Part shown: one piece after another, positions 1 to 64,000 of the stretch
How the letters are laid out: every line of letters starts with the position of its first letter
Position numbering within the stretch: the stretch's first letter is position 1
IMG/VR virus record: IMGVR_UViG_3300047321_000238
Span: 1 to 64,000 of that record
DNA length: 64,000 bases
Direction: 5' to 3' (one strand)
Translations under genes and position numbers: made by a program
Notes under the pieces: model-generated
What the model was told of the DNA's origin: nothing
Seen by the model: the letters and a program-made list of their open reading frames with translations, nothing else
Database searches by the model: none

Positions 1-25
1 TTAGCTTCTTTGTAATTTCATTCAT
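1..25 (-). CDS. 5' end of next late gene (runs off the window)
   Basis: ATG (cat at 23-25) with AGGAGGA RBS at 32-38, overlapping the stop of the upstream giant gene. Confidence 0.55.
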
Positions 26-37
26 ACTATTTCCTCC

Positions 38-3000
38 TTAAAGTGCAGGTGATATCATAACTGTATAAGTGTTATCTCCCATAGAAGTATCCTCTTTATA
101 GTTAAATACTCTTGTTGGAGTCGATTGATCTTTAATAATTATTTCTTGCTCATCGTGTAATTTCTTTAATATATTACCAAAGCCATCGTATCCTTTAACC
201 TGTATAGTGAATGAATATCCTGTATTAGACCAAGAACTTTTTTCATTAAGTCTAGTAGCATTATGGATTATTATATTATGAGCATGTAGATTTTCTAATG
301 TACTAGTTTTAGCTAAAGCATCAGGTTGTAATTCTAAAGCAACACTTTGAACAATTAGTGTTAATACATGTCTTGCGTCAGGTCTTAAGAATGGTATATC
401 GTAAACAGGTAGTATGCCGTCTCCTTGCTCTATCTTCTTACATCTTACAGAAGATCCTTCAGTTCCTAAAGTTGCTGGAGCTACTTTCATTTCTATAGTT
501 CCTATTGCATTTCCTGAAGCATCTTTACTATTACTCTCTTGTTGAGCAGAGAATAGTAATACTTGTCTTGAATTATCTGATGGAGCATTTAATAATTGCA
601 TGTCGCCTTCTTGGAATATATAAACTAATTCTTTTTCTATTCTTGCATCTGTTGAAGGATCCGATACATCAAGGAAACAATTGTTTTTATATGCAACTCT
701 TCCTTCTTGACTTATTGGATTACCTACTCTAGGCACTAAGAATAATTGCTTGTAAGCATCCACAGAAGAGACTTCTTGTTTAACTACACTCTTTACCATC
801 TTGTTAGATAAATCAGCTTTCTCTGCATTAGTTGAACTAGTTGCACTTCCAAAAGCAGAATCTCTTTTATAACTATTAACTGTTTCTTTCATTTGAGTAG
901 TGTCAACCAAACATTCTAATACAAATGGATATACACTTCCGTATTTTCCATCGAAGAATTTAGCAGCCATATCTTCAATGAATCCAGGTTGGCTATAAGT
1001 AGGAGAATCAAATACACTACCTTTGTTACCATTTAATCCTGCAGTCATAACTAAGTTATTCTTCATAACAGGGAAGACTGTTAATACTTGAAGGTTCTTT
1101 AACTTTCTTTCAATATACTCTTGTGCATATTTAGTTAAAACAACTTGAGCAGCTAACCATATTAAGTTAGAAGACACTAAAGCTTTTAGGGCCCCTGCAC
1201 CTTTTCTAACAGTATTAACTTCTGCAAATGTTTTACCTAATGTTCCGAAATTCTCTAATGACACTGTTGAAGCTTCGAAGACAGTCTTATCAAGTGTTTT
1301 TAAACTCTTTAACAAGTCAGCCGTAGCACCTGCCTCTTCAGTAAAGTCATCTACATTGTTTGAAGCTACTATAAGATTAGCTATAGCTTCATCAAAGTTT
1401 GCACTTCCTGCTACTACCTTACTATCTTTTATAGTTTCCAAATAGTCCATTGCAGTTTTTAAAGCTCCTTCTTCTGCATACTTATCTTTTGGAACAGCTG
1501 CTATGATGTTTTGAATATACTCTGCGTCTATAGCTACGTTTCCCATTGTAGCTTTTGCTTTTCCAATTGATGCTATATATTCATCACATTTAGTAATTGC
1601 ATTTTCGATCTTTTGTTTTGCTTTTAAATCTAATCCATTTTGTAAAATACTTGTGTCCTTTAATGCTTCTTGTAATTGAGTCTTTAATACCATAGGATCT
1701 ATCTTACTTAAAGCAGCAGATTGACCTTGTATATCTTCAAAGAACTTAACTAAGTCTGTACTGCTTGCAAATGAATGACTTGTTGGCAAAGCTTTGTATG
1801 CTTTTTCTAAAGTACTTATAGAACTATAGATTAAGTAATCTGAAGCTGTAGCACTAAATGCTGAACCTAACTTTCCAAGTACTCCATCAGCAACTCCACT
1901 ATAAGTGGCTAACTCATCTGCTCCTGCCATAGTTTTTATGCTATTAACAATATTCTCACTGAACTTAACACCACTACTTACCGATTGAGCTGCAGAGAAA
2001 TATAATGATCTAGTTATATTTGCAAATCTAGCAGACAATGTTGCAACAGTTATGAAGTTTGCAATAACAGGTAAAGCTACTGCTTTAATAGTACTATGAG
2101 CTATCTTCTCATATTTGTCGTCAACTGCTACTACGCAATCAGGAGCAAGAGAAGTAGTAAATCCAGTATCTACTGAGAATGTTTGTACAACTGTTTCTAT
2201 TTCAAACATACCTTGCATATCTTGATAAGTGTCATAAACAAACATTTTGTCATATGGTTTAACTGCTGGATCTCCCATTACTATAAGTTCTCCAGTATAC
2301 ATATCTTTAACTGTATTCTTTAATCCATTAGCAGTAGCTCTCCATGCAGTCTTGTATCCTTCTTCAGTGAAAGTCTCTGTTAATTTACCAGCAACAGGAA
2401 TTGTAAAAGGTAAATCAAAACTTTTGTGTTCAAAGTTACAATTGATTGTTGTCATCTTTTGGTTTTCAGGATATATATCTATATCTAAATACATTGGCCC
2501 AACTGTTTGAGTTGAAGCTGATAGCCAGTCATCTCCTTTATATATTCCAACTGCTACTGTTCTAATTTCTTTATCTGAAGCAGCTATCTTATTTCCAATG
2601 ATATCTGTGTGTGAAGTATATATATGATATTGTTGGAATGGCTTTCTCTTTTCAACTATTTTGCCGTCTATTGTTTTAGCATAGTCATAAGCACAATAGT
2701 ATCTAGGAGCTCCATAGAATATTGAACTTCTTAAGTTAAATGGAACTACAGCGGCTATATGCTCTGGAGATACTGAAGCAGCTATTCCCATTAGGTCCCA
2801 ATAAGATTTTCCTCCTTCTAATCCGACCTTTATCTTAGGAGATGTTTCCATAGCCCATAAAGATTCATTACAACTAGTTTCACCAGATGTACCCCAAGAA
2901 GGTTTGTTTATAGCTTCGTAAATGTTTTGTTCCATTTCTCCATTAGTTAAGAATACTTCTTTATAATACTTATCTCCAAAGTGAACAATACCAAATGGAT

Positions 3001-6000
3001 TATCATTAAAGAATCTTGAGTTAGACCAGTCTTTAATTAAAGACTTGATCCATGTTCCACTTGATGTTAACGGATTGATAAGCAAATCTCTAGGAGTAGT
3101 ATGCTCATTGAACAATCCATAAAGTCCTCCAAGCATATTCTCAGTATATTTTAAGTCTGCTACAGTATCTGCATCAGCTGCATTAAACATATCTGGATTA
3201 GCAAGTTCTACTCCATCTCCTTGACAGATTACATTCATCATATCGCCTTCAGTTGCTACTTCAGCAACAGCTCCATTGAATAAGATTGGTAGTCTAGAGG
3301 CATCTCCTTCATAACCCATTCTTAAATGAACTCTTGCACCTGGTTTAAGCTTTGCTCTATTGAAGTCTCTTGCTTCTGTTCTTCTAGTAAATTCTTTAGT
3401 ATAGTAATCTCTAGGAGAGAATATACTATTCCAAGCATCTCTGAATGTGTATTGGTATTCATCTTTCATATCTTCATCTTCTGAAGTGAAAGTACCAAAC
3501 AAGTTAGTCATCATGATGTTTGCAGTATCTGCAGCTATCTTTCTAGACTTAACAACTTGGAATTCAGATATAGAAGAAGTATCATAGAAGTTATCTTGTA
3601 GATGCCACATACCTAAGTCTCTTCCTTCATCTATTAATAGCATATAATAAGTAGGGAATGCTCTTGCCATTCTACCTCTCATATCATGCATTACCATGTC
3701 ATAGAATGAATGCATTAAGTATATCTTAGGAATTTCTGCAGCTTTAAGATACATTCTTTGTGACTTATTTGCAGTACTATATTTCTTAAGTGGATCGATA
3801 CGTTTGTTCCATGCATTCTTATTATTGTATTCATCAAAGTCTAAATAAGAAAAGAATCTTCTCATAATTAAATCTGTTTTATTTAGCTTGTTGTAGTTCA
3901 AGTAAGATGCTTTCATACTTTCAATATAGTTACTATATTCAGATAAATTTCCTCCAACGATAGCTTCGTAAATAGGAGTATTAAATTCACCGATTGCTAG
4001 GGCCCCTAAAGTTGTAAACAATCCACATACTAAATTAATCTTAGTTATTGGAAGAGCTTCTTTAAGATCTTTTTTCATTTGCTCTAGCTTATCTTGTATT
4101 GCAGCATTTGCATCATCATCTTCTTTTCGAGTTTCAACTTCTCTTCTAAAAGTGTTTTCTTCACTTAAGAAACTTGCACCATATCCCATAATGCCTTTGC
4201 TTAAATTCCAGAATCCCATTAAAGGATTGTTAACAGATGACATTATACTATTTGCATCTTGTGCTGATTCAGAATTATCTCCATTTAATATGTCAGTTAC
4301 ATTTTTTAAATAATAGAATGATGCTGGTAGAAAACTTTGCTTGTCATCATCTAATAATTTGTAGAACCATACTAACATTATTCTATACATAGCTATACTT
4401 GCATATCCAAATGATTCAACTTGTTCTTTGTTATCCCAAGTTTCATCAGATATTCCTTTTATATATTCAGCTATTCTAGTTGCTTCTTGATCAGCTTTCA
4501 TTTCTCTAGAAGGATCTTTTTCTATTTCCTTTTTATAGAATATATTGTAGACACTTCTGTTGTAATAAGGATCTAAGAATCCATGTTCACCCGATAGTAT
4601 TGAAGATTTATATATAGCACCTAAATACTTAGGATCGTATTTCTTTATAGCAAATGGGCCATAAACCAAACCATTAGCTACTTCTTCATCAGTTTCAGCT
4701 ATTACATAATCAGACATACCTTGACCGTCACAAGTAGTTAAGATGTTTCTTGTATTGTATTTAGTTCCATCAGCTTTGATTGCTTGAACAGTACTTGTAC
4801 CTATCCATTCATCTATCTTCTTTGTTTTGTCATCTTTATCAAAATCTAAAACTGAAGCTCTTCCTGTAGCAGCACTTGATAATGCTGTTCTAAGTTTATG
4901 ATTCATAAAGTATGGTACAGAACTAGTAATAACATATTGATTCTCAGGATTAGTATTCTTGCTTATAGGAGTTCCGCTATCTAACTTATCTCCATTCACA
5001 GTGAATGCTTTGAATGCTTTATCTACAGGTCCTATTGCCAAGATGTCTTCTGTTATATAGTTTATTAAATTGTACATATCTTCTGGCATTATATTTTTAG
5101 AATCTCCAGTTGTAATAGGTTTATTTAATAGTCTCTTAATTAGTTTCTTTAAACCTTCGTTAGTTGTTTTGATAACATCGTCAACTGGTACATCTTTTCT
5201 AAGTGATCCGTCATCCATTACTTCAGTTGTATTACCACCAGATATTATATGACTTGCTTCATCATAAGGAATACTATCTTTTATAGAAACTTTAATTTGA
5301 TGATTGAAATCATAAGTTGAATAACTAGAAGCTTCAAGACTTTCTTGTAAGTCTAATATTATTTTAGTTTTTGCAACATTTTGTTTTTGCTTTGCAGATA
5401 CGTGATCTGTAATTTCCTTTGATGCATAAGGAGCAGAACCTGACAATGATTTTTCAGCATCATCATATACCTTTTGTATTTCTGCAGCATACGCTGATGA
5501 ACCTCCAAGATCTGTTATTAACTCTGTAACTTTTTCATCTCTAGTTAAATTTAATGACACTTGTGCTTCATCGCCATATAAGTCTCCTGAAATATCATGC
5601 ATTAGTTTATCATTAGCAGGATCACTAAAGAAGGTTACTATAGATTTTCTAAACATTTCAGAACTATAAGCATGTAGATATACAAAGTAGAAATCAGCAT
5701 CTGGAAATACTCTTCCTTGTTCATTTTTATATCTTATAAAGTAATAACCTAATCTCTCTAATTCACTTAAAGTAGGTAATTCTAAATCAGGATATAATTC
5801 AACTTTTGATAAAACATTTTGAAAGTCAAAGAAGTTCTTAGACAATATTGAATTGTCGTTGTTAGTATGAGATGTATCTACATCTATCTTCTTTAATGCT
5901 TCTCTGTTTCTAAGTGTTCTATCTACAGAAGTTAATCTTATAGATACTGAATATAATCCTGGAAAATTAGGAACTGTATTTATATCAACTGATTCAACTA

Positions 6001-9000
6001 TTACTTCATTGATACCAGCAAGTCTTGCCATTTCACAATCTATTCTAAGAGGAGAACATGTCATAATCTTTCTATAATTGATTAATCTATCTACGCAGTT
6101 TCTAGGTAAAGATTGAAGATTAGAAATAGTAGTCTTATCTTTAGTCTTTATATTTATTTCAATAGAAGTATCAGATGCTCCGATATATTGAGACACATAA
6201 CCATCCATAGAAGTTAAAGACATTTTATTAAAGTTATTGTTATATATAATCGAAACATTTTCTACTATGCAATTCTCTATTGGATATGGATCGAATAACA
6301 TAGACTTAGAAGTTTCTAAATCCATAGAATCTTTCATTGCAGCTAATGCTTGATTTTGTTGGAATAATTCATCTCCAGTTAATAGCGTATCTGTTAACAC
6401 GTTTCCTTTTTCATCAGTTATAAGGCCATAGTCATTAGCTATACTATCTAATAGATTTGTATCAGCATCAATATAAGTATAAGTGTCAAAAGATCCTGGA
6501 GCAACTATATTAAATGCCCCTGTTAGACTATATTGTACGGTTGTAGTTTTACTATCTGATTTTGTAGTTTTAGTATCTTTATATACTAAACCAACAGAAA
6601 ACCCAACAGTGAAAGCATCGTCTACTAATAATGTATCTGTAGATATAGCAAAACTTTTAGCATATTCTTGTTTTACTTTTCTTAATATATCTGGACTGCA
6701 TTTTGACCAATCGATGATTAGTTTTAAACCAAGCATTAAATTAATAGCCGTATCTGAATTTAATACTTTAGATTCTCTAATAACTATTCCATAATCTTTA
6801 ATTATAGAAGTATCAAAAGTTGTTTTATCTTCAAAGATCTTTTTTAAGTTATTTTCTAAAGGAGCTAAGTACTTATTAAAGAAAGCTGTAGGACTTATCC
6901 CATCAAAGTAAAATCCTTTTTCTCCCTTATATGATTTTGAATCATACTCTCCAGCTATATAATTATCAAAGTTATAATCAGCTATATCTCTTTCAAGATA
7001 AGGTGAATAATAATCTGTATCTGCATTATAAACTGCATTTATTTTCTTTATATCATCGTTAGCTACAGCTAATGTTTTTACAACTGCGGAATTCATTTTA
7101 GCAATCTTAGCTAAGAATGCTTTTTCATCAGCAGTATAAGTTACTACAGTTTCAAAAGGTTTCTTTTCTAAAGCTTCTTTTAATTGCTTTCTCATTTTTA
7201 AATGTTCTTCATTAGCAATATAGAAATCTATTAATGGACTCTTAAACTTCATTGGTTGAAGTACTGTCTTTTGTCCTAAAGTAGCTTCTAAATATGGCTC
7301 AGAGTTATAGTCAAGTAAAATAGCAGCTTCTCCATTTTGAATAGCTCTTTGATAGTAGTATCTCATAACTGGAAAATGAATTGTTTGTGCAAACAAATTC
7401 GTAGTTAAGTCTTCTTTTTTATCAATGTTTGGAGGTAGTATTTCTGGCATGAATTGTCTATATTCAAAGTCTTGTAATCTAATAGTAGCTTGAATAGTTC
7501 TTGGAAAATTAGGTACAGTACTTATTTGTATGCTACTTAAACTTACCGCTTCTATATTTAATACTTGGTTTATATAGTTATTTGTAATTGGTAAGTAAGG
7601 AGTGAATTTAAATTGAGCTATTAATGCTCTTAATCCATTCATATAATACTTCATAGTTTCTCCAGTAGGAAGTGTTTCTTCATAAGGAACTCCATTGATT
7701 CCTGCATCACCATTAAAGTATAATTGCATTTCTATTATTCTTTCTGACTTTGGAATAGTCTTAGTTATAGCACCCTTTGCTCTAATCAAAGATGTTCTTT
7801 GAGAATTAGTTTGAGAAACTAATCTAATTGAAGTTGGAGGCACCATTAACAAACAGTCACCTATAAGTGCTGTGTATTCTTTTAAGCAACTCATATCTGA
7901 ACCTGTAATTGCCCTTTGTATCTTTTCTCTATCGTCTCCTCCATGTTCGCTATGAAAGTCATTAAACTCATCTACATATATTTGAGCATTCTTATCATAA
8001 GACCACATTTTAAATGCACCAGAGTTATAATTGAAGTTAGATTCATTTGCAGGAGAACTACTATAAGAAGGTAGAATTACATACTCATTAAATTGACTAG
8101 CTAAAAACTTAGCCACATTAATCCATAATCCACTTCCATATTTAGGATCATCAGATTTAATATACATAGCACCAAGTCCACGCCTATTAAAGTCTTGTCC
8201 AAAGTAATCGTAACCTAATCTAGTATAAGCCTTACCTTGTGTATTTGTAGCTTGATTGTACAAATATTCAAGAGCGAAAGATGGATCGTCAGACATTCTA
8301 ATTGCATCACCTCTATACTCTTCAGGTACAGCATCTTTTTGTTGCTTAAAGGTTGTCCCATCTAATACAAAAAGCATAGCAGTAGCACCCTTAATCATAT
8401 CTTCAAGCATTGCTTTCGCGTCTAAAGATTGTTTGTGATAATCTTGATCTCTATCTTTTCCATCAGCTGGTTCATCTAAGAAACAAATAGCATATATAGG
8501 CAGAGGAATTTTATTTCCATTATCATATGTTTCATCTAGCTCTACATCTTTCTCTATTATTTCATAATAAACTTCTTTATCTCCAGAATTAATTACTAAA
8601 AAAGTAACATATTTATCGTCTTTTCTTACGTTTGCATATTCTAAATCGACAACACCTGTCTTTTTATCTATTATAGGAGTATAGTCAAAATAAACAAAAG
8701 AAAAATTAGCTCTATCTAATGTTTTATATTTATTAAGGATAGTACCTGCAGTATCACTGAATATTTTATCATCAGGATTATTATATGTCGTTATATTAGT
8801 ATTTGACATTAAATCACCAAATTTAGCATATATTATCTTAGGTTCTGCAGGTACATAAGTAACACGGCAATGAGGGATTTCGGGTGCATTTACACCCAAT
8901 ATTCTTATACCAAGTTTATCAACAGTAGTCGATAAACCCATAGTATTATATAAGAAATTTTTAACAGTAGGATATTCTAATCCGTCTCCTGCAAAGATAA

Positions 9001-9283
9001 AAGGTCTACCTCCATCTTCCATATAATCATATTTTGTACCTACTGTATCTCCATCTGTTACAGTAACTTTACTTGAAGAAATAACAAATACGTTTTCTGC
9101 TTCATGATAACCTAATTGTTCTGAGAATGGATTCTCTAAGAAATATTGTCCACCATCTTTTCCGTCTAACATTTTCTTAGCGATATCTATAATCATGTCA
9201 TTATCTAAGTACTCTGACATGTCAGGAGTCTTTGTCCAATTTTCATTTATTATAGATTCTGTTTTCGTTTTAACATCTGCCAT
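38..9283 (-). CDS. Giant virion protein (3081 aa): N-terminal thermonuclease (SNase)-like domain plus baseplate-hub (gp27/Mu gp44-like) region
   Basis: SNase motifs VTDGDTV, IRILGVNAPEI and DFNRRGLG; hub-like segment GELIVMGDPAVKPYDKMFVYD...GMFEIETVVQTFSVDTGFTTSL; located in the tail module; GGAGG RBS. Confidence 0.6.
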   Translation of the reverse strand: MADVKTKTESIINENWTKTPDMSEYLDNDMIIDIAKKMLDGKDGGQYFLENPFSEQLGYHEAENVFVISSSKVTVTDGDTVGTKYDYMEDGGRPFIFAGDGLEYPTVKNFLYNTMGLSTTVDKLGIRILGVNAPEIPHCRVTYVPAEPKIIYAKFGDLMSNTNITTYNNPDDKIFSDTAGTILNKYKTLDRANFSFVYFDYTPIIDKKTGVVDLEYANVRKDDKYVTFLVINSGDKEVYYEIIEKDVELDETYDNGNKIPLPIYAICFLDEPADGKDRDQDYHKQSLDAKAMLEDMIKGATAMLFVLDGTTFKQQKDAVPEEYRGDAIRMSDDPSFALEYLYNQATNTQGKAYTRLGYDYFGQDFNRRGLGAMYIKSDDPKYGSGLWINVAKFLASQFNEYVILPSYSSSPANESNFNYNSGAFKMWSYDKNAQIYVDEFNDFHSEHGGDDREKIQRAITGSDMSCLKEYTALIGDCLLMVPPTSIRLVSQTNSQRTSLIRAKGAITKTIPKSERIIEMQLYFNGDAGINGVPYEETLPTGETMKYYMNGLRALIAQFKFTPYLPITNNYINQVLNIEAVSLSSIQISTVPNFPRTIQATIRLQDFEYRQFMPEILPPNIDKKEDLTTNLFAQTIHFPVMRYYYQRAIQNGEAAILLDYNSEPYLEATLGQKTVLQPMKFKSPLIDFYIANEEHLKMRKQLKEALEKKPFETVVTYTADEKAFLAKIAKMNSAVVKTLAVANDDIKKINAVYNADTDYYSPYLERDIADYNFDNYIAGEYDSKSYKGEKGFYFDGISPTAFFNKYLAPLENNLKKIFEDKTTFDTSIIKDYGIVIRESKVLNSDTAINLMLGLKLIIDWSKCSPDILRKVKQEYAKSFAISTDTLLVDDAFTVGFSVGLVYKDTKTTKSDSKTTTVQYSLTGAFNIVAPGSFDTYTYIDADTNLLDSIANDYGLITDEKGNVLTDTLLTGDELFQQNQALAAMKDSMDLETSKSMLFDPYPIENCIVENVSIIYNNNFNKMSLTSMDGYVSQYIGASDTSIEINIKTKDKTTISNLQSLPRNCVDRLINYRKIMTCSPLRIDCEMARLAGINEVIVESVDINTVPNFPGLYSVSIRLTSVDRTLRNREALKKIDVDTSHTNNDNSILSKNFFDFQNVLSKVELYPDLELPTLSELERLGYYFIRYKNEQGRVFPDADFYFVYLHAYSSEMFRKSIVTFFSDPANDKLMHDISGDLYGDEAQVSLNLTRDEKVTELITDLGGSSAYAAEIQKVYDDAEKSLSGSAPYASKEITDHVSAKQKQNVAKTKIILDLQESLEASSYSTYDFNHQIKVSIKDSIPYDEASHIISGGNTTEVMDDGSLRKDVPVDDVIKTTNEGLKKLIKRLLNKPITTGDSKNIMPEDMYNLINYITEDILAIGPVDKAFKAFTVNGDKLDSGTPISKNTNPENQYVITSSVPYFMNHKLRTALSSAATGRASVLDFDKDDKTKKIDEWIGTSTVQAIKADGTKYNTRNILTTCDGQGMSDYVIAETDEEVANGLVYGPFAIKKYDPKYLGAIYKSSILSGEHGFLDPYYNRSVYNIFYKKEIEKDPSREMKADQEATRIAEYIKGISDETWDNKEQVESFGYASIAMYRIMLVWFYKLLDDDKQSFLPASFYYLKNVTDILNGDNSESAQDANSIMSSVNNPLMGFWNLSKGIMGYGASFLSEENTFRREVETRKEDDDANAAIQDKLEQMKKDLKEALPITKINLVCGLFTTLGALAIGEFNTPIYEAIVGGNLSEYSNYIESMKASYLNYNKLNKTDLIMRRFFSYLDFDEYNNKNAWNKRIDPLKKYSTANKSQRMYLKAAEIPKIYLMHSFYDMVMHDMRGRMARAFPTYYMLLIDEGRDLGMWHLQDNFYDTSSISEFQVVKSRKIAADTANIMMTNLFGTFTSEDEDMKDEYQYTFRDAWNSIFSPRDYYTKEFTRRTEARDFNRAKLKPGARVHLRMGYEGDASRLPILFNGAVAEVATEGDMMNVICQGDGVELANPDMFNAADADTVADLKYTENMLGGLYGLFNEHTTPRDLLINPLTSSGTWIKSLIKDWSNSRFFNDNPFGIVHFGDKYYKEVFLTNGEMEQNIYEAINKPSWGTSGETSCNESLWAMETSPKIKVGLEGGKSYWDLMGIAASVSPEHIAAVVPFNLRSSIFYGAPRYYCAYDYAKTIDGKIVEKRKPFQQYHIYTSHTDIIGNKIAASDKEIRTVAVGIYKGDDWLSASTQTVGPMYLDIDIYPENQKMTTINCNFEHKSFDLPFTIPVAGKLTETFTEEGYKTAWRATANGLKNTVKDMYTGELIVMGDPAVKPYDKMFVYDTYQDMQGMFEIETVVQTFSVDTGFTTSLAPDCVVAVDDKYEKIAHSTIKAVALPVIANFITVATLSARFANITRSLYFSAAQSVSSGVKFSENIVNSIKTMAGADELATYSGVADGVLGKLGSAFSATASDYLIYSSISTLEKAYKALPTSHSFASSTDLVKFFEDIQGQSAALSKIDPMVLKTQLQEALKDTSILQNGLDLKAKQKIENAITKCDEYIASIGKAKATMGNVAIDAEYIQNIIAAVPKDKYAEEGALKTAMDYLETIKDSKVVAGSANFDEAIANLIVASNNVDDFTEEAGATADLLKSLKTLDKTVFEASTVSLENFGTLGKTFAEVNTVRKGAGALKALVSSNLIWLAAQVVLTKYAQEYIERKLKNLQVLTVFPVMKNNLVMTAGLNGNKGSVFDSPTYSQPGFIEDMAAKFFDGKYGSVYPFVLECLVDTTQMKETVNSYKRDSAFGSATSSTNAEKADLSNKMVKSVVKQEVSSVDAYKQLFLVPRVGNPISQEGRVAYKNNCFLDVSDPSTDARIEKELVYIFQEGDMQLLNAPSDNSRQVLLFSAQQESNSKDASGNAIGTIEMKVAPATLGTEGSSVRCKKIEQGDGILPVYDIPFLRPDARHVLTLIVQSVALELQPDALAKTSTLENLHAHNIIIHNATRLNEKSSWSNTGYSFTIQVKGYDGFGNILKKLHDEQEIIIKDQSTPTRVFNYKEDTSMGDNTYTVMISPAL

Positions 9284-9326
9284 TTAAATATCCTCCCCTT
9301 ATGTTTTATGTATTTAAGATGCTCCA

Positions 9327-12300
9327 TTACAGAGCATCTTTTATAGCTTTCTGAATATCTCTATCATTAATATTACCGTAGTTATCATTGATATTCATGC
9401 TTATATTTACAGAAGATGAAGTTCCGCTAGATATTGCTTGTTGAATAGCAGATATCGCATGGTTCTTACCTTTATCTGATCTAGCATTAATATTAACAAC
9501 ATAACCTTGTTGGCCTCCCATACTAGATGGCATCATACCTTGATCCATTAATCCTTGTTGTGGTTGTTGATAATCATTAGCTTCTTCCATAGCTTGAGTA
9601 TCTGCAGGTCTTGGTCTTCCTCCTACATATCCTAACATCATAACTCCTGCAGCAATTCCTACTGCACCCATTGCTATCTTGCTACCTTTAGCAGCTTTAA
9701 ACAAATCTGCAGCACCTTCAACAATTTTTCTACCGATACCTTTTGCTTCATCACCAAGTTCTTCTTCAGCTCCAGTTACGACTTTATCTATAATGTTTGG
9801 TCCTCCCATTATAGAATTTTTAGCTACATCGTTCATATCTAAGAATTTAAATATATCACTAATATCTGAATCAGATTTCTTCATAATATTAATATATGAG
9901 TCTTGAACGTTTGGAAGATTAGCTGATGATACAGGTCTAGTAATTGCTCCAGTAACACCTGCCATAGATTGTCCTACAGAAGAGTACTTTAAAAAATCTC
10001 CTGTATGTGCAACATCTTTCAAAGAACCTATTGTGTTTACAAAATCTCTTACCATTCTAGATTGTAACTTCTCTTTATTTTCCTTACTTTCCATCATAGT
10101 AGAGAAAGCTTGTTTAGTCAATGATTTTCCGCCATTTAATTCCTCAGCGGCTATATTTTGGAACGTCTTAGATTTATTCCAATAGTAATCATGGTCTACA
10201 TCCTCTACAACATATTTTTTAGACCATGCTTTCATGTCTTCTAAATGTTGATTCATATCTCCTTTTTTTCTAATGAAATTTTCAACACTATTGTTCCATT
10301 GTTTAGCTTTGTCTGGATCAAGTCCTTTAATAGAAGACTTAGAAGAGATAGCAGCTTCTTCTGTTAAATACATCATGTTATATAACAATGATGATTTGTA
10401 ATTATAATCTTCAGAAGTTTTATCCAACGCTGTCATTGCAATGTTCTTAACTTTATAGTTAGTTACATTTGTTTCACCGATACCATTTTTAGCAGCCTTA
10501 GCTACAAACTCATCTTTGTTTTGTTGATAAGCAGTTGCTATACGATATTCATCTACAGCATTCTTATAACCTGCATGGTCATCTTTAAACTGTTCTTTAA
10601 ATTTATCAATTACTACTTGATGACTTCCAGTATCCATTGCTAATTTAACATTATTAGAATGTTTAATTAACATCTTTTCCATATCTGAAAGAGAATAGTT
10701 TTTTGTATCCATCATAGCACTATAGACTTTTCCATCTATAATTCTTTGACTTGCAATATCTTCAATTCTATTTCCAGCTGTTGCAATTCCTTGTTCTTTT
10801 GCAACTCTATCTCTTACTTTTTGATCCCAATGGTGATTTTCATTAACAGCTCTTGTCATTAACATATCTTCTTGAGATTGTATGAATTCACTTTTTGAAG
10901 TATTTCCGTTATATACATAATTAGAATAAGACTTTCCATTATTATCAGTTATTCTAGCTATCGCAAAATTATCTCCATCATGGTCCATCTTCATAGAAGC
11001 TCCAGTATGACCTAATGCTTTTAACTGATTGCCTCTAAGAGTTGTATCTAGATATCCCATAACAACTTTATCTGAAGATTCTTGGTTACGAGGGAATCTA
11101 GTAGCTAAGAAAGTATCTCCATTAGTAGATAAATGTTTGACCATTTTCTCTTTAGCATCTGTTGCATTTACGAAATCTTTACCAAGAAATTCTTTCATAA
11201 AATCTTCTTTAAAGTATCCCATCTTTTCGAATGCTTCATGAGATGCACTTACCGCATCAATTAATTGACCTTTTGAATAACGTTTAAGTAACGTCTCTCC
11301 ATCGAACATAGCAGTATCTAAAAATGTTTTACCATTTAGATTCTTTAAGTTTTCATAAGTATCTTCACCTAAAGCCAGGTTCGTATTTATAGTTAAACTC
11401 GAAGCTTTACCAAAAACTGATTGAGAAAGTCTAGTAGATATTAAATCACCAGCTAAACCGTTTTTACTTGTTACATCATGCTTTTGCATTTCTTTGATTT
11501 CGCCAACAAGCTTTCTAGCATAATTTTGTTCACGAATTAAGTCATCTGAACCTTCTTTAAGATTTCCGCTATTAATTCTTTGTAATGAACTTTGTAAACT
11601 ACCTAATGATTTAATATGGTTAGTCTTAATTAAACTATCTTCAAAATGACGTTCTGGCATTCTAGCTATAGCTAAATGTTCTTCATTCCCACCTAATCCA
11701 GTCTTTATCATAATGTTATGACTATAAGGATTATTAGCTGCAGAAACTATAGTATTTCCTTGACCACCTATATCTAAATCTAACCAACCAGCTTCATGAG
11801 GTTTTAAGTTACTTAGATCAACTTCTTTAAAAGCATTGTATGCATTTTTGTTATTTGATACTAAAGCATCATATTTATCTTGTGAATAAACTTTAGAATT
11901 GAAGTCTAAAGCTCTAACTCCTTGTTGATAAGAATAAAGCTTTTCTGCTTTTTCTACAGATATCTCATGAGTTGAATCTTTATAGCTTTCTAACAAATGC
12001 TTATGAGTACGTTTATCTTTTCCTTTAAGGTCAGATAATCTTGTTTCTCCATATCCTATTAAAGTTCTACCTCTTAGTATTGAAGTAACTGGATCTAACA
12101 TACTTTTATTTAAATACTTTTCAGATATCTCTCCACTTTCATTTAAAGCATGCCCAAAGTATTTGTTGAATTCTGTAGGATTCATTCTTTCACGAGCTAA
12201 AGCCATTGAATCATTGTTATAGAATTCCTTTTGTAAATTCAAGTTCATTCTATTATCAAACTTTAAACCTTTTTGATTAGCTATGCCTTCAATTTGATTG

Positions 12301-15300
12301 TCTATATCAGCTATCCTAACTGAGTGGTCAAGTGTTTTATCTTTCCTCATTTCAGCTGTTAATTGATTACGTTCTTTAGATAATTCATTAATATCTACAT
12401 TGCTTGAGTAAGTTCCAGATTGATGATCGTATGCTTGAATTGTATGAGAGTAACCTGAATGGCCAACAACATTCTTCTTGTCATTTAACACAAGATTTTG
12501 ATTATTCAATACTTCTTGTAGAATCTTACCTTCTCCTCTTACTAACCCATACTTTGCAAAGTCCTTATCGAAGCCAGCTACATTAATCCTATCTACATCA
12601 TCAGTTATTAATGTACCATTCTTTATTTTTAACTTATCTCCAAAAAGAGCTTTATAGTATTTTCCAAGATCCTTTTTATTAATCTTCTCATTTCGTTGTA
12701 AACTCTCTATAATGTTAGTAGCAGCTAATGAAATAGATTCATGCTTAGTTGCTTCTAAACTTGTAGTTTGAGCTACTCCTTTAAATGCTGGGAATAATTC
12801 TTGTAATGTATCTGAGAAAGCAAATCTTTCTTTAAGTATTCTATCTTCAAAATTCTTTCCTAATTGAGGTGTTAAAAAATCTTCTATATATTCTCTTGAT
12901 AGGTATTGTCCATGAAGTCCTTTAAAGTTTTTAGATTCTAAATCTTTTGCTAAAGTAGAATCGATTGAACCAATAGCCATATCCATTGAATCAACAGTTG
13001 ATTTTTCTGAAGCATCATTATAAATCTTATGACCAAAGTTATCGTATTTATTAATAACTTGATAGTTGAAATTATACTCTTCATTTAAGAAGTCTAAAGC
13101 TGCTTGACCAGTTAGCTTTCTACTTTTAATAGCTTTATTAAGTTCTCTTTGAGATACGACATCTCCATGCTTATTAAAGAATCTACCTCTAAATACACCA
13201 TCAAATTTAGATTGAACTATATTCTTTTCTGAACCGAATGCTCCTAAGACTTGTTCTCTCTTTACTTCATATCCTAATTGATATTTAATATTGCCGTCTG
13301 CATCTATTGTAGGAACTAATTTATGACTTTCTTTAATTGCATTAATAACACTAATGTTTTGATTATGAGCTATTATTAATTCTTTTTTTGCATTAATTAA
13401 TTGTGAATTAGTTTTATAGAAAGCAGCGTATTGTACTCTAGAATCCATTATAGATTGTTGTTCATAAGTACTTAAACTCATTGCTTTCTCTGCTAATGCT
13501 TCGGAAGCTTTACTAAGTTCAGCTTGTGTTAATTTTCTTCCATAATTATTAGACAAGAATTTGCTGAATCTATTTGATTTACCTTCTCTTACTTTTATTA
13601 CATCATCAATAAATTGATTCTTTAAAGTATTAGAATCCATTTGCATATATTTCAATGTTAACCCGCCAGTGTATTTTCCATTGTGGTTAACATATTTGTC
13701 TCCAGCAGAAGACATTAACTTACCGCCAATTGACATGTTTTTTGCTAGTTCTGAATCTTTCTTTAGATATTCATTTATATCTTTTTTAAGATCACGTCTA
13801 TCATATAATACAGTGTTTTCTCTTTGAATAGAAACAGATCTTCCTGTCTTATCGAACTTAGCTATACCATGTTCGTATGAACTATTATCAACAGTTAAAA
13901 TACCTTTAGCTAAGTTTGTATCTTGAGTATGAGGATTTACTGTTTTAGCTAATTCCTTTAAATTTAAGCCATCGATATTTCCTAGATCAGCTCTTTCTTG
14001 AAGCATTGATAATATAGGATTAAGATATTCATCAAAGAATAAATTTTGTTCAGAAGCTAATAATTTGTTAATTTTATCAGGTCTGTAGTCTCCTTTTTTC
14101 ATTTTCTTAATCAAGTCTTTCATGCTTGCAGAAGACTTATCACTTATATTATAAGTTGTTTCTATTTCACTTAATAATCCAGAATGTTGTAATTCAGGCA
14201 AAATACCTACTATTGGATTAGTATTAAAATACATTGCTCTTTTTATTGTATTACTAAAATTAGCATTTTCTTTTCTAGGACCAATTTCTCTTAATACTCC
14301 TGAATCTTTTTTTATCTTATATAAAAGAGATTGAATAATATCTCTATCTCCGTCTCTTGCACTTTTAATAACTTCTTTATAAGTTCTAGTTTTACCTAAA
14401 GCTTCTTGTACATTTGAAGTTATTCTTACATGATCAAGAACATCATGAGCTGAGACATTACCTGGCTTACCTGTTCTAGATAGAATTTCATTTACATTTA
14501 AACTGAAGTTAGTTGCATAATCATTGTTGTTGATTCTATGATTAATAACTCCATCATTTAAAACGTATTTATACATATCAAAGAAATGTTGTTCTCCATT
14601 TCCATTCGTAAAGAACATGTTAGCATTTTTACCTCTACCATTTACGCCTAGAGTTATACCAGTGTCTTTAAGACCTTCAATCAATTGTTCTACTCTAGTA
14701 GTGGCATCTTGCTTACTGAATCCATATTGAGCCTTCATCCATTTTTGTTGATCTGAATTTAAACCCTTAATTTGCTTTTCAAAATCATTTTGTGAAAACG
14801 TCATGAAATAATTGTTTACTACATCTGAAACTAAAGTCTTATTTTTTTCATCAGCAATATAAGTTCTAGAGTTAACTGATTTCATTTCATTAGTAATTAA
14901 TGATTTTAATTTACCTGGCTCAACTCCTGCAATCATACCTGTTAAAGTATCTACATTAGAGTAATCTTGTATAGTTCTAGCAAACTCTAATCCAAAAGCA
15001 GGATTGTTTTTTCTTTCAACATCTACAAATGAATGCAATCTTGTTGTCATTTCATGATTTAATTGTGAATAATTACCGCCATTTTGGTATGAGAATACTT
15101 CTTCTTTTGATAAACCATTCCATACTCCTTTAAATCTAGGATCTTCCCCTATAGCATCATAAGCTGAATTTAAAGCAGTGAAACCAGCATTAGCTTTCTT
15201 GGATTCTTTTACATTCTTAAAGTCATTGCCATGGAACATGTTTAATAAACCATCATTCTTTGTTAAATCTAAAGAAATGAATTTGCTATTTTCTCCAGCA

Positions 15301-17930
15301 ACAGTATAACCTTGATGTGTTTTTTCTATCTCTGGAAATAAGTCTCCTCTTAAGAAATCTATTTTCTCTAATTCATCTCCTGTAAATATAGAAGATTTAG
15401 AATTACTTAATGTTTCAGTAGTTGCTCCAGGGAGTTGTTCTAATACATTGCTCATTACGCTTTGGAATATAAGATTCTTTTGAGCTTTTAATGCTTTAGA
15501 ACTAACACCTTTTGTTCCTTGACTTAAACCTAATTCAGCAAACACATCTTCCATAGTATTTAACAATGGACTTAACGCTTCTGAGTATTTATCTGTTATT
15601 AATGCATTTGCAACAGTTTCAGGCATCAGTCTCATTTCTTTAGTATTATGATCTTCCCACCCTAATGTTGCAGTTAGGTTTTCCATAAGTCCTTGAGTGA
15701 TATTAATTCCTGCAGTTTTATTCTTAGATATCATTTCTGCAATAGTTTGAGAAACTCTTTGATGAGTTGCGTTAGCAGCATTAGTTGTATATCTATGAAG
15801 TTTAGCTACATCTTCATACTCTAGTTTTCTAAGTTTTGATGCAGGACTATCTACATGCATTCTATAAGAACTTCTATCTTTTATCATTTCCCATGCTTTA
15901 TCTGGATCTTCTATGCTCTCTAAAATTACAGCTCCATTTTCATTTTTCATTGTTTTTAAATTTAGAGCTTTAAGATTGTCTTTCATGATATGCTCTTCAC
16001 CGTTTTCGCCAGCACGAGCTACATACGTTCCAGTCATAGTAGGTATTTGGTTCTCATTAGTTAATAGCGTATAGAAAACTGTAGAATCTTCGTAAGTAAC
16101 ATCTTTACCAAACTTAGCTTCAATCATTTTCTTAGTTTCATAAGGAGTAGATTTCATTACAGTTAATTTATCTAAAGTTGAGTATTCTTGATAGTATTGT
16201 CTATCACTAGGTATAGGTAATCCTAAATCTGTGAATGCTTTTTTCCATGCATCTCCTTCATGATTTAAATCAACACTAGAGAACTCGTGAGTATATAAAG
16301 CACCTGACTTAGGACCGTATCCTTGAATATCTTCTTTAGTTACTTTTCCATCAGCACTTATTCTGAAACCATCATAAGTTTTATATGAACCATCTATTGG
16401 ATTATGAGAAAAACTTAATCCACCCTTATTAGAATTCCAATTCTTTTTTCCTGTCTTATCCATAAGGAATACAGCTTTTCCGCCATTTCTATCTGTCATA
16501 GGAATATTATGTTTTAAGTCAGTTAATTTGCTATTAACTTTCTTAGTCATTCCAAACATATATTCACCATAAGACATATCTTTACCATTTATATTTATAG
16601 AATTGTCTGCAAATATATGAAATAAGTTATTTTCATCAGCCTGTGCATTATGGGCAGATACTGACTTGTTTCTTCCTTTATTAAATAGGAAGTTAAATTG
16701 ATCTTCAGTAGCTATACCGAATTTTCCAGTAGCTTGCATTCCTTGTGGTATATGAGAAGCTTGACCAAAGTTTTCTTGAGCATATTTTACAGATTGATAT
16801 AAATCTACATGCTTTCCAGCTTCGTGTCCTACATTTTCTCCTAATATCATTCTTGCACCTGGATCATCGAATATGTCACCATTTTGAGATATAGCAACAC
16901 GATTGTTATATGTTAATCCAGGAGTACTGTTGCTTATTCCTCCATATACTAAATCAGTATATTGTTTAGTATATTTTTTCTTATAATCAGATAATGTTCC
17001 TAATCCATTTTCAGCCAAGTATTGTTCTTGACGCTTACCTATATTTCTATATTCATCAAGACCAATTAAAGCGTTATCTATATTCTTTGTTATATTATCT
17101 GGATCATCAGCACCCGTAATTCTAAATTCAAATCCATTATCTTCATTTTGTTTCACTTTAAAAGTAGGATCACTTAATAAACTTAATCTGCTAATATATA
17201 CGTTATCTCTACCAGTAAGTTCATTAGGAGTTTTACCTCTTAAGCTTGTAATATAATTTTTTACCTCTTGGTGTTCTTCATGTGTAAAACCAGCTACACT
17301 ATTAAGAGTATCTATTGGATTTTTAGATTTAACACCGTTTGCGTTTACTCCCCAAACAGAAGCTGAGAATTCAGTAATATAATCGAATTGTTGATGTCCT
17401 TCCGCATTTACTCCACCTAAAGTTTCTAAATCGTAACTTATAATATTTCCACCATTTTTCATGATGTCCATATAGTTATTGAAAGATCTATATAAGTCTT
17501 GGAAATCAGTCATTTCTGTTTTTGTTGTTCTATTATAATTAGTATAATTAATATCATGAGCCATACCTATAACATTTTTAATTAGTTGAGCACCAGATTC
17601 TTGTTTAGTTAAAGTAGATAAGTTTCCTGATATGCCTTGAAAGAATCCGCCTTTATATAAATTTCCATAAACAGCTTCTCCGATTTTAGAATCACTTTTA
17701 AAACTAGTAGGCTTCTTAAAATCTTTTGATTCTGTAGATAGAACTGTTATAGTATCACTAAAATCTGTTATAAAATCTTTCATCCCTGGATGTATTCCAG
17801 CAACAGTATTTCTTTCTTGATCGCTCATGCCTTTATATAAATCACTATCTAGTATTTTTCTTCTATTATTAGTTTGTTCTTTATTAAATTGATTTGCACT
17901 TTTTCTACTAAGCCACAATTTTTTAAACAT
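9327..17930 (-). CDS. Giant single-chain two-barrel RNA polymerase-like protein (2867 aa) with N-terminal DEDDh exonuclease domain; candidate virion RNAP
   Basis: Beta'-like: KNGLAGDLISTRLSQS, TRFP and MDHDGD. Beta-like: YEQQSI and GHKIYNDASEK (K-x7-K). DEDDh: YDLET, NGDIFD, HNAQAD. C-terminal hydrophobic helix. Confidence 0.7.
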   Translation of the reverse strand: MFKKLWLSRKSANQFNKEQTNNRRKILDSDLYKGMSDQERNTVAGIHPGMKDFITDFSDTITVLSTESKDFKKPTSFKSDSKIGEAVYGNLYKGGFFQGISGNLSTLTKQESGAQLIKNVIGMAHDINYTNYNRTTKTEMTDFQDLYRSFNNYMDIMKNGGNIISYDLETLGGVNAEGHQQFDYITEFSASVWGVNANGVKSKNPIDTLNSVAGFTHEEHQEVKNYITSLRGKTPNELTGRDNVYISRLSLLSDPTFKVKQNEDNGFEFRITGADDPDNITKNIDNALIGLDEYRNIGKRQEQYLAENGLGTLSDYKKKYTKQYTDLVYGGISNSTPGLTYNNRVAISQNGDIFDDPGARMILGENVGHEAGKHVDLYQSVKYAQENFGQASHIPQGMQATGKFGIATEDQFNFLFNKGRNKSVSAHNAQADENNLFHIFADNSININGKDMSYGEYMFGMTKKVNSKLTDLKHNIPMTDRNGGKAVFLMDKTGKKNWNSNKGGLSFSHNPIDGSYKTYDGFRISADGKVTKEDIQGYGPKSGALYTHEFSSVDLNHEGDAWKKAFTDLGLPIPSDRQYYQEYSTLDKLTVMKSTPYETKKMIEAKFGKDVTYEDSTVFYTLLTNENQIPTMTGTYVARAGENGEEHIMKDNLKALNLKTMKNENGAVILESIEDPDKAWEMIKDRSSYRMHVDSPASKLRKLEYEDVAKLHRYTTNAANATHQRVSQTIAEMISKNKTAGINITQGLMENLTATLGWEDHNTKEMRLMPETVANALITDKYSEALSPLLNTMEDVFAELGLSQGTKGVSSKALKAQKNLIFQSVMSNVLEQLPGATTETLSNSKSSIFTGDELEKIDFLRGDLFPEIEKTHQGYTVAGENSKFISLDLTKNDGLLNMFHGNDFKNVKESKKANAGFTALNSAYDAIGEDPRFKGVWNGLSKEEVFSYQNGGNYSQLNHEMTTRLHSFVDVERKNNPAFGLEFARTIQDYSNVDTLTGMIAGVEPGKLKSLITNEMKSVNSRTYIADEKNKTLVSDVVNNYFMTFSQNDFEKQIKGLNSDQQKWMKAQYGFSKQDATTRVEQLIEGLKDTGITLGVNGRGKNANMFFTNGNGEQHFFDMYKYVLNDGVINHRINNNDYATNFSLNVNEILSRTGKPGNVSAHDVLDHVRITSNVQEALGKTRTYKEVIKSARDGDRDIIQSLLYKIKKDSGVLREIGPRKENANFSNTIKRAMYFNTNPIVGILPELQHSGLLSEIETTYNISDKSSASMKDLIKKMKKGDYRPDKINKLLASEQNLFFDEYLNPILSMLQERADLGNIDGLNLKELAKTVNPHTQDTNLAKGILTVDNSSYEHGIAKFDKTGRSVSIQRENTVLYDRRDLKKDINEYLKKDSELAKNMSIGGKLMSSAGDKYVNHNGKYTGGLTLKYMQMDSNTLKNQFIDDVIKVREGKSNRFSKFLSNNYGRKLTQAELSKASEALAEKAMSLSTYEQQSIMDSRVQYAAFYKTNSQLINAKKELIIAHNQNISVINAIKESHKLVPTIDADGNIKYQLGYEVKREQVLGAFGSEKNIVQSKFDGVFRGRFFNKHGDVVSQRELNKAIKSRKLTGQAALDFLNEEYNFNYQVINKYDNFGHKIYNDASEKSTVDSMDMAIGSIDSTLAKDLESKNFKGLHGQYLSREYIEDFLTPQLGKNFEDRILKERFAFSDTLQELFPAFKGVAQTTSLEATKHESISLAATNIIESLQRNEKINKKDLGKYYKALFGDKLKIKNGTLITDDVDRINVAGFDKDFAKYGLVRGEGKILQEVLNNQNLVLNDKKNVVGHSGYSHTIQAYDHQSGTYSSNVDINELSKERNQLTAEMRKDKTLDHSVRIADIDNQIEGIANQKGLKFDNRMNLNLQKEFYNNDSMALARERMNPTEFNKYFGHALNESGEISEKYLNKSMLDPVTSILRGRTLIGYGETRLSDLKGKDKRTHKHLLESYKDSTHEISVEKAEKLYSYQQGVRALDFNSKVYSQDKYDALVSNNKNAYNAFKEVDLSNLKPHEAGWLDLDIGGQGNTIVSAANNPYSHNIMIKTGLGGNEEHLAIARMPERHFEDSLIKTNHIKSLGSLQSSLQRINSGNLKEGSDDLIREQNYARKLVGEIKEMQKHDVTSKNGLAGDLISTRLSQSVFGKASSLTINTNLALGEDTYENLKNLNGKTFLDTAMFDGETLLKRYSKGQLIDAVSASHEAFEKMGYFKEDFMKEFLGKDFVNATDAKEKMVKHLSTNGDTFLATRFPRNQESSDKVVMGYLDTTLRGNQLKALGHTGASMKMDHDGDNFAIARITDNNGKSYSNYVYNGNTSKSEFIQSQEDMLMTRAVNENHHWDQKVRDRVAKEQGIATAGNRIEDIASQRIIDGKVYSAMMDTKNYSLSDMEKMLIKHSNNVKLAMDTGSHQVVIDKFKEQFKDDHAGYKNAVDEYRIATAYQQNKDEFVAKAAKNGIGETNVTNYKVKNIAMTALDKTSEDYNYKSSLLYNMMYLTEEAAISSKSSIKGLDPDKAKQWNNSVENFIRKKGDMNQHLEDMKAWSKKYVVEDVDHDYYWNKSKTFQNIAAEELNGGKSLTKQAFSTMMESKENKEKLQSRMVRDFVNTIGSLKDVAHTGDFLKYSSVGQSMAGVTGAITRPVSSANLPNVQDSYINIMKKSDSDISDIFKFLDMNDVAKNSIMGGPNIIDKVVTGAEEELGDEAKGIGRKIVEGAADLFKAAKGSKIAMGAVGIAAGVMMLGYVGGRPRPADTQAMEEANDYQQPQQGLMDQGMMPSSMGGQQGYVVNINARSDKGKNHAISAIQQAISSGTSSSVNISMNINDNYGNINDRDIQKAIKDAL

Positions 17931-18000
17931 ATATTCAAATCCTTTCTCTACATTGCTATAAATTCCTATTACTATAGAAATGTAATAATATAATAAATAA

Positions 18001-18020
18001 GACCTACAAAAAAGTAGGTC
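18001..18020 (-). terminator. Probable intrinsic terminator
   Basis: gacctac-aaaaaa-gtaggtc hairpin followed by a T-rich run on the minus strand, just after the 18036 stop. Confidence 0.55.
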
Positions 18021-18035
18021 CTATCCAGTTTTATT

Positions 18036-18293
18036 TTATTCTATTGTTTTAGTCTTTTTATTCTTCTTGACAATTGGTTCTTGAATAGCTACAACTGGTT
18101 CATCTATAGGTACTTCTTCAACTGTTTTTTGTTTCTCTAATTCATTAGAAATTATAATTAACATCTCTGAAGCCCCTTGAAGTTTATATATCTCTGCTTC
18201 TATTGCAGAAATCTCATTCTTCTTTGAAACAATGTCATTCCCCTTAAGTTTAAGTTGTGCTTGTACATTTTCATACATTGCTTGAAAATCCAT
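18036..18293 (-). CDS. Small coiled-coil hypothetical protein
   Basis: 85-aa ORF, GAGGA RBS, heptad-like N-terminus. Confidence 0.7.
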   Translation of the reverse strand: MDFQAMYENVQAQLKLKGNDIVSKKNEISAIEAEIYKLQGASEMLIIISNELEKQKTVEEVPIDEPVVAIQEPIVKKNKKTKTIE

Positions 18294-18316
18294 TTTAAAA
18301 TCCTCCTCTTATTATA

Positions 18317-18775
18317 TTATACGAATGTAAAGTCTGAACCTAATGTAACCCAATTTAAACCTAGTTTATATTTGAGTACATTATTTACTGAATCTATCCA
18401 TATTGTTGCACCAACAGGTTCAGTATCACTAGTTACTATTCCTGCCGATGTAGACATAGCAGTGTTTATCTTAGCTAATTCATTTGATATTTTAGTTGAA
18501 GTCCATAAGTAAGATAATCCTGTTTTTGTATCATCAACTGATCTATTACCAACTGTGTCAGCATTTCCTCCATCTGCTGTAAAGCCTGGAGGAATATTAG
18601 TTAAACTACTGAAGTCATGTGAATGATTTTCATCAGCTTTATTGTTTAACAAGTCTGTTAATGTTTGTATCTTTAATGAAATGGTTATCCCATCTGCAGT
18701 AAGTATCGCATCTTCGTGAGTTTTAGGATATATGATTTCATTGTCTACATTTTTTATAAACGTAATCTTTGGCAC
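18317..18775 (-). CDS. Short tail-fibre-like structural protein
   Basis: IYPKT, KADENHSHDF and GGNADTVG motifs typical of Firmicutes phage fibre repeats; GTG start with GAAGG RBS. Confidence 0.5.
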   Translation of the reverse strand: MPKITFIKNVDNEIIYPKTHEDAILTADGITISLKIQTLTDLLNNKADENHSHDFSSLTNIPPGFTADGGNADTVGNRSVDDTKTGLSYLWTSTKISNELAKINTAMSTSAGIVTSDTEPVGATIWIDSVNNVLKYKLGLNWVTLGSDFTFV

Positions 18776-18849
18776 AATAAAAACCTTCTTTCTATTTTTA
18801 TTATTTCTAATATATTACTTTGGTAATGCTTAAAATACATATATTTAAT

Positions 18850-21800
18850 CTAAAATAATTTGTATAAAGCATTTTGAACTTTTTGATTTAAATTATATTG
18901 TGTTACTCTTCCGATGTTGGTTATTACTTGTAACCCTGAAGCAGAGGTAGGTTCTACGGATACATCTACGCTATGCAAGCCAACGCCATTTAATAATCCT
19001 AACATATCTCTTTGTAGAGCAAGAGGAGATGGACCATTATGAATATCTTTTATCTCTGGAGCTTTTTGGTATGCAGGTTCATTTTTATTTGAATCATACA
19101 TTCCAAAGTCAGATAATAACATACCTTCATTTTCTATAGTCTTCATCTTAATATTTTCTAAGTTCTCATCTGGCCTCCAACCTGCCCAAAACATATTAGG
19201 TAGATTGTGATTACTAAAGAAAGATTTATTAGATTTAGCTTTATCAACTTTTTCTCCCCATAAAACTTTTAAAGCTTTTTGTTTGTAAGGAGAAATCATC
19301 TTAAGTATCTTCTTCCTAGCTCTAGGATCTTTCTCTTTAGCAAACTCTAAGAAATAGTCTCTATCGTATTTAGGTAAAGCTCTAAGTACATCAGCCGCTG
19401 AAGAGTTATTTGTTAAACCATATATAGTTGTGTCTGCAGCTTTCTTATAAGCTAAAGCTGCTTTAGTATATTTGCCCATTTTATAATACTGTTCAGGAGT
19501 TTGTAACTTATATATTGCATTGCTAATATTGTAATCAAGTTGTTTCTTTACTTTAGCATCGATAGTATATTTATCTACTCTTTCTTTTTGCTTCTGTAAT
19601 CTTAATATTGCTTTCTGATTCTTTTTTTGATTGTATTCAAATTTGTTAACAATAGCTGCAATATTAACGCCGTCTTTTCTCTTAGATAGTCGTGCTGCTT
19701 TATTATATAAACCCATGTACTTCATGTATTCTAATCTGTCAAAGTACTCTTCTAATTCCCACTTCTTTTTAGTGTTCTTAGGAATGTACTTGCCAAACAT
19801 CTCATGATAGTTAAAGCTAGGATTTTTAATAGCTGATAATCCTACTCCGATAACTGCTCCAGCAATTGCCCCTTTTCCACCGCCAATTGTTTCTCCTTCT
19901 TTTTCTGCTATCTTTAATGCATTAGCTAAACCAGGAAACTTATTAGCTGGAACTTTTAATTGTCTAGCAACTGCGAATCCAGCCATACCGAAGTTAGCTG
20001 CACTTGCAATAGGATTATTTAAATGAGCAAATCCATAACCTAAAAATCCAATGGTTGCTGATATATTTGCACCATTCTTAGAATTCCAAACAGAAGCTTT
20101 AGATCCCCAATTCATTCTAGGAATTGCTCCAATAATTCCACCAGTTAAAGCATATGGATTAGTGAAAGCGAATAAAGCATGTGATGCCCATTTAGCTTTT
20201 CCTTCTAAACCTTTAGCTCTAGCTTGATTAGACCAGTACCAACTTGCTAAACCAAGAGCTTGAACTCCTAACCCTTTAGACCAACCAGTTTGTAATGTTG
20301 GCATAATGAATCCTTTAATAGGATGTCCCCATGTAGAATAGTTTGTTCCATATACTTGTTCTTTCTTATAAGATTCCATTGGATCATCTATTCTTAAATA
20401 CTTGTTATGAAGATAAGGAATTTGAGCATGAGCAATTCTTTCAAATATAGGGCCCATCATCTTATTAGAATCACCAGCAGCAAATAATTGATCAGCTAAA
20501 GTATCTTGACTATATTTCTCTTTAGCTTTCTTTTCTTCCCACATCTTCTTTGAGATACTTTCAGCTCCAACATTAACTAATGCACTAATAGATCCAGTAT
20601 TATCTCTTTGTCTAAATTTATTGTTTTCGTATTGTAATTCTACAATCATACCTGGCTTTAAGTATTCATGAATATAACTTTTCTTATTTTCATCATTAAG
20701 AGGCTTGACTCCAGCTAGAGTATATTGTTCATCACTACCGACTACTGTAAATCCTCCAGCATTAGCTACAGTGTTAATAACAGCGTGTCTAGTTTCCATC
20801 TTCTTTCCTGCAAATTGATAATTGTAGAATTTGTGATCGCTAGATTGAACCTTAACCCTCTTTTCTATTTGAGCCATTTCAGTTTTCATTTGAGGAGTTA
20901 ATGATGTTTCTTTCGCAATCTTTTTCCATGTCTTATACTCATCTGAACCAGGAGATATATCTGCTAAGATTTTGTATCTATCAAATGCACCATATCTTCC
21001 ATAACTATCTGGATGTAATTTATTTAAAGTTTCATATCCAGCACCAGGAAGTCTAGCTTCTCCTTTAGTTACTTTCGTATAAGGATCTCCTGTTTGATAT
21101 CTTTCAGGCATCCATAATGGCATAGTATTTCTAAGTGGATTAACTTGTTCGATATCATGGTTTTCATGTGGGAAGAAACGTCTAGCGATTTCCATGAAGT
21201 CTCCACCCATACCGCCTACGCCTTCATCCCAGAATCCTCGAACAAAAGAATTCATTTGTCCAGCTTTTTCTAATTGATATCCATGGCTAGCAGGTAACAT
21301 TGAATCAGCTAAGAATCCATACATACCTGATAATTGTTTAGCTGAGTACATTATGCTAGAAACATAATCACTCTTAGAACCTATTTCATTAACATGTATA
21401 TCATTAAGATATTTATCCTTAGCATTAGCAGCAGCCATAGTGAACGGTATATTTTGTAGTTTAGTATTTTCATTTATAACGCCGTTATCTTGGAATTCGT
21501 TAGCATTATTGCCTCTTGTTTTAATACCTTGATTAACTCCAGCTATTAATGACATTGCAGTTGAACCTGTTGTTAATCCACTAGTTACAAGTCTAGATAA
21601 GCCACTAGTTAACATGTCGCTAATAACTCCACTAGGTTCTTGATTTACATTAACATATTGAACTTGAGTGCCACTACCTCCACCTCTTATAACTGGAACA
21701 ACTGTATGATCAACTCCAGCTAGAGTTTCAGGATATCTTTCTCCATCAAATCCTGCAGATGTTACTTTACCTCTACTATTAAACTTAAGACTATATACAG

Positions 21801-24800
21801 ATTCACTCATTGAAGGCATAGACTTAGCTTTATAATCCATTGGTGTAAAGCCAGCTGGATCAACTCTAATAACTCTGTTTCCAGGTGCTTGTGCTTTGAT
21901 GTCGTTGTTTCTATTAGCTATTATTGATCTAACATCTAACAACGTACCGCTAAGTTCTGATTGATGCATTCTTCTTATAGGCTTTATTAATTGACCTATA
22001 GTAGGATTTAATACTGCTCCCCATGGAGTTTCTTCTTCGAATAACGAGCCTGTTACAGGATATGGTCTATCCCAATAATGTTTTTCTTCAAGCCAATAAG
22101 GATTAGCTAAATATCTTAATGGAGATAATGGATGTCGAAGAGTAGGAATTAAACTGTGTTTCCATTTCTCATCTTCTGAACCATATAGAGAAACATCTTT
22201 ATAATGACTATATGCTTGTCTTATTTTATTTGGTTCATAGTAAGATACTTTTCCTCCACGGAATTCAGAAGCAGAACCGAAACTCCACCATCTACCTTTT
22301 CTAACTGGATCTTCACCATTCTCTAAATAATCAAGATATTCATCTTTATCTTTATAGTCTCCAAGCCAGTAATTAGTAATAGGATTATACATTCTAGAAC
22401 GTCTATGATTGTCAGCCATTCCAGTTACTTGAGCAAATGTTTTAACTCCTACTCCAAAATTAGCTCTGAAGTTATAGTAGTCTTGAACAAAAGAAGTACC
22501 AGTTAAGTTTTCAGCTTCAAAGTTTAAATAACTAGCAGCATAACCTATTCCCATTATAGGCAGTATTCTTTTAAGTCCTAAGAATTTAATTTGATCTAGT
22601 ACACTTCCAGTGTTAGCTTTTGATGCACCTAATCCAAACTTCTCCATTGGAGTTATAAGTCTGTTAAGCATATGGTATGGTAAGAATGTAGCAGTAGTTA
22701 TATCTTTAACATTATTTCTTCCAGCAAAGAATTGTTTACCAAATCCCCTAGCTGCTGCAGCTGCTTTAGTAGAATCATTTAAGCTTTTAATAACATCAAG
22801 AGCTGATATAGATTTTCTCATTGTAACCCATTGATTATTTCTATGACCTTTTTGTATTGAGTTATCTTCTTCTATTACAACGTCTTTTCTCCAACTAGAA
22901 TTACTCTTTATGAAAGAATTGATTCCTGTTCTAAATTCGCTTAAGAACATATCTGTTTGAGCATTCTCAGAACTACCTTTTATTATATGACCAAAGTGTG
23001 ACATGATAGATTGTTTTTTTAGTCTATCTTGAACCTCATGTTGTGCTGAAGAGAATGATGCAGTTTCTTGTTGAAGAATACCCCAATTGAATATATTCTT
23101 CAGATTCTTTCTATCTGCTCCAGTGATATTCATCTTGCTTATTTTACTATAACTTATAGAATATCCTTGAACAAAATTTCCAATATAACTATTCTGATGT
23201 GCAGAATCTCTTAATAAAGCTTCTTTTACTACTTCTCTTTTAAGTAAATCGTTATATTTAAGAATGTTCATTCCATTCTTGTCACCAAGGTTTCCAATTT
23301 GAGCTATAGTATTTATTGAAGATATATTCTTCTTATACTTATTAACTAGAGACTTTAGATCACGATTCATAAATTCATCGTATTCATTTTCTATTAAATG
23401 GCCTGCAATATTATCATGGTTTAATGAGCTTAATACCATTCTTGCATGAGGGCCCAATGTCTTTTGTAATTCATTAATTGTATTTTTAGAAGGAGCGAAT
23501 GTTCTATGATTATATAAACGATTAACTTGATTTACATCTTTACCAAACTTCATCGCTGCTTCTTCATCTATCTTTGCATAAGTATCGTGACTAAACAATC
23601 TTTTAGGTACATTACCAACCCAACTCGAACCTTCACTAAACTTACTAAAGAATCCTCTGAACCTTTCAAGTTCATTTGTTCCTGTTGTATTAAAGTCTAA
23701 CCATTTAAGAGTCTTGTTGTCTTGAACTTTAGTGTCAAAGTTACCTTGTATTCTATTGTTCATTACATTGAAAGAACCATGTCTTCCAGACATAAGATAT
23801 AAATTGTCAGCTTCTTTTACATGCACTAAGTCACCATTATTATATTGGAATATTTTATTTCCTATTTTAAAATGGTCGAATCCTAACATTCCACTTTGTG
23901 ATCCAGTTAGATTTCCTAATACTGAATCAAAAGAACCTTGTGGTAAGTAGAAGAAATCTGGTGCTTTCTTATTGTCTATAAAACTTCTAGCAGAAAATAG
24001 TTTACCAGCGATTGTATCAGCAAACTCTTCTTTAACTTTGTAGCTTAAATCATTAATAGCTTTTGTAGAATAAAGTTCTCCATTTTTATTTACTCTTAGA
24101 GTAGCATTATCGATAACCATATCATTAAATCTATTATCATGTTGAACTAAAGCATGTAATGTATCAATAATATTATCATGACTTCCTTCAAACAGTTCAG
24201 AGTTCTTTATACTTGTTGTTTTGTTATCTACTCCGCTTAACAAGTCTCCAACAGTGGCTGCTCTATCTAAAGTATTTTTAAAGAATGTATCTTTCTTATT
24301 AGTATACTTATCTATAAGCTCTTCTTTATACGTATTTAATAATTGACCTTTAAATTTATCTTGATACTCAGTACTAAACTCTTCTTCTAATCTTTTAGAG
24401 TTATTTAAAGCTTGTTCCATAACATTCATGATGTCATCTTTATGCTCTTCTAAGATAGAACCATTAATCCTATCTTCAAATTCTGATCTGACCAAACTAG
24501 TTCCTTCGGCAGATTCTTGTAGATAAGTACTCTTTTTATTTAAACTCTCATCAACCATTTTGGTTAACTCTGAAAAGAACTCTCCTGAATTTGCTTTTGC
24601 ATTTTCATTTAGTTTTATATTATCAGTAAGAGATGTCATTACATGATTCTTTTGAACAGCATCAAACATTTCATCAGCTAAGTATGTTCCATCAGTTTTT
24701 AGTTTATTATAATGAAGTGCAGAAGATAATAATCCTCTACTATAATCAAGCTCTATACCTGTTTCTCTTCTAGTTGCATTCCAAGTGCTATCATCATTTA

Positions 24801-25035
24801 AAACATTCTTCTTAATGATACCACCTATTGCTTCATAGTCTAAATCTTTAAACGCCTTAGTAGATAAATCATCAGATACTTTGCTTATAGTTGTGCCTAA
24901 GTCTCCTATTGCTTTAGATAGGTATTTCATATTACCAGAATCTTTTAAGGCAAATGCACCTGCAGTAATGCCAGCTACAGCTAAACCTATATTTTTCAAT
25001 CTACTTGATCTTTCATCGTTGTCTGCATATTTCAA
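18850..25035 (-). CDS. Giant virion protein (about 2060 aa), positionally the tape-measure or an ejected protein; degenerate SNase-like domain
   Basis: Follows the two tail-chaperone genes; several Gly/Ala hydrophobic segments; likely TTG start at 25035 behind GGAGGTGA (ORF track starts at 25050). Confidence 0.55.
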   Translation of the reverse strand: MKYADNDERSSRLKNIGLAVAGITAGAFALKDSGNMKYLSKAIGDLGTTISKVSDDLSTKAFKDLDYEAIGGIIKKNVLNDDSTWNATRRETGIELDYSRGLLSSALHYNKLKTDGTYLADEMFDAVQKNHVMTSLTDNIKLNENAKANSGEFFSELTKMVDESLNKKSTYLQESAEGTSLVRSEFEDRINGSILEEHKDDIMNVMEQALNNSKRLEEEFSTEYQDKFKGQLLNTYKEELIDKYTNKKDTFFKNTLDRAATVGDLLSGVDNKTTSIKNSELFEGSHDNIIDTLHALVQHDNRFNDMVIDNATLRVNKNGELYSTKAINDLSYKVKEEFADTIAGKLFSARSFIDNKKAPDFFYLPQGSFDSVLGNLTGSQSGMLGFDHFKIGNKIFQYNNGDLVHVKEADNLYLMSGRHGSFNVMNNRIQGNFDTKVQDNKTLKWLDFNTTGTNELERFRGFFSKFSEGSSWVGNVPKRLFSHDTYAKIDEEAAMKFGKDVNQVNRLYNHRTFAPSKNTINELQKTLGPHARMVLSSLNHDNIAGHLIENEYDEFMNRDLKSLVNKYKKNISSINTIAQIGNLGDKNGMNILKYNDLLKREVVKEALLRDSAHQNSYIGNFVQGYSISYSKISKMNITGADRKNLKNIFNWGILQQETASFSSAQHEVQDRLKKQSIMSHFGHIIKGSSENAQTDMFLSEFRTGINSFIKSNSSWRKDVVIEEDNSIQKGHRNNQWVTMRKSISALDVIKSLNDSTKAAAAARGFGKQFFAGRNNVKDITTATFLPYHMLNRLITPMEKFGLGASKANTGSVLDQIKFLGLKRILPIMGIGYAASYLNFEAENLTGTSFVQDYYNFRANFGVGVKTFAQVTGMADNHRRSRMYNPITNYWLGDYKDKDEYLDYLENGEDPVRKGRWWSFGSASEFRGGKVSYYEPNKIRQAYSHYKDVSLYGSEDEKWKHSLIPTLRHPLSPLRYLANPYWLEEKHYWDRPYPVTGSLFEEETPWGAVLNPTIGQLIKPIRRMHQSELSGTLLDVRSIIANRNNDIKAQAPGNRVIRVDPAGFTPMDYKAKSMPSMSESVYSLKFNSRGKVTSAGFDGERYPETLAGVDHTVVPVIRGGGSGTQVQYVNVNQEPSGVISDMLTSGLSRLVTSGLTTGSTAMSLIAGVNQGIKTRGNNANEFQDNGVINENTKLQNIPFTMAAANAKDKYLNDIHVNEIGSKSDYVSSIMYSAKQLSGMYGFLADSMLPASHGYQLEKAGQMNSFVRGFWDEGVGGMGGDFMEIARRFFPHENHDIEQVNPLRNTMPLWMPERYQTGDPYTKVTKGEARLPGAGYETLNKLHPDSYGRYGAFDRYKILADISPGSDEYKTWKKIAKETSLTPQMKTEMAQIEKRVKVQSSDHKFYNYQFAGKKMETRHAVINTVANAGGFTVVGSDEQYTLAGVKPLNDENKKSYIHEYLKPGMIVELQYENNKFRQRDNTGSISALVNVGAESISKKMWEEKKAKEKYSQDTLADQLFAAGDSNKMMGPIFERIAHAQIPYLHNKYLRIDDPMESYKKEQVYGTNYSTWGHPIKGFIMPTLQTGWSKGLGVQALGLASWYWSNQARAKGLEGKAKWASHALFAFTNPYALTGGIIGAIPRMNWGSKASVWNSKNGANISATIGFLGYGFAHLNNPIASAANFGMAGFAVARQLKVPANKFPGLANALKIAEKEGETIGGGKGAIAGAVIGVGLSAIKNPSFNYHEMFGKYIPKNTKKKWELEEYFDRLEYMKYMGLYNKAARLSKRKDGVNIAAIVNKFEYNQKKNQKAILRLQKQKERVDKYTIDAKVKKQLDYNISNAIYKLQTPEQYYKMGKYTKAALAYKKAADTTIYGLTNNSSAADVLRALPKYDRDYFLEFAKEKDPRARKKILKMISPYKQKALKVLWGEKVDKAKSNKSFFSNHNLPNMFWAGWRPDENLENIKMKTIENEGMLLSDFGMYDSNKNEPAYQKAPEIKDIHNGPSPLALQRDMLGLLNGVGLHSVDVSVEPTSASGLQVITNIGRVTQYNLNQKVQNALYKLF

Positions 25036-25109
25036 TAATTTCACCTCCAAAAAAAAGATAATAATAAAAGCTTGTTAACTTCTATTACTATCTCTTTTAA
25101 TCTCTATAA

Positions 25110-25895
25110 CTATCGACCAACTCTTAAAGCTGGCGAAACTACATCTAATGAATCAACCATTCCACTTTCACCTTCTGTTGCTATTGTATCAGCATCCCAA
25201 TTAATTTCAGGGAACTTCTTTTTCATCTCAGCAAGTTTTTCAGGTGTTAATGCTTCTTTCTTTTTAGTAGTTTTCACTTCTTTAGGTTGATTTTCACTCG
25301 CCTTCACATTGGAGGTGAGTGCTTCTTGTTGCTCTGAAGCCGCTTGCCCACTAGCTTCTTGTTGTTGAAGCAAGTCATAATTAAATTCCATACCTCTTAA
25401 ATTTTGAAGTTTCCATTCAGCTCTAGATAAATATTTAGATGTTCTTTCTACATCCCAATTCTCTATATCTTCAATATCGTATTGAGGAAAAGCTTCATTT
25501 ATTAAGCATGGGATTTGATTCTGCAAATCAAACATTTCAGATCTATAGTAATCCATTATTGCAGTTCTGCTTTCCAAGTCTGCTAAGAAGGAGTTTTCCA
25601 TAATAGTTGTAAATAATCTATTACCAATTCCAGCAGGTAGATCATCTATATCTATAGTTTTAGAATCAGGATAAAGTAAGCATTTAACCATTACTTCATC
25701 CTCTTTATCCATAGTAGATAATGATTCATTTTCAGATATATCTTTATAATCTTTTCTTCCTAGTGGTTTGTATATATAGATTTCACCATCTAAATGTATC
25801 CAATAGACAGTCCTGTACTTAGCTTTTAATTCTTCTATCAATTCAATGATATCTACACTTTGTTCAACTAAACCTCTATCGTTTGTAAGTTTCAT
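25110..25895 (-). CDS. Probable tail assembly chaperone (long)
   Basis: Lies between tube genes and the tape-measure-like gene; YKPLGRKDYKDI...LLYP resembles the neighbouring ORF; own RBS GAGGGTGA. Confidence 0.5.
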   Translation of the reverse strand: MKLTNDRGLVEQSVDIIELIEELKAKYRTVYWIHLDGEIYIYKPLGRKDYKDISENESLSTMDKEDEVMVKCLLYPDSKTIDIDDLPAGIGNRLFTTIMENSFLADLESRTAIMDYYRSEMFDLQNQIPCLINEAFPQYDIEDIENWDVERTSKYLSRAEWKLQNLRGMEFNYDLLQQQEASGQAASEQQEALTSNVKASENQPKEVKTTKKKEALTPEKLAEMKKKFPEINWDADTIATEGESGMVDSLDVVSPALRVGR

Positions 25896-25908
25896 TTAGA
25901 TCACCCTC

Positions 25909-26340
25909 TTATAAAGATTCAGTTGCTGATATTTCAAATCCTGAATATTTTAAAATTTCTTCAGATAATACTGTAGCTAGTCCAGCTCTTGAATCGATTA
26001 AGTCACTTGCGTTAGCAGGATATAGTATAGCCATTTTAGCTATAGCTTCTTGCTTTGCTAAGATTTCAACTTCTTCATCTGCATCTAATAATTGTTTGTA
26101 TTCTTTTCTCTTTATTGGCCTCCAGATTACAAACTCATCGTCATCAACAGTGTTTTTGAATACCTTACCGTATAGTGCTTTCCATTCAGGAATTAATTGC
26201 TCTAAGTTTTCTGCAGTAACAGGTGTTGCTACAGGTGCTTTCTTGTCTTTTAAGATAGGCAATTTTGCTGGTGCTTCTGGTATCACCTTTTCAATTTTTG
26301 TTTCTACTTCTGTGTTTTCAATTGTATCATTAAGTTTCAT
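25909..26340 (-). CDS. Probable tail assembly chaperone (short)
   Basis: WRPIKRKEYKQL...ILYP; acidic; position. Confidence 0.5.
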   Translation of the reverse strand: MKLNDTIENTEVETKIEKVIPEAPAKLPILKDKKAPVATPVTAENLEQLIPEWKALYGKVFKNTVDDDEFVIWRPIKRKEYKQLLDADEEVEILAKQEAIAKMAILYPANASDLIDSRAGLATVLSEEILKYSGFEISATESL

Positions 26341-26417
26341 TTTTTATTCCTCCTAGATTTTATTTGCTTTCATCATAATTTGATTACTATATTTAATCGT
26401 TGATATAACATACTATT

Positions 26418-27467
26418 CTATTTTTTTATTTTAAATTCTATAGTATATTGTTGTTGAACTACTTGTCCCTTAGTAGCTCCTGTCGTAGCTTTACTATTAT
26501 ATTTACATATGACTATTCCAAGCATAGTTGATTTAGTTGAGCATTCTTTATTAAATGCAGTTACAAAGTCTGGACTGACTGAATATATTAACCTAGTACT
26601 ATCAATAACAGTTAATTTCATTAATGTTGAAATTAATTTATTTGTGTAAGTTCCTGATAACTGTAAAGTACCTTCAGTGAATATTACTTTTTCGTCAGAA
26701 GTCATAGTTATTAAATTAGAAGCAGGATCTATTGTTCCTGTTATAGTAATGTAAGATGTATTAGTAGCAGTAGTTATCAAATTCTCACTAGTGACACTTG
26801 AAGGATTAGCTTCAGCAGCATCTGAAAAGGCTTCTTTAACATCCCTTGCTATAAATGAATACATCTCTTGTACAGGATCACCATTATAATCTAATTGAAT
26901 ACTTGAACCAGTGATTTGCACAGTATCTAAAACAAGATAAGTTCCATACATACCTTTTGCTCCAGATAGAGCGTCTGCTTTTGTTTCACCAAATCCTACA
27001 ACTATATCAAAGCCTTTATCCCATACAGGTAAGTGAAGTCTCTTTCTAAAGTCAGAATAAAAATCACATGTGGCAGGATTGTCTTCTCCATACATTCTTC
27101 TAGACATCTTTTGAAAGTTCGTATTTGATTGCAGTTTACTTAAGAAGTTTCTCTCAGTAAAGTTAATAGCAAATTGCCCTTGAACTATTCTTGAACCTAC
27201 AGCCATATCATCAAATGTATAAGAGTTGTAACCATAGATAGGTAATGATTGTTGTTGAATAGACCATGCGATATTAGTTACTTCATCTATGAAGACATCT
27301 CCAAAGTATATCTCTGCATCCACTGCAGAGTAATACCTAGTCTTACCATTTACACTAGTTACAATAGGAGGTAGCTTTTCTAATGTTTGGCCGCTACCAC
27401 TTCTAGTATTATCCCATCCTTGATAAGTAGTGCCATTCTTAGTGTTCTTATTGTTATATTGATACAT
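26418..27467 (-). CDS. Tail-tube-fold structural protein (baseplate/tube initiator-like)
   Basis: YSAVDAEIYF...PIYGYNSY...GSRIVQGQFAINF...FDIVV...YSFIARD aligns with the tube protein at 30271-30927. Confidence 0.55.
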   Translation of the reverse strand: MYQYNNKNTKNGTTYQGWDNTRSGSGQTLEKLPPIVTSVNGKTRYYSAVDAEIYFGDVFIDEVTNIAWSIQQQSLPIYGYNSYTFDDMAVGSRIVQGQFAINFTERNFLSKLQSNTNFQKMSRRMYGEDNPATCDFYSDFRKRLHLPVWDKGFDIVVGFGETKADALSGAKGMYGTYLVLDTVQITGSSIQLDYNGDPVQEMYSFIARDVKEAFSDAAEANPSSVTSENLITTATNTSYITITGTIDPASNLITMTSDEKVIFTEGTLQLSGTYTNKLISTLMKLTVIDSTRLIYSVSPDFVTAFNKECSTKSTMLGIVICKYNSKATTGATKGQVVQQQYTIEFKIKK

Positions 27468-30190
27468 TATAGCACCTCCATGTATTTCTCATTTTTATTT
27501 ATAATTAATATATTTGATTTGCTATTAAGTGAATTTTCTATTGCAACAATTATTACAATGTTTGATTGATAGTTATTCAATTGTATTGCGTTAGAATTTT
27601 CTAAATTAATATTCAATATTTGATCCAAATCATAAATCAATATTGTTCCTGTTTTAGAACTATCAAATGATATTGTACTTGTGTTGTAATTTATATTGTT
27701 AATGAATGAGTTATCTATATCACTAAATATTCCAATGTATTTCTTTATACTATATAAGAAGTTAAGTAAATTAACTTTAGGTATTACATTGGTGCTTAAA
27801 ATATCTATTACAGCAGAAACTATTTCATTGATTGTTATATCCTCATTATTCTCTATAGTACCTAATATGACATCTTGAATATCTACTGGCAATTCCTTTT
27901 TAGCTATTGTATTAATAATTTCTATAAAGTCTTTTGATTCATACTTAGTTATATTATCCACTGGATCAGTTCCAGGGATGTATACGAAAGTAGTCACGTT
28001 TGATAATTGCACGCCTTCAGAATTCTCTATCCATAATGCATAAGCAGCATTCTCTTTTATACCATTAGATAATGGAGATATAGTAATTGCCGTATCTTTA
28101 CTTGAAAAAGGAACTTTATAAATATCATTGTTATTTACTATATCATTATAAGTAGCGATTGCTAAATAAAACGTAGTATCATTATTAGTTATATTATTTA
28201 AGAAGGTTTGTACTATTACATCTGTATCTATAGATAGTATAGTTGGAGCAGTTATCTTATCGTTAGATATCTTTTTTGCATTAACAAGAAAAGCTCTTTG
28301 TTGTTCTATAGTTGAAATAGTATCTTCTAAATCATTATCAACAGTAGCATTCAATTTAGATATAGTACTAGCAGACATAGTATCTTTTATTATATCTTTA
28401 TTAATATATGCTTCTTTTTCTTTAGCAGTCATTACATAGAATTCTACTTTAGTTGATCTTACATTGCTTATAATTGCTTGCACGTAATGTTTTACTCCTG
28501 GCTTACCTATAAACTTAAAGCAATTAGTTTTGCCATTTATAGTTTTAAAGTTATAAGAACTTATAGTAGCCGCATATTGTTCTATACTATCGTAGTCTCT
28601 AAAGAACTCTGCACTAGTAATGTTCTCATCAAATTGAAAAATGTTGTCATAATTCTCATCTAAATAGAATGTCGGTGCTGGAACGTTGAGACTTTTATTA
28701 ATAGCTGAAACTGTATTATTGTTCATCTTAATTGAAACAGTAAGTATTAAGCTACTCATAAGTATCTTCTTTTCCAGTGCTAGTTTATCTTCTTTATAAG
28801 TAGAACTTCCTAAATCTAAAACAGCTAATGCATTTGTATAATTAGATTTAGCTTTTGATATTGCTTCACTAGGAGTTAAATCTGGATCTTCGTTATCTTC
28901 TACTAAGTTAACATAATCACTAATACTATCTTCTATAGATAAGACTTTCTTATTAGCTTTTAAATAACTAATCAAATCTTCGTATGCTTCATAATCACCT
29001 AAAGTTTTAAATGAAATAGTTTTAGAACTATCGTTGTCATCGCTATTATAAGTTCTTACATTGTAAGTTGAGTTTGGATCCAGGTTCTTTATCTTAGCTT
29101 TTTTGTTAGTTATATTATAAGAATCTAAATCGCCATTAGCCAAAGTACTTAGTAATACTTTATTGTGCTTTGAGTTACTTGTAGAAATAGTAACAGATGT
29201 AGAAGTTAACTTATCAATAACTGGAGTCATAGTTACGCTTGTGCTTGATTTTCTATACTTCTTAATTACAAACTTAACTGTATTTGATTTCTTATCAGAA
29301 TCATTAATAAAGTAAGCTGTGTAAGTACCTGGATAGAATATTGAAGATACATAAGTTACTAAAGAATCTCCCGCTTTTATTTTAATCTTTGTTTCTTCAT
29401 CATCTGCATCCGTTACATATATTGTTCCACTTTGTTGTGCTGGACTTAAGAAGAAATCAACAATACCTTTATTATTTGCTCTCGTTGGTTGCTTTGCAGA
29501 AACTGTTAACGTAACTGGTTCTGATGATAGTTTATTCAAATAGTCTGTTGTAGTTGTATCTAGTGCCGCATTATAAAAGACATTTGGAGAATCTGTATTT
29601 ATATAATCTATTGTATCAGTAAGCTTATATAATTTTTCATTTGCACTCCTTGTGTATTCCATTTCATCAGTAAGGTATGCTAAATCAGTAGCAAAGAACT
29701 GATAAGTATTTTCTGTAAATACATCATTAATAGACATTACTTGCCCTTCATTAAGCAATCTAATTCCGTATATAGCTAATTTAGATCTATAACCATATTC
29801 ATTAGCTGCAGATATTATTATATCGAAAGGAGGTAATTCATCTACTAGATATACAGTACCTGCTGTGTGATTTTTATTTATGTTTTCAATAAGATCTTGA
29901 GAAAAATGTTTATTAAAAACAGAGAAAACTAATGAACCTGCGATTGTTCTAGGGCCCATAACATAATCTTTAGCATTAACATTTCCTATACTTCTTATTG
30001 GTCTTTTCTCCATATGTATAGAATATGATACTGTTTGTAGTTCACCTACGACTTTATTATAAGTTTTCATTTCTGTTGATTTTGTATCTTGGTTGTATAC
30101 TGCATTTGATATTGAGATGGAAGCTACCATGTCGCAACCAGAAAAAGTTTCATTACTATATTTATAAGTTTGTGTATTTTCTTGTGCCAT
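27467..30190 (-). CDS. Tail-tube-like N-terminal domain fused to beta-sandwich/FN3-like extension (907 aa)
   Basis: FSGCDMVA, VGELQTVSYS, RTIAGSLVFSVFN and DELPPFDIIISAANEYG closely match the tube protein; NLDPNSTYNVR is FN3-like. Confidence 0.6.
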   Translation of the reverse strand: MAQENTQTYKYSNETFSGCDMVASISISNAVYNQDTKSTEMKTYNKVVGELQTVSYSIHMEKRPIRSIGNVNAKDYVMGPRTIAGSLVFSVFNKHFSQDLIENINKNHTAGTVYLVDELPPFDIIISAANEYGYRSKLAIYGIRLLNEGQVMSINDVFTENTYQFFATDLAYLTDEMEYTRSANEKLYKLTDTIDYINTDSPNVFYNAALDTTTTDYLNKLSSEPVTLTVSAKQPTRANNKGIVDFFLSPAQQSGTIYVTDADDEETKIKIKAGDSLVTYVSSIFYPGTYTAYFINDSDKKSNTVKFVIKKYRKSSTSVTMTPVIDKLTSTSVTISTSNSKHNKVLLSTLANGDLDSYNITNKKAKIKNLDPNSTYNVRTYNSDDNDSSKTISFKTLGDYEAYEDLISYLKANKKVLSIEDSISDYVNLVEDNEDPDLTPSEAISKAKSNYTNALAVLDLGSSTYKEDKLALEKKILMSSLILTVSIKMNNNTVSAINKSLNVPAPTFYLDENYDNIFQFDENITSAEFFRDYDSIEQYAATISSYNFKTINGKTNCFKFIGKPGVKHYVQAIISNVRSTKVEFYVMTAKEKEAYINKDIIKDTMSASTISKLNATVDNDLEDTISTIEQQRAFLVNAKKISNDKITAPTILSIDTDVIVQTFLNNITNNDTTFYLAIATYNDIVNNNDIYKVPFSSKDTAITISPLSNGIKENAAYALWIENSEGVQLSNVTTFVYIPGTDPVDNITKYESKDFIEIINTIAKKELPVDIQDVILGTIENNEDITINEIVSAVIDILSTNVIPKVNLLNFLYSIKKYIGIFSDIDNSFINNINYNTSTISFDSSKTGTILIYDLDQILNINLENSNAIQLNNYQSNIVIIVAIENSLNSKSNILIINKNEKYMEVL

Positions 30191-30211
30191 TTAATATTCC
30201 TCCCTAAAAAA

Positions 30212-30248
30212 ATATAAGAGATGTAGCTCTTGTCCACATCTCTTATAT
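30212..30248 (-). terminator. Intrinsic terminator after tail tube gene
   Basis: atataagagatgt...acatctcttatat inverted repeat followed by a T-run on the minus strand. Confidence 0.7.
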
Positions 30249-30270
30249 ATTACAGTCTATATTCTTTTTA

Positions 30271-30927
30271 TTACCATGAAGCACTTATTGCTGAATCTTT
30301 TTCATCATCAAGAGATTTCATGTAATCAATTCTTCTAGCTACAAAAGTATAAGCTTTTTCAGTAGAAACTGAATCGATAGAATATCCTGAACCTTCGTTA
30401 AGTAATTCTACTCCATAGATAACAAGTACAGCTCTTTGGCCATATTCATTAGCAAATGTAATAGTAATATCAAATGGAAGGATTTCATCAGCATATATTG
30501 GAGTATATTTTCCAACTAAATCTGAAACCTTACCAGCAGTTGTTCCATTAGTATTAACTGTAGCGGAACCACCTGAGGCGTAACTAGACATTTGAGAGTC
30601 CCAATCTTCGATAGAAAGATATTCTCTTGAACCTTCAGATTTGAATTTTTGAATTCCTAAAGTTTCACCGCTAAGTTTTTCTTTGAATTCTTCGATTAAT
30701 GCATCTCTGTTAAACACTGTAAATACAAGTGTTCCAGCGATACCTCTCTTTCCTCTTGAGAAAGATCTTGGTTCAGCACTACCCATTGTATAAACTGGAG
30801 CCTTTTCTCTAGATACGCTGTAAGTGATACCTTGAAGTTCACCAACAACTTTACCATTAAAAGCAGCTACAATATCGCATCCACTAAAAGTAGTATAAGT
30901 TTTAGTATAAGTTTCTGTTAATGCCAT
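30271..30927 (-). CDS. Tail tube protein
   Basis: 218 aa, immediately after sheath; beta-rich tube-like motifs; strong RBS. Confidence 0.7.
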   Translation of the reverse strand: MALTETYTKTYTTFSGCDIVAAFNGKVVGELQGITYSVSREKAPVYTMGSAEPRSFSRGKRGIAGTLVFTVFNRDALIEEFKEKLSGETLGIQKFKSEGSREYLSIEDWDSQMSSYASGGSATVNTNGTTAGKVSDLVGKYTPIYADEILPFDITITFANEYGQRAVLVIYGVELLNEGSGYSIDSVSTEKAYTFVARRIDYMKSLDDEKDSAISASW

Positions 30928-30985
30928 GTCATATTCCTCCTTCTATTTTAGTTGGAGCGAATACTTTCGTATCCACCCCAAGTTA

Positions 30986-33934
30986 TTATTCAGTTATTGT
31001 GATGTTGTTTTTGATTTCTTTGATTTCATAAATTGGAACTATTGCATAGTCGATATTTATGATACCTAACTTAGTAGTTGCCTTGTCTAAGATTAGTTTG
31101 AAATCATATGCTTCGATTAAAGTTCCCTTGATTGTATCAAGTTGAGATTTAATAGCAGCATTTAATGAGTTTTGGTGTGATAAGTGATTTTGTTTACCAA
31201 TGAATGGTTCACAAGCTGATCTTATTAAACCTTCCATAGCATCTGAGATTCTTGAAGCAGACAATCTCTTGTATACTGAATCAGCAGGAGCCATAGTGAT
31301 ACCATCAGTTATAACCCAACCTTTTGTATAAGACTTCTTGATTGTTACAAAACCAGCAGTAGTTAAAAGTCCTAATTGGTAATTAGTGAACTCGTAAGTT
31401 AAGTCAGGGATTGTAATAGGTTGACAAGTAGATGATTGATCTAAAGGTAGACCAGAAACCATACCTGCATAACCAGCAGCCATATTTATTACAGTTGTGT
31501 AGTTACTGTCAGTAGTTAAAGAATATTGTCCAGTGATAACTGAAATCTTTCTACCTATTGGATATGGCATGTTGTTTTTATCTAACATGTTTGAACCATT
31601 TCCTTTTTTAGCAACTAGAGATGATACAAGTTTTAAAGCAACTAGTTCTTTAACTTTCTTTGTAATTGCATCTACACTTGTATCAAGTAAAACCTTAGTT
31701 CCTATCACACCGTGAGTTGGAGAAGTTTTTAATGAAGTGTAAGTACAATGTTGAGCTAAGTGTCTAGCGAAGTTATCATCAGTTCTGAAAGGTATTAATA
31801 GAGTAGTATCATAAGTTATTACTTTATTAACAAATGTGTCTGACAACTTAATTGCAGCTAATGCAGCTCCAGCTAATAAAACTCCTGTGTCGTCTCTCAT
31901 TATGTCTGAGATACATTCTTGAGATTTTAGTATATCTAGAACAGTTATTGTTAAGATCTTTTGGAAGTCTTTATCTTCAGTCAATAGGTCTACAACTTCA
32001 TCGATTGTTAAGAAGTCGAATTGGTTAGACTTGATAACTATATCGTTCATGTTGTAAGTGTTACTTACTGAAACTAAAAGCTTGTCTTCTTCAGTTGAGA
32101 AAACTTGATCTACTGTTCCCATTATTGCTACATCTAATGTTAAAGGATCTACTGCAGCTATAACGAATGAACCGTTACTTACACTTACAATTACATAACC
32201 TTTGCTGTTAATGTCAGTTAAAACTATTTCTTTGAAAGCATTGAATCCAAGTAATGGATTGCTTGTTAGTGTTTCATAGTCGTCACAAACATATATTTTT
32301 CCACCAGCTAATATTAATGAATCGAATAGTAAGTCTGTAGCTCCAACAACATCAGCAGTGTGCATACATGTTAACTTTCCATTAGTATAAGTGTATAAAA
32401 GATCTAATGGTGTAGCATAATCAGTTGTATCTCCAGTTACTAAGAATAAAGAACCTTCTTCGTAAACTTTAGATGCATCGATATCTGCAAAGTCTAATAA
32501 TGTAGCTTCTCTTACAGTTCTAGTAGAATATAAATCCGCTTTTACTGTATCTAAAGCTGTTACTTCAGCGTCAGTCATTTCTACGAATGATACAGTGTAA
32601 TCTCTAGTTTCTTTTAAGTCTTTTGAATCAACTTTAGCAGAAACAGATACAGCATCATTTAATAGTTTTACAGATTCAGTTTTAGCAAATTTGAATGCGT
32701 CAGCTTTAGGTAATGTTCCTTTTATTACTTGTTCAGCATAAACTTTAGTTAAAACTCTGTAGTTAGTATCTACATTTTCTAAAGTAGAATATATACCATC
32801 AGCTATTTCAGCTTTCTTAGTTGCTTTATCTGTAACTTCTTTAACCTTAGCTTTTATTTTCTTACTACCATCTGATAATGTAACTTCTTTAACATCGATG
32901 TAAGAATTAATAGCAAAACCTGCTCCTAATTTCTTATAAAGTTCAAAGTCAGCTATATCAACTTCTTCGTAATCTATTGAGTTCTTTAAGAAGTAATCAT
33001 CGATCATTCCTGCTGATTCTAAGAAATCAAATTGACCTACAGATGATATTCCTAATATTTCATTTAAGTTTGCGTCTTCAGAGTAAAGTGGTACATCTTG
33101 AGATACATTAGTGTTTAAAGTTAACTTCTTGTAGAAGATTCCTTCAAATCCAGTGTAAGGTATTCCATCTAATACTATGTCAGTTTTAGTTTCAGCGATT
33201 ACGCCTGTAGCGTTTGCACTTCTACCTACTGTGTAAAGACCTGGGAACATATCTCCAACTCTTAAACTCTTTGCATCGATAGAAGATAAAGTAACATCAT
33301 TACCGTCTTCATCAACGATAGCTAATCTAAGAACGTTATTGTAAGTATAGTTGTTTACTAATGAGATTAACTCAGTTAATTCAGTTTCAGCAGTTATACC
33401 GTTGCTATATAAATCGACAGTGTTAATTATTACTGAATCAGAAGATTCAACCACACCTTGTTTCTTTTCGTTTATAGTAGCTCTTTCTGATGGTTTGTAG
33501 ATTGTCATAGCCATTTCATAAGAATCCTTATTAAATAACATACTTAAATCTTTGTTTGAGTTAGATGGGAAAATACCACGAACTCTTAATTTAAGATTAG
33601 TATCTACAGCTAATTGATAATCTTTGTAGATGTCTTTACCAGATACTCTACATGCATAGATTGTTCTACAACCTCTGTCCCAAGCATCTTGGATGTTTGC
33701 AACTAAAGTAGTTTCTTTTCTAGAAGCAGAATCATATACTTGTCCAAATACATATTGTGAATGTTCTGGGCTATATACTTCTACAACTTTGCCTACTGGA
33801 CCATTGAATGCTGTACCTATAACCATAACAGAATCAGTAGTTCCAAATAAACTTGTGTCATACCCGCTTGAATAATCGCTTATAATTTCGGTTACAACTC
33901 CTGGTAATACAATGTCATCGTCAAATAAACTCAT
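30986..33934 (-). CDS. Tail sheath protein (982 aa)
   Basis: N-terminal LPGVVTE..VMVIGTAFNGP; C-terminal AAGYAG..DGITMA..EPFIGK..IVPIYEIKEI sheath signatures. Confidence 0.85.
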   Translation of the reverse strand: MSLFDDDIVLPGVVTEIISDYSSGYDTSLFGTTDSVMVIGTAFNGPVGKVVEVYSPEHSQYVFGQVYDSASRKETTLVANIQDAWDRGCRTIYACRVSGKDIYKDYQLAVDTNLKLRVRGIFPSNSNKDLSMLFNKDSYEMAMTIYKPSERATINEKKQGVVESSDSVIINTVDLYSNGITAETELTELISLVNNYTYNNVLRLAIVDEDGNDVTLSSIDAKSLRVGDMFPGLYTVGRSANATGVIAETKTDIVLDGIPYTGFEGIFYKKLTLNTNVSQDVPLYSEDANLNEILGISSVGQFDFLESAGMIDDYFLKNSIDYEEVDIADFELYKKLGAGFAINSYIDVKEVTLSDGSKKIKAKVKEVTDKATKKAEIADGIYSTLENVDTNYRVLTKVYAEQVIKGTLPKADAFKFAKTESVKLLNDAVSVSAKVDSKDLKETRDYTVSFVEMTDAEVTALDTVKADLYSTRTVREATLLDFADIDASKVYEEGSLFLVTGDTTDYATPLDLLYTYTNGKLTCMHTADVVGATDLLFDSLILAGGKIYVCDDYETLTSNPLLGFNAFKEIVLTDINSKGYVIVSVSNGSFVIAAVDPLTLDVAIMGTVDQVFSTEEDKLLVSVSNTYNMNDIVIKSNQFDFLTIDEVVDLLTEDKDFQKILTITVLDILKSQECISDIMRDDTGVLLAGAALAAIKLSDTFVNKVITYDTTLLIPFRTDDNFARHLAQHCTYTSLKTSPTHGVIGTKVLLDTSVDAITKKVKELVALKLVSSLVAKKGNGSNMLDKNNMPYPIGRKISVITGQYSLTTDSNYTTVINMAAGYAGMVSGLPLDQSSTCQPITIPDLTYEFTNYQLGLLTTAGFVTIKKSYTKGWVITDGITMAPADSVYKRLSASRISDAMEGLIRSACEPFIGKQNHLSHQNSLNAAIKSQLDTIKGTLIEAYDFKLILDKATTKLGIINIDYAIVPIYEIKEIKNNITITE

Positions 33935-33948
33935 TTAAATTTCCTCCT

Positions 33949-34596
33949 TTATTCTTGAGCTAAGATTTCAATTTCTTTAATCTTCTCTCTAAATATTACT
34001 GTTAGTTTTTCTATTTCTACATAGTAACAAAGATTTCTTACAGATAAAGTTTCTCGTAGTTTTTCGTGAACTTCATCGGTATAGTGTTTTTGAAAGAATA
34101 TCTCCGCAACACCATTCTTTTTAAAGAATCCTGTATACGATGTAATTAGCTCTTCAAACTTTTCCATTACCTCTTCAGCTTCACTATATACACTTGTAAA
34201 AATATTAAATTGGACAAGGCATTTAAATTTTTGGCCCCATACTTCACCTAATCTTTCATCTTCAGATGCATAAGCTGCTTCTACAATAGACTCTCTTATC
34301 CTAGGTTTTAATTCATTCTTTGGTTCTCTATTCTTTATCTTATAAGAGATAATAGGTTTTTCTATTTTCTTCATTGCATCTAATTGTAGAACCTTACCTT
34401 CATCAGGAATGAATATAACGTCCTTCATGGTTAAAGAAACTAACTTATCTACCATCTTAATGAAGTCAAATAGTGTTGCAGACTTATCTGCTTTCTGTGG
34501 GTAAGACTTGGTATTACTTTGTATAACATCTTTATCGTTAGAACTAATCTCTGACATATAATCTTTTTCTTTGAGCAGTGCTTCAAAGTTATCCAT
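33949..34596 (-). CDS. Probable tail terminator/completion protein
   Basis: Position before sheath; alpha/beta pattern QFNIFT..EAEEVMEKFEELI. Confidence 0.45.
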   Translation of the reverse strand: MDNFEALLKEKDYMSEISSNDKDVIQSNTKSYPQKADKSATLFDFIKMVDKLVSLTMKDVIFIPDEGKVLQLDAMKKIEKPIISYKIKNREPKNELKPRIRESIVEAAYASEDERLGEVWGQKFKCLVQFNIFTSVYSEAEEVMEKFEELITSYTGFFKKNGVAEIFFQKHYTDEVHEKLRETLSVRNLCYYVEIEKLTVIFREKIKEIEILAQE

Positions 34597-34599
34597 ATT

Positions 34600-35622
34600 C
34601 TAAACCTCCAATGTAACATTGATTTCTTCGATAGAGTTGTATGGTTTCACAGAAAGATATATATAGACAATAATTCTATGATCATTAGTTGTGGTATAAT
34701 TAATCTTTAAGATCTTGTATGACTCTATCAATACTTCAACAAAATTACTCATTATCTTATTTACTTTGTTTTCGATTTTTATTTGCATATAACTAGTGAA
34801 TAGTGTTCCAGAGAATTCAGAGAAGTCTAGTTCTCTTTTAATCTTCTGAATGATTAAGTGAATTGGTACGAATTTTTCTGGAGCAGGTTGAGTTCTGAAA
34901 TTTAAGAAATTCTCGATACTTGTTTTCGCTAATGTATCATATGCAAAATAAATAATCTCTTGTCCATAAATATCAAAGTTATTAATATCATAAACAACAT
35001 CGCCTATATCCATTTGGGGATAATATTTTAAATCACTTTGCATTAGAATACTTGCTAGAGCTACATTTGCAAAATTATATTTTTTCAAACAATTTAATAC
35101 AAAGCAAAAGTTATCTCCATACTGTATTTTATCTTTTGATGATTGTTTAAATAAGCTATTAATTGAATTCATTTCATCCAAGTATTGTTCGATGCCCTCA
35201 TATAGAGATGCATGCTTGTCTGTAAAAATTAATTGTGTAAGCTTGTCTCCAATTATATTACTGTACAATTCGCACAAATAAACTTCTTTATTTAAATTAG
35301 TTTCATAAGTTTCTGAAAAATTAAACAAAGGAGTAATGTATGCAAACTCTGTACTAGCAATTAAACCAAGCACATTAATGTAATCAGTAAATAGATAACA
35401 GTTGCAAAGATATATATTACGGGCCCCTAACGCATATGCTTCTTTAAATGCATAAGTTAAATCAGAATCTGCACCGTATAAGTATTCTACATCTTCAACA
35501 AGAACACACTTAACTATTTCTTTGTTTTTATATTCTGACTCTCCCTTACCTATGATAAGGAGAGCAGTCCCCATATCACTAGTTTCTGTTATTCTTTTGT
35601 CTGTAGTACTTAAGTTAACCAT
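34600..35622 (-). CDS. Short sheath-like paralog (340 aa)
   Basis: ALLIIGKG..LYG..AFKEAYALGARNIY and C-terminal VKPYNSIEEINVTL mirror both ends of the sheath. Confidence 0.5.
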   Translation of the reverse strand: MVNLSTTDKRITETSDMGTALLIIGKGESEYKNKEIVKCVLVEDVEYLYGADSDLTYAFKEAYALGARNIYLCNCYLFTDYINVLGLIASTEFAYITPLFNFSETYETNLNKEVYLCELYSNIIGDKLTQLIFTDKHASLYEGIEQYLDEMNSINSLFKQSSKDKIQYGDNFCFVLNCLKKYNFANVALASILMQSDLKYYPQMDIGDVVYDINNFDIYGQEIIYFAYDTLAKTSIENFLNFRTQPAPEKFVPIHLIIQKIKRELDFSEFSGTLFTSYMQIKIENKVNKIMSNFVEVLIESYKILKINYTTTNDHRIIVYIYLSVKPYNSIEEINVTLEV

Positions 35623-36101
35623 GGGAACTCTCCTTTCTGTGCATCAGTTAATTTATTATTTATGATGTGCATAAAATTCTTTAATACTTTATCATGATCT
35701 TCTGTTTTTAATACAGAAGTAACTTGCTTATGAGTTATCTCTCCACCTAGTCCTACCAATATGGCACTTCTATAAACATAATATATTTGACCTCTATCAA
35801 TGATATAGTTATTTTCCCAAAAATCATATTTGTTATCTACATAATAAGTTCTCATGATTCTTGAAGTCTTAGACGATAGTGTTGCTCCACCTTTCATCTC
35901 TTCATAACAAGCTCCTCGCATCTTCTTAATCTTAACTTTAAAACCAGTACCTAAACATTTCTTGCATGCAGGATCTGGTTGTTTAGTTGAATGATTAACA
36001 CAAGAGCATTTAAAGTTTTCATCTTGTTGAACTACAAAGAAGTTGTAAGCACATTGTTCTATAGTTTGTTTTATCTTATCAGTAAAGACAGCTGTTTGCA
36101 T
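35610..36101 (-). CDS. Head-tail joining/neck protein with Zn-finger
   Basis: CSC...CKKCLGTG cysteine cluster; position in neck region. Confidence 0.45.
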   Translation of the reverse strand: MQTAVFTDKIKQTIEQCAYNFFVVQQDENFKCSCVNHSTKQPDPACKKCLGTGFKVKIKKMRGACYEEMKGGATLSSKTSRIMRTYYVDNKYDFWENNYIIDRGQIYYVYRSAILVGLGGEITHKQVTSVLKTEDHDKVLKNFMHIINNKLTDAQKGEFPWLT

Positions 36102-36721
36102 TAGCGACCAACTCCTCTATCAAATTCAACTCCAACAGGTTGATTTATATAAGTACTAGGATAATATCCTTTAACTGCAGTTTGCATTTTAGCTCTACCT
36201 TCGTTATGGTATCCTTTTACTCCATCCATCCATTTATTAACTTCATCAAGGAAACTCTTTAGTAACTTAGAAATATCTCTATTAGTTTCTTTGTCTGCAA
36301 ATGTAACATCCCCAACCTTACCTGATATACCAACAGTAGTAGATTCTTGTACTGAGAAGTTTAATAGACATTCATGAGCAGCTCTATATTTTACAAATTG
36401 AGTTACTTCAAATGGAATATCGTTCTCATCTATCTTTCCACCTTTTATATATTCTGCGTACTTAGAAGCTTCTCTTATATTATAAAGTATAGTTGTATCT
36501 GGTACGCCAATATCAGCTATTAACGATTTAACTGCATTGATATCTGAAAAGATTGGAGATAATTTAGTATACAAAGTAAATGTCTTAGTTATTGTGTTTC
36601 CATTTAAGTCTTTAATGTTCTTGAGAGTTATCTCATAAATAGAATTATCTTTCCATCCCTTTTCAGGAATAATCTCTAAGTACTTATCTGTAGCATTTGA
36701 TTTGCATTTTACGAGTTCCAT
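36101..36721 (-). CDS. Probable head-tail connector/adaptor
   Basis: Ig-like N-terminus, helical core and KVGDVTF strand typical of connectors; position. Confidence 0.4.
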   Translation of the reverse strand: MELVKCKSNATDKYLEIIPEKGWKDNSIYEITLKNIKDLNGNTITKTFTLYTKLSPIFSDINAVKSLIADIGVPDTTILYNIREASKYAEYIKGGKIDENDIPFEVTQFVKYRAAHECLLNFSVQESTTVGISGKVGDVTFADKETNRDISKLLKSFLDEVNKWMDGVKGYHNEGRAKMQTAVKGYYPSTYINQPVGVEFDRGVGR

Positions 36722-37545
36722 TATCTCACGTCCTTTCTAGTTATCACTATGTTATCTATAGACATATCATTTAGATAATTGCTAAAAACTATAAGCATAC
36801 CTTCTTCAGGAGTAACTCCTTGCTCTGGATATTCTACAATAGTAAAAGGATCACTAATATCTATTTCTGGCTCTTCATCATCGCCTAGGTCCGTGTCTAT
36901 ATCGATATAGCCTGCTTCTTCATCGGTAGGAACAGCAGGAGTTATATCTTTACTTCCATATATAAATGAAATTGTTTCGCTCCATATACTGTAATTACTT
37001 TCGTCAACTTGAACTCTAGCTCTTATGAAGTACTGACCAGTTTCTTTTAAGAACATAATCATATTGTCTTTATCTATAGTTGCTTTATTTGTTACATTGA
37101 AAAAAGCATTGTCTGTAGCTACTTCTACATAGAATAAGTTAACTAAACTCTCAGGCATATCTGCAGTCTCTACTAATTTGATTTCTAGTTTTTGAATCTC
37201 TTCGAACACTGCAGGAGAAGTAATTTTAACTTCTGAAACTACATTGGAATCAAACTTGAGTCTCTTTTTAATGTTTGTATCTAATGAGTCATCTGTAACT
37301 GATGTTATTCCAGATACACCTAATATATAATCTGTATTAGGAATAGGCCATTCTTTTAAAGTTATTACTAAGCTTTCGAAATCTATATCGTAATCAAATA
37401 AGACAGGCGTCTTAGTCTCTCTTTCATATACTTGAATAATAATACCTTCGTTGTTGTTTTCATTAATAGCTTTATTCGCCGTCACTATAATTTGTTTGCT
37501 TTTAGTTATAGCATCTATACTTATAATAGAAAATTCTTGATACAT
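36721..37545 (-). CDS. Ig/FN3-like structural protein
   Basis: FYVEVATDNAF and GQYFIRARVQ...YSIWSE FN3-type motifs. Confidence 0.45.
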   Translation of the reverse strand: MYQEFSIISIDAITKSKQIIVTANKAINENNNEGIIIQVYERETKTPVLFDYDIDFESLVITLKEWPIPNTDYILGVSGITSVTDDSLDTNIKKRLKFDSNVVSEVKITSPAVFEEIQKLEIKLVETADMPESLVNLFYVEVATDNAFFNVTNKATIDKDNMIMFLKETGQYFIRARVQVDESNYSIWSETISFIYGSKDITPAVPTDEEAGYIDIDTDLGDDEEPEIDISDPFTIVEYPEQGVTPEEGMLIVFSNYLNDMSIDNIVITRKDVR

Positions 37546-37590
37546 TTAAATCACCCCTTCAAATAAAAAAAAGGGAAGTTGAGAAGAAGA

Positions 37591-38025
37591 TTACTCTTCT
37601 CTCTTCTTCCTTTTTGATTTAGGTTTTATATCTAATTCTGTTTCTTCAACTTCATTGATTTCAACTTCTTTAGCTTCTTCAACAATTTCTTCTACTGCTT
37701 CAACTTTTACTTCTTCTACAATAGGTTCTACTATTGGTTCTGCTACTATTTCTTCAACTGCTCTCTTAACTTCTTCTGCTTTAACTACTGGTGCAGTCAC
37801 TTTAACTTCTACCATTGGTGCAACTGGTGCAGCATCAACATTAAAGGATCCTGTAACTAAACTTAGAATCTTATTTGAAACAGCTCTTTTAATTCTGTCT
37901 GTCTTCATATAATCATATATATCTGTCATAGGATTGCCCATAGTAAGATGCGTACTAGTTAATTCATCATAGAAAGCAACTTGTCCTGGAGCAAGTCTTA
38001 CGACTGCTATTATCTTTGACATCAT
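37591..38025 (-). CDS. Hypothetical head-associated protein with acidic low-complexity tail
   Basis: ORF with RBS directly after the capsid gene; E/V/P-rich C-terminal half. Confidence 0.55.
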   Translation of the reverse strand: MMSKIIAVVRLAPGQVAFYDELTSTHLTMGNPMTDIYDYMKTDRIKRAVSNKILSLVTGSFNVDAAPVAPMVEVKVTAPVVKAEEVKRAVEEIVAEPIVEPIVEEVKVEAVEEIVEEAKEVEINEVEETELDIKPKSKRKKREE

Positions 38026-38053
38026 ATCACTCCCGTTTTAATATTTTTAAAAA

Positions 38054-38086
38054 GTTAGATAGAAAACATAATGCTCTCTACCTAAC
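38054..38086 (-). terminator. Probable terminator after major capsid gene
   Basis: gttagatagaaaacat/atgctctctacctaac imperfect hairpin plus minus-strand T-run. Confidence 0.5.
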
Positions 38087-38093
38087 ATAAACA

Positions 38094-39308
38094 TTATATT
38101 GTTTTTGTATTTACTGTGATAGTTGGTGGTACTGGATAAGATGGAGCAACTGCAATTCCCTTAGCAACTGTTATAGCTAGTCCATTATTCAAGATTCCGA
38201 TTCCATATCTTTCTTTACACTTAAGGTTTCTGATATCTTTTTCAGGATCAGTCCAGTTCTCAGTAGTTAATCCTTCTTTTTGAACGATAACTCCTACTTC
38301 AGATCTGTCTAAGCAATACATATCAAACTTCTTGTTTTGTTTGTCGAAACTAACAAATGGAGAGAAGTTCATAGTTAAAGGCATAGGTAATCTGTTTTGA
38401 ACTTGTTCTGGTTTCATTATAAGCTTTTGTCCATTACCATTAGCTTGAAGTCCAGCAAATCCTGGAGTTCCTTGTATTTGGTTGTTGAAGTGTACATCGT
38501 TACCGCCGAATGCTCCGTAGCTCATTCCGTTTCCGATCATACTGTTTCTAGCAAATACTACCCAAGTTAAAGGATGCATGATTACGTCTGTAGGAACAAA
38601 ACCGTTAGACATTACTGTTAAAGCCATATCTAAGAAATCTTCAACTGATAATGTATCGTTGTAATCTCCGTTTTCGTTTCTTCCTGTAGTTCCTGCTTCA
38701 GGTACTTGAGCTCTGATGTTGTTATTGAAAACTTGATGACAGTTAGATGAGAATGTATTGAATATCCATTCTTCTTTATATCTAGCCATAGCTTTACCCA
38801 TTTTTCTAACATTAAGACCTAAGATATCCCATGAGCTATCTGTAACAGCTTCTTCAGTTATAGCAACTCTAGTACCGATTTTCTTAACTCTGATTTCTAG
38901 AGTTGAGTTTTCGATAGTATTCATATCTACAACTTGTTCAGCGTATCTTCCGCCTTCTCCTACTTCGTGTGCATATAATTCACCAACAACTGGGATTACA
39001 TATACTGCTGAGTTTCCTCCTTCAACATTGATTGTTGAGAAAAAGTTTGTACCTAAATATTCAGGTTCTGCAGCTTCTCTTAATTTACCTTCGATTATTT
39101 TAGGAATTAATTTAATTGTATCAGTAGTAGTTAATGCTTCTTGTAAAGATGCTCTACCCTTTTGGAAATCTCCACCTAAATTTCTAACCATTTTTTCCAT
39201 AAGATCAATTGTCTTTGTTTCGATGCTAGGTTTCTTTCCTTCAGCAAGTTCAGCGTTAACAGTAGATCTCATAGTTTCTATTTTATTTAAAGTTTCTGTT
39301 AAATTCAT
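38094..39308 (-). CDS. Major capsid protein (HK97 fold)
   Basis: 404 aa; EVGEGG..Y, KKIGTRVAITEEAV, PTDVIMHPLTW and KERYGIGIL; follows protease and decoration genes; strongly biased codons. Confidence 0.85.
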   Translation of the reverse strand: MNLTETLNKIETMRSTVNAELAEGKKPSIETKTIDLMEKMVRNLGGDFQKGRASLQEALTTTDTIKLIPKIIEGKLREAAEPEYLGTNFFSTINVEGGNSAVYVIPVVGELYAHEVGEGGRYAEQVVDMNTIENSTLEIRVKKIGTRVAITEEAVTDSSWDILGLNVRKMGKAMARYKEEWIFNTFSSNCHQVFNNNIRAQVPEAGTTGRNENGDYNDTLSVEDFLDMALTVMSNGFVPTDVIMHPLTWVVFARNSMIGNGMSYGAFGGNDVHFNNQIQGTPGFAGLQANGNGQKLIMKPEQVQNRLPMPLTMNFSPFVSFDKQNKKFDMYCLDRSEVGVIVQKEGLTTENWTDPEKDIRNLKCKERYGIGILNNGLAITVAKGIAVAPSYPVPPTITVNTKTI

Positions 39309-39421
39309 CTTAATTTTTCCTCCTCATTATCTAATCATTTATATTTGTGGAAGTACACTCTCATGCACTTCTCACAACTATATTACTAATCAAATTTATT
39401 TTATTACTATTCTTATTGAAA

Positions 39422-41047
39422 TTATTTTTGTAATAATACTGATGCATATCCCATACATCCGTCCCAATCCATGAATGTTGGAACACCAGCTAGTCCACGT
39501 TTATTGAATTTAACATAAACATTTAATGGAGCAGTTAGAGTTTCAGCATGGAAAGCAGCTTTATCAGCAATTTCTAATACTAAGAATCCTTGTAATTCAT
39601 CCATGTACTTAACTGAAATTTCTTCAGTTGCAGTAGATGCAGCTCCTATGAAAGGTTTAAGTCCTTGTCCAGCCATTGTTACTGGTGTAAAGTCTGCGTC
39701 TACTAATTCAACAGCAGTCTTTGTAGTAACAGCGATTTGAACTGTTCCTTTTTCTACATTAACTTCAGACATCTTGTAGAACATATCAACATAAGCAGCT
39801 TCTGAAACAGCTTTCTTAATATCTCCAACGTTTTCTGGTCCGTAAGGTCTAGTAACAGCATTGTAACCATCAGTTAAACCTGGAATACCATTTTCTAATT
39901 GGTGTTCTAATCCGAATCTTAAGTCAGATTTTCTAGCACTAGATGCTAGCATGTGTAAGTCATGTTGAGTCATTGTTTGATCATATCCGTAACCTCTTGG
40001 ATCAAATGGATCTAATCCTGGAGTAGCTTGAGTACCACCGTTAACTGCTCCGCCACCGTTTGGTGCATAAGGAGAGTTTTCGTTAATATCTTCGCCTCTT
40101 CTGTTGTTTCCTCTCCACATGAAAGGATTAGTTTGATCGAAGTTCATTCTATCACTTAATGCCCATTGAGCATATTTAGCAGCACCTGCTGGTAATAGAT
40201 CTCTTGATACTGAGTAGATTTGTCCAACTAATTGTTGTCTTTCAACTTCAATTTGAGCAGCTGTTAAAGTAGCTAATACTTCAGCTCTACTTAATGGAGA
40301 AACTACGAATCTACCATTTTCATCTGATTTAAGTAAATCTCCTGGTAAGATGTTTCCGTAGATTGATCCCCATGGATTTGCTTCAGCTTTATCTTTTAAT
40401 GCGAATAAAGGTAATTCTACTAAAGCGTCTGTTAAAACAGCTCCTGGTTGCATACCATTGAATGCATCATCATCTCTAGTGTATTCATTTCTTGATATAA
40501 TACCTATTGGTTTATTAGCTGGTCTGTAATCGATAGTTGAAACTCCCGCAAGAGCAATCTTTCCAGTAGCAGCATCAGTAGTAATGTTTAATGCAGATAC
40601 ATCTACACTGTTAGAAACATAAACTTGTTCTCCACCAGCAGCAGCAACATATTTACCTGATACAGGTTCCCATGTTTTCTTGTCAGCTTTTAAAGAAACT
40701 ATAGATCCACCATTAGCTATTGTTAAAACATTATAAGACTTGTGCGTATCGAAATCTAATTGATTCATATGTGGATCAACTGCAACTAATCTACCTTTAG
40801 GCATAACTAATTGATTGTATCCAATTGCATATCCATATCTAAATAGTACTGGAAGTCTTCTATCCAATTCCCATTTGATATTTGGAACGTCATGTTCTGA
40901 AGTAGATAAATTCATGTTTGATCTATTTATTCTATCTTCGTCACCTCTGTAACCTGGTAAGTTCGATTTAAAAGTTTCTCCTCTAGCTCCAGGTTGTAAT
41001 GTATCCTTACCTTGATTTGTATATGGGTATAATGCCATATTGTTCAC
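39422..41047 (-). CDS. Abundant head structural/decoration protein (likely start ATG 41038)
   Basis: Between protease and capsid genes; highly biased codons; MPKGRLVAV and PGDLLKSDENGRFV motifs. Confidence 0.55.
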   Translation of the reverse strand: MNNMALYPYTNQGKDTLQPGARGETFKSNLPGYRGDEDRINRSNMNLSTSEHDVPNIKWELDRRLPVLFRYGYAIGYNQLVMPKGRLVAVDPHMNQLDFDTHKSYNVLTIANGGSIVSLKADKKTWEPVSGKYVAAAGGEQVYVSNSVDVSALNITTDAATGKIALAGVSTIDYRPANKPIGIISRNEYTRDDDAFNGMQPGAVLTDALVELPLFALKDKAEANPWGSIYGNILPGDLLKSDENGRFVVSPLSRAEVLATLTAAQIEVERQQLVGQIYSVSRDLLPAGAAKYAQWALSDRMNFDQTNPFMWRGNNRRGEDINENSPYAPNGGGAVNGGTQATPGLDPFDPRGYGYDQTMTQHDLHMLASSARKSDLRFGLEHQLENGIPGLTDGYNAVTRPYGPENVGDIKKAVSEAAYVDMFYKMSEVNVEKGTVQIAVTTKTAVELVDADFTPVTMAGQGLKPFIGAASTATEEISVKYMDELQGFLVLEIADKAAFHAETLTAPLNVYVKFNKRGLAGVPTFMDWDGCMGYASVLLQK

Positions 41048-41087
41048 TCTCCCTTAATTTTTTGTTATTAATATTTTTTAATAAGTT

Positions 41088-42407
41088 TTAACCTAATAGT
41101 ATACTAGATAAAATATCTCTTACGCTTTCTGTCATATCATTATTACTATCTGATTTTGCTTCATTCACATTGATGTTTTGTTTTTTTACAATTTCTTCGG
41201 ATTTTAATCCTTCATCTTCTACTTTTGTAATGTTTTTAACACCATTGATACCTGATAACTCTTCTTTTAAATCTAATATAGAATCTTTTATTGATTCAGT
41301 AGATCTGCTAGTTAAACTTTCTTTTAATACAACTGGTTTGTTAAGAGCAGTTCTAAGAACGTTTAAATTCTCTTCAGCTGATTCTCTTAATTCAACTTTC
41401 ACGCTTATAAGATTACTCTCTGCAGCTTCTTTTAACACAATCTCTTGCTTTAAAGATTTTTCTACTGTATCTAATCTATCAACTATAATAACTAAGTCAG
41501 ATTTAGATTTAGCCAAGTCTTTAGCAACAGTTTCTTTCTCTGTTTCTAATTTAATTACTTTAGCTTTTAATTCTGCTATCTCAGCATCCTTAGCTGTGAT
41601 TATTGATTCCTCAACTTTTTCTTTAGTCTCAGTAGCTGTTGCTTCAACGACTTGGTCTTTCTTAACCTCTTCTTCTATTTTTTGACTTTCTTGTACTTCT
41701 AAGTTTTGTTTGTTATCTTCCATTTTTTTAAACTCCCCTTCTCTTAAATTTAGGCTTTCTGATAATCCTACTTGTTTATTTTGTTTTACTTTATACGTTC
41801 TAATATTATGAGTGTATATGTCAGAAGGAACGATAACGTATGAAAGTTCTTTTGCTTCCATTTCGTAAACTTCCCAATAACATGTTTTGTTATTTTCATA
41901 AACTGCTCCTCTATCATGTCCACATACAGAATCTCCATTTTGATCTAATTCAATTTGTTCTCCACATATTGAACATCTTACGTCATGAGCAGTGACTCCT
42001 ACAGAAACAGTTTTAAGTCTGCCATCTTGTATTTGTTCTTTACCTTCTTTATCTGGAACATTACATGTAAATAATAATGCTGGTGTTCCAGATCTAGTAT
42101 TTTTAGTTACTTTTTCAGCACTAACTACTCTACCGATTATTTTACCGTTCTGCTCGTTATGATGCATGATTAACGGTTTTTGATAAGGCTTTGTCCAACT
42201 TGGAATGCTTGAATCCAAAGCTGACTCCATGTACCAAGTAAAGTTTCTAGTAGGGCCAACGTGTAGTCCTTCTATCTCTTGCATTATAGAATCTTCAGAT
42301 ATAGGATCTATATCCACTACGTATTCTTTACAGTCTAAATTAGTGTTTTTTGTTGCACCTTTATTTAGAACTTTACTTCCTACATATTCTTGTAACTCAA
42401 TTGCCAT
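41088..42407 (-). CDS. Prohead protease with C-terminal scaffold coiled coil
   Basis: MHHN..IIGRV, TVSVG, CSICG..CGH and ELSYVIVPSD; long acidic coiled-coil tail. Confidence 0.75.
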   Translation of the reverse strand: MAIELQEYVGSKVLNKGATKNTNLDCKEYVVDIDPISEDSIMQEIEGLHVGPTRNFTWYMESALDSSIPSWTKPYQKPLIMHHNEQNGKIIGRVVSAEKVTKNTRSGTPALLFTCNVPDKEGKEQIQDGRLKTVSVGVTAHDVRCSICGEQIELDQNGDSVCGHDRGAVYENNKTCYWEVYEMEAKELSYVIVPSDIYTHNIRTYKVKQNKQVGLSESLNLREGEFKKMEDNKQNLEVQESQKIEEEVKKDQVVEATATETKEKVEESIITAKDAEIAELKAKVIKLETEKETVAKDLAKSKSDLVIIVDRLDTVEKSLKQEIVLKEAAESNLISVKVELRESAEENLNVLRTALNKPVVLKESLTSRSTESIKDSILDLKEELSGINGVKNITKVEDEGLKSEEIVKKQNINVNEAKSDSNNDMTESVRDILSSILLG

Positions 42408-44621
42408 TTACTTTGCTCCTTTCTTAAATGTGATTTTGCAACTACAAAAAGAATGGAATGGAGGAATCTCATCAACATTAATAGCTTTTAATTCAATCGT
42501 CTTATTATATTGTTTACTGTCTTCCGAATCACCAAAGTCTACATAAGCTTCTTGATATTTAAATGCTTCTCCTGTTTTTAAGTACGAGTACCAATATACT
42601 TTAGGTAGAATATATTCTAATAAGTATCTAACTCTATATTCCAGTACATCGAAAACATCATTAACATGATTTTCGCTAGTGTCATCCTTTATTCTCTTTT
42701 TAATGTCTTGCAATGTTTTTTGTAATGTGATTCTTGCTTCGTCTTCGAATTGCATTAAAGTAATTCTGACTGTAGGTAATATTAGCTTTTTATTCTGAAG
42801 CGTTTCTATATCATCAGTAGCTTTATTAATACCTTCTAAAGAATACAATTGCATATTTAATTTGACTTCTTCAATTAGATTTGTTAAAGCCAATGGGAAT
42901 ATTAAATCGATATCTTCTGGATTATCGATAATATCATTACGCAAGTTATTGTATTTTATATATACCGACTCAAAACTTTTTTTGTGTTTTGTCTTAGAAT
43001 TTTTTGCTTTCTCTTGCAAACTCAAACTTTCCTTAATCTTTACAGATGTTTTACCATGCTGATTTGAAGGAGTATTTGTATTACTTATTGACTTATTTGG
43101 TTTGCTACTTTTGCTTGTACCATTTCCTTTTGGATTAACTCCTTTAGAACCTGAACCTGTTACAGCTTTTGATTTAGCAGCAACTGCAGCTTGTTTAGCT
43201 TGAGCATCCGCGGTTATCTTAGCTGTCTTTAATGCTGTATCTGCATTAAACTTAGCTTGTTCCATTTGGATATCTCCTTGTTCTTGTGCAATCTCAACCG
43301 AAGCATCAGTTTGAACATTAATCATATCTTCTTGTGCTTTGCCTATAATCATGTTTTGATATAATCTTTCTTCATCAACAGTTTCCTTCTTACCGATTTC
43401 TCTTCTCATTTCTTCGAATGTAATCATGTTAGATTGGAACTTGTTCATTTCATGATTCTCTAACTTAATTCTTGTATCAATAGAGATTTCATTAAATACA
43501 AAACTTACTCTGTCATCTTCATTAGTAACTGGATTGAATCCACCTTCTAATAGTAATTCGTTGATGACAAAATTCTCTAGGAATATAGAGAATATCTTTT
43601 GAATGTATTTAACTGTATCATGAGCTTGTGATTCCATAGTGTCAGCATTACTTCCTGTAGCACCTCTACCCATTTGAGATTGAGATACTCCCAAAGCAGA
43701 GAATACCCTGTTTTCAAAGTATGTTAAATATGCAGATGCATTAAGAGCTGTTCCTTGTGCACCAATCGCTTTTATTTCTGTCTTTTCGTTTGTTACAACA
43801 GAACCATCAAGTGGCATACTTTCTATTTCACGTTTTGCTTCATCTATTTCTCTATCTGTAGCTTGGAATCCTGTTAGAGGTTTACCAATTATCCATTGAA
43901 ATAGAGGCATTGAAAATCTGTGAATTAAAGTCATTATATTTCCTTCAATTCTTCTAAGTATCTTTACATCTTCCATTGCTGCAAGCATTCTTGGTGTACC
44001 AAAAGCATTAGATGCTTCTTTATCAAGATAGAAATGTATTACTTCTGTAACATCGTATATCTTTTCTTTTCCATCTACTTGTTGAATGTATTTCTTAATC
44101 TCACCATTAATTCCTCTTTGTACAGAAACTGTAGCTGGATCAATCTTAAAATAACCGCCTATAGGGTTGTCCTTATAAAATCCTTTTGCTTGAACTCCAT
44201 CCATGATATTCTTAACTCTTGATTTAATAATAAAAGCATTTGAATATTTAATAAGATCATCGCCTATTTCCTGAAACAAAATGTCTACAGGTTTTCCAGT
44301 AGAAAAACTCATTATATAAAGTCTTGTCTTGATATAGTCTGTTGCCTTTTCATTTTCTGATTTGAGTAAGTACCCAGCTTTAAATAACATATAACTATAT
44401 TTCATTATTGACATTTTGATATAAGAGTCAGCTTCAGCAGCTTCTCTAATTTCTGCTAAGTCGTATTCAGGTGCAGATAGATTTTCTCTCGTATCTGCAT
44501 CCCCCTTAATAAGACTAATTGCTTTAACTAAATAATTCTTATAATTATTTTTATTTACATTTGAACTAGGTGACTCTGTGAAATTTCTATTGTTAGCTTT
44601 TGACTTAAAAAAGAAACCCAT
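42408..44621 (-). CDS. Portal protein with C-terminal MuF/gp7-like extension
   Basis: DLIKYSNAF, EVIHF..AFGTP and ALGVSQSQMG portal motifs; terminal IPPFHSFCSC. Confidence 0.8.
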   Translation of the reverse strand: MGFFFKSKANNRNFTESPSSNVNKNNYKNYLVKAISLIKGDADTRENLSAPEYDLAEIREAAEADSYIKMSIMKYSYMLFKAGYLLKSENEKATDYIKTRLYIMSFSTGKPVDILFQEIGDDLIKYSNAFIIKSRVKNIMDGVQAKGFYKDNPIGGYFKIDPATVSVQRGINGEIKKYIQQVDGKEKIYDVTEVIHFYLDKEASNAFGTPRMLAAMEDVKILRRIEGNIMTLIHRFSMPLFQWIIGKPLTGFQATDREIDEAKREIESMPLDGSVVTNEKTEIKAIGAQGTALNASAYLTYFENRVFSALGVSQSQMGRGATGSNADTMESQAHDTVKYIQKIFSIFLENFVINELLLEGGFNPVTNEDDRVSFVFNEISIDTRIKLENHEMNKFQSNMITFEEMRREIGKKETVDEERLYQNMIIGKAQEDMINVQTDASVEIAQEQGDIQMEQAKFNADTALKTAKITADAQAKQAAVAAKSKAVTGSGSKGVNPKGNGTSKSSKPNKSISNTNTPSNQHGKTSVKIKESLSLQEKAKNSKTKHKKSFESVYIKYNNLRNDIIDNPEDIDLIFPLALTNLIEEVKLNMQLYSLEGINKATDDIETLQNKKLILPTVRITLMQFEDEARITLQKTLQDIKKRIKDDTSENHVNDVFDVLEYRVRYLLEYILPKVYWYSYLKTGEAFKYQEAYVDFGDSEDSKQYNKTIELKAINVDEIPPFHSFCSCKITFKKGAK

Positions 44622-44632
44622 TTAATTAACAC

Positions 44633-44935
44633 CTACTTTACTATTACTAAGATATCTGTCTCCTTTAGAATTAGAAATCTGTCGTCCCCTACAGCAATTT
44701 CTGATCCTGCAAACTTATTAAATATTACTGTTTGTCCAGCTTCAACACTTAATGGTATTAAATCTCCATTAGCTGTTAATCTTCCTTGACCTACTGCAAT
44801 GATAACTCCTTGGTCTGGTTTGGCTTGACCTGGATTATTATTAGCTATAAAGATACCACTCTTAGTAGTAACCTCTTTTTCTACTTCTGGAAGTTGAATT
44901 ATAATATTATCGTTTATTGGTTGTAATGTCATCAT
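44633..44935 (-). CDS. groES: Co-chaperonin GroES
   Basis: LQPINDNIII, TKSGIFI, GVIIAVGQGR, VIFNKFAGSEI and LILKETDIL. Confidence 0.92.
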   Translation of the reverse strand: MMTLQPINDNIIIQLPEVEKEVTTKSGIFIANNNPGQAKPDQGVIIAVGQGRLTANGDLIPLSVEAGQTVIFNKFAGSEIAVGDDRFLILKETDILVIVK

Positions 44936-44937
44936 TT

Positions 44938-45864
44938 TTAGTTCCCTCTCTCTTCATACTTATTTATTGTTAATACACTCTTGTTTTGTTTTAATAAAGT
45001 TTGAGTGCTCTCATTCATTAATATTACGCTCGAATTTAGATATTTATATAATGCATAGAAATTTTCTTTATATTTTTTATCAGCAACCTTTTTACTTTCT
45101 AATAATAATATATTAGAAGTTAGTGCTAAATCGTTGTCGTTATCAAGTTTTCCTATGTCATAATATCTTTCTATTAACTTTTCAGCTAGTTTAATTCCCC
45201 TTACGTGTAAGATAGTTGCATCCATGTCAAATAACTTTTTATGCAATCTGATAGTTTGATCAAATGAAATACTTGATTTTGTCAAGAAATCTGTCACATG
45301 TAATAAGTCCTTGTTATTAATATCTATTGAACTGTAACTTTCTAAGTTATGATTCTTATCACTCATATCTAAAGAAGCTAATGCGGTATACATATAACTT
45401 TGAGTAGCTTGATTTAATTTTTCTAAATAATCTTTATATATATCTAGAAAATCAGTTCGGTATTTATCTCCAATTACTTTTGACTTCTTTTCTAAAGGAT
45501 CAGTAATGTCGATATAAATATCTGTACCCTTAACAAATGGATCAGTTGGAAAATCATCATCTGGATCTACTGTAGAAGATGTAACAGTTGGATCTGGAAT
45601 TATATCTGGTTCTGTTATATCGTAAGCCACGTTGCTGTACTCTTCTTGTAACGCGATATATGGCGATAAATATGTTTCTTTAATTACTTGTGGAATCCAC
45701 TTTAAATTATTATCGATAGTATTTAGCAAGTTATTTATTATAATGGCGGTAGGTGTACTTGTGTCTACTGAAGGAATTAAACTAGATGAATCATCAAATG
45801 TTCCCTCTGTATAATAACTCTTTTTATTTTCTATCGATGGTTGATATAATATATCTTTACTCAT
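44938..45864 (-). CDS. Hypothetical protein (about 308 aa)
   Basis: ATG 45864 behind AGGAGG; the ORF-track extension to 45921 overlaps a terminator. Confidence 0.7.
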   Translation of the reverse strand: MSKDILYQPSIENKKSYYTEGTFDDSSSLIPSVDTSTPTAIIINNLLNTIDNNLKWIPQVIKETYLSPYIALQEEYSNVAYDITEPDIIPDPTVTSSTVDPDDDFPTDPFVKGTDIYIDITDPLEKKSKVIGDKYRTDFLDIYKDYLEKLNQATQSYMYTALASLDMSDKNHNLESYSSIDINNKDLLHVTDFLTKSSISFDQTIRLHKKLFDMDATILHVRGIKLAEKLIERYYDIGKLDNDNDLALTSNILLLESKKVADKKYKENFYALYKYLNSSVILMNESTQTLLKQNKSVLTINKYEERGN

Positions 45865-45890
45865 TTTTGTTTTGCCTCCTATATTAAAAT

Positions 45891-45918
45891 AAGCACTAGA
45901 GGGGGAAATTCTAGTGCT
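45891..45918 (-). terminator. Probable terminator after terminase
   Basis: agcactaga...tctagtgct stem, T-rich tail on minus strand. Confidence 0.6.
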
Positions 45919-45975
45919 CATTCCGTATAATATATGATGAAAGGGAGGATATATATAGAACGTATTTCTACGTAA

Positions 45976-47727
45976 CTACCACATTGATCTTCCGCCGCCA
46001 CCGCCAGCTCTCTTACCCCAAGAACTACTTCTTGTTGAAGCACTGCTTCGATAACCTTGAGATACTTTATACCATGAAGGTCTGTCTCCTCTTAAGTCAT
46101 CAGATGGTGGTTGTAATGGAACTCCGTTGCTAGAATAACTACCTTGTATTTGATTAAACATACTGTTCAATCCTGCTTGGCCTGGAATCTTACTTGAGAA
46201 ACTCATCTTTGTTGCAACTTCCATATCTTTTATAGTACCAGTCAATTCTTTGAATTCTAATACCATTGCTAAATATGCAAGTCCCATAGCATCAATATAA
46301 TGCTCTTCCTTAGATGAGAACACAGGCTTTCCGTCTGCAGAGATTCTTTCAACTTCATAGTTAACTAGTTGAGTATATAAAACTGTATCTAATGGTGACA
46401 TCATCATTCTATCTCTTTCAAAGCACAATGTTAATTGGTTTACCATAAATGGTTTCATTGGTTGTTTACTAACTTCTCCTGTTACAGGATCTACTATATC
46501 TATTACGTTAGAAAACTGCCATCTCTTAACTTTATTCTTTAATCCTGATTCAGGATGTTCATCTCCATATATATGAAGTCTTTCTATTTGATATTCTCCA
46601 GATCCTGCATCACAATAGATAAAGGCTGGTCTATAAATATCATTTAGTTCGATTATAGTGTTAACAGCATTGTCATAACTATAGTCGGCTCTTGCTAGTT
46701 CTACCCTTTTGATTACCTGGAATTTTTCCTTTATTACATTGTACTCTAAAATAATTATAGAAGATGATGCCCCATATTTATCCCAATCTATCCCCATTGT
46801 TCTAAATGGATTATACATTGGCTTGTTTAATTTATCATAAGAAAGCATTTTAGGAAATCTTTTTTCTCTTTCGCATAATAATTGTTGTTCATAATCTAAT
46901 TTATTATAAGCATAATATTCGAAAGTTAAAGATGCATCTAGTCTATCTTTAGGGAATACTCCTTTGTCTTGTGTACCAAAGTCAGCTTCTATTTCGTGTA
47001 CGTAAGCTTGAGCTGTTAATTGTGCTCTAAACTCAGAGGCCATTCTATCACACCAGTTTGGATTATGCATCGATGGATGATAGTGTTCTACAAATCCCAT
47101 GTTCTTATCTGTACATGCATTATAGAAATGCGATCTCTTACCTGTTGGGGTACTACTCATAGTAGTTCCTATATTAGGTCTTTCTGCAGCAATTGTAGTT
47201 ACAGCATCATAACAAACGTCAGACATATAATCTACTTCATCTAGATATAGCCAGTCAGCTTTTTGTCCACGGACAGAAGAAGCATCATTACCAGCAGTAA
47301 ATCCAATAATAGCTGATTCGTTCTTAAATTTAATTATAAATGGATTCTTTGTATTCGTAACCACTTCACTCGCTATCAATGGTGAAGATCTAAGTATTTC
47401 GTTTATACGCATGAATATTAATCTGATTTGATTTTCGTATGGAGTAACTACAACTATTCGATAGTTCTTTCTAGTGCACGCTCTCCAAAGCATGTCCACA
47501 ACCATTGTTTCCGTTTTACCTGTTCTTCGTCCGCATCTATAAACTTTCTTTAAACTTGGATCTCGAAGCATTTGAACTTGATACCAACGGGCGAGCCATG
47601 GTTCCTCTTTCTTTGTTATCGGATTAAATATTCTAAGAAATACTTGGGCCCACTTAACAGGATCGTTTAATACTTCTTGCATATTCTTTTTTTCTATCTC
47701 AGACATTTTCTGTCTTAATATTGCCAT
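45976..47727 (-). CDS. terL: Terminase large subunit
   Basis: Walker A CGRRTGKT, Walker B LYLDEVD, STPTG, nuclease MGIDWD and HYIDA. Confidence 0.92.
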   Translation of the reverse strand: MAILRQKMSEIEKKNMQEVLNDPVKWAQVFLRIFNPITKKEEPWLARWYQVQMLRDPSLKKVYRCGRRTGKTETMVVDMLWRACTRKNYRIVVVTPYENQIRLIFMRINEILRSSPLIASEVVTNTKNPFIIKFKNESAIIGFTAGNDASSVRGQKADWLYLDEVDYMSDVCYDAVTTIAAERPNIGTTMSSTPTGKRSHFYNACTDKNMGFVEHYHPSMHNPNWCDRMASEFRAQLTAQAYVHEIEADFGTQDKGVFPKDRLDASLTFEYYAYNKLDYEQQLLCEREKRFPKMLSYDKLNKPMYNPFRTMGIDWDKYGASSSIIILEYNVIKEKFQVIKRVELARADYSYDNAVNTIIELNDIYRPAFIYCDAGSGEYQIERLHIYGDEHPESGLKNKVKRWQFSNVIDIVDPVTGEVSKQPMKPFMVNQLTLCFERDRMMMSPLDTVLYTQLVNYEVERISADGKPVFSSKEEHYIDAMGLAYLAMVLEFKELTGTIKDMEVATKMSFSSKIPGQAGLNSMFNQIQGSYSSNGVPLQPPSDDLRGDRPSWYKVSQGYRSSASTRSSSWGKRAGGGGGRSMW

Positions 47728-47777
47728 ATGATTTAGTCACCTCTATTATTAATTATATTTATATTTATATAAACATA

Positions 47778-47802
47778 TAGCCAGGTCATTTCTGCCTGGC
47801 TA
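47778..47802 (-). terminator. Probable terminator hairpin
   Basis: tagccagg...cctggcta perfect 8-bp stem in intergenic gap. Confidence 0.55.
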
Positions 47803-47840
47803 CTGTAAGTATCTAATTGTGCACTTAATGATGGTGTTTA

Positions 47841-48197
47841 TTAATATTTAATATCTATAGAAACTTCTGAAGGAATCAAATCAGAATTATAGTCATCTTG
47901 AAGTTTTTCCATCTTTTGTTCCATTTGTAGTTGAACTTCTTCTAAGAAACTTTCGATATAGCCAGCAGTTATATCAGTATCAATTTCTAATGAAGCATCA
48001 AACTTTGCTTTAGCTTTAAATCCTGTCATAATTCTTTTTGCGAATTTAACTGAATTTCCACCATAGTTTTTGTCTATTTCAATAATTGGTTCTCCTAATT
48101 GTTCTAGCATTTGCTTTTCTCTATCTGTGAAAAAGAAAGTTTCTAGTTCAATAGTGACCATCTTATTTTTAGTAAACTTTTTGATTTTAAGTTTCAT
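47841..48197 (-). CDS. Hypothetical protein (paralog of neighbour)
   Basis: ORF with RBS; similar layout to 48218-48709. Confidence 0.65.
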   Translation of the reverse strand: MKLKIKKFTKNKMVTIELETFFFTDREKQMLEQLGEPIIEIDKNYGGNSVKFAKRIMTGFKAKAKFDASLEIDTDITAGYIESFLEEVQLQMEQKMEKLQDDYNSDLIPSEVSIDIKY

Positions 48198-48217
48198 GGA
48201 TGATCATCTCCAATCTA

Positions 48218-48709
48218 TTATTGTAAATCTACAGTAAATGTTCCTGCAGGTACAGTCTTTTCAAAAGTAGTTGCTTCTGCTTTCCAGTCAGCTACAGCTT
48301 TTTCAATTCTATCTTGCATAGTTTTTTCAAACAATTCACATTTAAGTTCTGCTACTTTTAAAGCAGGTAATACAGTTGCTACGTCAAATTGAACTTGAGC
48401 TTCTAATTTGCCATCACATTTGAACACTAAAGAACTAGTCTTAGTAAGTTGTACAACATTAGTAGGAGTAGCAAATTTAAATGCAATTGTATCTACGCCA
48501 ACTACTCCAGTTAAAGATGCAGAGAAATCTCCACTAACGTCTTTAGTTATAAAACCTGAAAATAAACTTCCTGTATCTACTGATACTGCACCGAAATCAT
48601 TTTCCAAACCAGCTTCTATAATATCGTCTGGATCATCTTGTACAAATTTTCTAACAACAGTAGAAGTAAAAGCTTTATTAGTTAAATCTCTTAATACATC
48701 AAATTTCAT
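48218..48709 (-). CDS. Hypothetical protein
   Basis: ORF with AAGGA RBS. Confidence 0.65.
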   Translation of the reverse strand: MKFDVLRDLTNKAFTSTVVRKFVQDDPDDIIEAGLENDFGAVSVDTGSLFSGFITKDVSGDFSASLTGVVGVDTIAFKFATPTNVVQLTKTSSLVFKCDGKLEAQVQFDVATVLPALKVAELKCELFEKTMQDRIEKAVADWKAEATTFEKTVPAGTFTVDLQ

Positions 48710-48823
48710 TATTAGTCACGTCCTTTATATATATTTCACCATCATCAAGTGCAATCTACACATAATCATTACTTCATATTTTTCTGTTTTTAACATAGTA
48801 CTGAAAACGTTAATTACTTTTTT

Positions 48824-49393
48824 TTAGTTATACATTATATTGTATGTCTCTATGCCTGCTAGGAAGAAATGTACATGAGTAGGAAAAGTAGAAGTTACTA
48901 CATTAAGCATCTCATCATTAGTAGAATCATTTGTGTTATAATCATCAAAGAACACTTCTGGATTCATTCTAAATCCTAATAAGTTTTGTGAGTTGTTATT
49001 ATAGAAGTATATAATTGTACCAAAATTAAATTCGATACTATATCTATTATGTCTAACAACTTGTCCCATAAGATCTGAACGATTTAATAGTTCTATCATT
49101 GCTTCTTTCATATAACGACATTGATTATTTGTTCTACTTATAATAAGCTTAGTGTTATGTGTTTGATTTAAGAATATGCTTTGATATACTTTTAAGAGCA
49201 AGGCAGTAGATGTACCACTTTGTCTTGGTTGAGCCGCATACATTGTTTGTGAATTACTAGCAGTCTCAGCTATCAAAACATCTAATTGATAATCATTTAA
49301 ATAATACCCACATAAACGTCTTAGGTTTTCCCTTCTTCTGTTATATCTATATTCCTCAGTTTGCATATCTTGTACTAATTTTAATATCTCCAT
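48824..49393 (-). CDS. Terminase-ATPase-like domain protein with degenerate Walker A
   Basis: LNDYQ (Q-motif), PRQSGTST (K replaced by T), LLGFR and VFFDDY; start 49393 behind GGAGG. Confidence 0.55.
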   Translation of the reverse strand: MEILKLVQDMQTEEYRYNRRRENLRRLCGYYLNDYQLDVLIAETASNSQTMYAAQPRQSGTSTALLLKVYQSIFLNQTHNTKLIISRTNNQCRYMKEAMIELLNRSDLMGQVVRHNRYSIEFNFGTIIYFYNNNSQNLLGFRMNPEVFFDDYNTNDSTNDEMLNVVTSTFPTHVHFFLAGIETYNIMYN

Positions 49394-49429
49394 AACGTAA
49401 CATCCTCCAAACATTTAATTAATAGCTAT

Positions 49430-50257
49430 TTATTGACCATATGCTTTTTGTTGACCATATAATTCTGAGTTACTCATTTGGCCGCCTCTACCAAACATCG
49501 AGAATATTAATCCCCCACCAACTGCTATAGGTATAGCTTGTTTCAAGAACGAATCCATTTTACCTTGAGTCTGTTTTTGCTCTTCCTTTTTTGTACTTTT
49601 TATTTGATTCTTTAATTGATCGTTATTTTCTGCATACATTTTTCTTAAAACTTCAGGATCTTTTATATTTACAGGACCATGATCTGGTATTTTTGGGCCA
49701 AAATGCTCTTTTGGAATTGTATTATTAAATTCATTCATAAAATTAACTCTGCCAGTTCTCATAGTGTCAGCAATATTTTCTGAAGATCTTCCATTTAAAT
49801 AACTTAATGCATTACCTAATTTAGTATCAGTAGCTGCAACGTTGTTTCTTGTTTTATTAGCTCTTAACTTACTAATTTGATAATCTAAATCAGGATCTGC
49901 CTTACTAACTTTTAAAGTTTGTCCCATATCAGCAGCTCTTTGATTCCACATTTTTTCGTTATTTATAGTTTTTTGTTTTTTCATTGCATCATCATAAAAA
50001 GCATTTGGTCCTTTTGAATTCCTAAAAATACTTAAATCAGGTTCTTCAGTAACATTATCTAGAACATTTTTAACATACTTACTTTCATTTTGTTCAAATT
50101 TTCTTCCTTGTGACATTATAGTATGTTCTAAAGAATTTGCTTCGAATTTTTTACCCTGATTAAGTATTAATTCGCGAACTGATTTTGCTGTTCCTCTTTT
50201 TAATTCAAGATTTATTCCTTTAGTTGCAAGTTGTTCTGCAATATTTCCAAAACCCAT
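49430..50257 (-). CDS. Hypothetical protein with C-terminal hydrophobic helix (possible internal virion protein)
   Basis: ORF with RBS; AIPIAVGGGLIFSMFG. Confidence 0.6.
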   Translation of the reverse strand: MGFGNIAEQLATKGINLELKRGTAKSVRELILNQGKKFEANSLEHTIMSQGRKFEQNESKYVKNVLDNVTEEPDLSIFRNSKGPNAFYDDAMKKQKTINNEKMWNQRAADMGQTLKVSKADPDLDYQISKLRANKTRNNVAATDTKLGNALSYLNGRSSENIADTMRTGRVNFMNEFNNTIPKEHFGPKIPDHGPVNIKDPEVLRKMYAENNDQLKNQIKSTKKEEQKQTQGKMDSFLKQAIPIAVGGGLIFSMFGRGGQMSNSELYGQQKAYGQ

Positions 50258-50286
50258 TATATTTCACTTCCTTTCTTAGCTATTAA

Positions 50287-50721
50287 TTACCTATTTAAAT
50301 AAGCAGCTTCATTTCCCATTAATGTTTGTTGTAAATTGTATTGACTTGCTTTAGCCATTTGCATTCCTGCTTGTCTCATTGTGAAAGCTTGATTGTAATC
50401 ATTAAAGCTAGAATTAACAAAAGGAACTTGTTTTCCTTGTTGATTCATTTGTCTTGTTAATTTACCTAATGATTCATATCCTTCTACGGCCATCTTAGGA
50501 AGTGCTGGTAGTAATTGCATTGCCATCGTTGGTACAAAACCTAATGATTGATACAATGCGAAATTTCCTACACCAGCAACTGTTGCTCCTAATCTACTTG
50601 AACCACCTTCTCTTGCAGTCTTGTAGTCAGATGCAGCAAAAGCAACGTCCATACCAACACCAATCATTGAACCAAGACCTATCTTTTCTAAAGCACCTTT
50701 TGCAAAAGGGATCTTCGCCAT
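50287..50721 (-). CDS. Gly/Ala-rich membrane-like protein
   Basis: ORF with RBS; hydrophobic GxxxG segments; Gln/Met-rich tail. Confidence 0.6.
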   Translation of the reverse strand: MAKIPFAKGALEKIGLGSMIGVGMDVAFAASDYKTAREGGSSRLGATVAGVGNFALYQSLGFVPTMAMQLLPALPKMAVEGYESLGKLTRQMNQQGKQVPFVNSSFNDYNQAFTMRQAGMQMAKASQYNLQQTLMGNEAAYLNR

Positions 50722-50732
50722 ATTATTTCCTC

Positions 50733-51362
50733 CTATCTATTTTTGAACATAGAGAATACTAAGTCTCCAGTTGCACCTGCATTGTTTGAATAACTTCCTC
50801 CACTAGATTGTTGTTGTACTGGAACTATTGGTGTAGCATTTCTTATTATTCCATCATTAGTTCCCATTCTACTTTTCTCAAAAGCACTTACTCCATCAGC
50901 AAGACCTTTAAATGCAGATGCTCCAAGTATTAATGGAATAGCAGTTGCTTTATTTAATTTAAATTCTCCTAAGTCTCCTAAGCCAACTGGACCTTTTGGA
51001 GCTTTTATCATTCCTCTACCAACAGTGCCTAATGCGTTTACACCAATCATTGCAGCACCAGCTACACCCAAAGCAGCACCTGAAGCTACAGTTGCTCCAC
51101 CAAATGCTGCAAGTCCTGCTCCCCATGCTGCTCCTCTACCAGCAGCTTTTCTTGGATCAACTTGACCATCTTGATCTGCAAGTACTGCACCAGCAGTAGC
51201 TCCAGCTAACACTGTTCCTACTACGGCAGCAGCACGATTATCAAATTGATGCATTAGAGATTTTCCTGGTACTTTAGCTATATCCATACTAATCTCTCCA
51301 ACAGCACGAGCAGAACCTAAACCTAATTTACCTATACCTTTTAATATACCACCTAAGCCCAT
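50733..51362 (-). CDS. Gly/Ala-rich membrane-like protein
   Basis: Several glycine-zipper-like hydrophobic segments. Confidence 0.6.
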   Translation of the reverse strand: MGLGGILKGIGKLGLGSARAVGEISMDIAKVPGKSLMHQFDNRAAAVVGTVLAGATAGAVLADQDGQVDPRKAAGRGAAWGAGLAAFGGATVASGAALGVAGAAMIGVNALGTVGRGMIKAPKGPVGLGDLGEFKLNKATAIPLILGASAFKGLADGVSAFEKSRMGTNDGIIRNATPIVPVQQQSSGGSYSNNAGATGDLVFSMFKNR

Positions 51363-51378
51363 AAGCTATTTCATCTCC

Positions 51379-51723
51379 TTATACAAATGGAACTCCTACT
51401 AAATTAGTACTACCGTTACCATCTTTATATATTCCACCACCAGTTAATACTCGTCCTGCGGCAGCTGCTCCTAAATAAGATCCAGCTATTTTACCAGCAT
51501 CCCACTTAGTAACTTTACCTTCTGTATCGAAATTTTTACCGAAGGTCTTTGTTAATGATTCCATTCCTTCTCCTCGTAAGGCTCTGCCTGCAGCTTCTAA
51601 TCCACCAAAGCCATTGTTAGCTATAGCATTAATAGCTTTATTAGATCCATTTCTTTTTGTACCATTATATGCTGCTTTAACTAGTGCGGCAGCTTCTTTA
51701 GCAGCATCATCGTATAAACCCAT
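51379..51723 (-). CDS. Gly/Ala-rich small protein
   Basis: ORF with AAGGAG RBS. Confidence 0.6.
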   Translation of the reverse strand: MGLYDDAAKEAAALVKAAYNGTKRNGSNKAINAIANNGFGGLEAAGRALRGEGMESLTKTFGKNFDTEGKVTKWDAGKIAGSYLGAAAAGRVLTGGGIYKDGNGSTNLVGVPFV

Positions 51724-51743
51724 ATTAATTCACTCCTTCTTTA

Positions 51744-52445
51744 TTAATTTTGTTCTTTGACATCTACAAACTCTGCAGGAGCTTCATCGATTATGAATTC
51801 TGCATTACCTGACATAACTGTATTAATCATATCAGTTAACGAATCCTTATCACTAATCTCACCTTTCTTATTCTTTCTAGTAGCAAGCATTAAATCATAT
51901 ATCTCATTTCTTTTTCTTTCTGTTCTTTCTAATGCTTCCCAATGTTTTGATATCTCAGGTTTGAAATAAACCTCACCTTGTTCACTAACACCAGCAAATA
52001 CATCTTCTACTAGAACGCCTGCTTTATTAAGTAAGGCTTTGCATCTCTCAATCATAATGTCGTGATTAATTAATGATATAACTAAATTCTTATCAGTGAA
52101 ACTTGCATCTTCTAGATCAAAGTCATTTTCATATCCAGCATATCGTAACTCAATTTGGGCCGTCTCTACTGGACACGGTTCACCAAGTGGTGCCAAATTA
52201 TATGGAAGCAAACTACAAGTTTCTGCATACGGACATCCGTCAGCTTTACAACTAAGCGGTATTCTAGCATACATTCCCGTTTTTGTAGATAACATACTCA
52301 TAGCAGCTCTTTTAGCTTCAACTCCTACAGCAGAGTAACCCCACATATTTTCTAAGTTCTTTTCAAAGTTTTCTCTATTTATCATAGCCTCACACTGAGT
52401 ATCATCTACAGCTAAATCAGATTGTAATACTTCTTCTTCATCCAT
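51744..52445 (-). CDS. Cys-cluster protein, possible terminase small subunit
   Basis: CKADGCPYAETC..PCPVE, then helical segment ending LATRKNK; near the start of the late module; function inferred from position only. Confidence 0.35.
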   Translation of the reverse strand: MDEEEVLQSDLAVDDTQCEAMINRENFEKNLENMWGYSAVGVEAKRAAMSMLSTKTGMYARIPLSCKADGCPYAETCSLLPYNLAPLGEPCPVETAQIELRYAGYENDFDLEDASFTDKNLVISLINHDIMIERCKALLNKAGVLVEDVFAGVSEQGEVYFKPEISKHWEALERTERKRNEIYDLMLATRKNKKGEISDKDSLTDMINTVMSGNAEFIIDEAPAEFVDVKEQN

Positions 52446-52861
52446 TATTTATCACCACCAGTCTCTTCTTCTATTTCCTCTACCTTGACCATACCCTTAT
52501 ACTGTGGTCCGATATCTCCCATAATAGGATGTTCATCTTTATACATTTCATCTTCGATCATTTTCATCTCAGAAGGATATAGTATAAATTTAGCACCATC
52601 TTCTTCAATTCCTAAGATTTCTAATTTAGTACAAGTGAAATAATATCCTATATTATAATCATCACTTCCGAAACTTTCTTGATATACTTCTACTCCAGTC
52701 AATTTAAATCTCTTTGTTTGTATTGAAGTAATGTCATCAAAGTACAGATGTGTCAAAATAATACCTTGAATCTTAAATCCTGATCTATCCTCATTAGGTA
52801 CTCTATCAAATGTCACTTTTCCATTTACAGAAAGATCATTGTTTATTATTATGTTTGCCAT
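52445..52861 (-). CDS. Hypothetical protein, first gene of late module
   Basis: ORF with AAGGGGG RBS. Confidence 0.65.
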   Translation of the reverse strand: MANIIINNDLSVNGKVTFDRVPNEDRSGFKIQGIILTHLYFDDITSIQTKRFKLTGVEVYQESFGSDDYNIGYYFTCTKLEILGIEEDGAKFILYPSEMKMIEDEMYKDEHPIMGDIGPQYKGMVKVEEIEEETGGDK

Positions 52862-53140
52862 GTTAAATTCCCCCTTGTTCTTTTCTTTTCTCTATATATT
52901 ACTATCTATATCTCATATATTAATAACGTCTTGCCATATATTACTTATTCTAAATATTCTATTTAATTTCCAAATATTACCTTATATAGAGATGAAAAAT
53001 TTATAAAAAATAATTTTAAAAAATAGAAAAGTTGAACTTTTAAAAAAAGCCTATAGGGAAAAACGAAAAATATAAAAAATTTCTAGGGGAAGTAGGTATA
53101 TATATATATGTATATATGTTGAAAATGTAGCCCCATGGGT
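52862..53140. promoter_or_regulatory. Divergent late/early control region with three TATTAC(T/C) copies, A-tracts and a TA run
   Basis: Strand switch; TATTACT at 52897 and 52939, TATTACC at 52975; A5-A7 tracts 52995-53080; (TA)n 53097-53117. Confidence 0.5.
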
Positions 53141-53394
53141 ATCATTATCATTATCAAGTTGAACTGTTTCAGTAACCGAGTTGAATGGAATAACATGCAA
53201 CGTCATGCCACAACTCATGGAGGATCATGAAAAACTTATCTCTATCTGTCAAGATAACCTTAACTTTAAAAGACTTATTAATAACTAGTACAGTAAAGGC
53301 TTATATATGTGCATACATATATAGGTCTTATAGTGTACTAGATACACAAGCAATAGACTACATATAGTAGGTGAGCATAAGGAGGACAACTAGT

Positions 53395-53850
53395 ATGACA
53401 ACTTTATCAATGGAGGCTTTAATGAGCTTAAGCAAAGAAGAATTAGCAAGAATGGTTATGGACTTACACAAAGACACATTAACAGGATGTTATAAAAGAG
53501 AAGTATTAGATACAGTGAAACAAGACTTATACACTGTAGCGTTTGTTGATGTTAATGGATTAAAGGCTATTAATGATACACAAGGTCATGAGTATGGAGA
53601 TAAGCACATACTAAGTGTAGTAGATAGTATCAATGCTAATGTAAGGAAACAAGATACTGTAGTTAGGTATGGTGGAGATGAATTCATAATCATATTCAAT
53701 GACTGTAGTATAGACAATGCTAAAGGTGCTATATCTAGGATAACATCTGCATCAGTGGGTATAGCACAACATACAGACTTAGATATGGCAATTAAACTAG
53801 CTGATATGGACATGTATAAGAACAAAAGAAACTACTATGATGTAGTATAG
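53395..53850 (+). CDS. Minimal GGDEF diguanylate cyclase
   Basis: DTLTG, FVDVNGLKAINDTQGHEYGD, RKQD I-site, RYGGDEF, SVGIA and ADMDMYKNK; ATG 53395 behind AAGGAGG. Confidence 0.9.
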   Translation: MTTLSMEALMSLSKEELARMVMDLHKDTLTGCYKREVLDTVKQDLYTVAFVDVNGLKAINDTQGHEYGDKHILSVVDSINANVRKQDTVVRYGGDEFIIIFNDCSIDNAKGAISRITSASVGIAQHTDLDMAIKLADMDMYKNKRNYYDVV

Positions 53851-53878
53851 ATACTCATATACGAAAGGATGAATAAAC

Positions 53879-54136
53879 ATGAAAACAACAAAGAATGAAG
53901 CATTACTTATACTAGCACAAAGGATAATGGATCAACGTATTAAGCCTATGATAGATAAGGCTATTAGTATGGACCATGATAGTAAGCCTATAGCATATAG
54001 ACCTGAATTAGACAATAACGATTATGCTGAATACATAGCATCTAAGGACAAGACATTAGTACACATAAATAAACACACACGAAAGGATGATGAAACATGC
54101 ATTACTACGAATACAACGATACAGAGGACAAGATAA
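53879..54136 (+). CDS. Hypothetical early protein
   Basis: GAAAGGA RBS plus ATG. Confidence 0.6.
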   Translation: MKTTKNEALLILAQRIMDQRIKPMIDKAISMDHDSKPIAYRPELDNNDYAEYIASKDKTLVHINKHTRKDDETCITTNTTIQRTR

Positions 54137-54288
54137 TCCACTTACTAGTAGCAGCAATAGGAGAAGGCTTATATAAACAAGCTATATCAGAATGTGCTAT
54201 AGAGTATGGACAAGCAACAACAGATAAAGCAGTAACAGTATTTAATGAACAATACGCTAACTTAATCAGATTAATAGGAGGAAGATAA
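54097..54288 (+). CDS. Hypothetical early protein
   Basis: GAAAGGA RBS plus ATG. Confidence 0.65.
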   Translation: MHYYEYNDTEDKIIHLLVAAIGEGLYKQAISECAIEYGQATTDKAVTVFNEQYANLIRLIGGR

Positions 54289-54289
54289 C

Positions 54290-54559
54290 ATGGAAAACAG
54301 AAGAATAGAGGCAATCATGTATATGAAATTCAACAATAACGATAAAAGAGGTGCTTTATTACAAGCTAATAAGAAAGGGGTAGTAGTAGTGGACAAGCCA
54401 TTTAAAGAAGTACTAAAACAAGTAGTTATAGAAAGTGCCCATATAGTAGAGGTAGCACCTATAGTAACTCATACAGAAGAAGTAGAAATAACGTTATTAT
54501 GGCAATCTCAAATACATGCTAATTACCTAAAACAAAGAGGAGGAAAACAAAATGATTAG
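54290..54559 (+). CDS. Hypothetical early protein
   Basis: AGGAGG RBS; coupled to neighbours. Confidence 0.6.
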   Translation: MENRRIEAIMYMKFNNNDKRGALLQANKKGVVVVDKPFKEVLKQVVIESAHIVEVAPIVTHTEEVEITLLWQSQIHANYLKQRGGKQND

Positions 54560-54872
54560 GAAGAGCAAAACAATATTCAAATTCTTTATGAACAAGTACA
54601 ATTTAGACTTATCAACTACAAAAATCTATATAATTGATCTTGTAGGAAAGAATGGTGCTTATGATTATATAGAAGATGAAGTCTATATAGATCATACTTT
54701 AAATGCAATAACTAGAGAACTAACATTAGTACATGAACTTACTCATAAGATTGTTTATGTACTAGAGTTAGATGTTATAGATGAAGAAGCATATTGTAAA
54801 GAAGTTACATTAGAATACGTCAAACAAGAATTTAATGAAGTAGCTGTAACTTTAGTAAAAAATGAAATATAG
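54552..54872 (+). CDS. Small HExxH metallopeptidase-like protein (ImmA/IrrE-like)
   Basis: G-x-Y...VYID...RELTLVHELTH...EEAYC. Confidence 0.6.
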   Translation: MIRKSKTIFKFFMNKYNLDLSTTKIYIIDLVGKNGAYDYIEDEVYIDHTLNAITRELTLVHELTHKIVYVLELDVIDEEAYCKEVTLEYVKQEFNEVAVTLVKNEI

Positions 54873-54884
54873 GAGGAATTAATA

Positions 54885-55085
54885 ATGATGAAAGTAAAAG
54901 AAATAAAAACAGAACGCGTATCAAGAGAATATGTAGTTGAACAATTTGGTGAAGAAGAAGTAGCCAGAATGGAAAGAGATTGGATGTTAGGTGTCAAAAG
55001 AAAATTAGTTAAACATTCTCTTAGCACAAGAATAAAAAGAAAAGTAGTTGATTTAATTAATAGCTTATTAAACAAATTAATTTAA
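54885..55085 (+). CDS. Hypothetical early protein
   Basis: AGGAGG RBS. Confidence 0.6.
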   Translation: MMKVKEIKTERVSREYVVEQFGEEEVARMERDWMLGVKRKLVKHSLSTRIKRKVVDLINSLLNKLI

Positions 55086-55095
55086 TGTAGGGAAT

Positions 55096-55125
55096 AAGGA
55101 ATATGGAGAGATCTGTATTCCTTTT
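55096..55125 (+). terminator. Intrinsic terminator
   Basis: aaggaatatgga-gaga-tctgtattcctt followed by T-run. Confidence 0.65.
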
Positions 55126-55188
55126 ATCGTGCATTAAAGCACATTGGTTAGCTGTAATCCTTAATATAGCAAGAAAAGGAGAACAATT

Positions 55189-55479
55189 ATGATAAAGTAC
55201 AAGGACCTAGATTCATTGGAAGGAGTTGAACTTGAGAAGGCTATTTTTGAAGTAAATCTAAATAGCATTAATGAGTTAACTCAAGAACAAAAAGCAATCT
55301 TGTGTAAAATCAATTACAAGAAAGCAGAAGCTCAAGAACCAGAATCAGAAGTAATGTCATTGGTTGATCTAATCAGCAGTAAGTTATTCAAAAAGAAAAA
55401 GTTCAATCAAAAGAAAACAGACCTTAAAGACAGGTTACAAGGTTGTATTAAACCAATAAAAAAAGAAGGAGAGATGTAA
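55189..55479 (+). CDS. Hypothetical early protein
   Basis: AAGGAG RBS. Confidence 0.6.
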   Translation: MIKYKDLDSLEGVELEKAIFEVNLNSINELTQEQKAILCKINYKKAEAQEPESEVMSLVDLISSKLFKKKKFNQKKTDLKDRLQGCIKPIKKEGEM

Positions 55480-55480
55480 T

Positions 55481-56017
55481 ATGTCAATATTAATCGTGCT
55501 AGCTATGATATGCATTATTATGGCTACAAAAGAAATCAGGAAAGAAAAAGCTCATAATAAAAAAAGAAAGGAAATCAGAAGTAAAAAACAATTAACTTCA
55601 GTTCCAGTAGATGCTGTAGATAAGTTAAATGCATTCTTAGAAGTAGATAAGTCTAAGGATAAAGAATTTAAATTAGCTGCACTGTTTATAGAAGACGAAT
55701 CAGGACACATATCTATTGAAGATGTAGATCTTAGAGGAGATTCAGCTGAAAACATTAAGTTATCAGATTATGCTATTAATAAAAAGAAATATATAGCTGA
55801 TCAAATACTATTTAATAGTAATGCTGTTAAGTTAATAGCTAATAAAGTTAATAGTATGGTAGCTGACACTGAAAGATACTATGCATTCGAAATAACTAAA
55901 GAGAATGTGGAAGCAGGAAGACATGGAAAAACAAAGAAGAAGATAGTAAATGATTTTGTTATGTTATTAGATTTAAATGAAAAGGAACTTAAGAGAATTG
56001 CTAATCTAAGTTTCTAA
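55481..56017 (+). CDS. Hypothetical protein with N-terminal membrane anchor
   Basis: MSILIVLAMICIIMA followed by a basic stretch. Confidence 0.6.
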   Translation: MSILIVLAMICIIMATKEIRKEKAHNKKRKEIRSKKQLTSVPVDAVDKLNAFLEVDKSKDKEFKLAALFIEDESGHISIEDVDLRGDSAENIKLSDYAINKKKYIADQILFNSNAVKLIANKVNSMVADTERYYAFEITKENVEAGRHGKTKKKIVNDFVMLLDLNEKELKRIANLSF

Positions 56018-56045
56018 TGTAAAAGGTGAAAGGTGGATAAACAAA

Positions 56046-56663
56046 ATGGAAAACATCAATAAGAATTTAGACTTCATGGACTTAACAGGAAACGTAAAGG
56101 ATATGAGAATTATCAATAATACACAAGTTGGTATATTCTCTGTTGTGCAAAAGCATTTAACAGAATCATATTTTCACACATCAAGAGGATATATCAAAGT
56201 TGATCCTGTTGTATCTATAATATGTGTTGAACATGCTAAAGGTAAAATGGAACTATTAGCTGGAATCAAGATGTTAGAAACAGTCCAAATGATTAACTAT
56301 TTGATTGAAAAGAATTTCACAATTGCTGAACTTCCTACAGAAGTTGCAAAGATCAGAAACTACAGAGCTATTATAAGAACTGTAGAAAATAAGTTGAAGT
56401 TCGAAGCTAAACAATTATTAGTAGCTAAAGAAGCAGAGAATAAAGAAATAGAGAATAAAGAAATAGAAACTACTGTAGTTGTTGAACCAATCAAAAAACA
56501 ACTTCCTAAGATGAAGACTCTTTCTGATATACCTTCATATAGAGAAGTTGCTTTAACAGTTGAAGAAAAGAAGATAATGCAAAGCATTGTTCACACTAAA
56601 GATATAGCATCATCTTTCTTCAACAAAAGTAAAATAATCAATATCTTTAGCAAAACTAAATGA
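56046..56663 (+). CDS. Hypothetical early protein
   Basis: GAAAGGTGG RBS; 205-aa ORF. Confidence 0.65.
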   Translation: MENINKNLDFMDLTGNVKDMRIINNTQVGIFSVVQKHLTESYFHTSRGYIKVDPVVSIICVEHAKGKMELLAGIKMLETVQMINYLIEKNFTIAELPTEVAKIRNYRAIIRTVENKLKFEAKQLLVAKEAENKEIENKEIETTVVVEPIKKQLPKMKTLSDIPSYREVALTVEEKKIMQSIVHTKDIASSFFNKSKIINIFSKTK

Positions 56664-56724
56664 TAGATTATATACGTACTAAAGACAAATAAACTCCACC
56701 AGACCTTAGCAAGCAAATTCGCTT

Positions 56725-57156
56725 GAAAGGAGGTGATGCCTGGCAAGATATACGAACTTGGGTAGGCTGCTTGAACATGTTGTGCTTTTGATGCAGCAAC
56801 AGTTGGTTGGGTGGGACAGAAACACAACAATGGGGGATGAAATAAACAGATTTCACTAACGAAAGGAAGAAACAAACAGAATGATATTTTCAAAACTAAA
56901 GACGCTAAAGGAAGACTCGGCAAATTACCAACAACTATTCAGCCTGGAGGTTGATGAATTAAATTTTCTTCAATCTCTAGAAAGGAGGTTGATAATCTAA
57001 ATTTTTATCAGCCACCGAAAAGGAGGTTGGTAAGGATTATGACGTAACTTTACACATATCATTTAAGGAGGTTGATACTCACACATGGACTAATATTAAA
57101 GGAGATGATGCTTGGCAAGAAATAGAAATGACTATAAATATGAAAGGAGGTGATGC
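56725..57156 (+). repeat. Array of 7 (A)AAGGAGGT(T)GAT motifs; candidate ncRNA or leader
   Basis: GGAG(G/A) cores at 56729, 56946, 56984, 57022, 57067, 57101 and 57146 with no long ORF. Confidence 0.75.
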
Positions 57157-57298
57157 TAAATCTAAGACTAATAAGACTACTGAAGGATTGTTCGTAATCT
57201 TTCAATGCATGGGCCTATAGTATTTGAACTTAGGCACTATGAGTGACAGGGATAATGGGGTACAAATAAAAATATATGATGAAAAGGATGGATACAAA

Positions 57299-60200
57299 AT
57301 GATAAACACAAACACATTAACTAATGGAACTACTACAACAAACACAAATGAAGGGATGGATGTACAAATGGTAAATATCAATGTAACAAACGTAGCTAAA
57401 ATAGTAGGGGTATCAAATGAAGAAGTTGTAGCATTAGCTATAAGATTAGGTTTAGAAGTTTCAACATCAGGTAAGAAAATAAACAATGTTATTTCTACTG
57501 CAATTGTAGTTGAAGCTGTTAATGATTTAATAGCTAAAGATGAAGTTGCAGTTACAAATATAGTAAACAATAATGAAGGGATGGATGTAAAAATGGTTAA
57601 CAAGATTAAAGAGGAAATAATGGAAATGGTTTATTCTGAAATGAACAAGGAAATAGCTAAACAAGAAATTAGAGACGAATACTTAAACAGAGTTGCAACT
57701 GTTGCAGCTATAGTTGATGAATCTAATAAAAAGTACAAAAGAAATACTTTAAGCAAAGTAGAATTAGTTGATTATGTAGTAGCTAACAATATCGAAGTTA
57801 ATGACAAAGAATTAAGAGCACTATATTCTCAATTAAATGCTGCAAGAGATAAAGAAGCTAAATCAGAATTAGTTCACAAGATCATAGATCAAATGAATGA
57901 AGGTAAATTCACTTATAAAATGTATGCAACTGCTAATAAGTACAAGCACCTTTTATCTGAAGATGATACAATTACTTTTGAATTAGCATTAGATGTAGCT
58001 CTTAATAAGGCTTCTATGAAGAACTACAAGAACCTATTAGCTGTTAAAAGATGGACTAAAGATATCACTGTTGCATTATTAAGAAGAGTTGTTTGCTATA
58101 CTGGTAATCAATATGAAACAGAAGTAGCTCCTCAAATGTTCAGTTCTCTAATCAGAGCTTGTGATGTTACAGTTAAAGATGTTGCAGATTCTAAGATGAC
58201 TTTAAATGGATACACTACTGATGAGTTACTATTATTCTCATTCGATAAAGATGTATTAAAATTAACTGGAAATAATGACAGAGAAGTATTAGCTAAAAAA
58301 GATTACCTAGCTAAAGTATTCTATATCATTGCTGGATTATCTGAACAAAAGGTTTATATAGTTGAAAGAAAATCAGGTATTGCAGATGTTTATACTAATA
58401 TCAACAAGATCAAATTAAATGAAGGTGAAGTTATAAAACAATATGAATTCTTAGGAATAACTCCATCTGGTTTAAGATCTGGAACTATGACATTAGCTAT
58501 CACTAAAGAAATTCACGCTGATGGAACTGTTGTTGAAAGAGATAGAAGAGTTGAAATCATGGACAAAGCTTCTGATAATTCATTCAGCATTAACTTTATC
58601 GTAGGTGCGAATGAAAATGGACAAGCTATATTCAAAGATTGCGAATCAGTACTTGATGCATTTAAAGAAATGTCTAGAATGATGTTATGTGCTACATCTT
58701 CAAAAGTGCTTGGTAAATTAGACTCTTATGTTGTATTAGATAATTTATCTTTTGGTGCAGGATATAATGCTAAAGATACTAACTCTCCTGCTAAAATGGG
58801 TGAAGAAAATTTCGTAGATTGTCAAGATACTACTGATGGTTTAGGATTAATATCTAATGATATGTTAAAAGAAAATCTTCAAGCTATGAACATTCCATGC
58901 TCAATTAAAGACTTATTAGGAATGACATTCCAAGCTAGAGGTGGCGGATTAAAGATTGCTGCAATGTCAAGATCTAAAGAAGCTATTAGACTAGAAGCAA
59001 AAGCATCATTAAGCAGAGGAGCATCTGTATTAAGAGCTGTATTCAAAGGACAAGAAGTTAAAGCTAAAGATCTAACTGATGAAATGTTAGATAACATGCA
59101 AGGATTGTTTGATGGTAATGGTATGAAGTTAATCGATCACAATGCTGAAATCGAATTAGTAATGCTTAAGAAAGCTTATTCATCTGACTCTAAATTATCT
59201 GATGTTGTTAATATTATAATGATGGTTAATGATGAACAAGCTACTACAGCATTATTATCTTCTAAAATAAAAAGTCAAATCTTAGACAAATTAAAAGACA
59301 TTGGTATAAACGTAGATTACAATGCAGAAACTGATGAAGTTATCAGCGTAAAATGTGATCTTAAGAACTTAAAAAGAATCAACAATGACAGTCAAACAGT
59401 TGAATGGATGTTTAGATCTCTTCCTGAAACTATGATTGCATTAGCTCCTGGTGTTCAAAAGACAAACTTTAATAGCTTATTGAAAGGTTTAGCTAACCTA
59501 ATCAACGAGCTTAATGTTGAAGTTAATTGTGAATATACTGTTGTTCAATCAGATCCAGCAGTTAGATTTGGTGTAAGAATAATAAAAGAAGATGAAGTAT
59601 TCTGCCCAAGCTTAATAGAAGTAAATAAAGTATCAGGTGTTAGACATCCAGTATCAAACTTATTTGCTGTTTCTACATTCAAGACACTTACTCTAAAAAC
59701 TATCTTAAAGAGAATTGATAAATTGAATGTATCTCTTGAAGTTAAAAACATGTTATTTGAATTCTACAAAGGAGTAGAAGGTTATGCTATAATACCAGCA
59801 TCTCACTACTACATGGAAAAACATGATGGAATGGATTTCGATATCGATGCTATGCAATTTTTCTTAGATCAAGAAGTAGTAGCAATACTTGAAAAGACTT
59901 CTGATATAGGAACAATAATTGATAGATCTATTGATGAAGAAATGGATTGTTCTATTAAGGAATCTAATGATGACCATGCTATCAAAGCTTTCTACAAAGA
60001 TATTAACAAGAAAGATTTCCACCCTATAGCTTATGATGTAAAAGTATCTGAAGAAAAGATAGCACCAGTTAAAGCATTAAAAGGAATGGTTATGCCTAAG
60101 AAGATTAATGTTGCTTCTACTGAAGATAATCATTACAAGAAAAATGCAAATGGAAGATACTCATTAGACTTCTCTTCAGTTGCTATGATGGTATTAGATT

Positions 60201-62242
60201 ATTTCTTAAACCCAATAGATTCAGTTGGTATCATGGCAACAAACTTCTATAATAATGCTAAAATACTTATGGCATTAAAATCAATTAACACTGAAATCAC
60301 TAAAGAAATGAAACAATTCATAGTTCAAGGAATGAGAACAATGTTTTCTTGTAGTGGTTTAAAGAAGTATTCTTCTCCAATCAGAAAGAACAATGACGGA
60401 ACAAAATTTAACTACAACGATAGAAATAAAGTTGTTCTATGCAAAGATGTTTGTCACAAAATAATCAAAACATTTATCAACTCTAAAGGAGATTTTGCAG
60501 ATTGTATTCAATTCTTAATTGATGTATGTATTTGTAGTAGATATCCAGCTGAAACTTCTATTGATAGTGCTAAGAAAATGTATAAAGTTATAAACATGTT
60601 TGCATTATCTGGTTGTATTAAAGCTATGGGTTGTAAAAATGCTGTTAAATTCTTAAACTTTGATCCATATATGTTAGATGACCAAGGTAACTCTATTGAA
60701 GAAGTAGAAACTACAAAAGCATTCACTAACATTATTGACATCTTTAATGCAGCTCAACCAAAAAATGCTCTACAATATTCAACAAACAATTTCTTTGGAT
60801 TAAAATTAATAAAAGAAGAAATGTCATGTGTTGGTTGGGAAGATGCTGATAAGGCTATGTTAGCTTTCAATACAGAGAAAAAAGTAGCAGGTATTAAAGA
60901 TCCTACTTATCTATTAAAAGAAAGACTAATGAACTTTGCTAATTCAGTTATAGTATTTGCAGCTAAAGAATTAGAAGCATTTGTTAAATCAGATGAAGCT
61001 AATGCTATCAGAAAAGAATTCAAAGGTTTCTACAATTCAGAAGATAATTATTTCAGAGTTGATAAAGTAGTATCTAACATCGTTGGTACTTATATCACAT
61101 TAACTGAATCAATCAAAGCTTCAGAAAATGATGAAATAGATGATATAACTGCAAAGAAATATCTTAAGACAAATGCATTACAAGCTCTAATGAACACAGC
61201 TAAACTTTCATTTAAAACAGCTAGAAAACCAGTATCTGATGAAGAAATTGGAGCAGGTGTGTTCTATTATATGATTACTTCTTTTGAAAAAGAAAAAGAC
61301 AATGTATGTACTTCAGTTAACTCTAAGATTCTTGATATCTTCCAAAAAGAGATATTAGCATTCTTAAAATCTAAAGGATATGATATGCTTGCTGCTGAAG
61401 AAATATTATATGCTGTTAATCCTGTAACTAACAGACAAGTTAAATTAAATACAACAGAAGGATTAACATGTTCTGCATATAATGGTCATGGTACAATTGA
61501 ATTAGAAGATGGTTCAATCTATTTATTAACTCTAAAGAATAAGAAAGCATCTTTTGATAATGGTACTATTTCTATAGTAGATGATAAGTATGTTGTTGTT
61601 CAACAAAGAAAAACTTTAGAAGAAAATATACAATCAGGATTCTACTTTGGTGCTAAAATGGAAAAAGGAATATTCAACAAAGCTAATCTTCTAATGCAAG
61701 ATATTAAAAAGACTACTGGTGATTACAATGAATACAAAGCAGCATTAGCAGAAATAAATCCTAATAACATTTTAGCTGAGACACAATATGATGAAATTCT
61801 TTTCAGAACAAGAAGAGAAATGGACGAAAGAGGAAAATCATATACAGCTAATCTTTTAATTGGTATGAAAGATGATCAAGAATGTTTAATAGCTGAGTTA
61901 TACCTTAATACAATCGTTGCTCAATTATTACAAACTGCTGAGTTATCTGAAAGCAATGTAAGATTATTCATGACTGAAAATAGTTGTACTGTTAACATTA
62001 TTGAAGACTCTCTATTAGCTGAAGTTGAATCAGTTAGCACTCCTGACACTATAAGTGATTCATTTGGATTAGATGACTTAGAAGGATTCAGTAACTCAAT
62101 AATAGATTATTCTTGTTATGATGTTACTCCAGTTCAAGAAAACTATGATGAAAAACAATTCGTTGCAATTACAACAAACTACGATATTCCTCAAGTTGAC
62201 ATGTGCAATGACGAAAACTATTTAAATGGTTTAACTCAATAA
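57299..62242 (+). CDS. YonO/cRdRP-like single-subunit DNA-dependent RNA polymerase (about 1647 aa)
   Basis: TDGLGLIS, FQARGGGLK, VRHP and DGMDFDID in the order found in the cRdRP/YonO family; likely ATG 57299 behind GAAAAGGA (ORF track starts 57224). Confidence 0.8.
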   Translation: MINTNTLTNGTTTTNTNEGMDVQMVNINVTNVAKIVGVSNEEVVALAIRLGLEVSTSGKKINNVISTAIVVEAVNDLIAKDEVAVTNIVNNNEGMDVKMVNKIKEEIMEMVYSEMNKEIAKQEIRDEYLNRVATVAAIVDESNKKYKRNTLSKVELVDYVVANNIEVNDKELRALYSQLNAARDKEAKSELVHKIIDQMNEGKFTYKMYATANKYKHLLSEDDTITFELALDVALNKASMKNYKNLLAVKRWTKDITVALLRRVVCYTGNQYETEVAPQMFSSLIRACDVTVKDVADSKMTLNGYTTDELLLFSFDKDVLKLTGNNDREVLAKKDYLAKVFYIIAGLSEQKVYIVERKSGIADVYTNINKIKLNEGEVIKQYEFLGITPSGLRSGTMTLAITKEIHADGTVVERDRRVEIMDKASDNSFSINFIVGANENGQAIFKDCESVLDAFKEMSRMMLCATSSKVLGKLDSYVVLDNLSFGAGYNAKDTNSPAKMGEENFVDCQDTTDGLGLISNDMLKENLQAMNIPCSIKDLLGMTFQARGGGLKIAAMSRSKEAIRLEAKASLSRGASVLRAVFKGQEVKAKDLTDEMLDNMQGLFDGNGMKLIDHNAEIELVMLKKAYSSDSKLSDVVNIIMMVNDEQATTALLSSKIKSQILDKLKDIGINVDYNAETDEVISVKCDLKNLKRINNDSQTVEWMFRSLPETMIALAPGVQKTNFNSLLKGLANLINELNVEVNCEYTVVQSDPAVRFGVRIIKEDEVFCPSLIEVNKVSGVRHPVSNLFAVSTFKTLTLKTILKRIDKLNVSLEVKNMLFEFYKGVEGYAIIPASHYYMEKHDGMDFDIDAMQFFLDQEVVAILEKTSDIGTIIDRSIDEEMDCSIKESNDDHAIKAFYKDINKKDFHPIAYDVKVSEEKIAPVKALKGMVMPKKINVASTEDNHYKKNANGRYSLDFSSVAMMVLDYFLNPIDSVGIMATNFYNNAKILMALKSINTEITKEMKQFIVQGMRTMFSCSGLKKYSSPIRKNNDGTKFNYNDRNKVVLCKDVCHKIIKTFINSKGDFADCIQFLIDVCICSRYPAETSIDSAKKMYKVINMFALSGCIKAMGCKNAVKFLNFDPYMLDDQGNSIEEVETTKAFTNIIDIFNAAQPKNALQYSTNNFFGLKLIKEEMSCVGWEDADKAMLAFNTEKKVAGIKDPTYLLKERLMNFANSVIVFAAKELEAFVKSDEANAIRKEFKGFYNSEDNYFRVDKVVSNIVGTYITLTESIKASENDEIDDITAKKYLKTNALQALMNTAKLSFKTARKPVSDEEIGAGVFYYMITSFEKEKDNVCTSVNSKILDIFQKEILAFLKSKGYDMLAAEEILYAVNPVTNRQVKLNTTEGLTCSAYNGHGTIELEDGSIYLLTLKNKKASFDNGTISIVDDKYVVVQQRKTLEENIQSGFYFGAKMEKGIFNKANLLMQDIKKTTGDYNEYKAALAEINPNNILAETQYDEILFRTRREMDERGKSYTANLLIGMKDDQECLIAELYLNTIVAQLLQTAELSESNVRLFMTENSCTVNIIEDSLLAEVESVSTPDTISDSFGLDDLEGFSNSIIDYSCYDVTPVQENYDEKQFVAITTNYDIPQVDMCNDENYLNGLTQ

Positions 62243-62252
62243 TATCAACATT

Positions 62253-62280
62253 AGAGTCTCATTAATTTGAGGCTCTTTTT
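62253..62280 (+). terminator. Intrinsic terminator after RNAP gene
   Basis: agagtctca-ttaatt-tgaggctct followed by TTTT. Confidence 0.75.
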
Positions 62281-62306
62281 ATTTTAAATTTGAAAGGATG
62301 ATTATA

Positions 62307-63398
62307 ATGAAAACAATTAATAACAAACAATTAGAAACAGGAAAGAAAATAGTAAATCAATTAGGAGTTAACAAAACTGCTATAGCACTAACTCATTATA
62401 ATGTAGAAAAGAACAATATTGATATCAGAATGTTTTTGTACTCAGATGAAGACATTACAATATATACAACTGGTAGATTGTTTTTAGGAACATATAAAAA
62501 GGAAGATAAAAAGTTCTCATTCGATCCTGCTACTAAACTACCTTATGTTGTAGGATGCAATAACATTAAGACTCGTAGAGAAGTTAAGGATGCTATTAAG
62601 AAAGTATTATCTACTCATGCAGATGTATTAAAAATGAGTAATGGATACAAAAACTTAATTAATGATGTAGAGGATGTTTTACTTTATGTTATCAAGAGTG
62701 GAATTATTAAAGGCAGCTACTTACCACTTGAGGCACAACTAAAACATAATTGGATCATGAATCCAGACACAATAATTGTAGAGGGTGAGTCAGTAGCTAA
62801 ACATGAAATAGCAGTAACAACAGATACTAATACAAAAACAGAAGGAGAAGTCAAAATGAATATAATGAGTGCGGCACATAAACTAAGAAAAGAAATGGAA
62901 ATAGAAGATAAAGAATATGCATCTTACAGCTATAAACTTAAAATGAAGATTGCATTAAAGTATGCATGGGATACATGTCATATTAATAAAGTAGTAGCTA
63001 TTAAAGAAGTAGCTATTACTGTAGATAAAGTGATAAACATAAATACACGTAGACCAGAGCCAACAGCTAAGGATGAAGTTATGGCAAGTAAGCTTGAACC
63101 ATTAACAGCTAAGTGCGACAATGGCAAGAAAAGAATCAAAGGAGAAACTTATATTGTATCCACACCAGGACACGTTAATATAGAAGATCACATTGGAACA
63201 GTGATTAAGGCTTTTGATATATCCACTCAAATATTAGGCAGAAAAACATTAGCTGAGTTAAATGTGAAATTCACTGAAAGAAAGTTTGCAGAGAGCAGAT
63301 TTTACAGAGAGAATGCACATAAGTTAATTATTGTTACTAGCCATAAAGATGAATATGAACAAATTAAAAACCCAAGAGGATTTATACTTGTTAAATAG
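62307..63398 (+). CDS. Hypothetical protein, possibly a two-part fusion
   Basis: GAAAGGA RBS; internal GAAGGAG-N8-ATG at 62841-62858. Confidence 0.65.
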   Translation: MKTINNKQLETGKKIVNQLGVNKTAIALTHYNVEKNNIDIRMFLYSDEDITIYTTGRLFLGTYKKEDKKFSFDPATKLPYVVGCNNIKTRREVKDAIKKVLSTHADVLKMSNGYKNLINDVEDVLLYVIKSGIIKGSYLPLEAQLKHNWIMNPDTIIVEGESVAKHEIAVTTDTNTKTEGEVKMNIMSAAHKLRKEMEIEDKEYASYSYKLKMKIALKYAWDTCHINKVVAIKEVAITVDKVININTRRPEPTAKDEVMASKLEPLTAKCDNGKKRIKGETYIVSTPGHVNIEDHIGTVIKAFDISTQILGRKTLAELNVKFTERKFAESRFYRENAHKLIIVTSHKDEYEQIKNPRGFILVK

Positions 63399-63404
63399 TA
63401 TTGC

Positions 63405-63905
63405 CCCCTTCGGGGATAGATCAGTGCCATTCCTTCGGATAAATATAAATAAGCTCCCTCCGCTCGCAGTCCCTTCGGGAACAAATAAACTAACTTCGTT
63501 AGTAGAAATAAGCTTCGCAGACTAATCGTGCGGATTCTATGAGAGCTATATTGAAACTAAGTTCTTATTGAACTATTTAGTTCTCATAATAAATTCGCTA
63601 CACTCATAGTCTTAGTCATGCGTGTTATCTGAGATTATCCTTAATCCCAAATCTCATCTTATCCCAATAAACTCACTACGTTCGTAGTTTTAATCATGCG
63701 GATATCTTGAGACATTTATATGCTTACTCATAGTTATAAACTTACTTACGAGTGACATTATAAATTCAATTAGCTATTAATTAGCTACTACATACATACA
63801 ACAAGGGGGAAATAATAGGAGACTTGCGTTTAATCCATTTCTCAGGTTAAATCTATATGCTCTGTATGTATAAAATAAGCTACGCAGTTTAATCATGCGT
63901 ATTAT
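63405..63905. repeat. Non-coding cluster of C-TTC-G hairpins and TAATCATGCG-type repeats
   Basis: Hairpins at 63405, 63431, 63470, 63489, 63512, 63675 and 63879; repeat cores at 63523, 63613, 63691 and 63890. Confidence 0.65.
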
Positions 63906-64000
63906 TCGTGTAACTCTAATGCTGAAAATAGAGTGTAGACTTAGCAGGTTCTTCTATTGCTTGCTATATGTTGAACGTATAAATGGAATCCTTATATATT

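What the first reader, a model, noticed from the sequence alone, without database searches (positions are those of the whole stretch)
57299..62242. Second phage RNAP: YonO/cRdRP-like enzyme with a DFDID catalytic loop
Seen: TDGLGLIS (58832-58855), FQARGGGLK (58928-58954), RHP (59642-59650) and DGMDFDID (DFDID at 59834-59848). Established: eukaryotic RNAi RdRPs and SPbeta YonO share DGxGxIS, QxRxxGxK, RxP and DxDGD, and YonO transcribes phage late genes. The DFDID variant is the form reported for crAss-like phage RNAPs. Inference: a non-virion RNAP made early that drives the late module.
Basis: partly seen in the sequence, partly recalled or inferred. Interest (0 to 1): 0.72.

Follow-up and report, generated by a model that had tools for sequence, protein, structure and literature searches.

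The report
QDE-1-like RNA polymerase of jumbo phage
This 1,647-residue gene of an uncultured 248-kb soil phage encodes a very divergent single-chain RNA polymerase with the same fold as the RNA-silencing polymerases of eukaryotes. The phage also carries a giant polymerase-like tail-module protein and its own sigma factor, so it probably transcribes its genome with several polymerases in turn.

Summary
All four motifs sit at the stated coordinates in one 1,647-aa ORF (57299-62242, +). They are invariant in 22 metagenomic homologues and never appear in order in 20,000 shuffles.

Sequence libraries (Pfam, PHROGs, NCBIfam, PDB, 50,697 cultured phages) find nothing. A confident AlphaFold model (pLDDT 85) matches only two-barrel RNA polymerases:
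- QDE-1/RDR2: Foldseek E 3e-11, VIA Z 14-15.
- Thermus-phage non-virion RNAP: Z 11.
- crAss-like gp66: Z 8.

A profile bridge (hhalign 99 %) links the family to Pfam RdRP. So it is a new, sharply bounded family (about 33 clusters) within the known phage/RNAi single-subunit RNAP clade. Its metal loop is DFDID (Ile in 45 of 47 members).

The host genome is a complete 248-kb jumbo myovirus related to Bacillota phages. A 2,867-aa tail-module protein carries a second, beta'-like RxP...DxDGD module, so "second RNAP" holds.

The gene's conserved position, about the 10th gene of the non-structural arm with its own terminator, suggests an enzyme that is not packaged and is made early. "Drives the late module" is untested. 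The phage encodes a sigma factor, and in phage P23-45 host RNAP reads the late genes. AGTAATA alone is not enriched, but the longer TAGTAATATA is.

The parts
57299..62242 (+). CDS of the 1,647-aa single-chain two-barrel RNA polymerase (the open frame begins at TTG 57224; ATG 57299 is the preferred start)
   Evidence: P0001 identical, 1,647 aa; GC 0.299 vs genome 0.305
58046..61645 (+). Catalytic core that was modelled (aa 250-1449): both double-psi beta-barrels, the connector and the helical C-terminal part
   Evidence: AlphaFold model pLDDT 84.8, pTM 0.81; QDE-1/RDR2 matches
58832..58855 (+). TDGLGLIS motif (D513-G514 invariant), first (beta-type) barrel
   Evidence: inside the only PF05183 sub-threshold hit in the genome (58796-58972)
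58928..58954 (+). FQARGGGLK motif (Q545, R547, G548, K552 invariant), the basic residue of the beta-type barrel
59642..59650 (+). RHP motif (R782, H783, P784 invariant), the universal R-x-P of the beta'-type barrel
   Evidence: universal residues listed in PMC2919709
59819..59857 (+). Metal-binding loop KHDGMDFDIDAMQ (D846, D848, D850; Ile849 replaces the canonical Gly)
   Evidence: DxDID in 45 of 47 family members
62253..62286 (+). Intrinsic-terminator-like hairpin plus T-tract, 11 nt after the stop codon; the only such site in 52.3-64 kb
56664..57298 (+). Long non-coding leader upstream of the gene. It holds an array of about 7 AAGGAGGT(T)GAT units (56724-57156) and a conserved element, TTAGGCACTATGAGTGACA (57229-57247)
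   Evidence: a gap of 175-500 bp is conserved in relatives; no Rfam match
62298..63398 (+). Conserved downstream neighbour (366 aa; 322-332 aa in relatives), function unknown
   Evidence: synteny; no PHROG or Atlas lead
9327..17930 (-). Giant 2,867-aa tail-module ORF with a beta'-like polymerase module in its C-terminal part: candidate virion RNAP (the 'first' RNAP)
   Evidence: 51 homologues; invariant R2278/P2280 and D2316/D2318/D2320; fold matches RNAP beta' and QDE-1; remote homologue is WH1 gp095, annotated 'virion structural protein'
10971..11099 (-). RFP ... MDHDGD segment of the giant ORF (RFP 11091-11099; DHDGD 10971-10985)
   Evidence: alignment blocks
18850..25050 (-). 2,066-aa ORF directly upstream of the giant RNAP-like gene; tape-measure protein by position (inference)
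   Evidence: same gene order as Bacillus phage WH1: sheath, tail chaperones, three giant genes; no family hit
52895..52946 (-). Three TAGTAATATA-like units at 21-nt spacing upstream of the first gene of the structural arm; further copies at 39379-39409, 25081-25090 and 18811-18820. Candidate late promoter element

Best explanation
The ORF encodes an active, single-chain, Mg-dependent 'two-barrel' RNA polymerase of the phage/RNAi clade (the clade of QDE-1, RDR2, YonO, crAss gp66 and P23-45 gp64).

Proposed catalysis: the beta-type barrel supplies D513 and K552. The beta'-type barrel supplies R782/P784 and the metal triad D846/D848/D850, in a DFDID loop with Ile where most polymerases have Gly.

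Proposed role: it is not a virion component. It is made soon after infection from the start of the non-structural (+) arm as its own transcription unit. It then acts as the second polymerase in a relay:
(i) a 2,867-aa tail-module protein with a beta'-like DxDGD module is ejected with the DNA and reads the first genes, including this one;
(ii) this enzyme reads a later class;
(iii) host RNAP redirected by the phage sigma factor reads another class.

Which class belongs to this enzyme is open. I lean slightly (about 0.45) to the middle genes of the + arm, with the late arm read by sigma plus host RNAP as in P23-45.

Shown here: motifs, their conservation, predicted fold, genome context, co-occurrence of the two proteins. 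Inferred: activity, DNA template, non-packaging, timing, the relay.
For: Identity:
- Model pLDDT 84.8.
- Foldseek PDB ranks 1-21 are all QDE-1 or RDR2 entries (E 2.6e-11 to 6.5e-8), then crAss phi14:2 gp66 (E 3.6e-6).
- The independent VIA search gives RDR2 Z 15.2, QDE-1 Z 14.0 (670 residues), P74 gp62 nvRNAP Z 11.2, P23-45 gp96 Z 8.1, gp66 Z 8.0, then beta' subunits at Z about 7.
- The BFVD top hits and the AFDB top 30 are RdRP-named or unnamed.
- The four motifs are invariant and correspond to universal two-barrel residues (PMC2919709).
- Sequence bridge: family profile vs P0112 gives E 1e-18 and hhalign 99 % over 449 columns through all motifs. P0112 matches PF05183 at 38.9 bits, above the 23.8 cut-off.
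- A DFDID loop is catalytically competent in gp66, where D-to-A mutants are dead.

Role:
- The gene is about the 10th of the + arm, divergent from the terminase/structural arm. The same position, upstream gap and downstream neighbour recur in relatives of 32-36 % identity.
- A terminator follows 11 nt after the stop codon, and there is no sigma-70-like site in the leader.
- The giant DxDGD protein is in the same genome and on the same contig in a distant relative. It lies after the presumptive tape measure, as in WH1 where its homologue is annotated as a virion structural protein.
- Sigma factor with regions 2 and 4.
- Two distinct upstream motif classes.
- Precedents: P23-45 relay and YonO.
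Against: - There is no direct experimental or expression data. The only runs holding the sequence are DNA metagenomes.
- The fold is a prediction from 23 sequences.
- No curated family reaches its threshold directly (PF05183 14.5 bits against 23.8). There is no significant hhalign match to YonO, gp66 or 0305phi8-36 gp99.
- The second universal Lys is only K/R/Q-like in the family, and I could not measure 3-D clustering of the catalytic residues.
- In the gp66 crystal the DFDID loop is in a non-catalytic, self-inhibited conformation.
- For the giant protein only the beta'-like half was demonstrated (Z 8-9), and virion packaging is inferred from gene order and from an annotation in another phage.
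- The promoter-like motifs are short, and TAGTAATATA contains a sigma-70-type -10 (TAATAT).
Confidence: 0.7

Rival explanations
1. One reading: this non-virion RNAP is the dedicated late-gene polymerase. It transcribes the structural (-) arm from TAGTAATATA-type promoters, as YonO does in SPbeta and as the non-virion RNAPs of phiKZ- and AR9-type jumbo phages are thought to do.
For: YonO is required for 37 late SPbeta genes. In group 1 jumbo phages one RNAP is packaged and the other is made later. TAGTAATATA is intergenic-enriched (5 of 8 exact copies lie in the 8 % of the genome that is intergenic). It sits 18-71 nt upstream of late genes, including the major capsid gene and the first gene of the - arm.
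Against: The genome encodes a sigma-70-family factor, which implies that host RNAP serves some class. The motif contains TAATAT and lacks a -35, which from my own knowledge resembles sigma-dependent late promoters of the T4 type. In the only characterised phage with two single-chain two-barrel RNAPs, the late genes are read by host RNAP. Unlike yonO, the gene is divergent from the late operon and not at its head. AGTAATA as written is not enriched.
Confidence: 0.4
2. It is a virion-packaged, injected RNAP like crAss-like gp66, with which it shares the DFDID loop, and it transcribes the earliest genes.
For: The DFD[I/V]D loop is characteristic of crAss-like virion RNAPs. There is a fold match to 6vr4 (E 3.6e-6, Z 8.0).
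Against: The gene lies in the non-structural arm, about 10 kb and a strand switch away from the terminase, in all relatives examined. The structural arm already holds a giant DxDGD protein in the position of ejected tail proteins. hhalign to gp66 aligns only the loop. Non-glycine loops are widespread among remote relatives. 0305phi8-36 gp99, a related enzyme in the nearest cultured clade, lacks the virion mass-spectrometry note that gp116 carries.
Confidence: 0.1
3. It is not a gene-expression polymerase. Instead it makes RNA for another purpose: replication primers on single-stranded DNA, or RNA-templated or small regulatory or anti-defence RNAs, as QDE-1/RDR enzymes do.
For: The closest structures are RNAi RdRPs, which copy RNA and ssDNA. 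An RNase H gene lies five genes downstream in relatives. Some homologues have an N-terminal Rho_N nucleic-acid-binding module.
Against: All characterised phage members of this clade (YonO, gp66, gp64, gp96) are DNA-dependent transcription enzymes. The gene's conserved place at the head of the early arm, as a separate unit, fits a transcription switch.
Confidence: 0.1
4. It is a catalytically dead relic or structural protein that keeps the fold only.
For: Ile replaces the canonical Gly in the metal loop. The gp66 crystal shows a DFDID loop that cannot bind Mg as crystallised.
Against: All three Asp, R-x-P, D-G and Q-x-R...K are invariant across homologues of 26-57 % identity. gp66 with DFDID is active.
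Confidence: 0.03

Closest known systems
Eukaryotic RNAi polymerases QDE-1 (Neurospora, PDB 2J7N/7Y7P) and RDR2 (plants, 7W84/7RQS); Pfam RdRP PF05183
   Same: Best structural match (Foldseek E 2.6e-11; VIA Z 14-15, up to 670 aligned residues). Single chain with both barrels. Same order of DGxGxIS, QxRxxGxK, RxP and DxDxD.
   Different: Only 9-13 % identity. PF05183 scores 14.5 bits, below its 23.8 cut-off. DFDID replaces DxDGD. The protein carries about 250 extra N-terminal and 200 extra C-terminal residues. It is encoded by a phage, so a role in transcription rather than silencing is expected.
Non-virion RNAP gp64 of Thermus phage P23-45 (P74-26 gp62, PDB 8F5M; P32 gp64, 8F72), paired with the tape-measure-fused virion RNAP gp96 (8H2M)
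   Same: Closest characterised phage enzyme by structure (Z 11.2, 424 of 592 residues). It is a non-virion single-chain two-barrel RNAP in a genome that also has a tail-module RNAP. The giant RNAP-like gene here lies next to the presumptive tape measure.
   Different: The P23-45 enzymes are about 600 aa, their host is Thermus, and the phage is a siphovirus of about 84 kb (size from my own knowledge). There the two enzymes are paralogues. Here the giant protein looks more beta'-like (DxDGD), the target more QDE-1-like, and no sequence similarity between them was found. The virion enzyme here is a separate gene and is not fused to the tape measure.
Virion RNAP gp66 of crAss-like phage phi14:2 (PDB 6VR4)
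   Same: Identical DFDID metal loop with the context G-x-DFDID-x-M. Two-barrel fold match (E 3.6e-6, Z 8.0).
   Different: gp66 has 2,180 aa, is packaged, and is encoded in the block of giant virion genes of a podovirus-like phage. hhalign is not significant beyond the loop. The target lies in the non-structural arm.
YonO of Bacillus prophage SPbeta, and gp99 of Bacillus jumbo phage 0305phi8-36 (YonO-like/RdRP-like)
   Same: Single-chain two-barrel RNAPs of Bacillota phages. gp99 belongs to the cultured jumbo-phage clade nearest to this genome by terminase (29 %) and is likewise divergent from the structural genes. YonO transcribes late genes.
   Different: No significant sequence or profile similarity. 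gp99 matches PF05183 at 69 bits while the target does not. yonO heads the late operon and is co-oriented with it. YonO has 839 aa.
Virion plus non-virion multisubunit RNAPs of phiKZ- and AR9-type jumbo phages
   Same: A jumbo myovirus with two phage-encoded two-barrel polymerases, one presumed packaged and one made after infection.
   Different: Those enzymes are split beta/beta' multisubunit complexes that Pfam detects. Here PF00623 and PF00562 find nothing, and both candidates are single chains. This phage also keeps a sigma factor.

Membership tests
Two-barrel (double-psi beta-barrel) RNA polymerase superfamily | Two DPBB domains forming the active site, with connector and helical C-terminal elements | tested here: met
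   Predicted structure (pLDDT 84.8) matches only two-barrel RNAPs at the top of PDB, BFVD and AFDB.
Two-barrel (double-psi beta-barrel) RNA polymerase superfamily | Universal catalytic residues on the beta' side: R-x-P and the D-x-D-x-D triad (PMC2919709) | tested here: met
   R782, P784, D846, D848 and D850 are invariant in 23 sequences.
Two-barrel (double-psi beta-barrel) RNA polymerase superfamily | Universal residues on the beta side: one Asp and two Lys | tested here: inconclusive
   D513 and K552 are invariant. The candidate second basic residue (K560) is K/R in 21 of 23 sequences and Q in 2. Equivalence was assigned from motif order, not from a residue-level structural alignment.
Two-barrel (double-psi beta-barrel) RNA polymerase superfamily | Mg-dependent template-directed RNA synthesis | not testable with these tools
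   Needs purified protein.
Pfam RdRP PF05183 (cellular RdRPs and YonO-like relatives) | Score above the curated gathering threshold | tested here: not met
   14.5 bits against 23.8, although it is the only hit in the genome and falls exactly on the DG...QxR...K segment. A transitive link exists through P0112.
Pfam RdRP PF05183 (cellular RdRPs and YonO-like relatives) | DxDGD metal loop | tested here: not met
   DFDID; Ile in 45 of 47 family members.
crAss-like virion RNAP (gp66 type) | DFD[I/V]D catalytic loop | tested here: met
crAss-like virion RNAP (gp66 type) | Detectable sequence or profile homology to gp66 orthologues | tested here: not met
   hhalign aligns 34 columns around the loop only, probability 1 %. 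No PHROG hit.
crAss-like virion RNAP (gp66 type) | Encoded in the block of giant virion genes, and packaged | tested here: not met
   Gene context: the non-structural arm, in all relatives examined. Packaging itself cannot be tested here.
YonO family in the narrow sense (SPbeta) | Sequence or profile homology to YonO | tested here: not met
   hhalign probability 0.5 %.
YonO family in the narrow sense (SPbeta) | Transcribes the late operon, and the gene heads that operon | tested here: inconclusive
   The gene is divergent from the late arm rather than at its head. The function could not be tested.
P23-45-type relay (virion RNAP then non-virion RNAP then host RNAP) | Two single-chain two-barrel RNAP genes in one genome, one of them in the tail module | tested here: inconclusive
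   The giant ORF shows a beta'-like barrel with invariant RxP and DxDGD, next to the presumptive tape measure. Its beta-type barrel was not demonstrated, because the modelled part began at residue 1668.
P23-45-type relay (virion RNAP then non-virion RNAP then host RNAP) | Temporal order of use and absence of the second enzyme from virions | not testable with these tools
   No RNA runs hold the sequence, and there is no cultured member.

The most novel reading that the evidence does not exclude
A whole clade of uncultured ~250-kb Bacillota myoviruses runs a three-tier transcription relay built from two dissimilar single-chain two-barrel polymerases plus a phage sigma factor. The first polymerase is an ejected 2,867-aa tail-module protein that joins an exonuclease-like N-terminus to a beta'-like DxDGD module. 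The second is this QDE-1-like non-virion enzyme with a fixed non-glycine (DFDID) metal loop. That would be a jumbo-phage counterpart of the phiKZ virion/non-virion scheme, made of single-chain enzymes from both major clades of two-barrel RNAPs in one genome.
Probability: 0.3. Interest if true: 0.75.

Novelty: new member of a known kind. Interest (0 to 1): 0.55.

Why it matters
Single-chain two-barrel RNA polymerases are the presumed relatives of the ancestor of cellular RNAPs and the likely source of the eukaryotic RNA-silencing polymerases. Only four phage examples have been characterised: YonO, crAss gp66, and P23-45 gp64 and gp96.

This family adds a large (about 1,400-1,700 aa), sharply bounded lineage that no curated profile detects. 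Its predicted structure matches QDE-1/RDR2 better than it matches any solved phage RNAP. It also shows that the non-glycine DFDID metal loop is not confined to packaged crAss enzymes.

Together with the giant beta'-like tail-module protein and a phage sigma factor, it gives a concrete, testable model of how a non-phiKZ jumbo phage of Bacillota organises transcription. A survey of 224 jumbo phages found single-chain enzymes of this kind in only two.

Tried and rejected
- Direct sequence annotation failed. Pfam, PHROGs and NCBIfam gave only noise. phmmer and a profile search against PDB sequences gave nothing. tblastn against 50,697 phage records gave nothing, even for the core at E <= 10.
- The family profile found no paralogue in the genome and no orthologue in Moorella phage MTATph1 or Bacillus phages WH1, 0305phi8-36 and KLEB27-3.
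- hhalign of the family against gp66, YonO and 0305phi8-36 gp99 was not significant. These were single-sequence templates, so this is weak negative evidence.
- PF05183 registered in the B. subtilis control genome but not in the SPbeta record, so I do not claim the control hit is YonO.
- The bridge protein P0112 has no tblastn match in cultured phages.
- Multisubunit beta/beta' Pfam models are absent from the genome. The T7-like RNAP search had an uninformative control.
- AGTAATA as a promoter word is rejected: it is not enriched.
- The conserved leader element is not a promoter class, because it is unique in the genome.
- Rfam finds nothing in 52.3-57.4 kb.
- The 366-aa downstream neighbour gave no lead.
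- Pfam does not confirm the exonuclease-like N-terminus of the giant ORF.
- Co-occurrence could not be searched on Logan contigs with the genome search, so it was shown through the look-up of encoding contigs instead.
- No RNA sequencing run holds the region. Complex prediction was not used because its controls would not discriminate non-specific binding of nucleic acid or Mg.
Full report
OBSERVATION. All lie in one frame of one long ORF, 57224-62242 on the + strand. The ATG at 57299 gives 1,647 aa and is the start of the identical protein in the public collection (P0001). In 20,000 composition-matched shuffles of the protein, DGxGxIS appeared in 0.1 %, QxRxxGxK in 0.4 %, RxP in 50 % and DxDxD in 42 %. 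All four in order never appeared. The first two patterns occur in no other gene of the genome. The pentapeptide DFDID also occurs in an unrelated 689-aa ORF, so it is the context that counts.

FAMILY. Curated libraries and direct searches are blank: Pfam, PHROGs and NCBIfam, PDB sequences and tblastn against 50,697 cultured-phage records. The large metagenomic protein collection holds 22 unnamed homologues of 1,393-1,704 aa and 26-57 % identity. Across them, D513-G514, Q545/R547/G548/K552, R782-H783-P784 and K841-H-D-G-M-D-x-D-I-D850 are invariant. An exhaustive profile search of 1.84 billion representatives gives about 33 full-length clusters with E below 1e-190. After a large gap come about 165 remote relatives (E 1e-23 to 1e-3) that match only the catalytic core, from the DG motif to the metal loop. 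The family is therefore small and sharply bounded.

FOLD. An AlphaFold model of residues 250-1449, built on the 23-sequence alignment, is confident (mean pLDDT 84.8, pTM 0.81).
- Foldseek against the PDB: ranks 1-21 are all QDE-1 or RDR2 entries (E 2.6e-11 to 6.5e-8). Rank 22 is the crAss-like phi14:2 virion RNAP 6VR4 (E 3.6e-6). The Thermus-phage non-virion RNAPs follow.
- VIA-align, which does not depend on Foldseek: maize RDR2 Z 15.2, QDE-1 Z 14.0 (670 residues aligned), P74 gp62 Z 11.2, P23-45 gp96 Z 8.1, gp66 Z 8.0. After these, at Z about 7, largest-subunit chains of cellular, poxvirus, ASFV and phiKZ RNAPs appear among unrelated short helical matches.
- BFVD and the AFDB fold clusters give the same answer.

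SEQUENCE BRIDGE AND MEMBERSHIP. The Pfam RdRP model PF05183 gives one sub-threshold hit in all six frames of the 248-kb genome. It falls exactly on the DG...QxR...K segment (14.5 bits; cut-off 23.8). One remote relative, P0112, matches the family profile at E 1e-18. By hhalign that match has 99 % probability over 449 columns running through all four motifs. P0112 itself matches PF05183 above threshold (38.9 bits). This places the family inside the RdRP/YonO-like superfamily by sequence as well as by structure.

Narrower memberships fail. hhalign against SPbeta YonO, 0305phi8-36 gp99 and phi14:2 gp66 is not significant, and with gp66 only the G-x-DFDID-x-M loop aligns. A review lists eight residues common to all two-barrel RNAPs: three Asp, Arg and Pro on the beta' side, and one Asp and two Lys on the beta side (PMC2919709). 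Seven candidates are invariant here. The candidate second basic residue is K/R in 21 of 23 sequences.

THE METAL LOOP. DFDID is the published catalytic motif of phi14:2 gp66, and changing any of its Asp residues to Ala abolishes activity. In crAss-like phages the fourth residue is Ile or Val, and in the crystal the loop is in a self-inhibited conformation. In this family the fourth residue is Ile in 45 of 47 members. Among the remote relatives it is G in 56, F in 25 and Y in 13, with a few S, M, W, T, A and I. The Ile is thus a trait of this family. Non-glycine loops are common in the phage superfamily and do not indicate specific crAss ancestry.

GENOME CONTEXT. The window is bases 1-64000 of a complete 247,883-bp virus record with direct terminal repeats. 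GC is 30.5 %, and the gene has the same composition. The sequence comes from a rhizosphere metagenome. The genome encodes a tail sheath, portal, major capsid protein and terminase. The terminase is closest to Moorella phage MTATph1 (43 %), to the Bacillus jumbo phages WH1, Edson and KLEB27-3 (33-36 %) and to 0305phi8-36 (29 %). One relative lies on a contig binned to a Lachnospiraceae MAG. The host is therefore probably a member of the Bacillota.

Genes form two arms. The structural arm is on the - strand (38-52861, continuing over the ends to 185519-247781). The non-structural arm of about 200 genes is on the + strand (53371-185420). The polymerase gene is about the 10th gene of the + arm. 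In relatives of 32-36 % identity it has the same position. It is preceded by a non-coding gap of 175-500 bp (about 640 bp here) and followed by a gene of about 330 aa. The only terminator-like hairpin in 52.3-64 kb lies 11 nt after its stop codon, and the leader has no sigma-70-like site on the + strand. These features fit a separately controlled gene that is expressed early and is not a virion component. No expression data exist.

A SECOND POLYMERASE-LIKE PROTEIN AND A SIGMA FACTOR. The 2,867-aa ORF at 9327-17930 (-) has 51 homologues of 2,788-3,058 aa, many on contigs of about 250 kb. In these, T-R-[FY]-P (R2278, P2280) and M-x-D-[HF]-D-G-D (D2316, D2318, D2320) are invariant. A model of residues 1668-2867 (pLDDT 77) matches RNA polymerases only. 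All 50 listed Foldseek rows are largest-subunit (beta'-type) chains, including AR9 and phiKZ non-virion RNAPs (E about 2e-5). VIA ranks QDE-1 (Z 9.0), RDR2 (8.4) and Mycobacterium beta' (8.0) first. Only the beta'-like half was shown.

A distant relative of the target (P0022) and a relative of the giant protein (P0067) lie on the same 121,626-bp contig. The giant family's profile hits gp095 of Bacillus phage WH1 on the RxP...DxDGD segment (E 2e-9). In WH1 the gene order is sheath, tail chaperones, then three giant 'virion structural proteins', and gp095 is the middle one. The window has the same order. By position the first giant gene (18850-25050) would be the tape measure, which is an inference. 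That arrangement recalls P23-45, where the virion RNAP is fused to the tape measure.

The genome has no multisubunit beta or beta' genes detectable by Pfam. It does encode a sigma-70-family protein with regions 2 and 4, at about 132.4-133.6 kb of the + arm.

PROMOTER-LIKE WORDS. AGTAATA is not enriched in the window (33 found, 28.7 +/- 5 expected). De novo k-mer counting in upstream regions gives a longer word, TAGTAATATA, for the - arm. There are 8 exact copies in the genome, and 5 of them lie in the 8.3 % that is intergenic. All intergenic copies point at a gene start 18-71 nt downstream. The targets include the major capsid gene, the first gene of the - arm (three units at 21-nt spacing) and a few distal + arm genes. 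A different word, AATATGTA, is intergenic in 8 of 31 copies, 7 of them upstream of + arm genes between 64 and 106 kb. The first 10 kb of the + arm, which holds the polymerase gene, has neither word. This suggests at least three promoter classes. Assigning them to polymerases is inference, and TAGTAATATA contains a -10-like TAATAT.

MECHANISM AND RIVALS. I conclude, at about 0.9, that the protein is a single-chain two-barrel RNA polymerase. At about 0.7 I conclude that it is a non-virion enzyme made early, acting as the second polymerase of a relay started by the ejected giant protein. Which class it reads cannot be decided here.

Against it: the phage sigma factor, the -10-like nature of the late-arm word, and the P23-45 precedent. 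In P23-45 the virion RNAP reads pre-early genes including the non-virion RNAP gene, the non-virion RNAP reads early and some middle genes, and host RNAP reads the late genes.

I put the two assignments at about 0.45 (middle genes) and 0.40 (late genes). Packaging like gp66, a non-transcriptional role such as priming or small-RNA synthesis, and an inactive relic are minor rivals.

NOVELTY. Single-chain YonO-like enzymes in Bacillota phages have been known since 2003-2010, including one in jumbo phage 0305phi8-36. A 2021 survey of 224 jumbo phages found them in only two. Twenty-three families of two-barrel RNAPs have been compared. This is therefore a new, very divergent member of a known kind. 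I could not check whether it falls into one of those 23 families. The system-level picture is not described in the papers I could search: two dissimilar single-chain two-barrel proteins plus a sigma factor in a clade of about 250-kb myoviruses with no cultured member.

LIMITS. All functional statements rest on predicted structures, conservation and gene order. Single-sequence hhalign templates are insensitive. The simple ORF map used for the upstream-motif statistics is my own.

Noticed in passing
window 56724-57156: The 640-bp non-coding leader of the polymerase gene holds about 7 Shine-Dalgarno-like units, AAGGAGGT(T)GAT, at 38-45-nt spacing. Six of the 10 such units in the whole genome lie here. 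Two are followed by mini-ORFs (MPGKIYELG*, MLGKK*). Relatives have 1-3 similar units, including the same AAAGGAGGTGATGCC. There is no Rfam match. Function unknown.
   Followed up: partly
window 57229-57247; L005:9927-9945; L010:5917-5935 (approx.): A ~19-nt element (TTAGGCACTATGAGTGACA here) is conserved 50-90 nt upstream of the polymerase start in three lineages and is unique in this genome. In L005 its internal ATG meets a stop after 4 codons, so it is non-coding. It may be a gene-specific promoter or operator.
   Followed up: partly
window 16600-17930 (-), aa 160-440 of the 2,867-aa ORF: The giant RNAP-like protein has invariant D167, E169, H427 and D432 in contexts (YDLETLGG ... HNxxxFD ... 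AHNAxxD) that look like a DEDDh 3'-5' exonuclease. Pfam does not detect it.
   Followed up: partly
window 38-9283 (-): The 3,081-aa ORF after the RNAP-like giant matches PHROG 20474 ('endolysin', 546 bits, aa 1856-2436) and DUF6046. It is probably an ejected tail-associated lysin. The three-giant-gene block is conserved in relatives and in Bacillus phage WH1.
   Followed up: partly
L003:1309-2556 (genome 132408-133655, outside the window): A 415-aa sigma-70-family protein (region 2 at 29 bits, region 4 at 45 bits) with about 190 extra C-terminal residues. It lies directly after a protein made of gyrase-A C-terminal beta-propeller repeats. A weak second region-2 hit lies at genome 148096-148239.
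   Followed up: partly
window 52895-52946 and 39379-39409 (-): The late-arm word TAGTAATATA occurs as tandem copies exactly 21 nt apart: three upstream of the first - arm gene and two upstream of the major capsid gene.
   Followed up: partly
window 64095 and genome 72884-106368 (mostly outside the window): A second upstream word, AATATGTA(T/C)A, lies 27-105 nt before seven + arm genes between 64 and 106 kb. It may define a separate promoter class.
   Followed up: partly
window 27467-30190 (-) and 38094-39308 (-): Two genes hit 'major head protein' PHROGs: the 404-aa ORF, and the N-terminal 180 aa of a 907-aa ORF that lies beside the sheath gene. The second may be mis-named in PHROGs or may be a decoration or tail protein.
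   Followed up: no
P0018:1-140, P0021:1-140; window 57368-57466: Some family members start with a genuine Rho_N (HeH/SAP-like) nucleic-acid-binding module (32-34 bits). The window's protein has only a sub-threshold IF2_N-like helix pair at aa 24-56, and its N-terminal 250 aa are poorly conserved.
   Followed up: partly
L005:16901-17344; L010:12852-13295: In relatives, an RNase H gene lies five genes downstream of the polymerase gene. I did not check whether the window's genome has it just beyond 64 kb.
   Followed up: no
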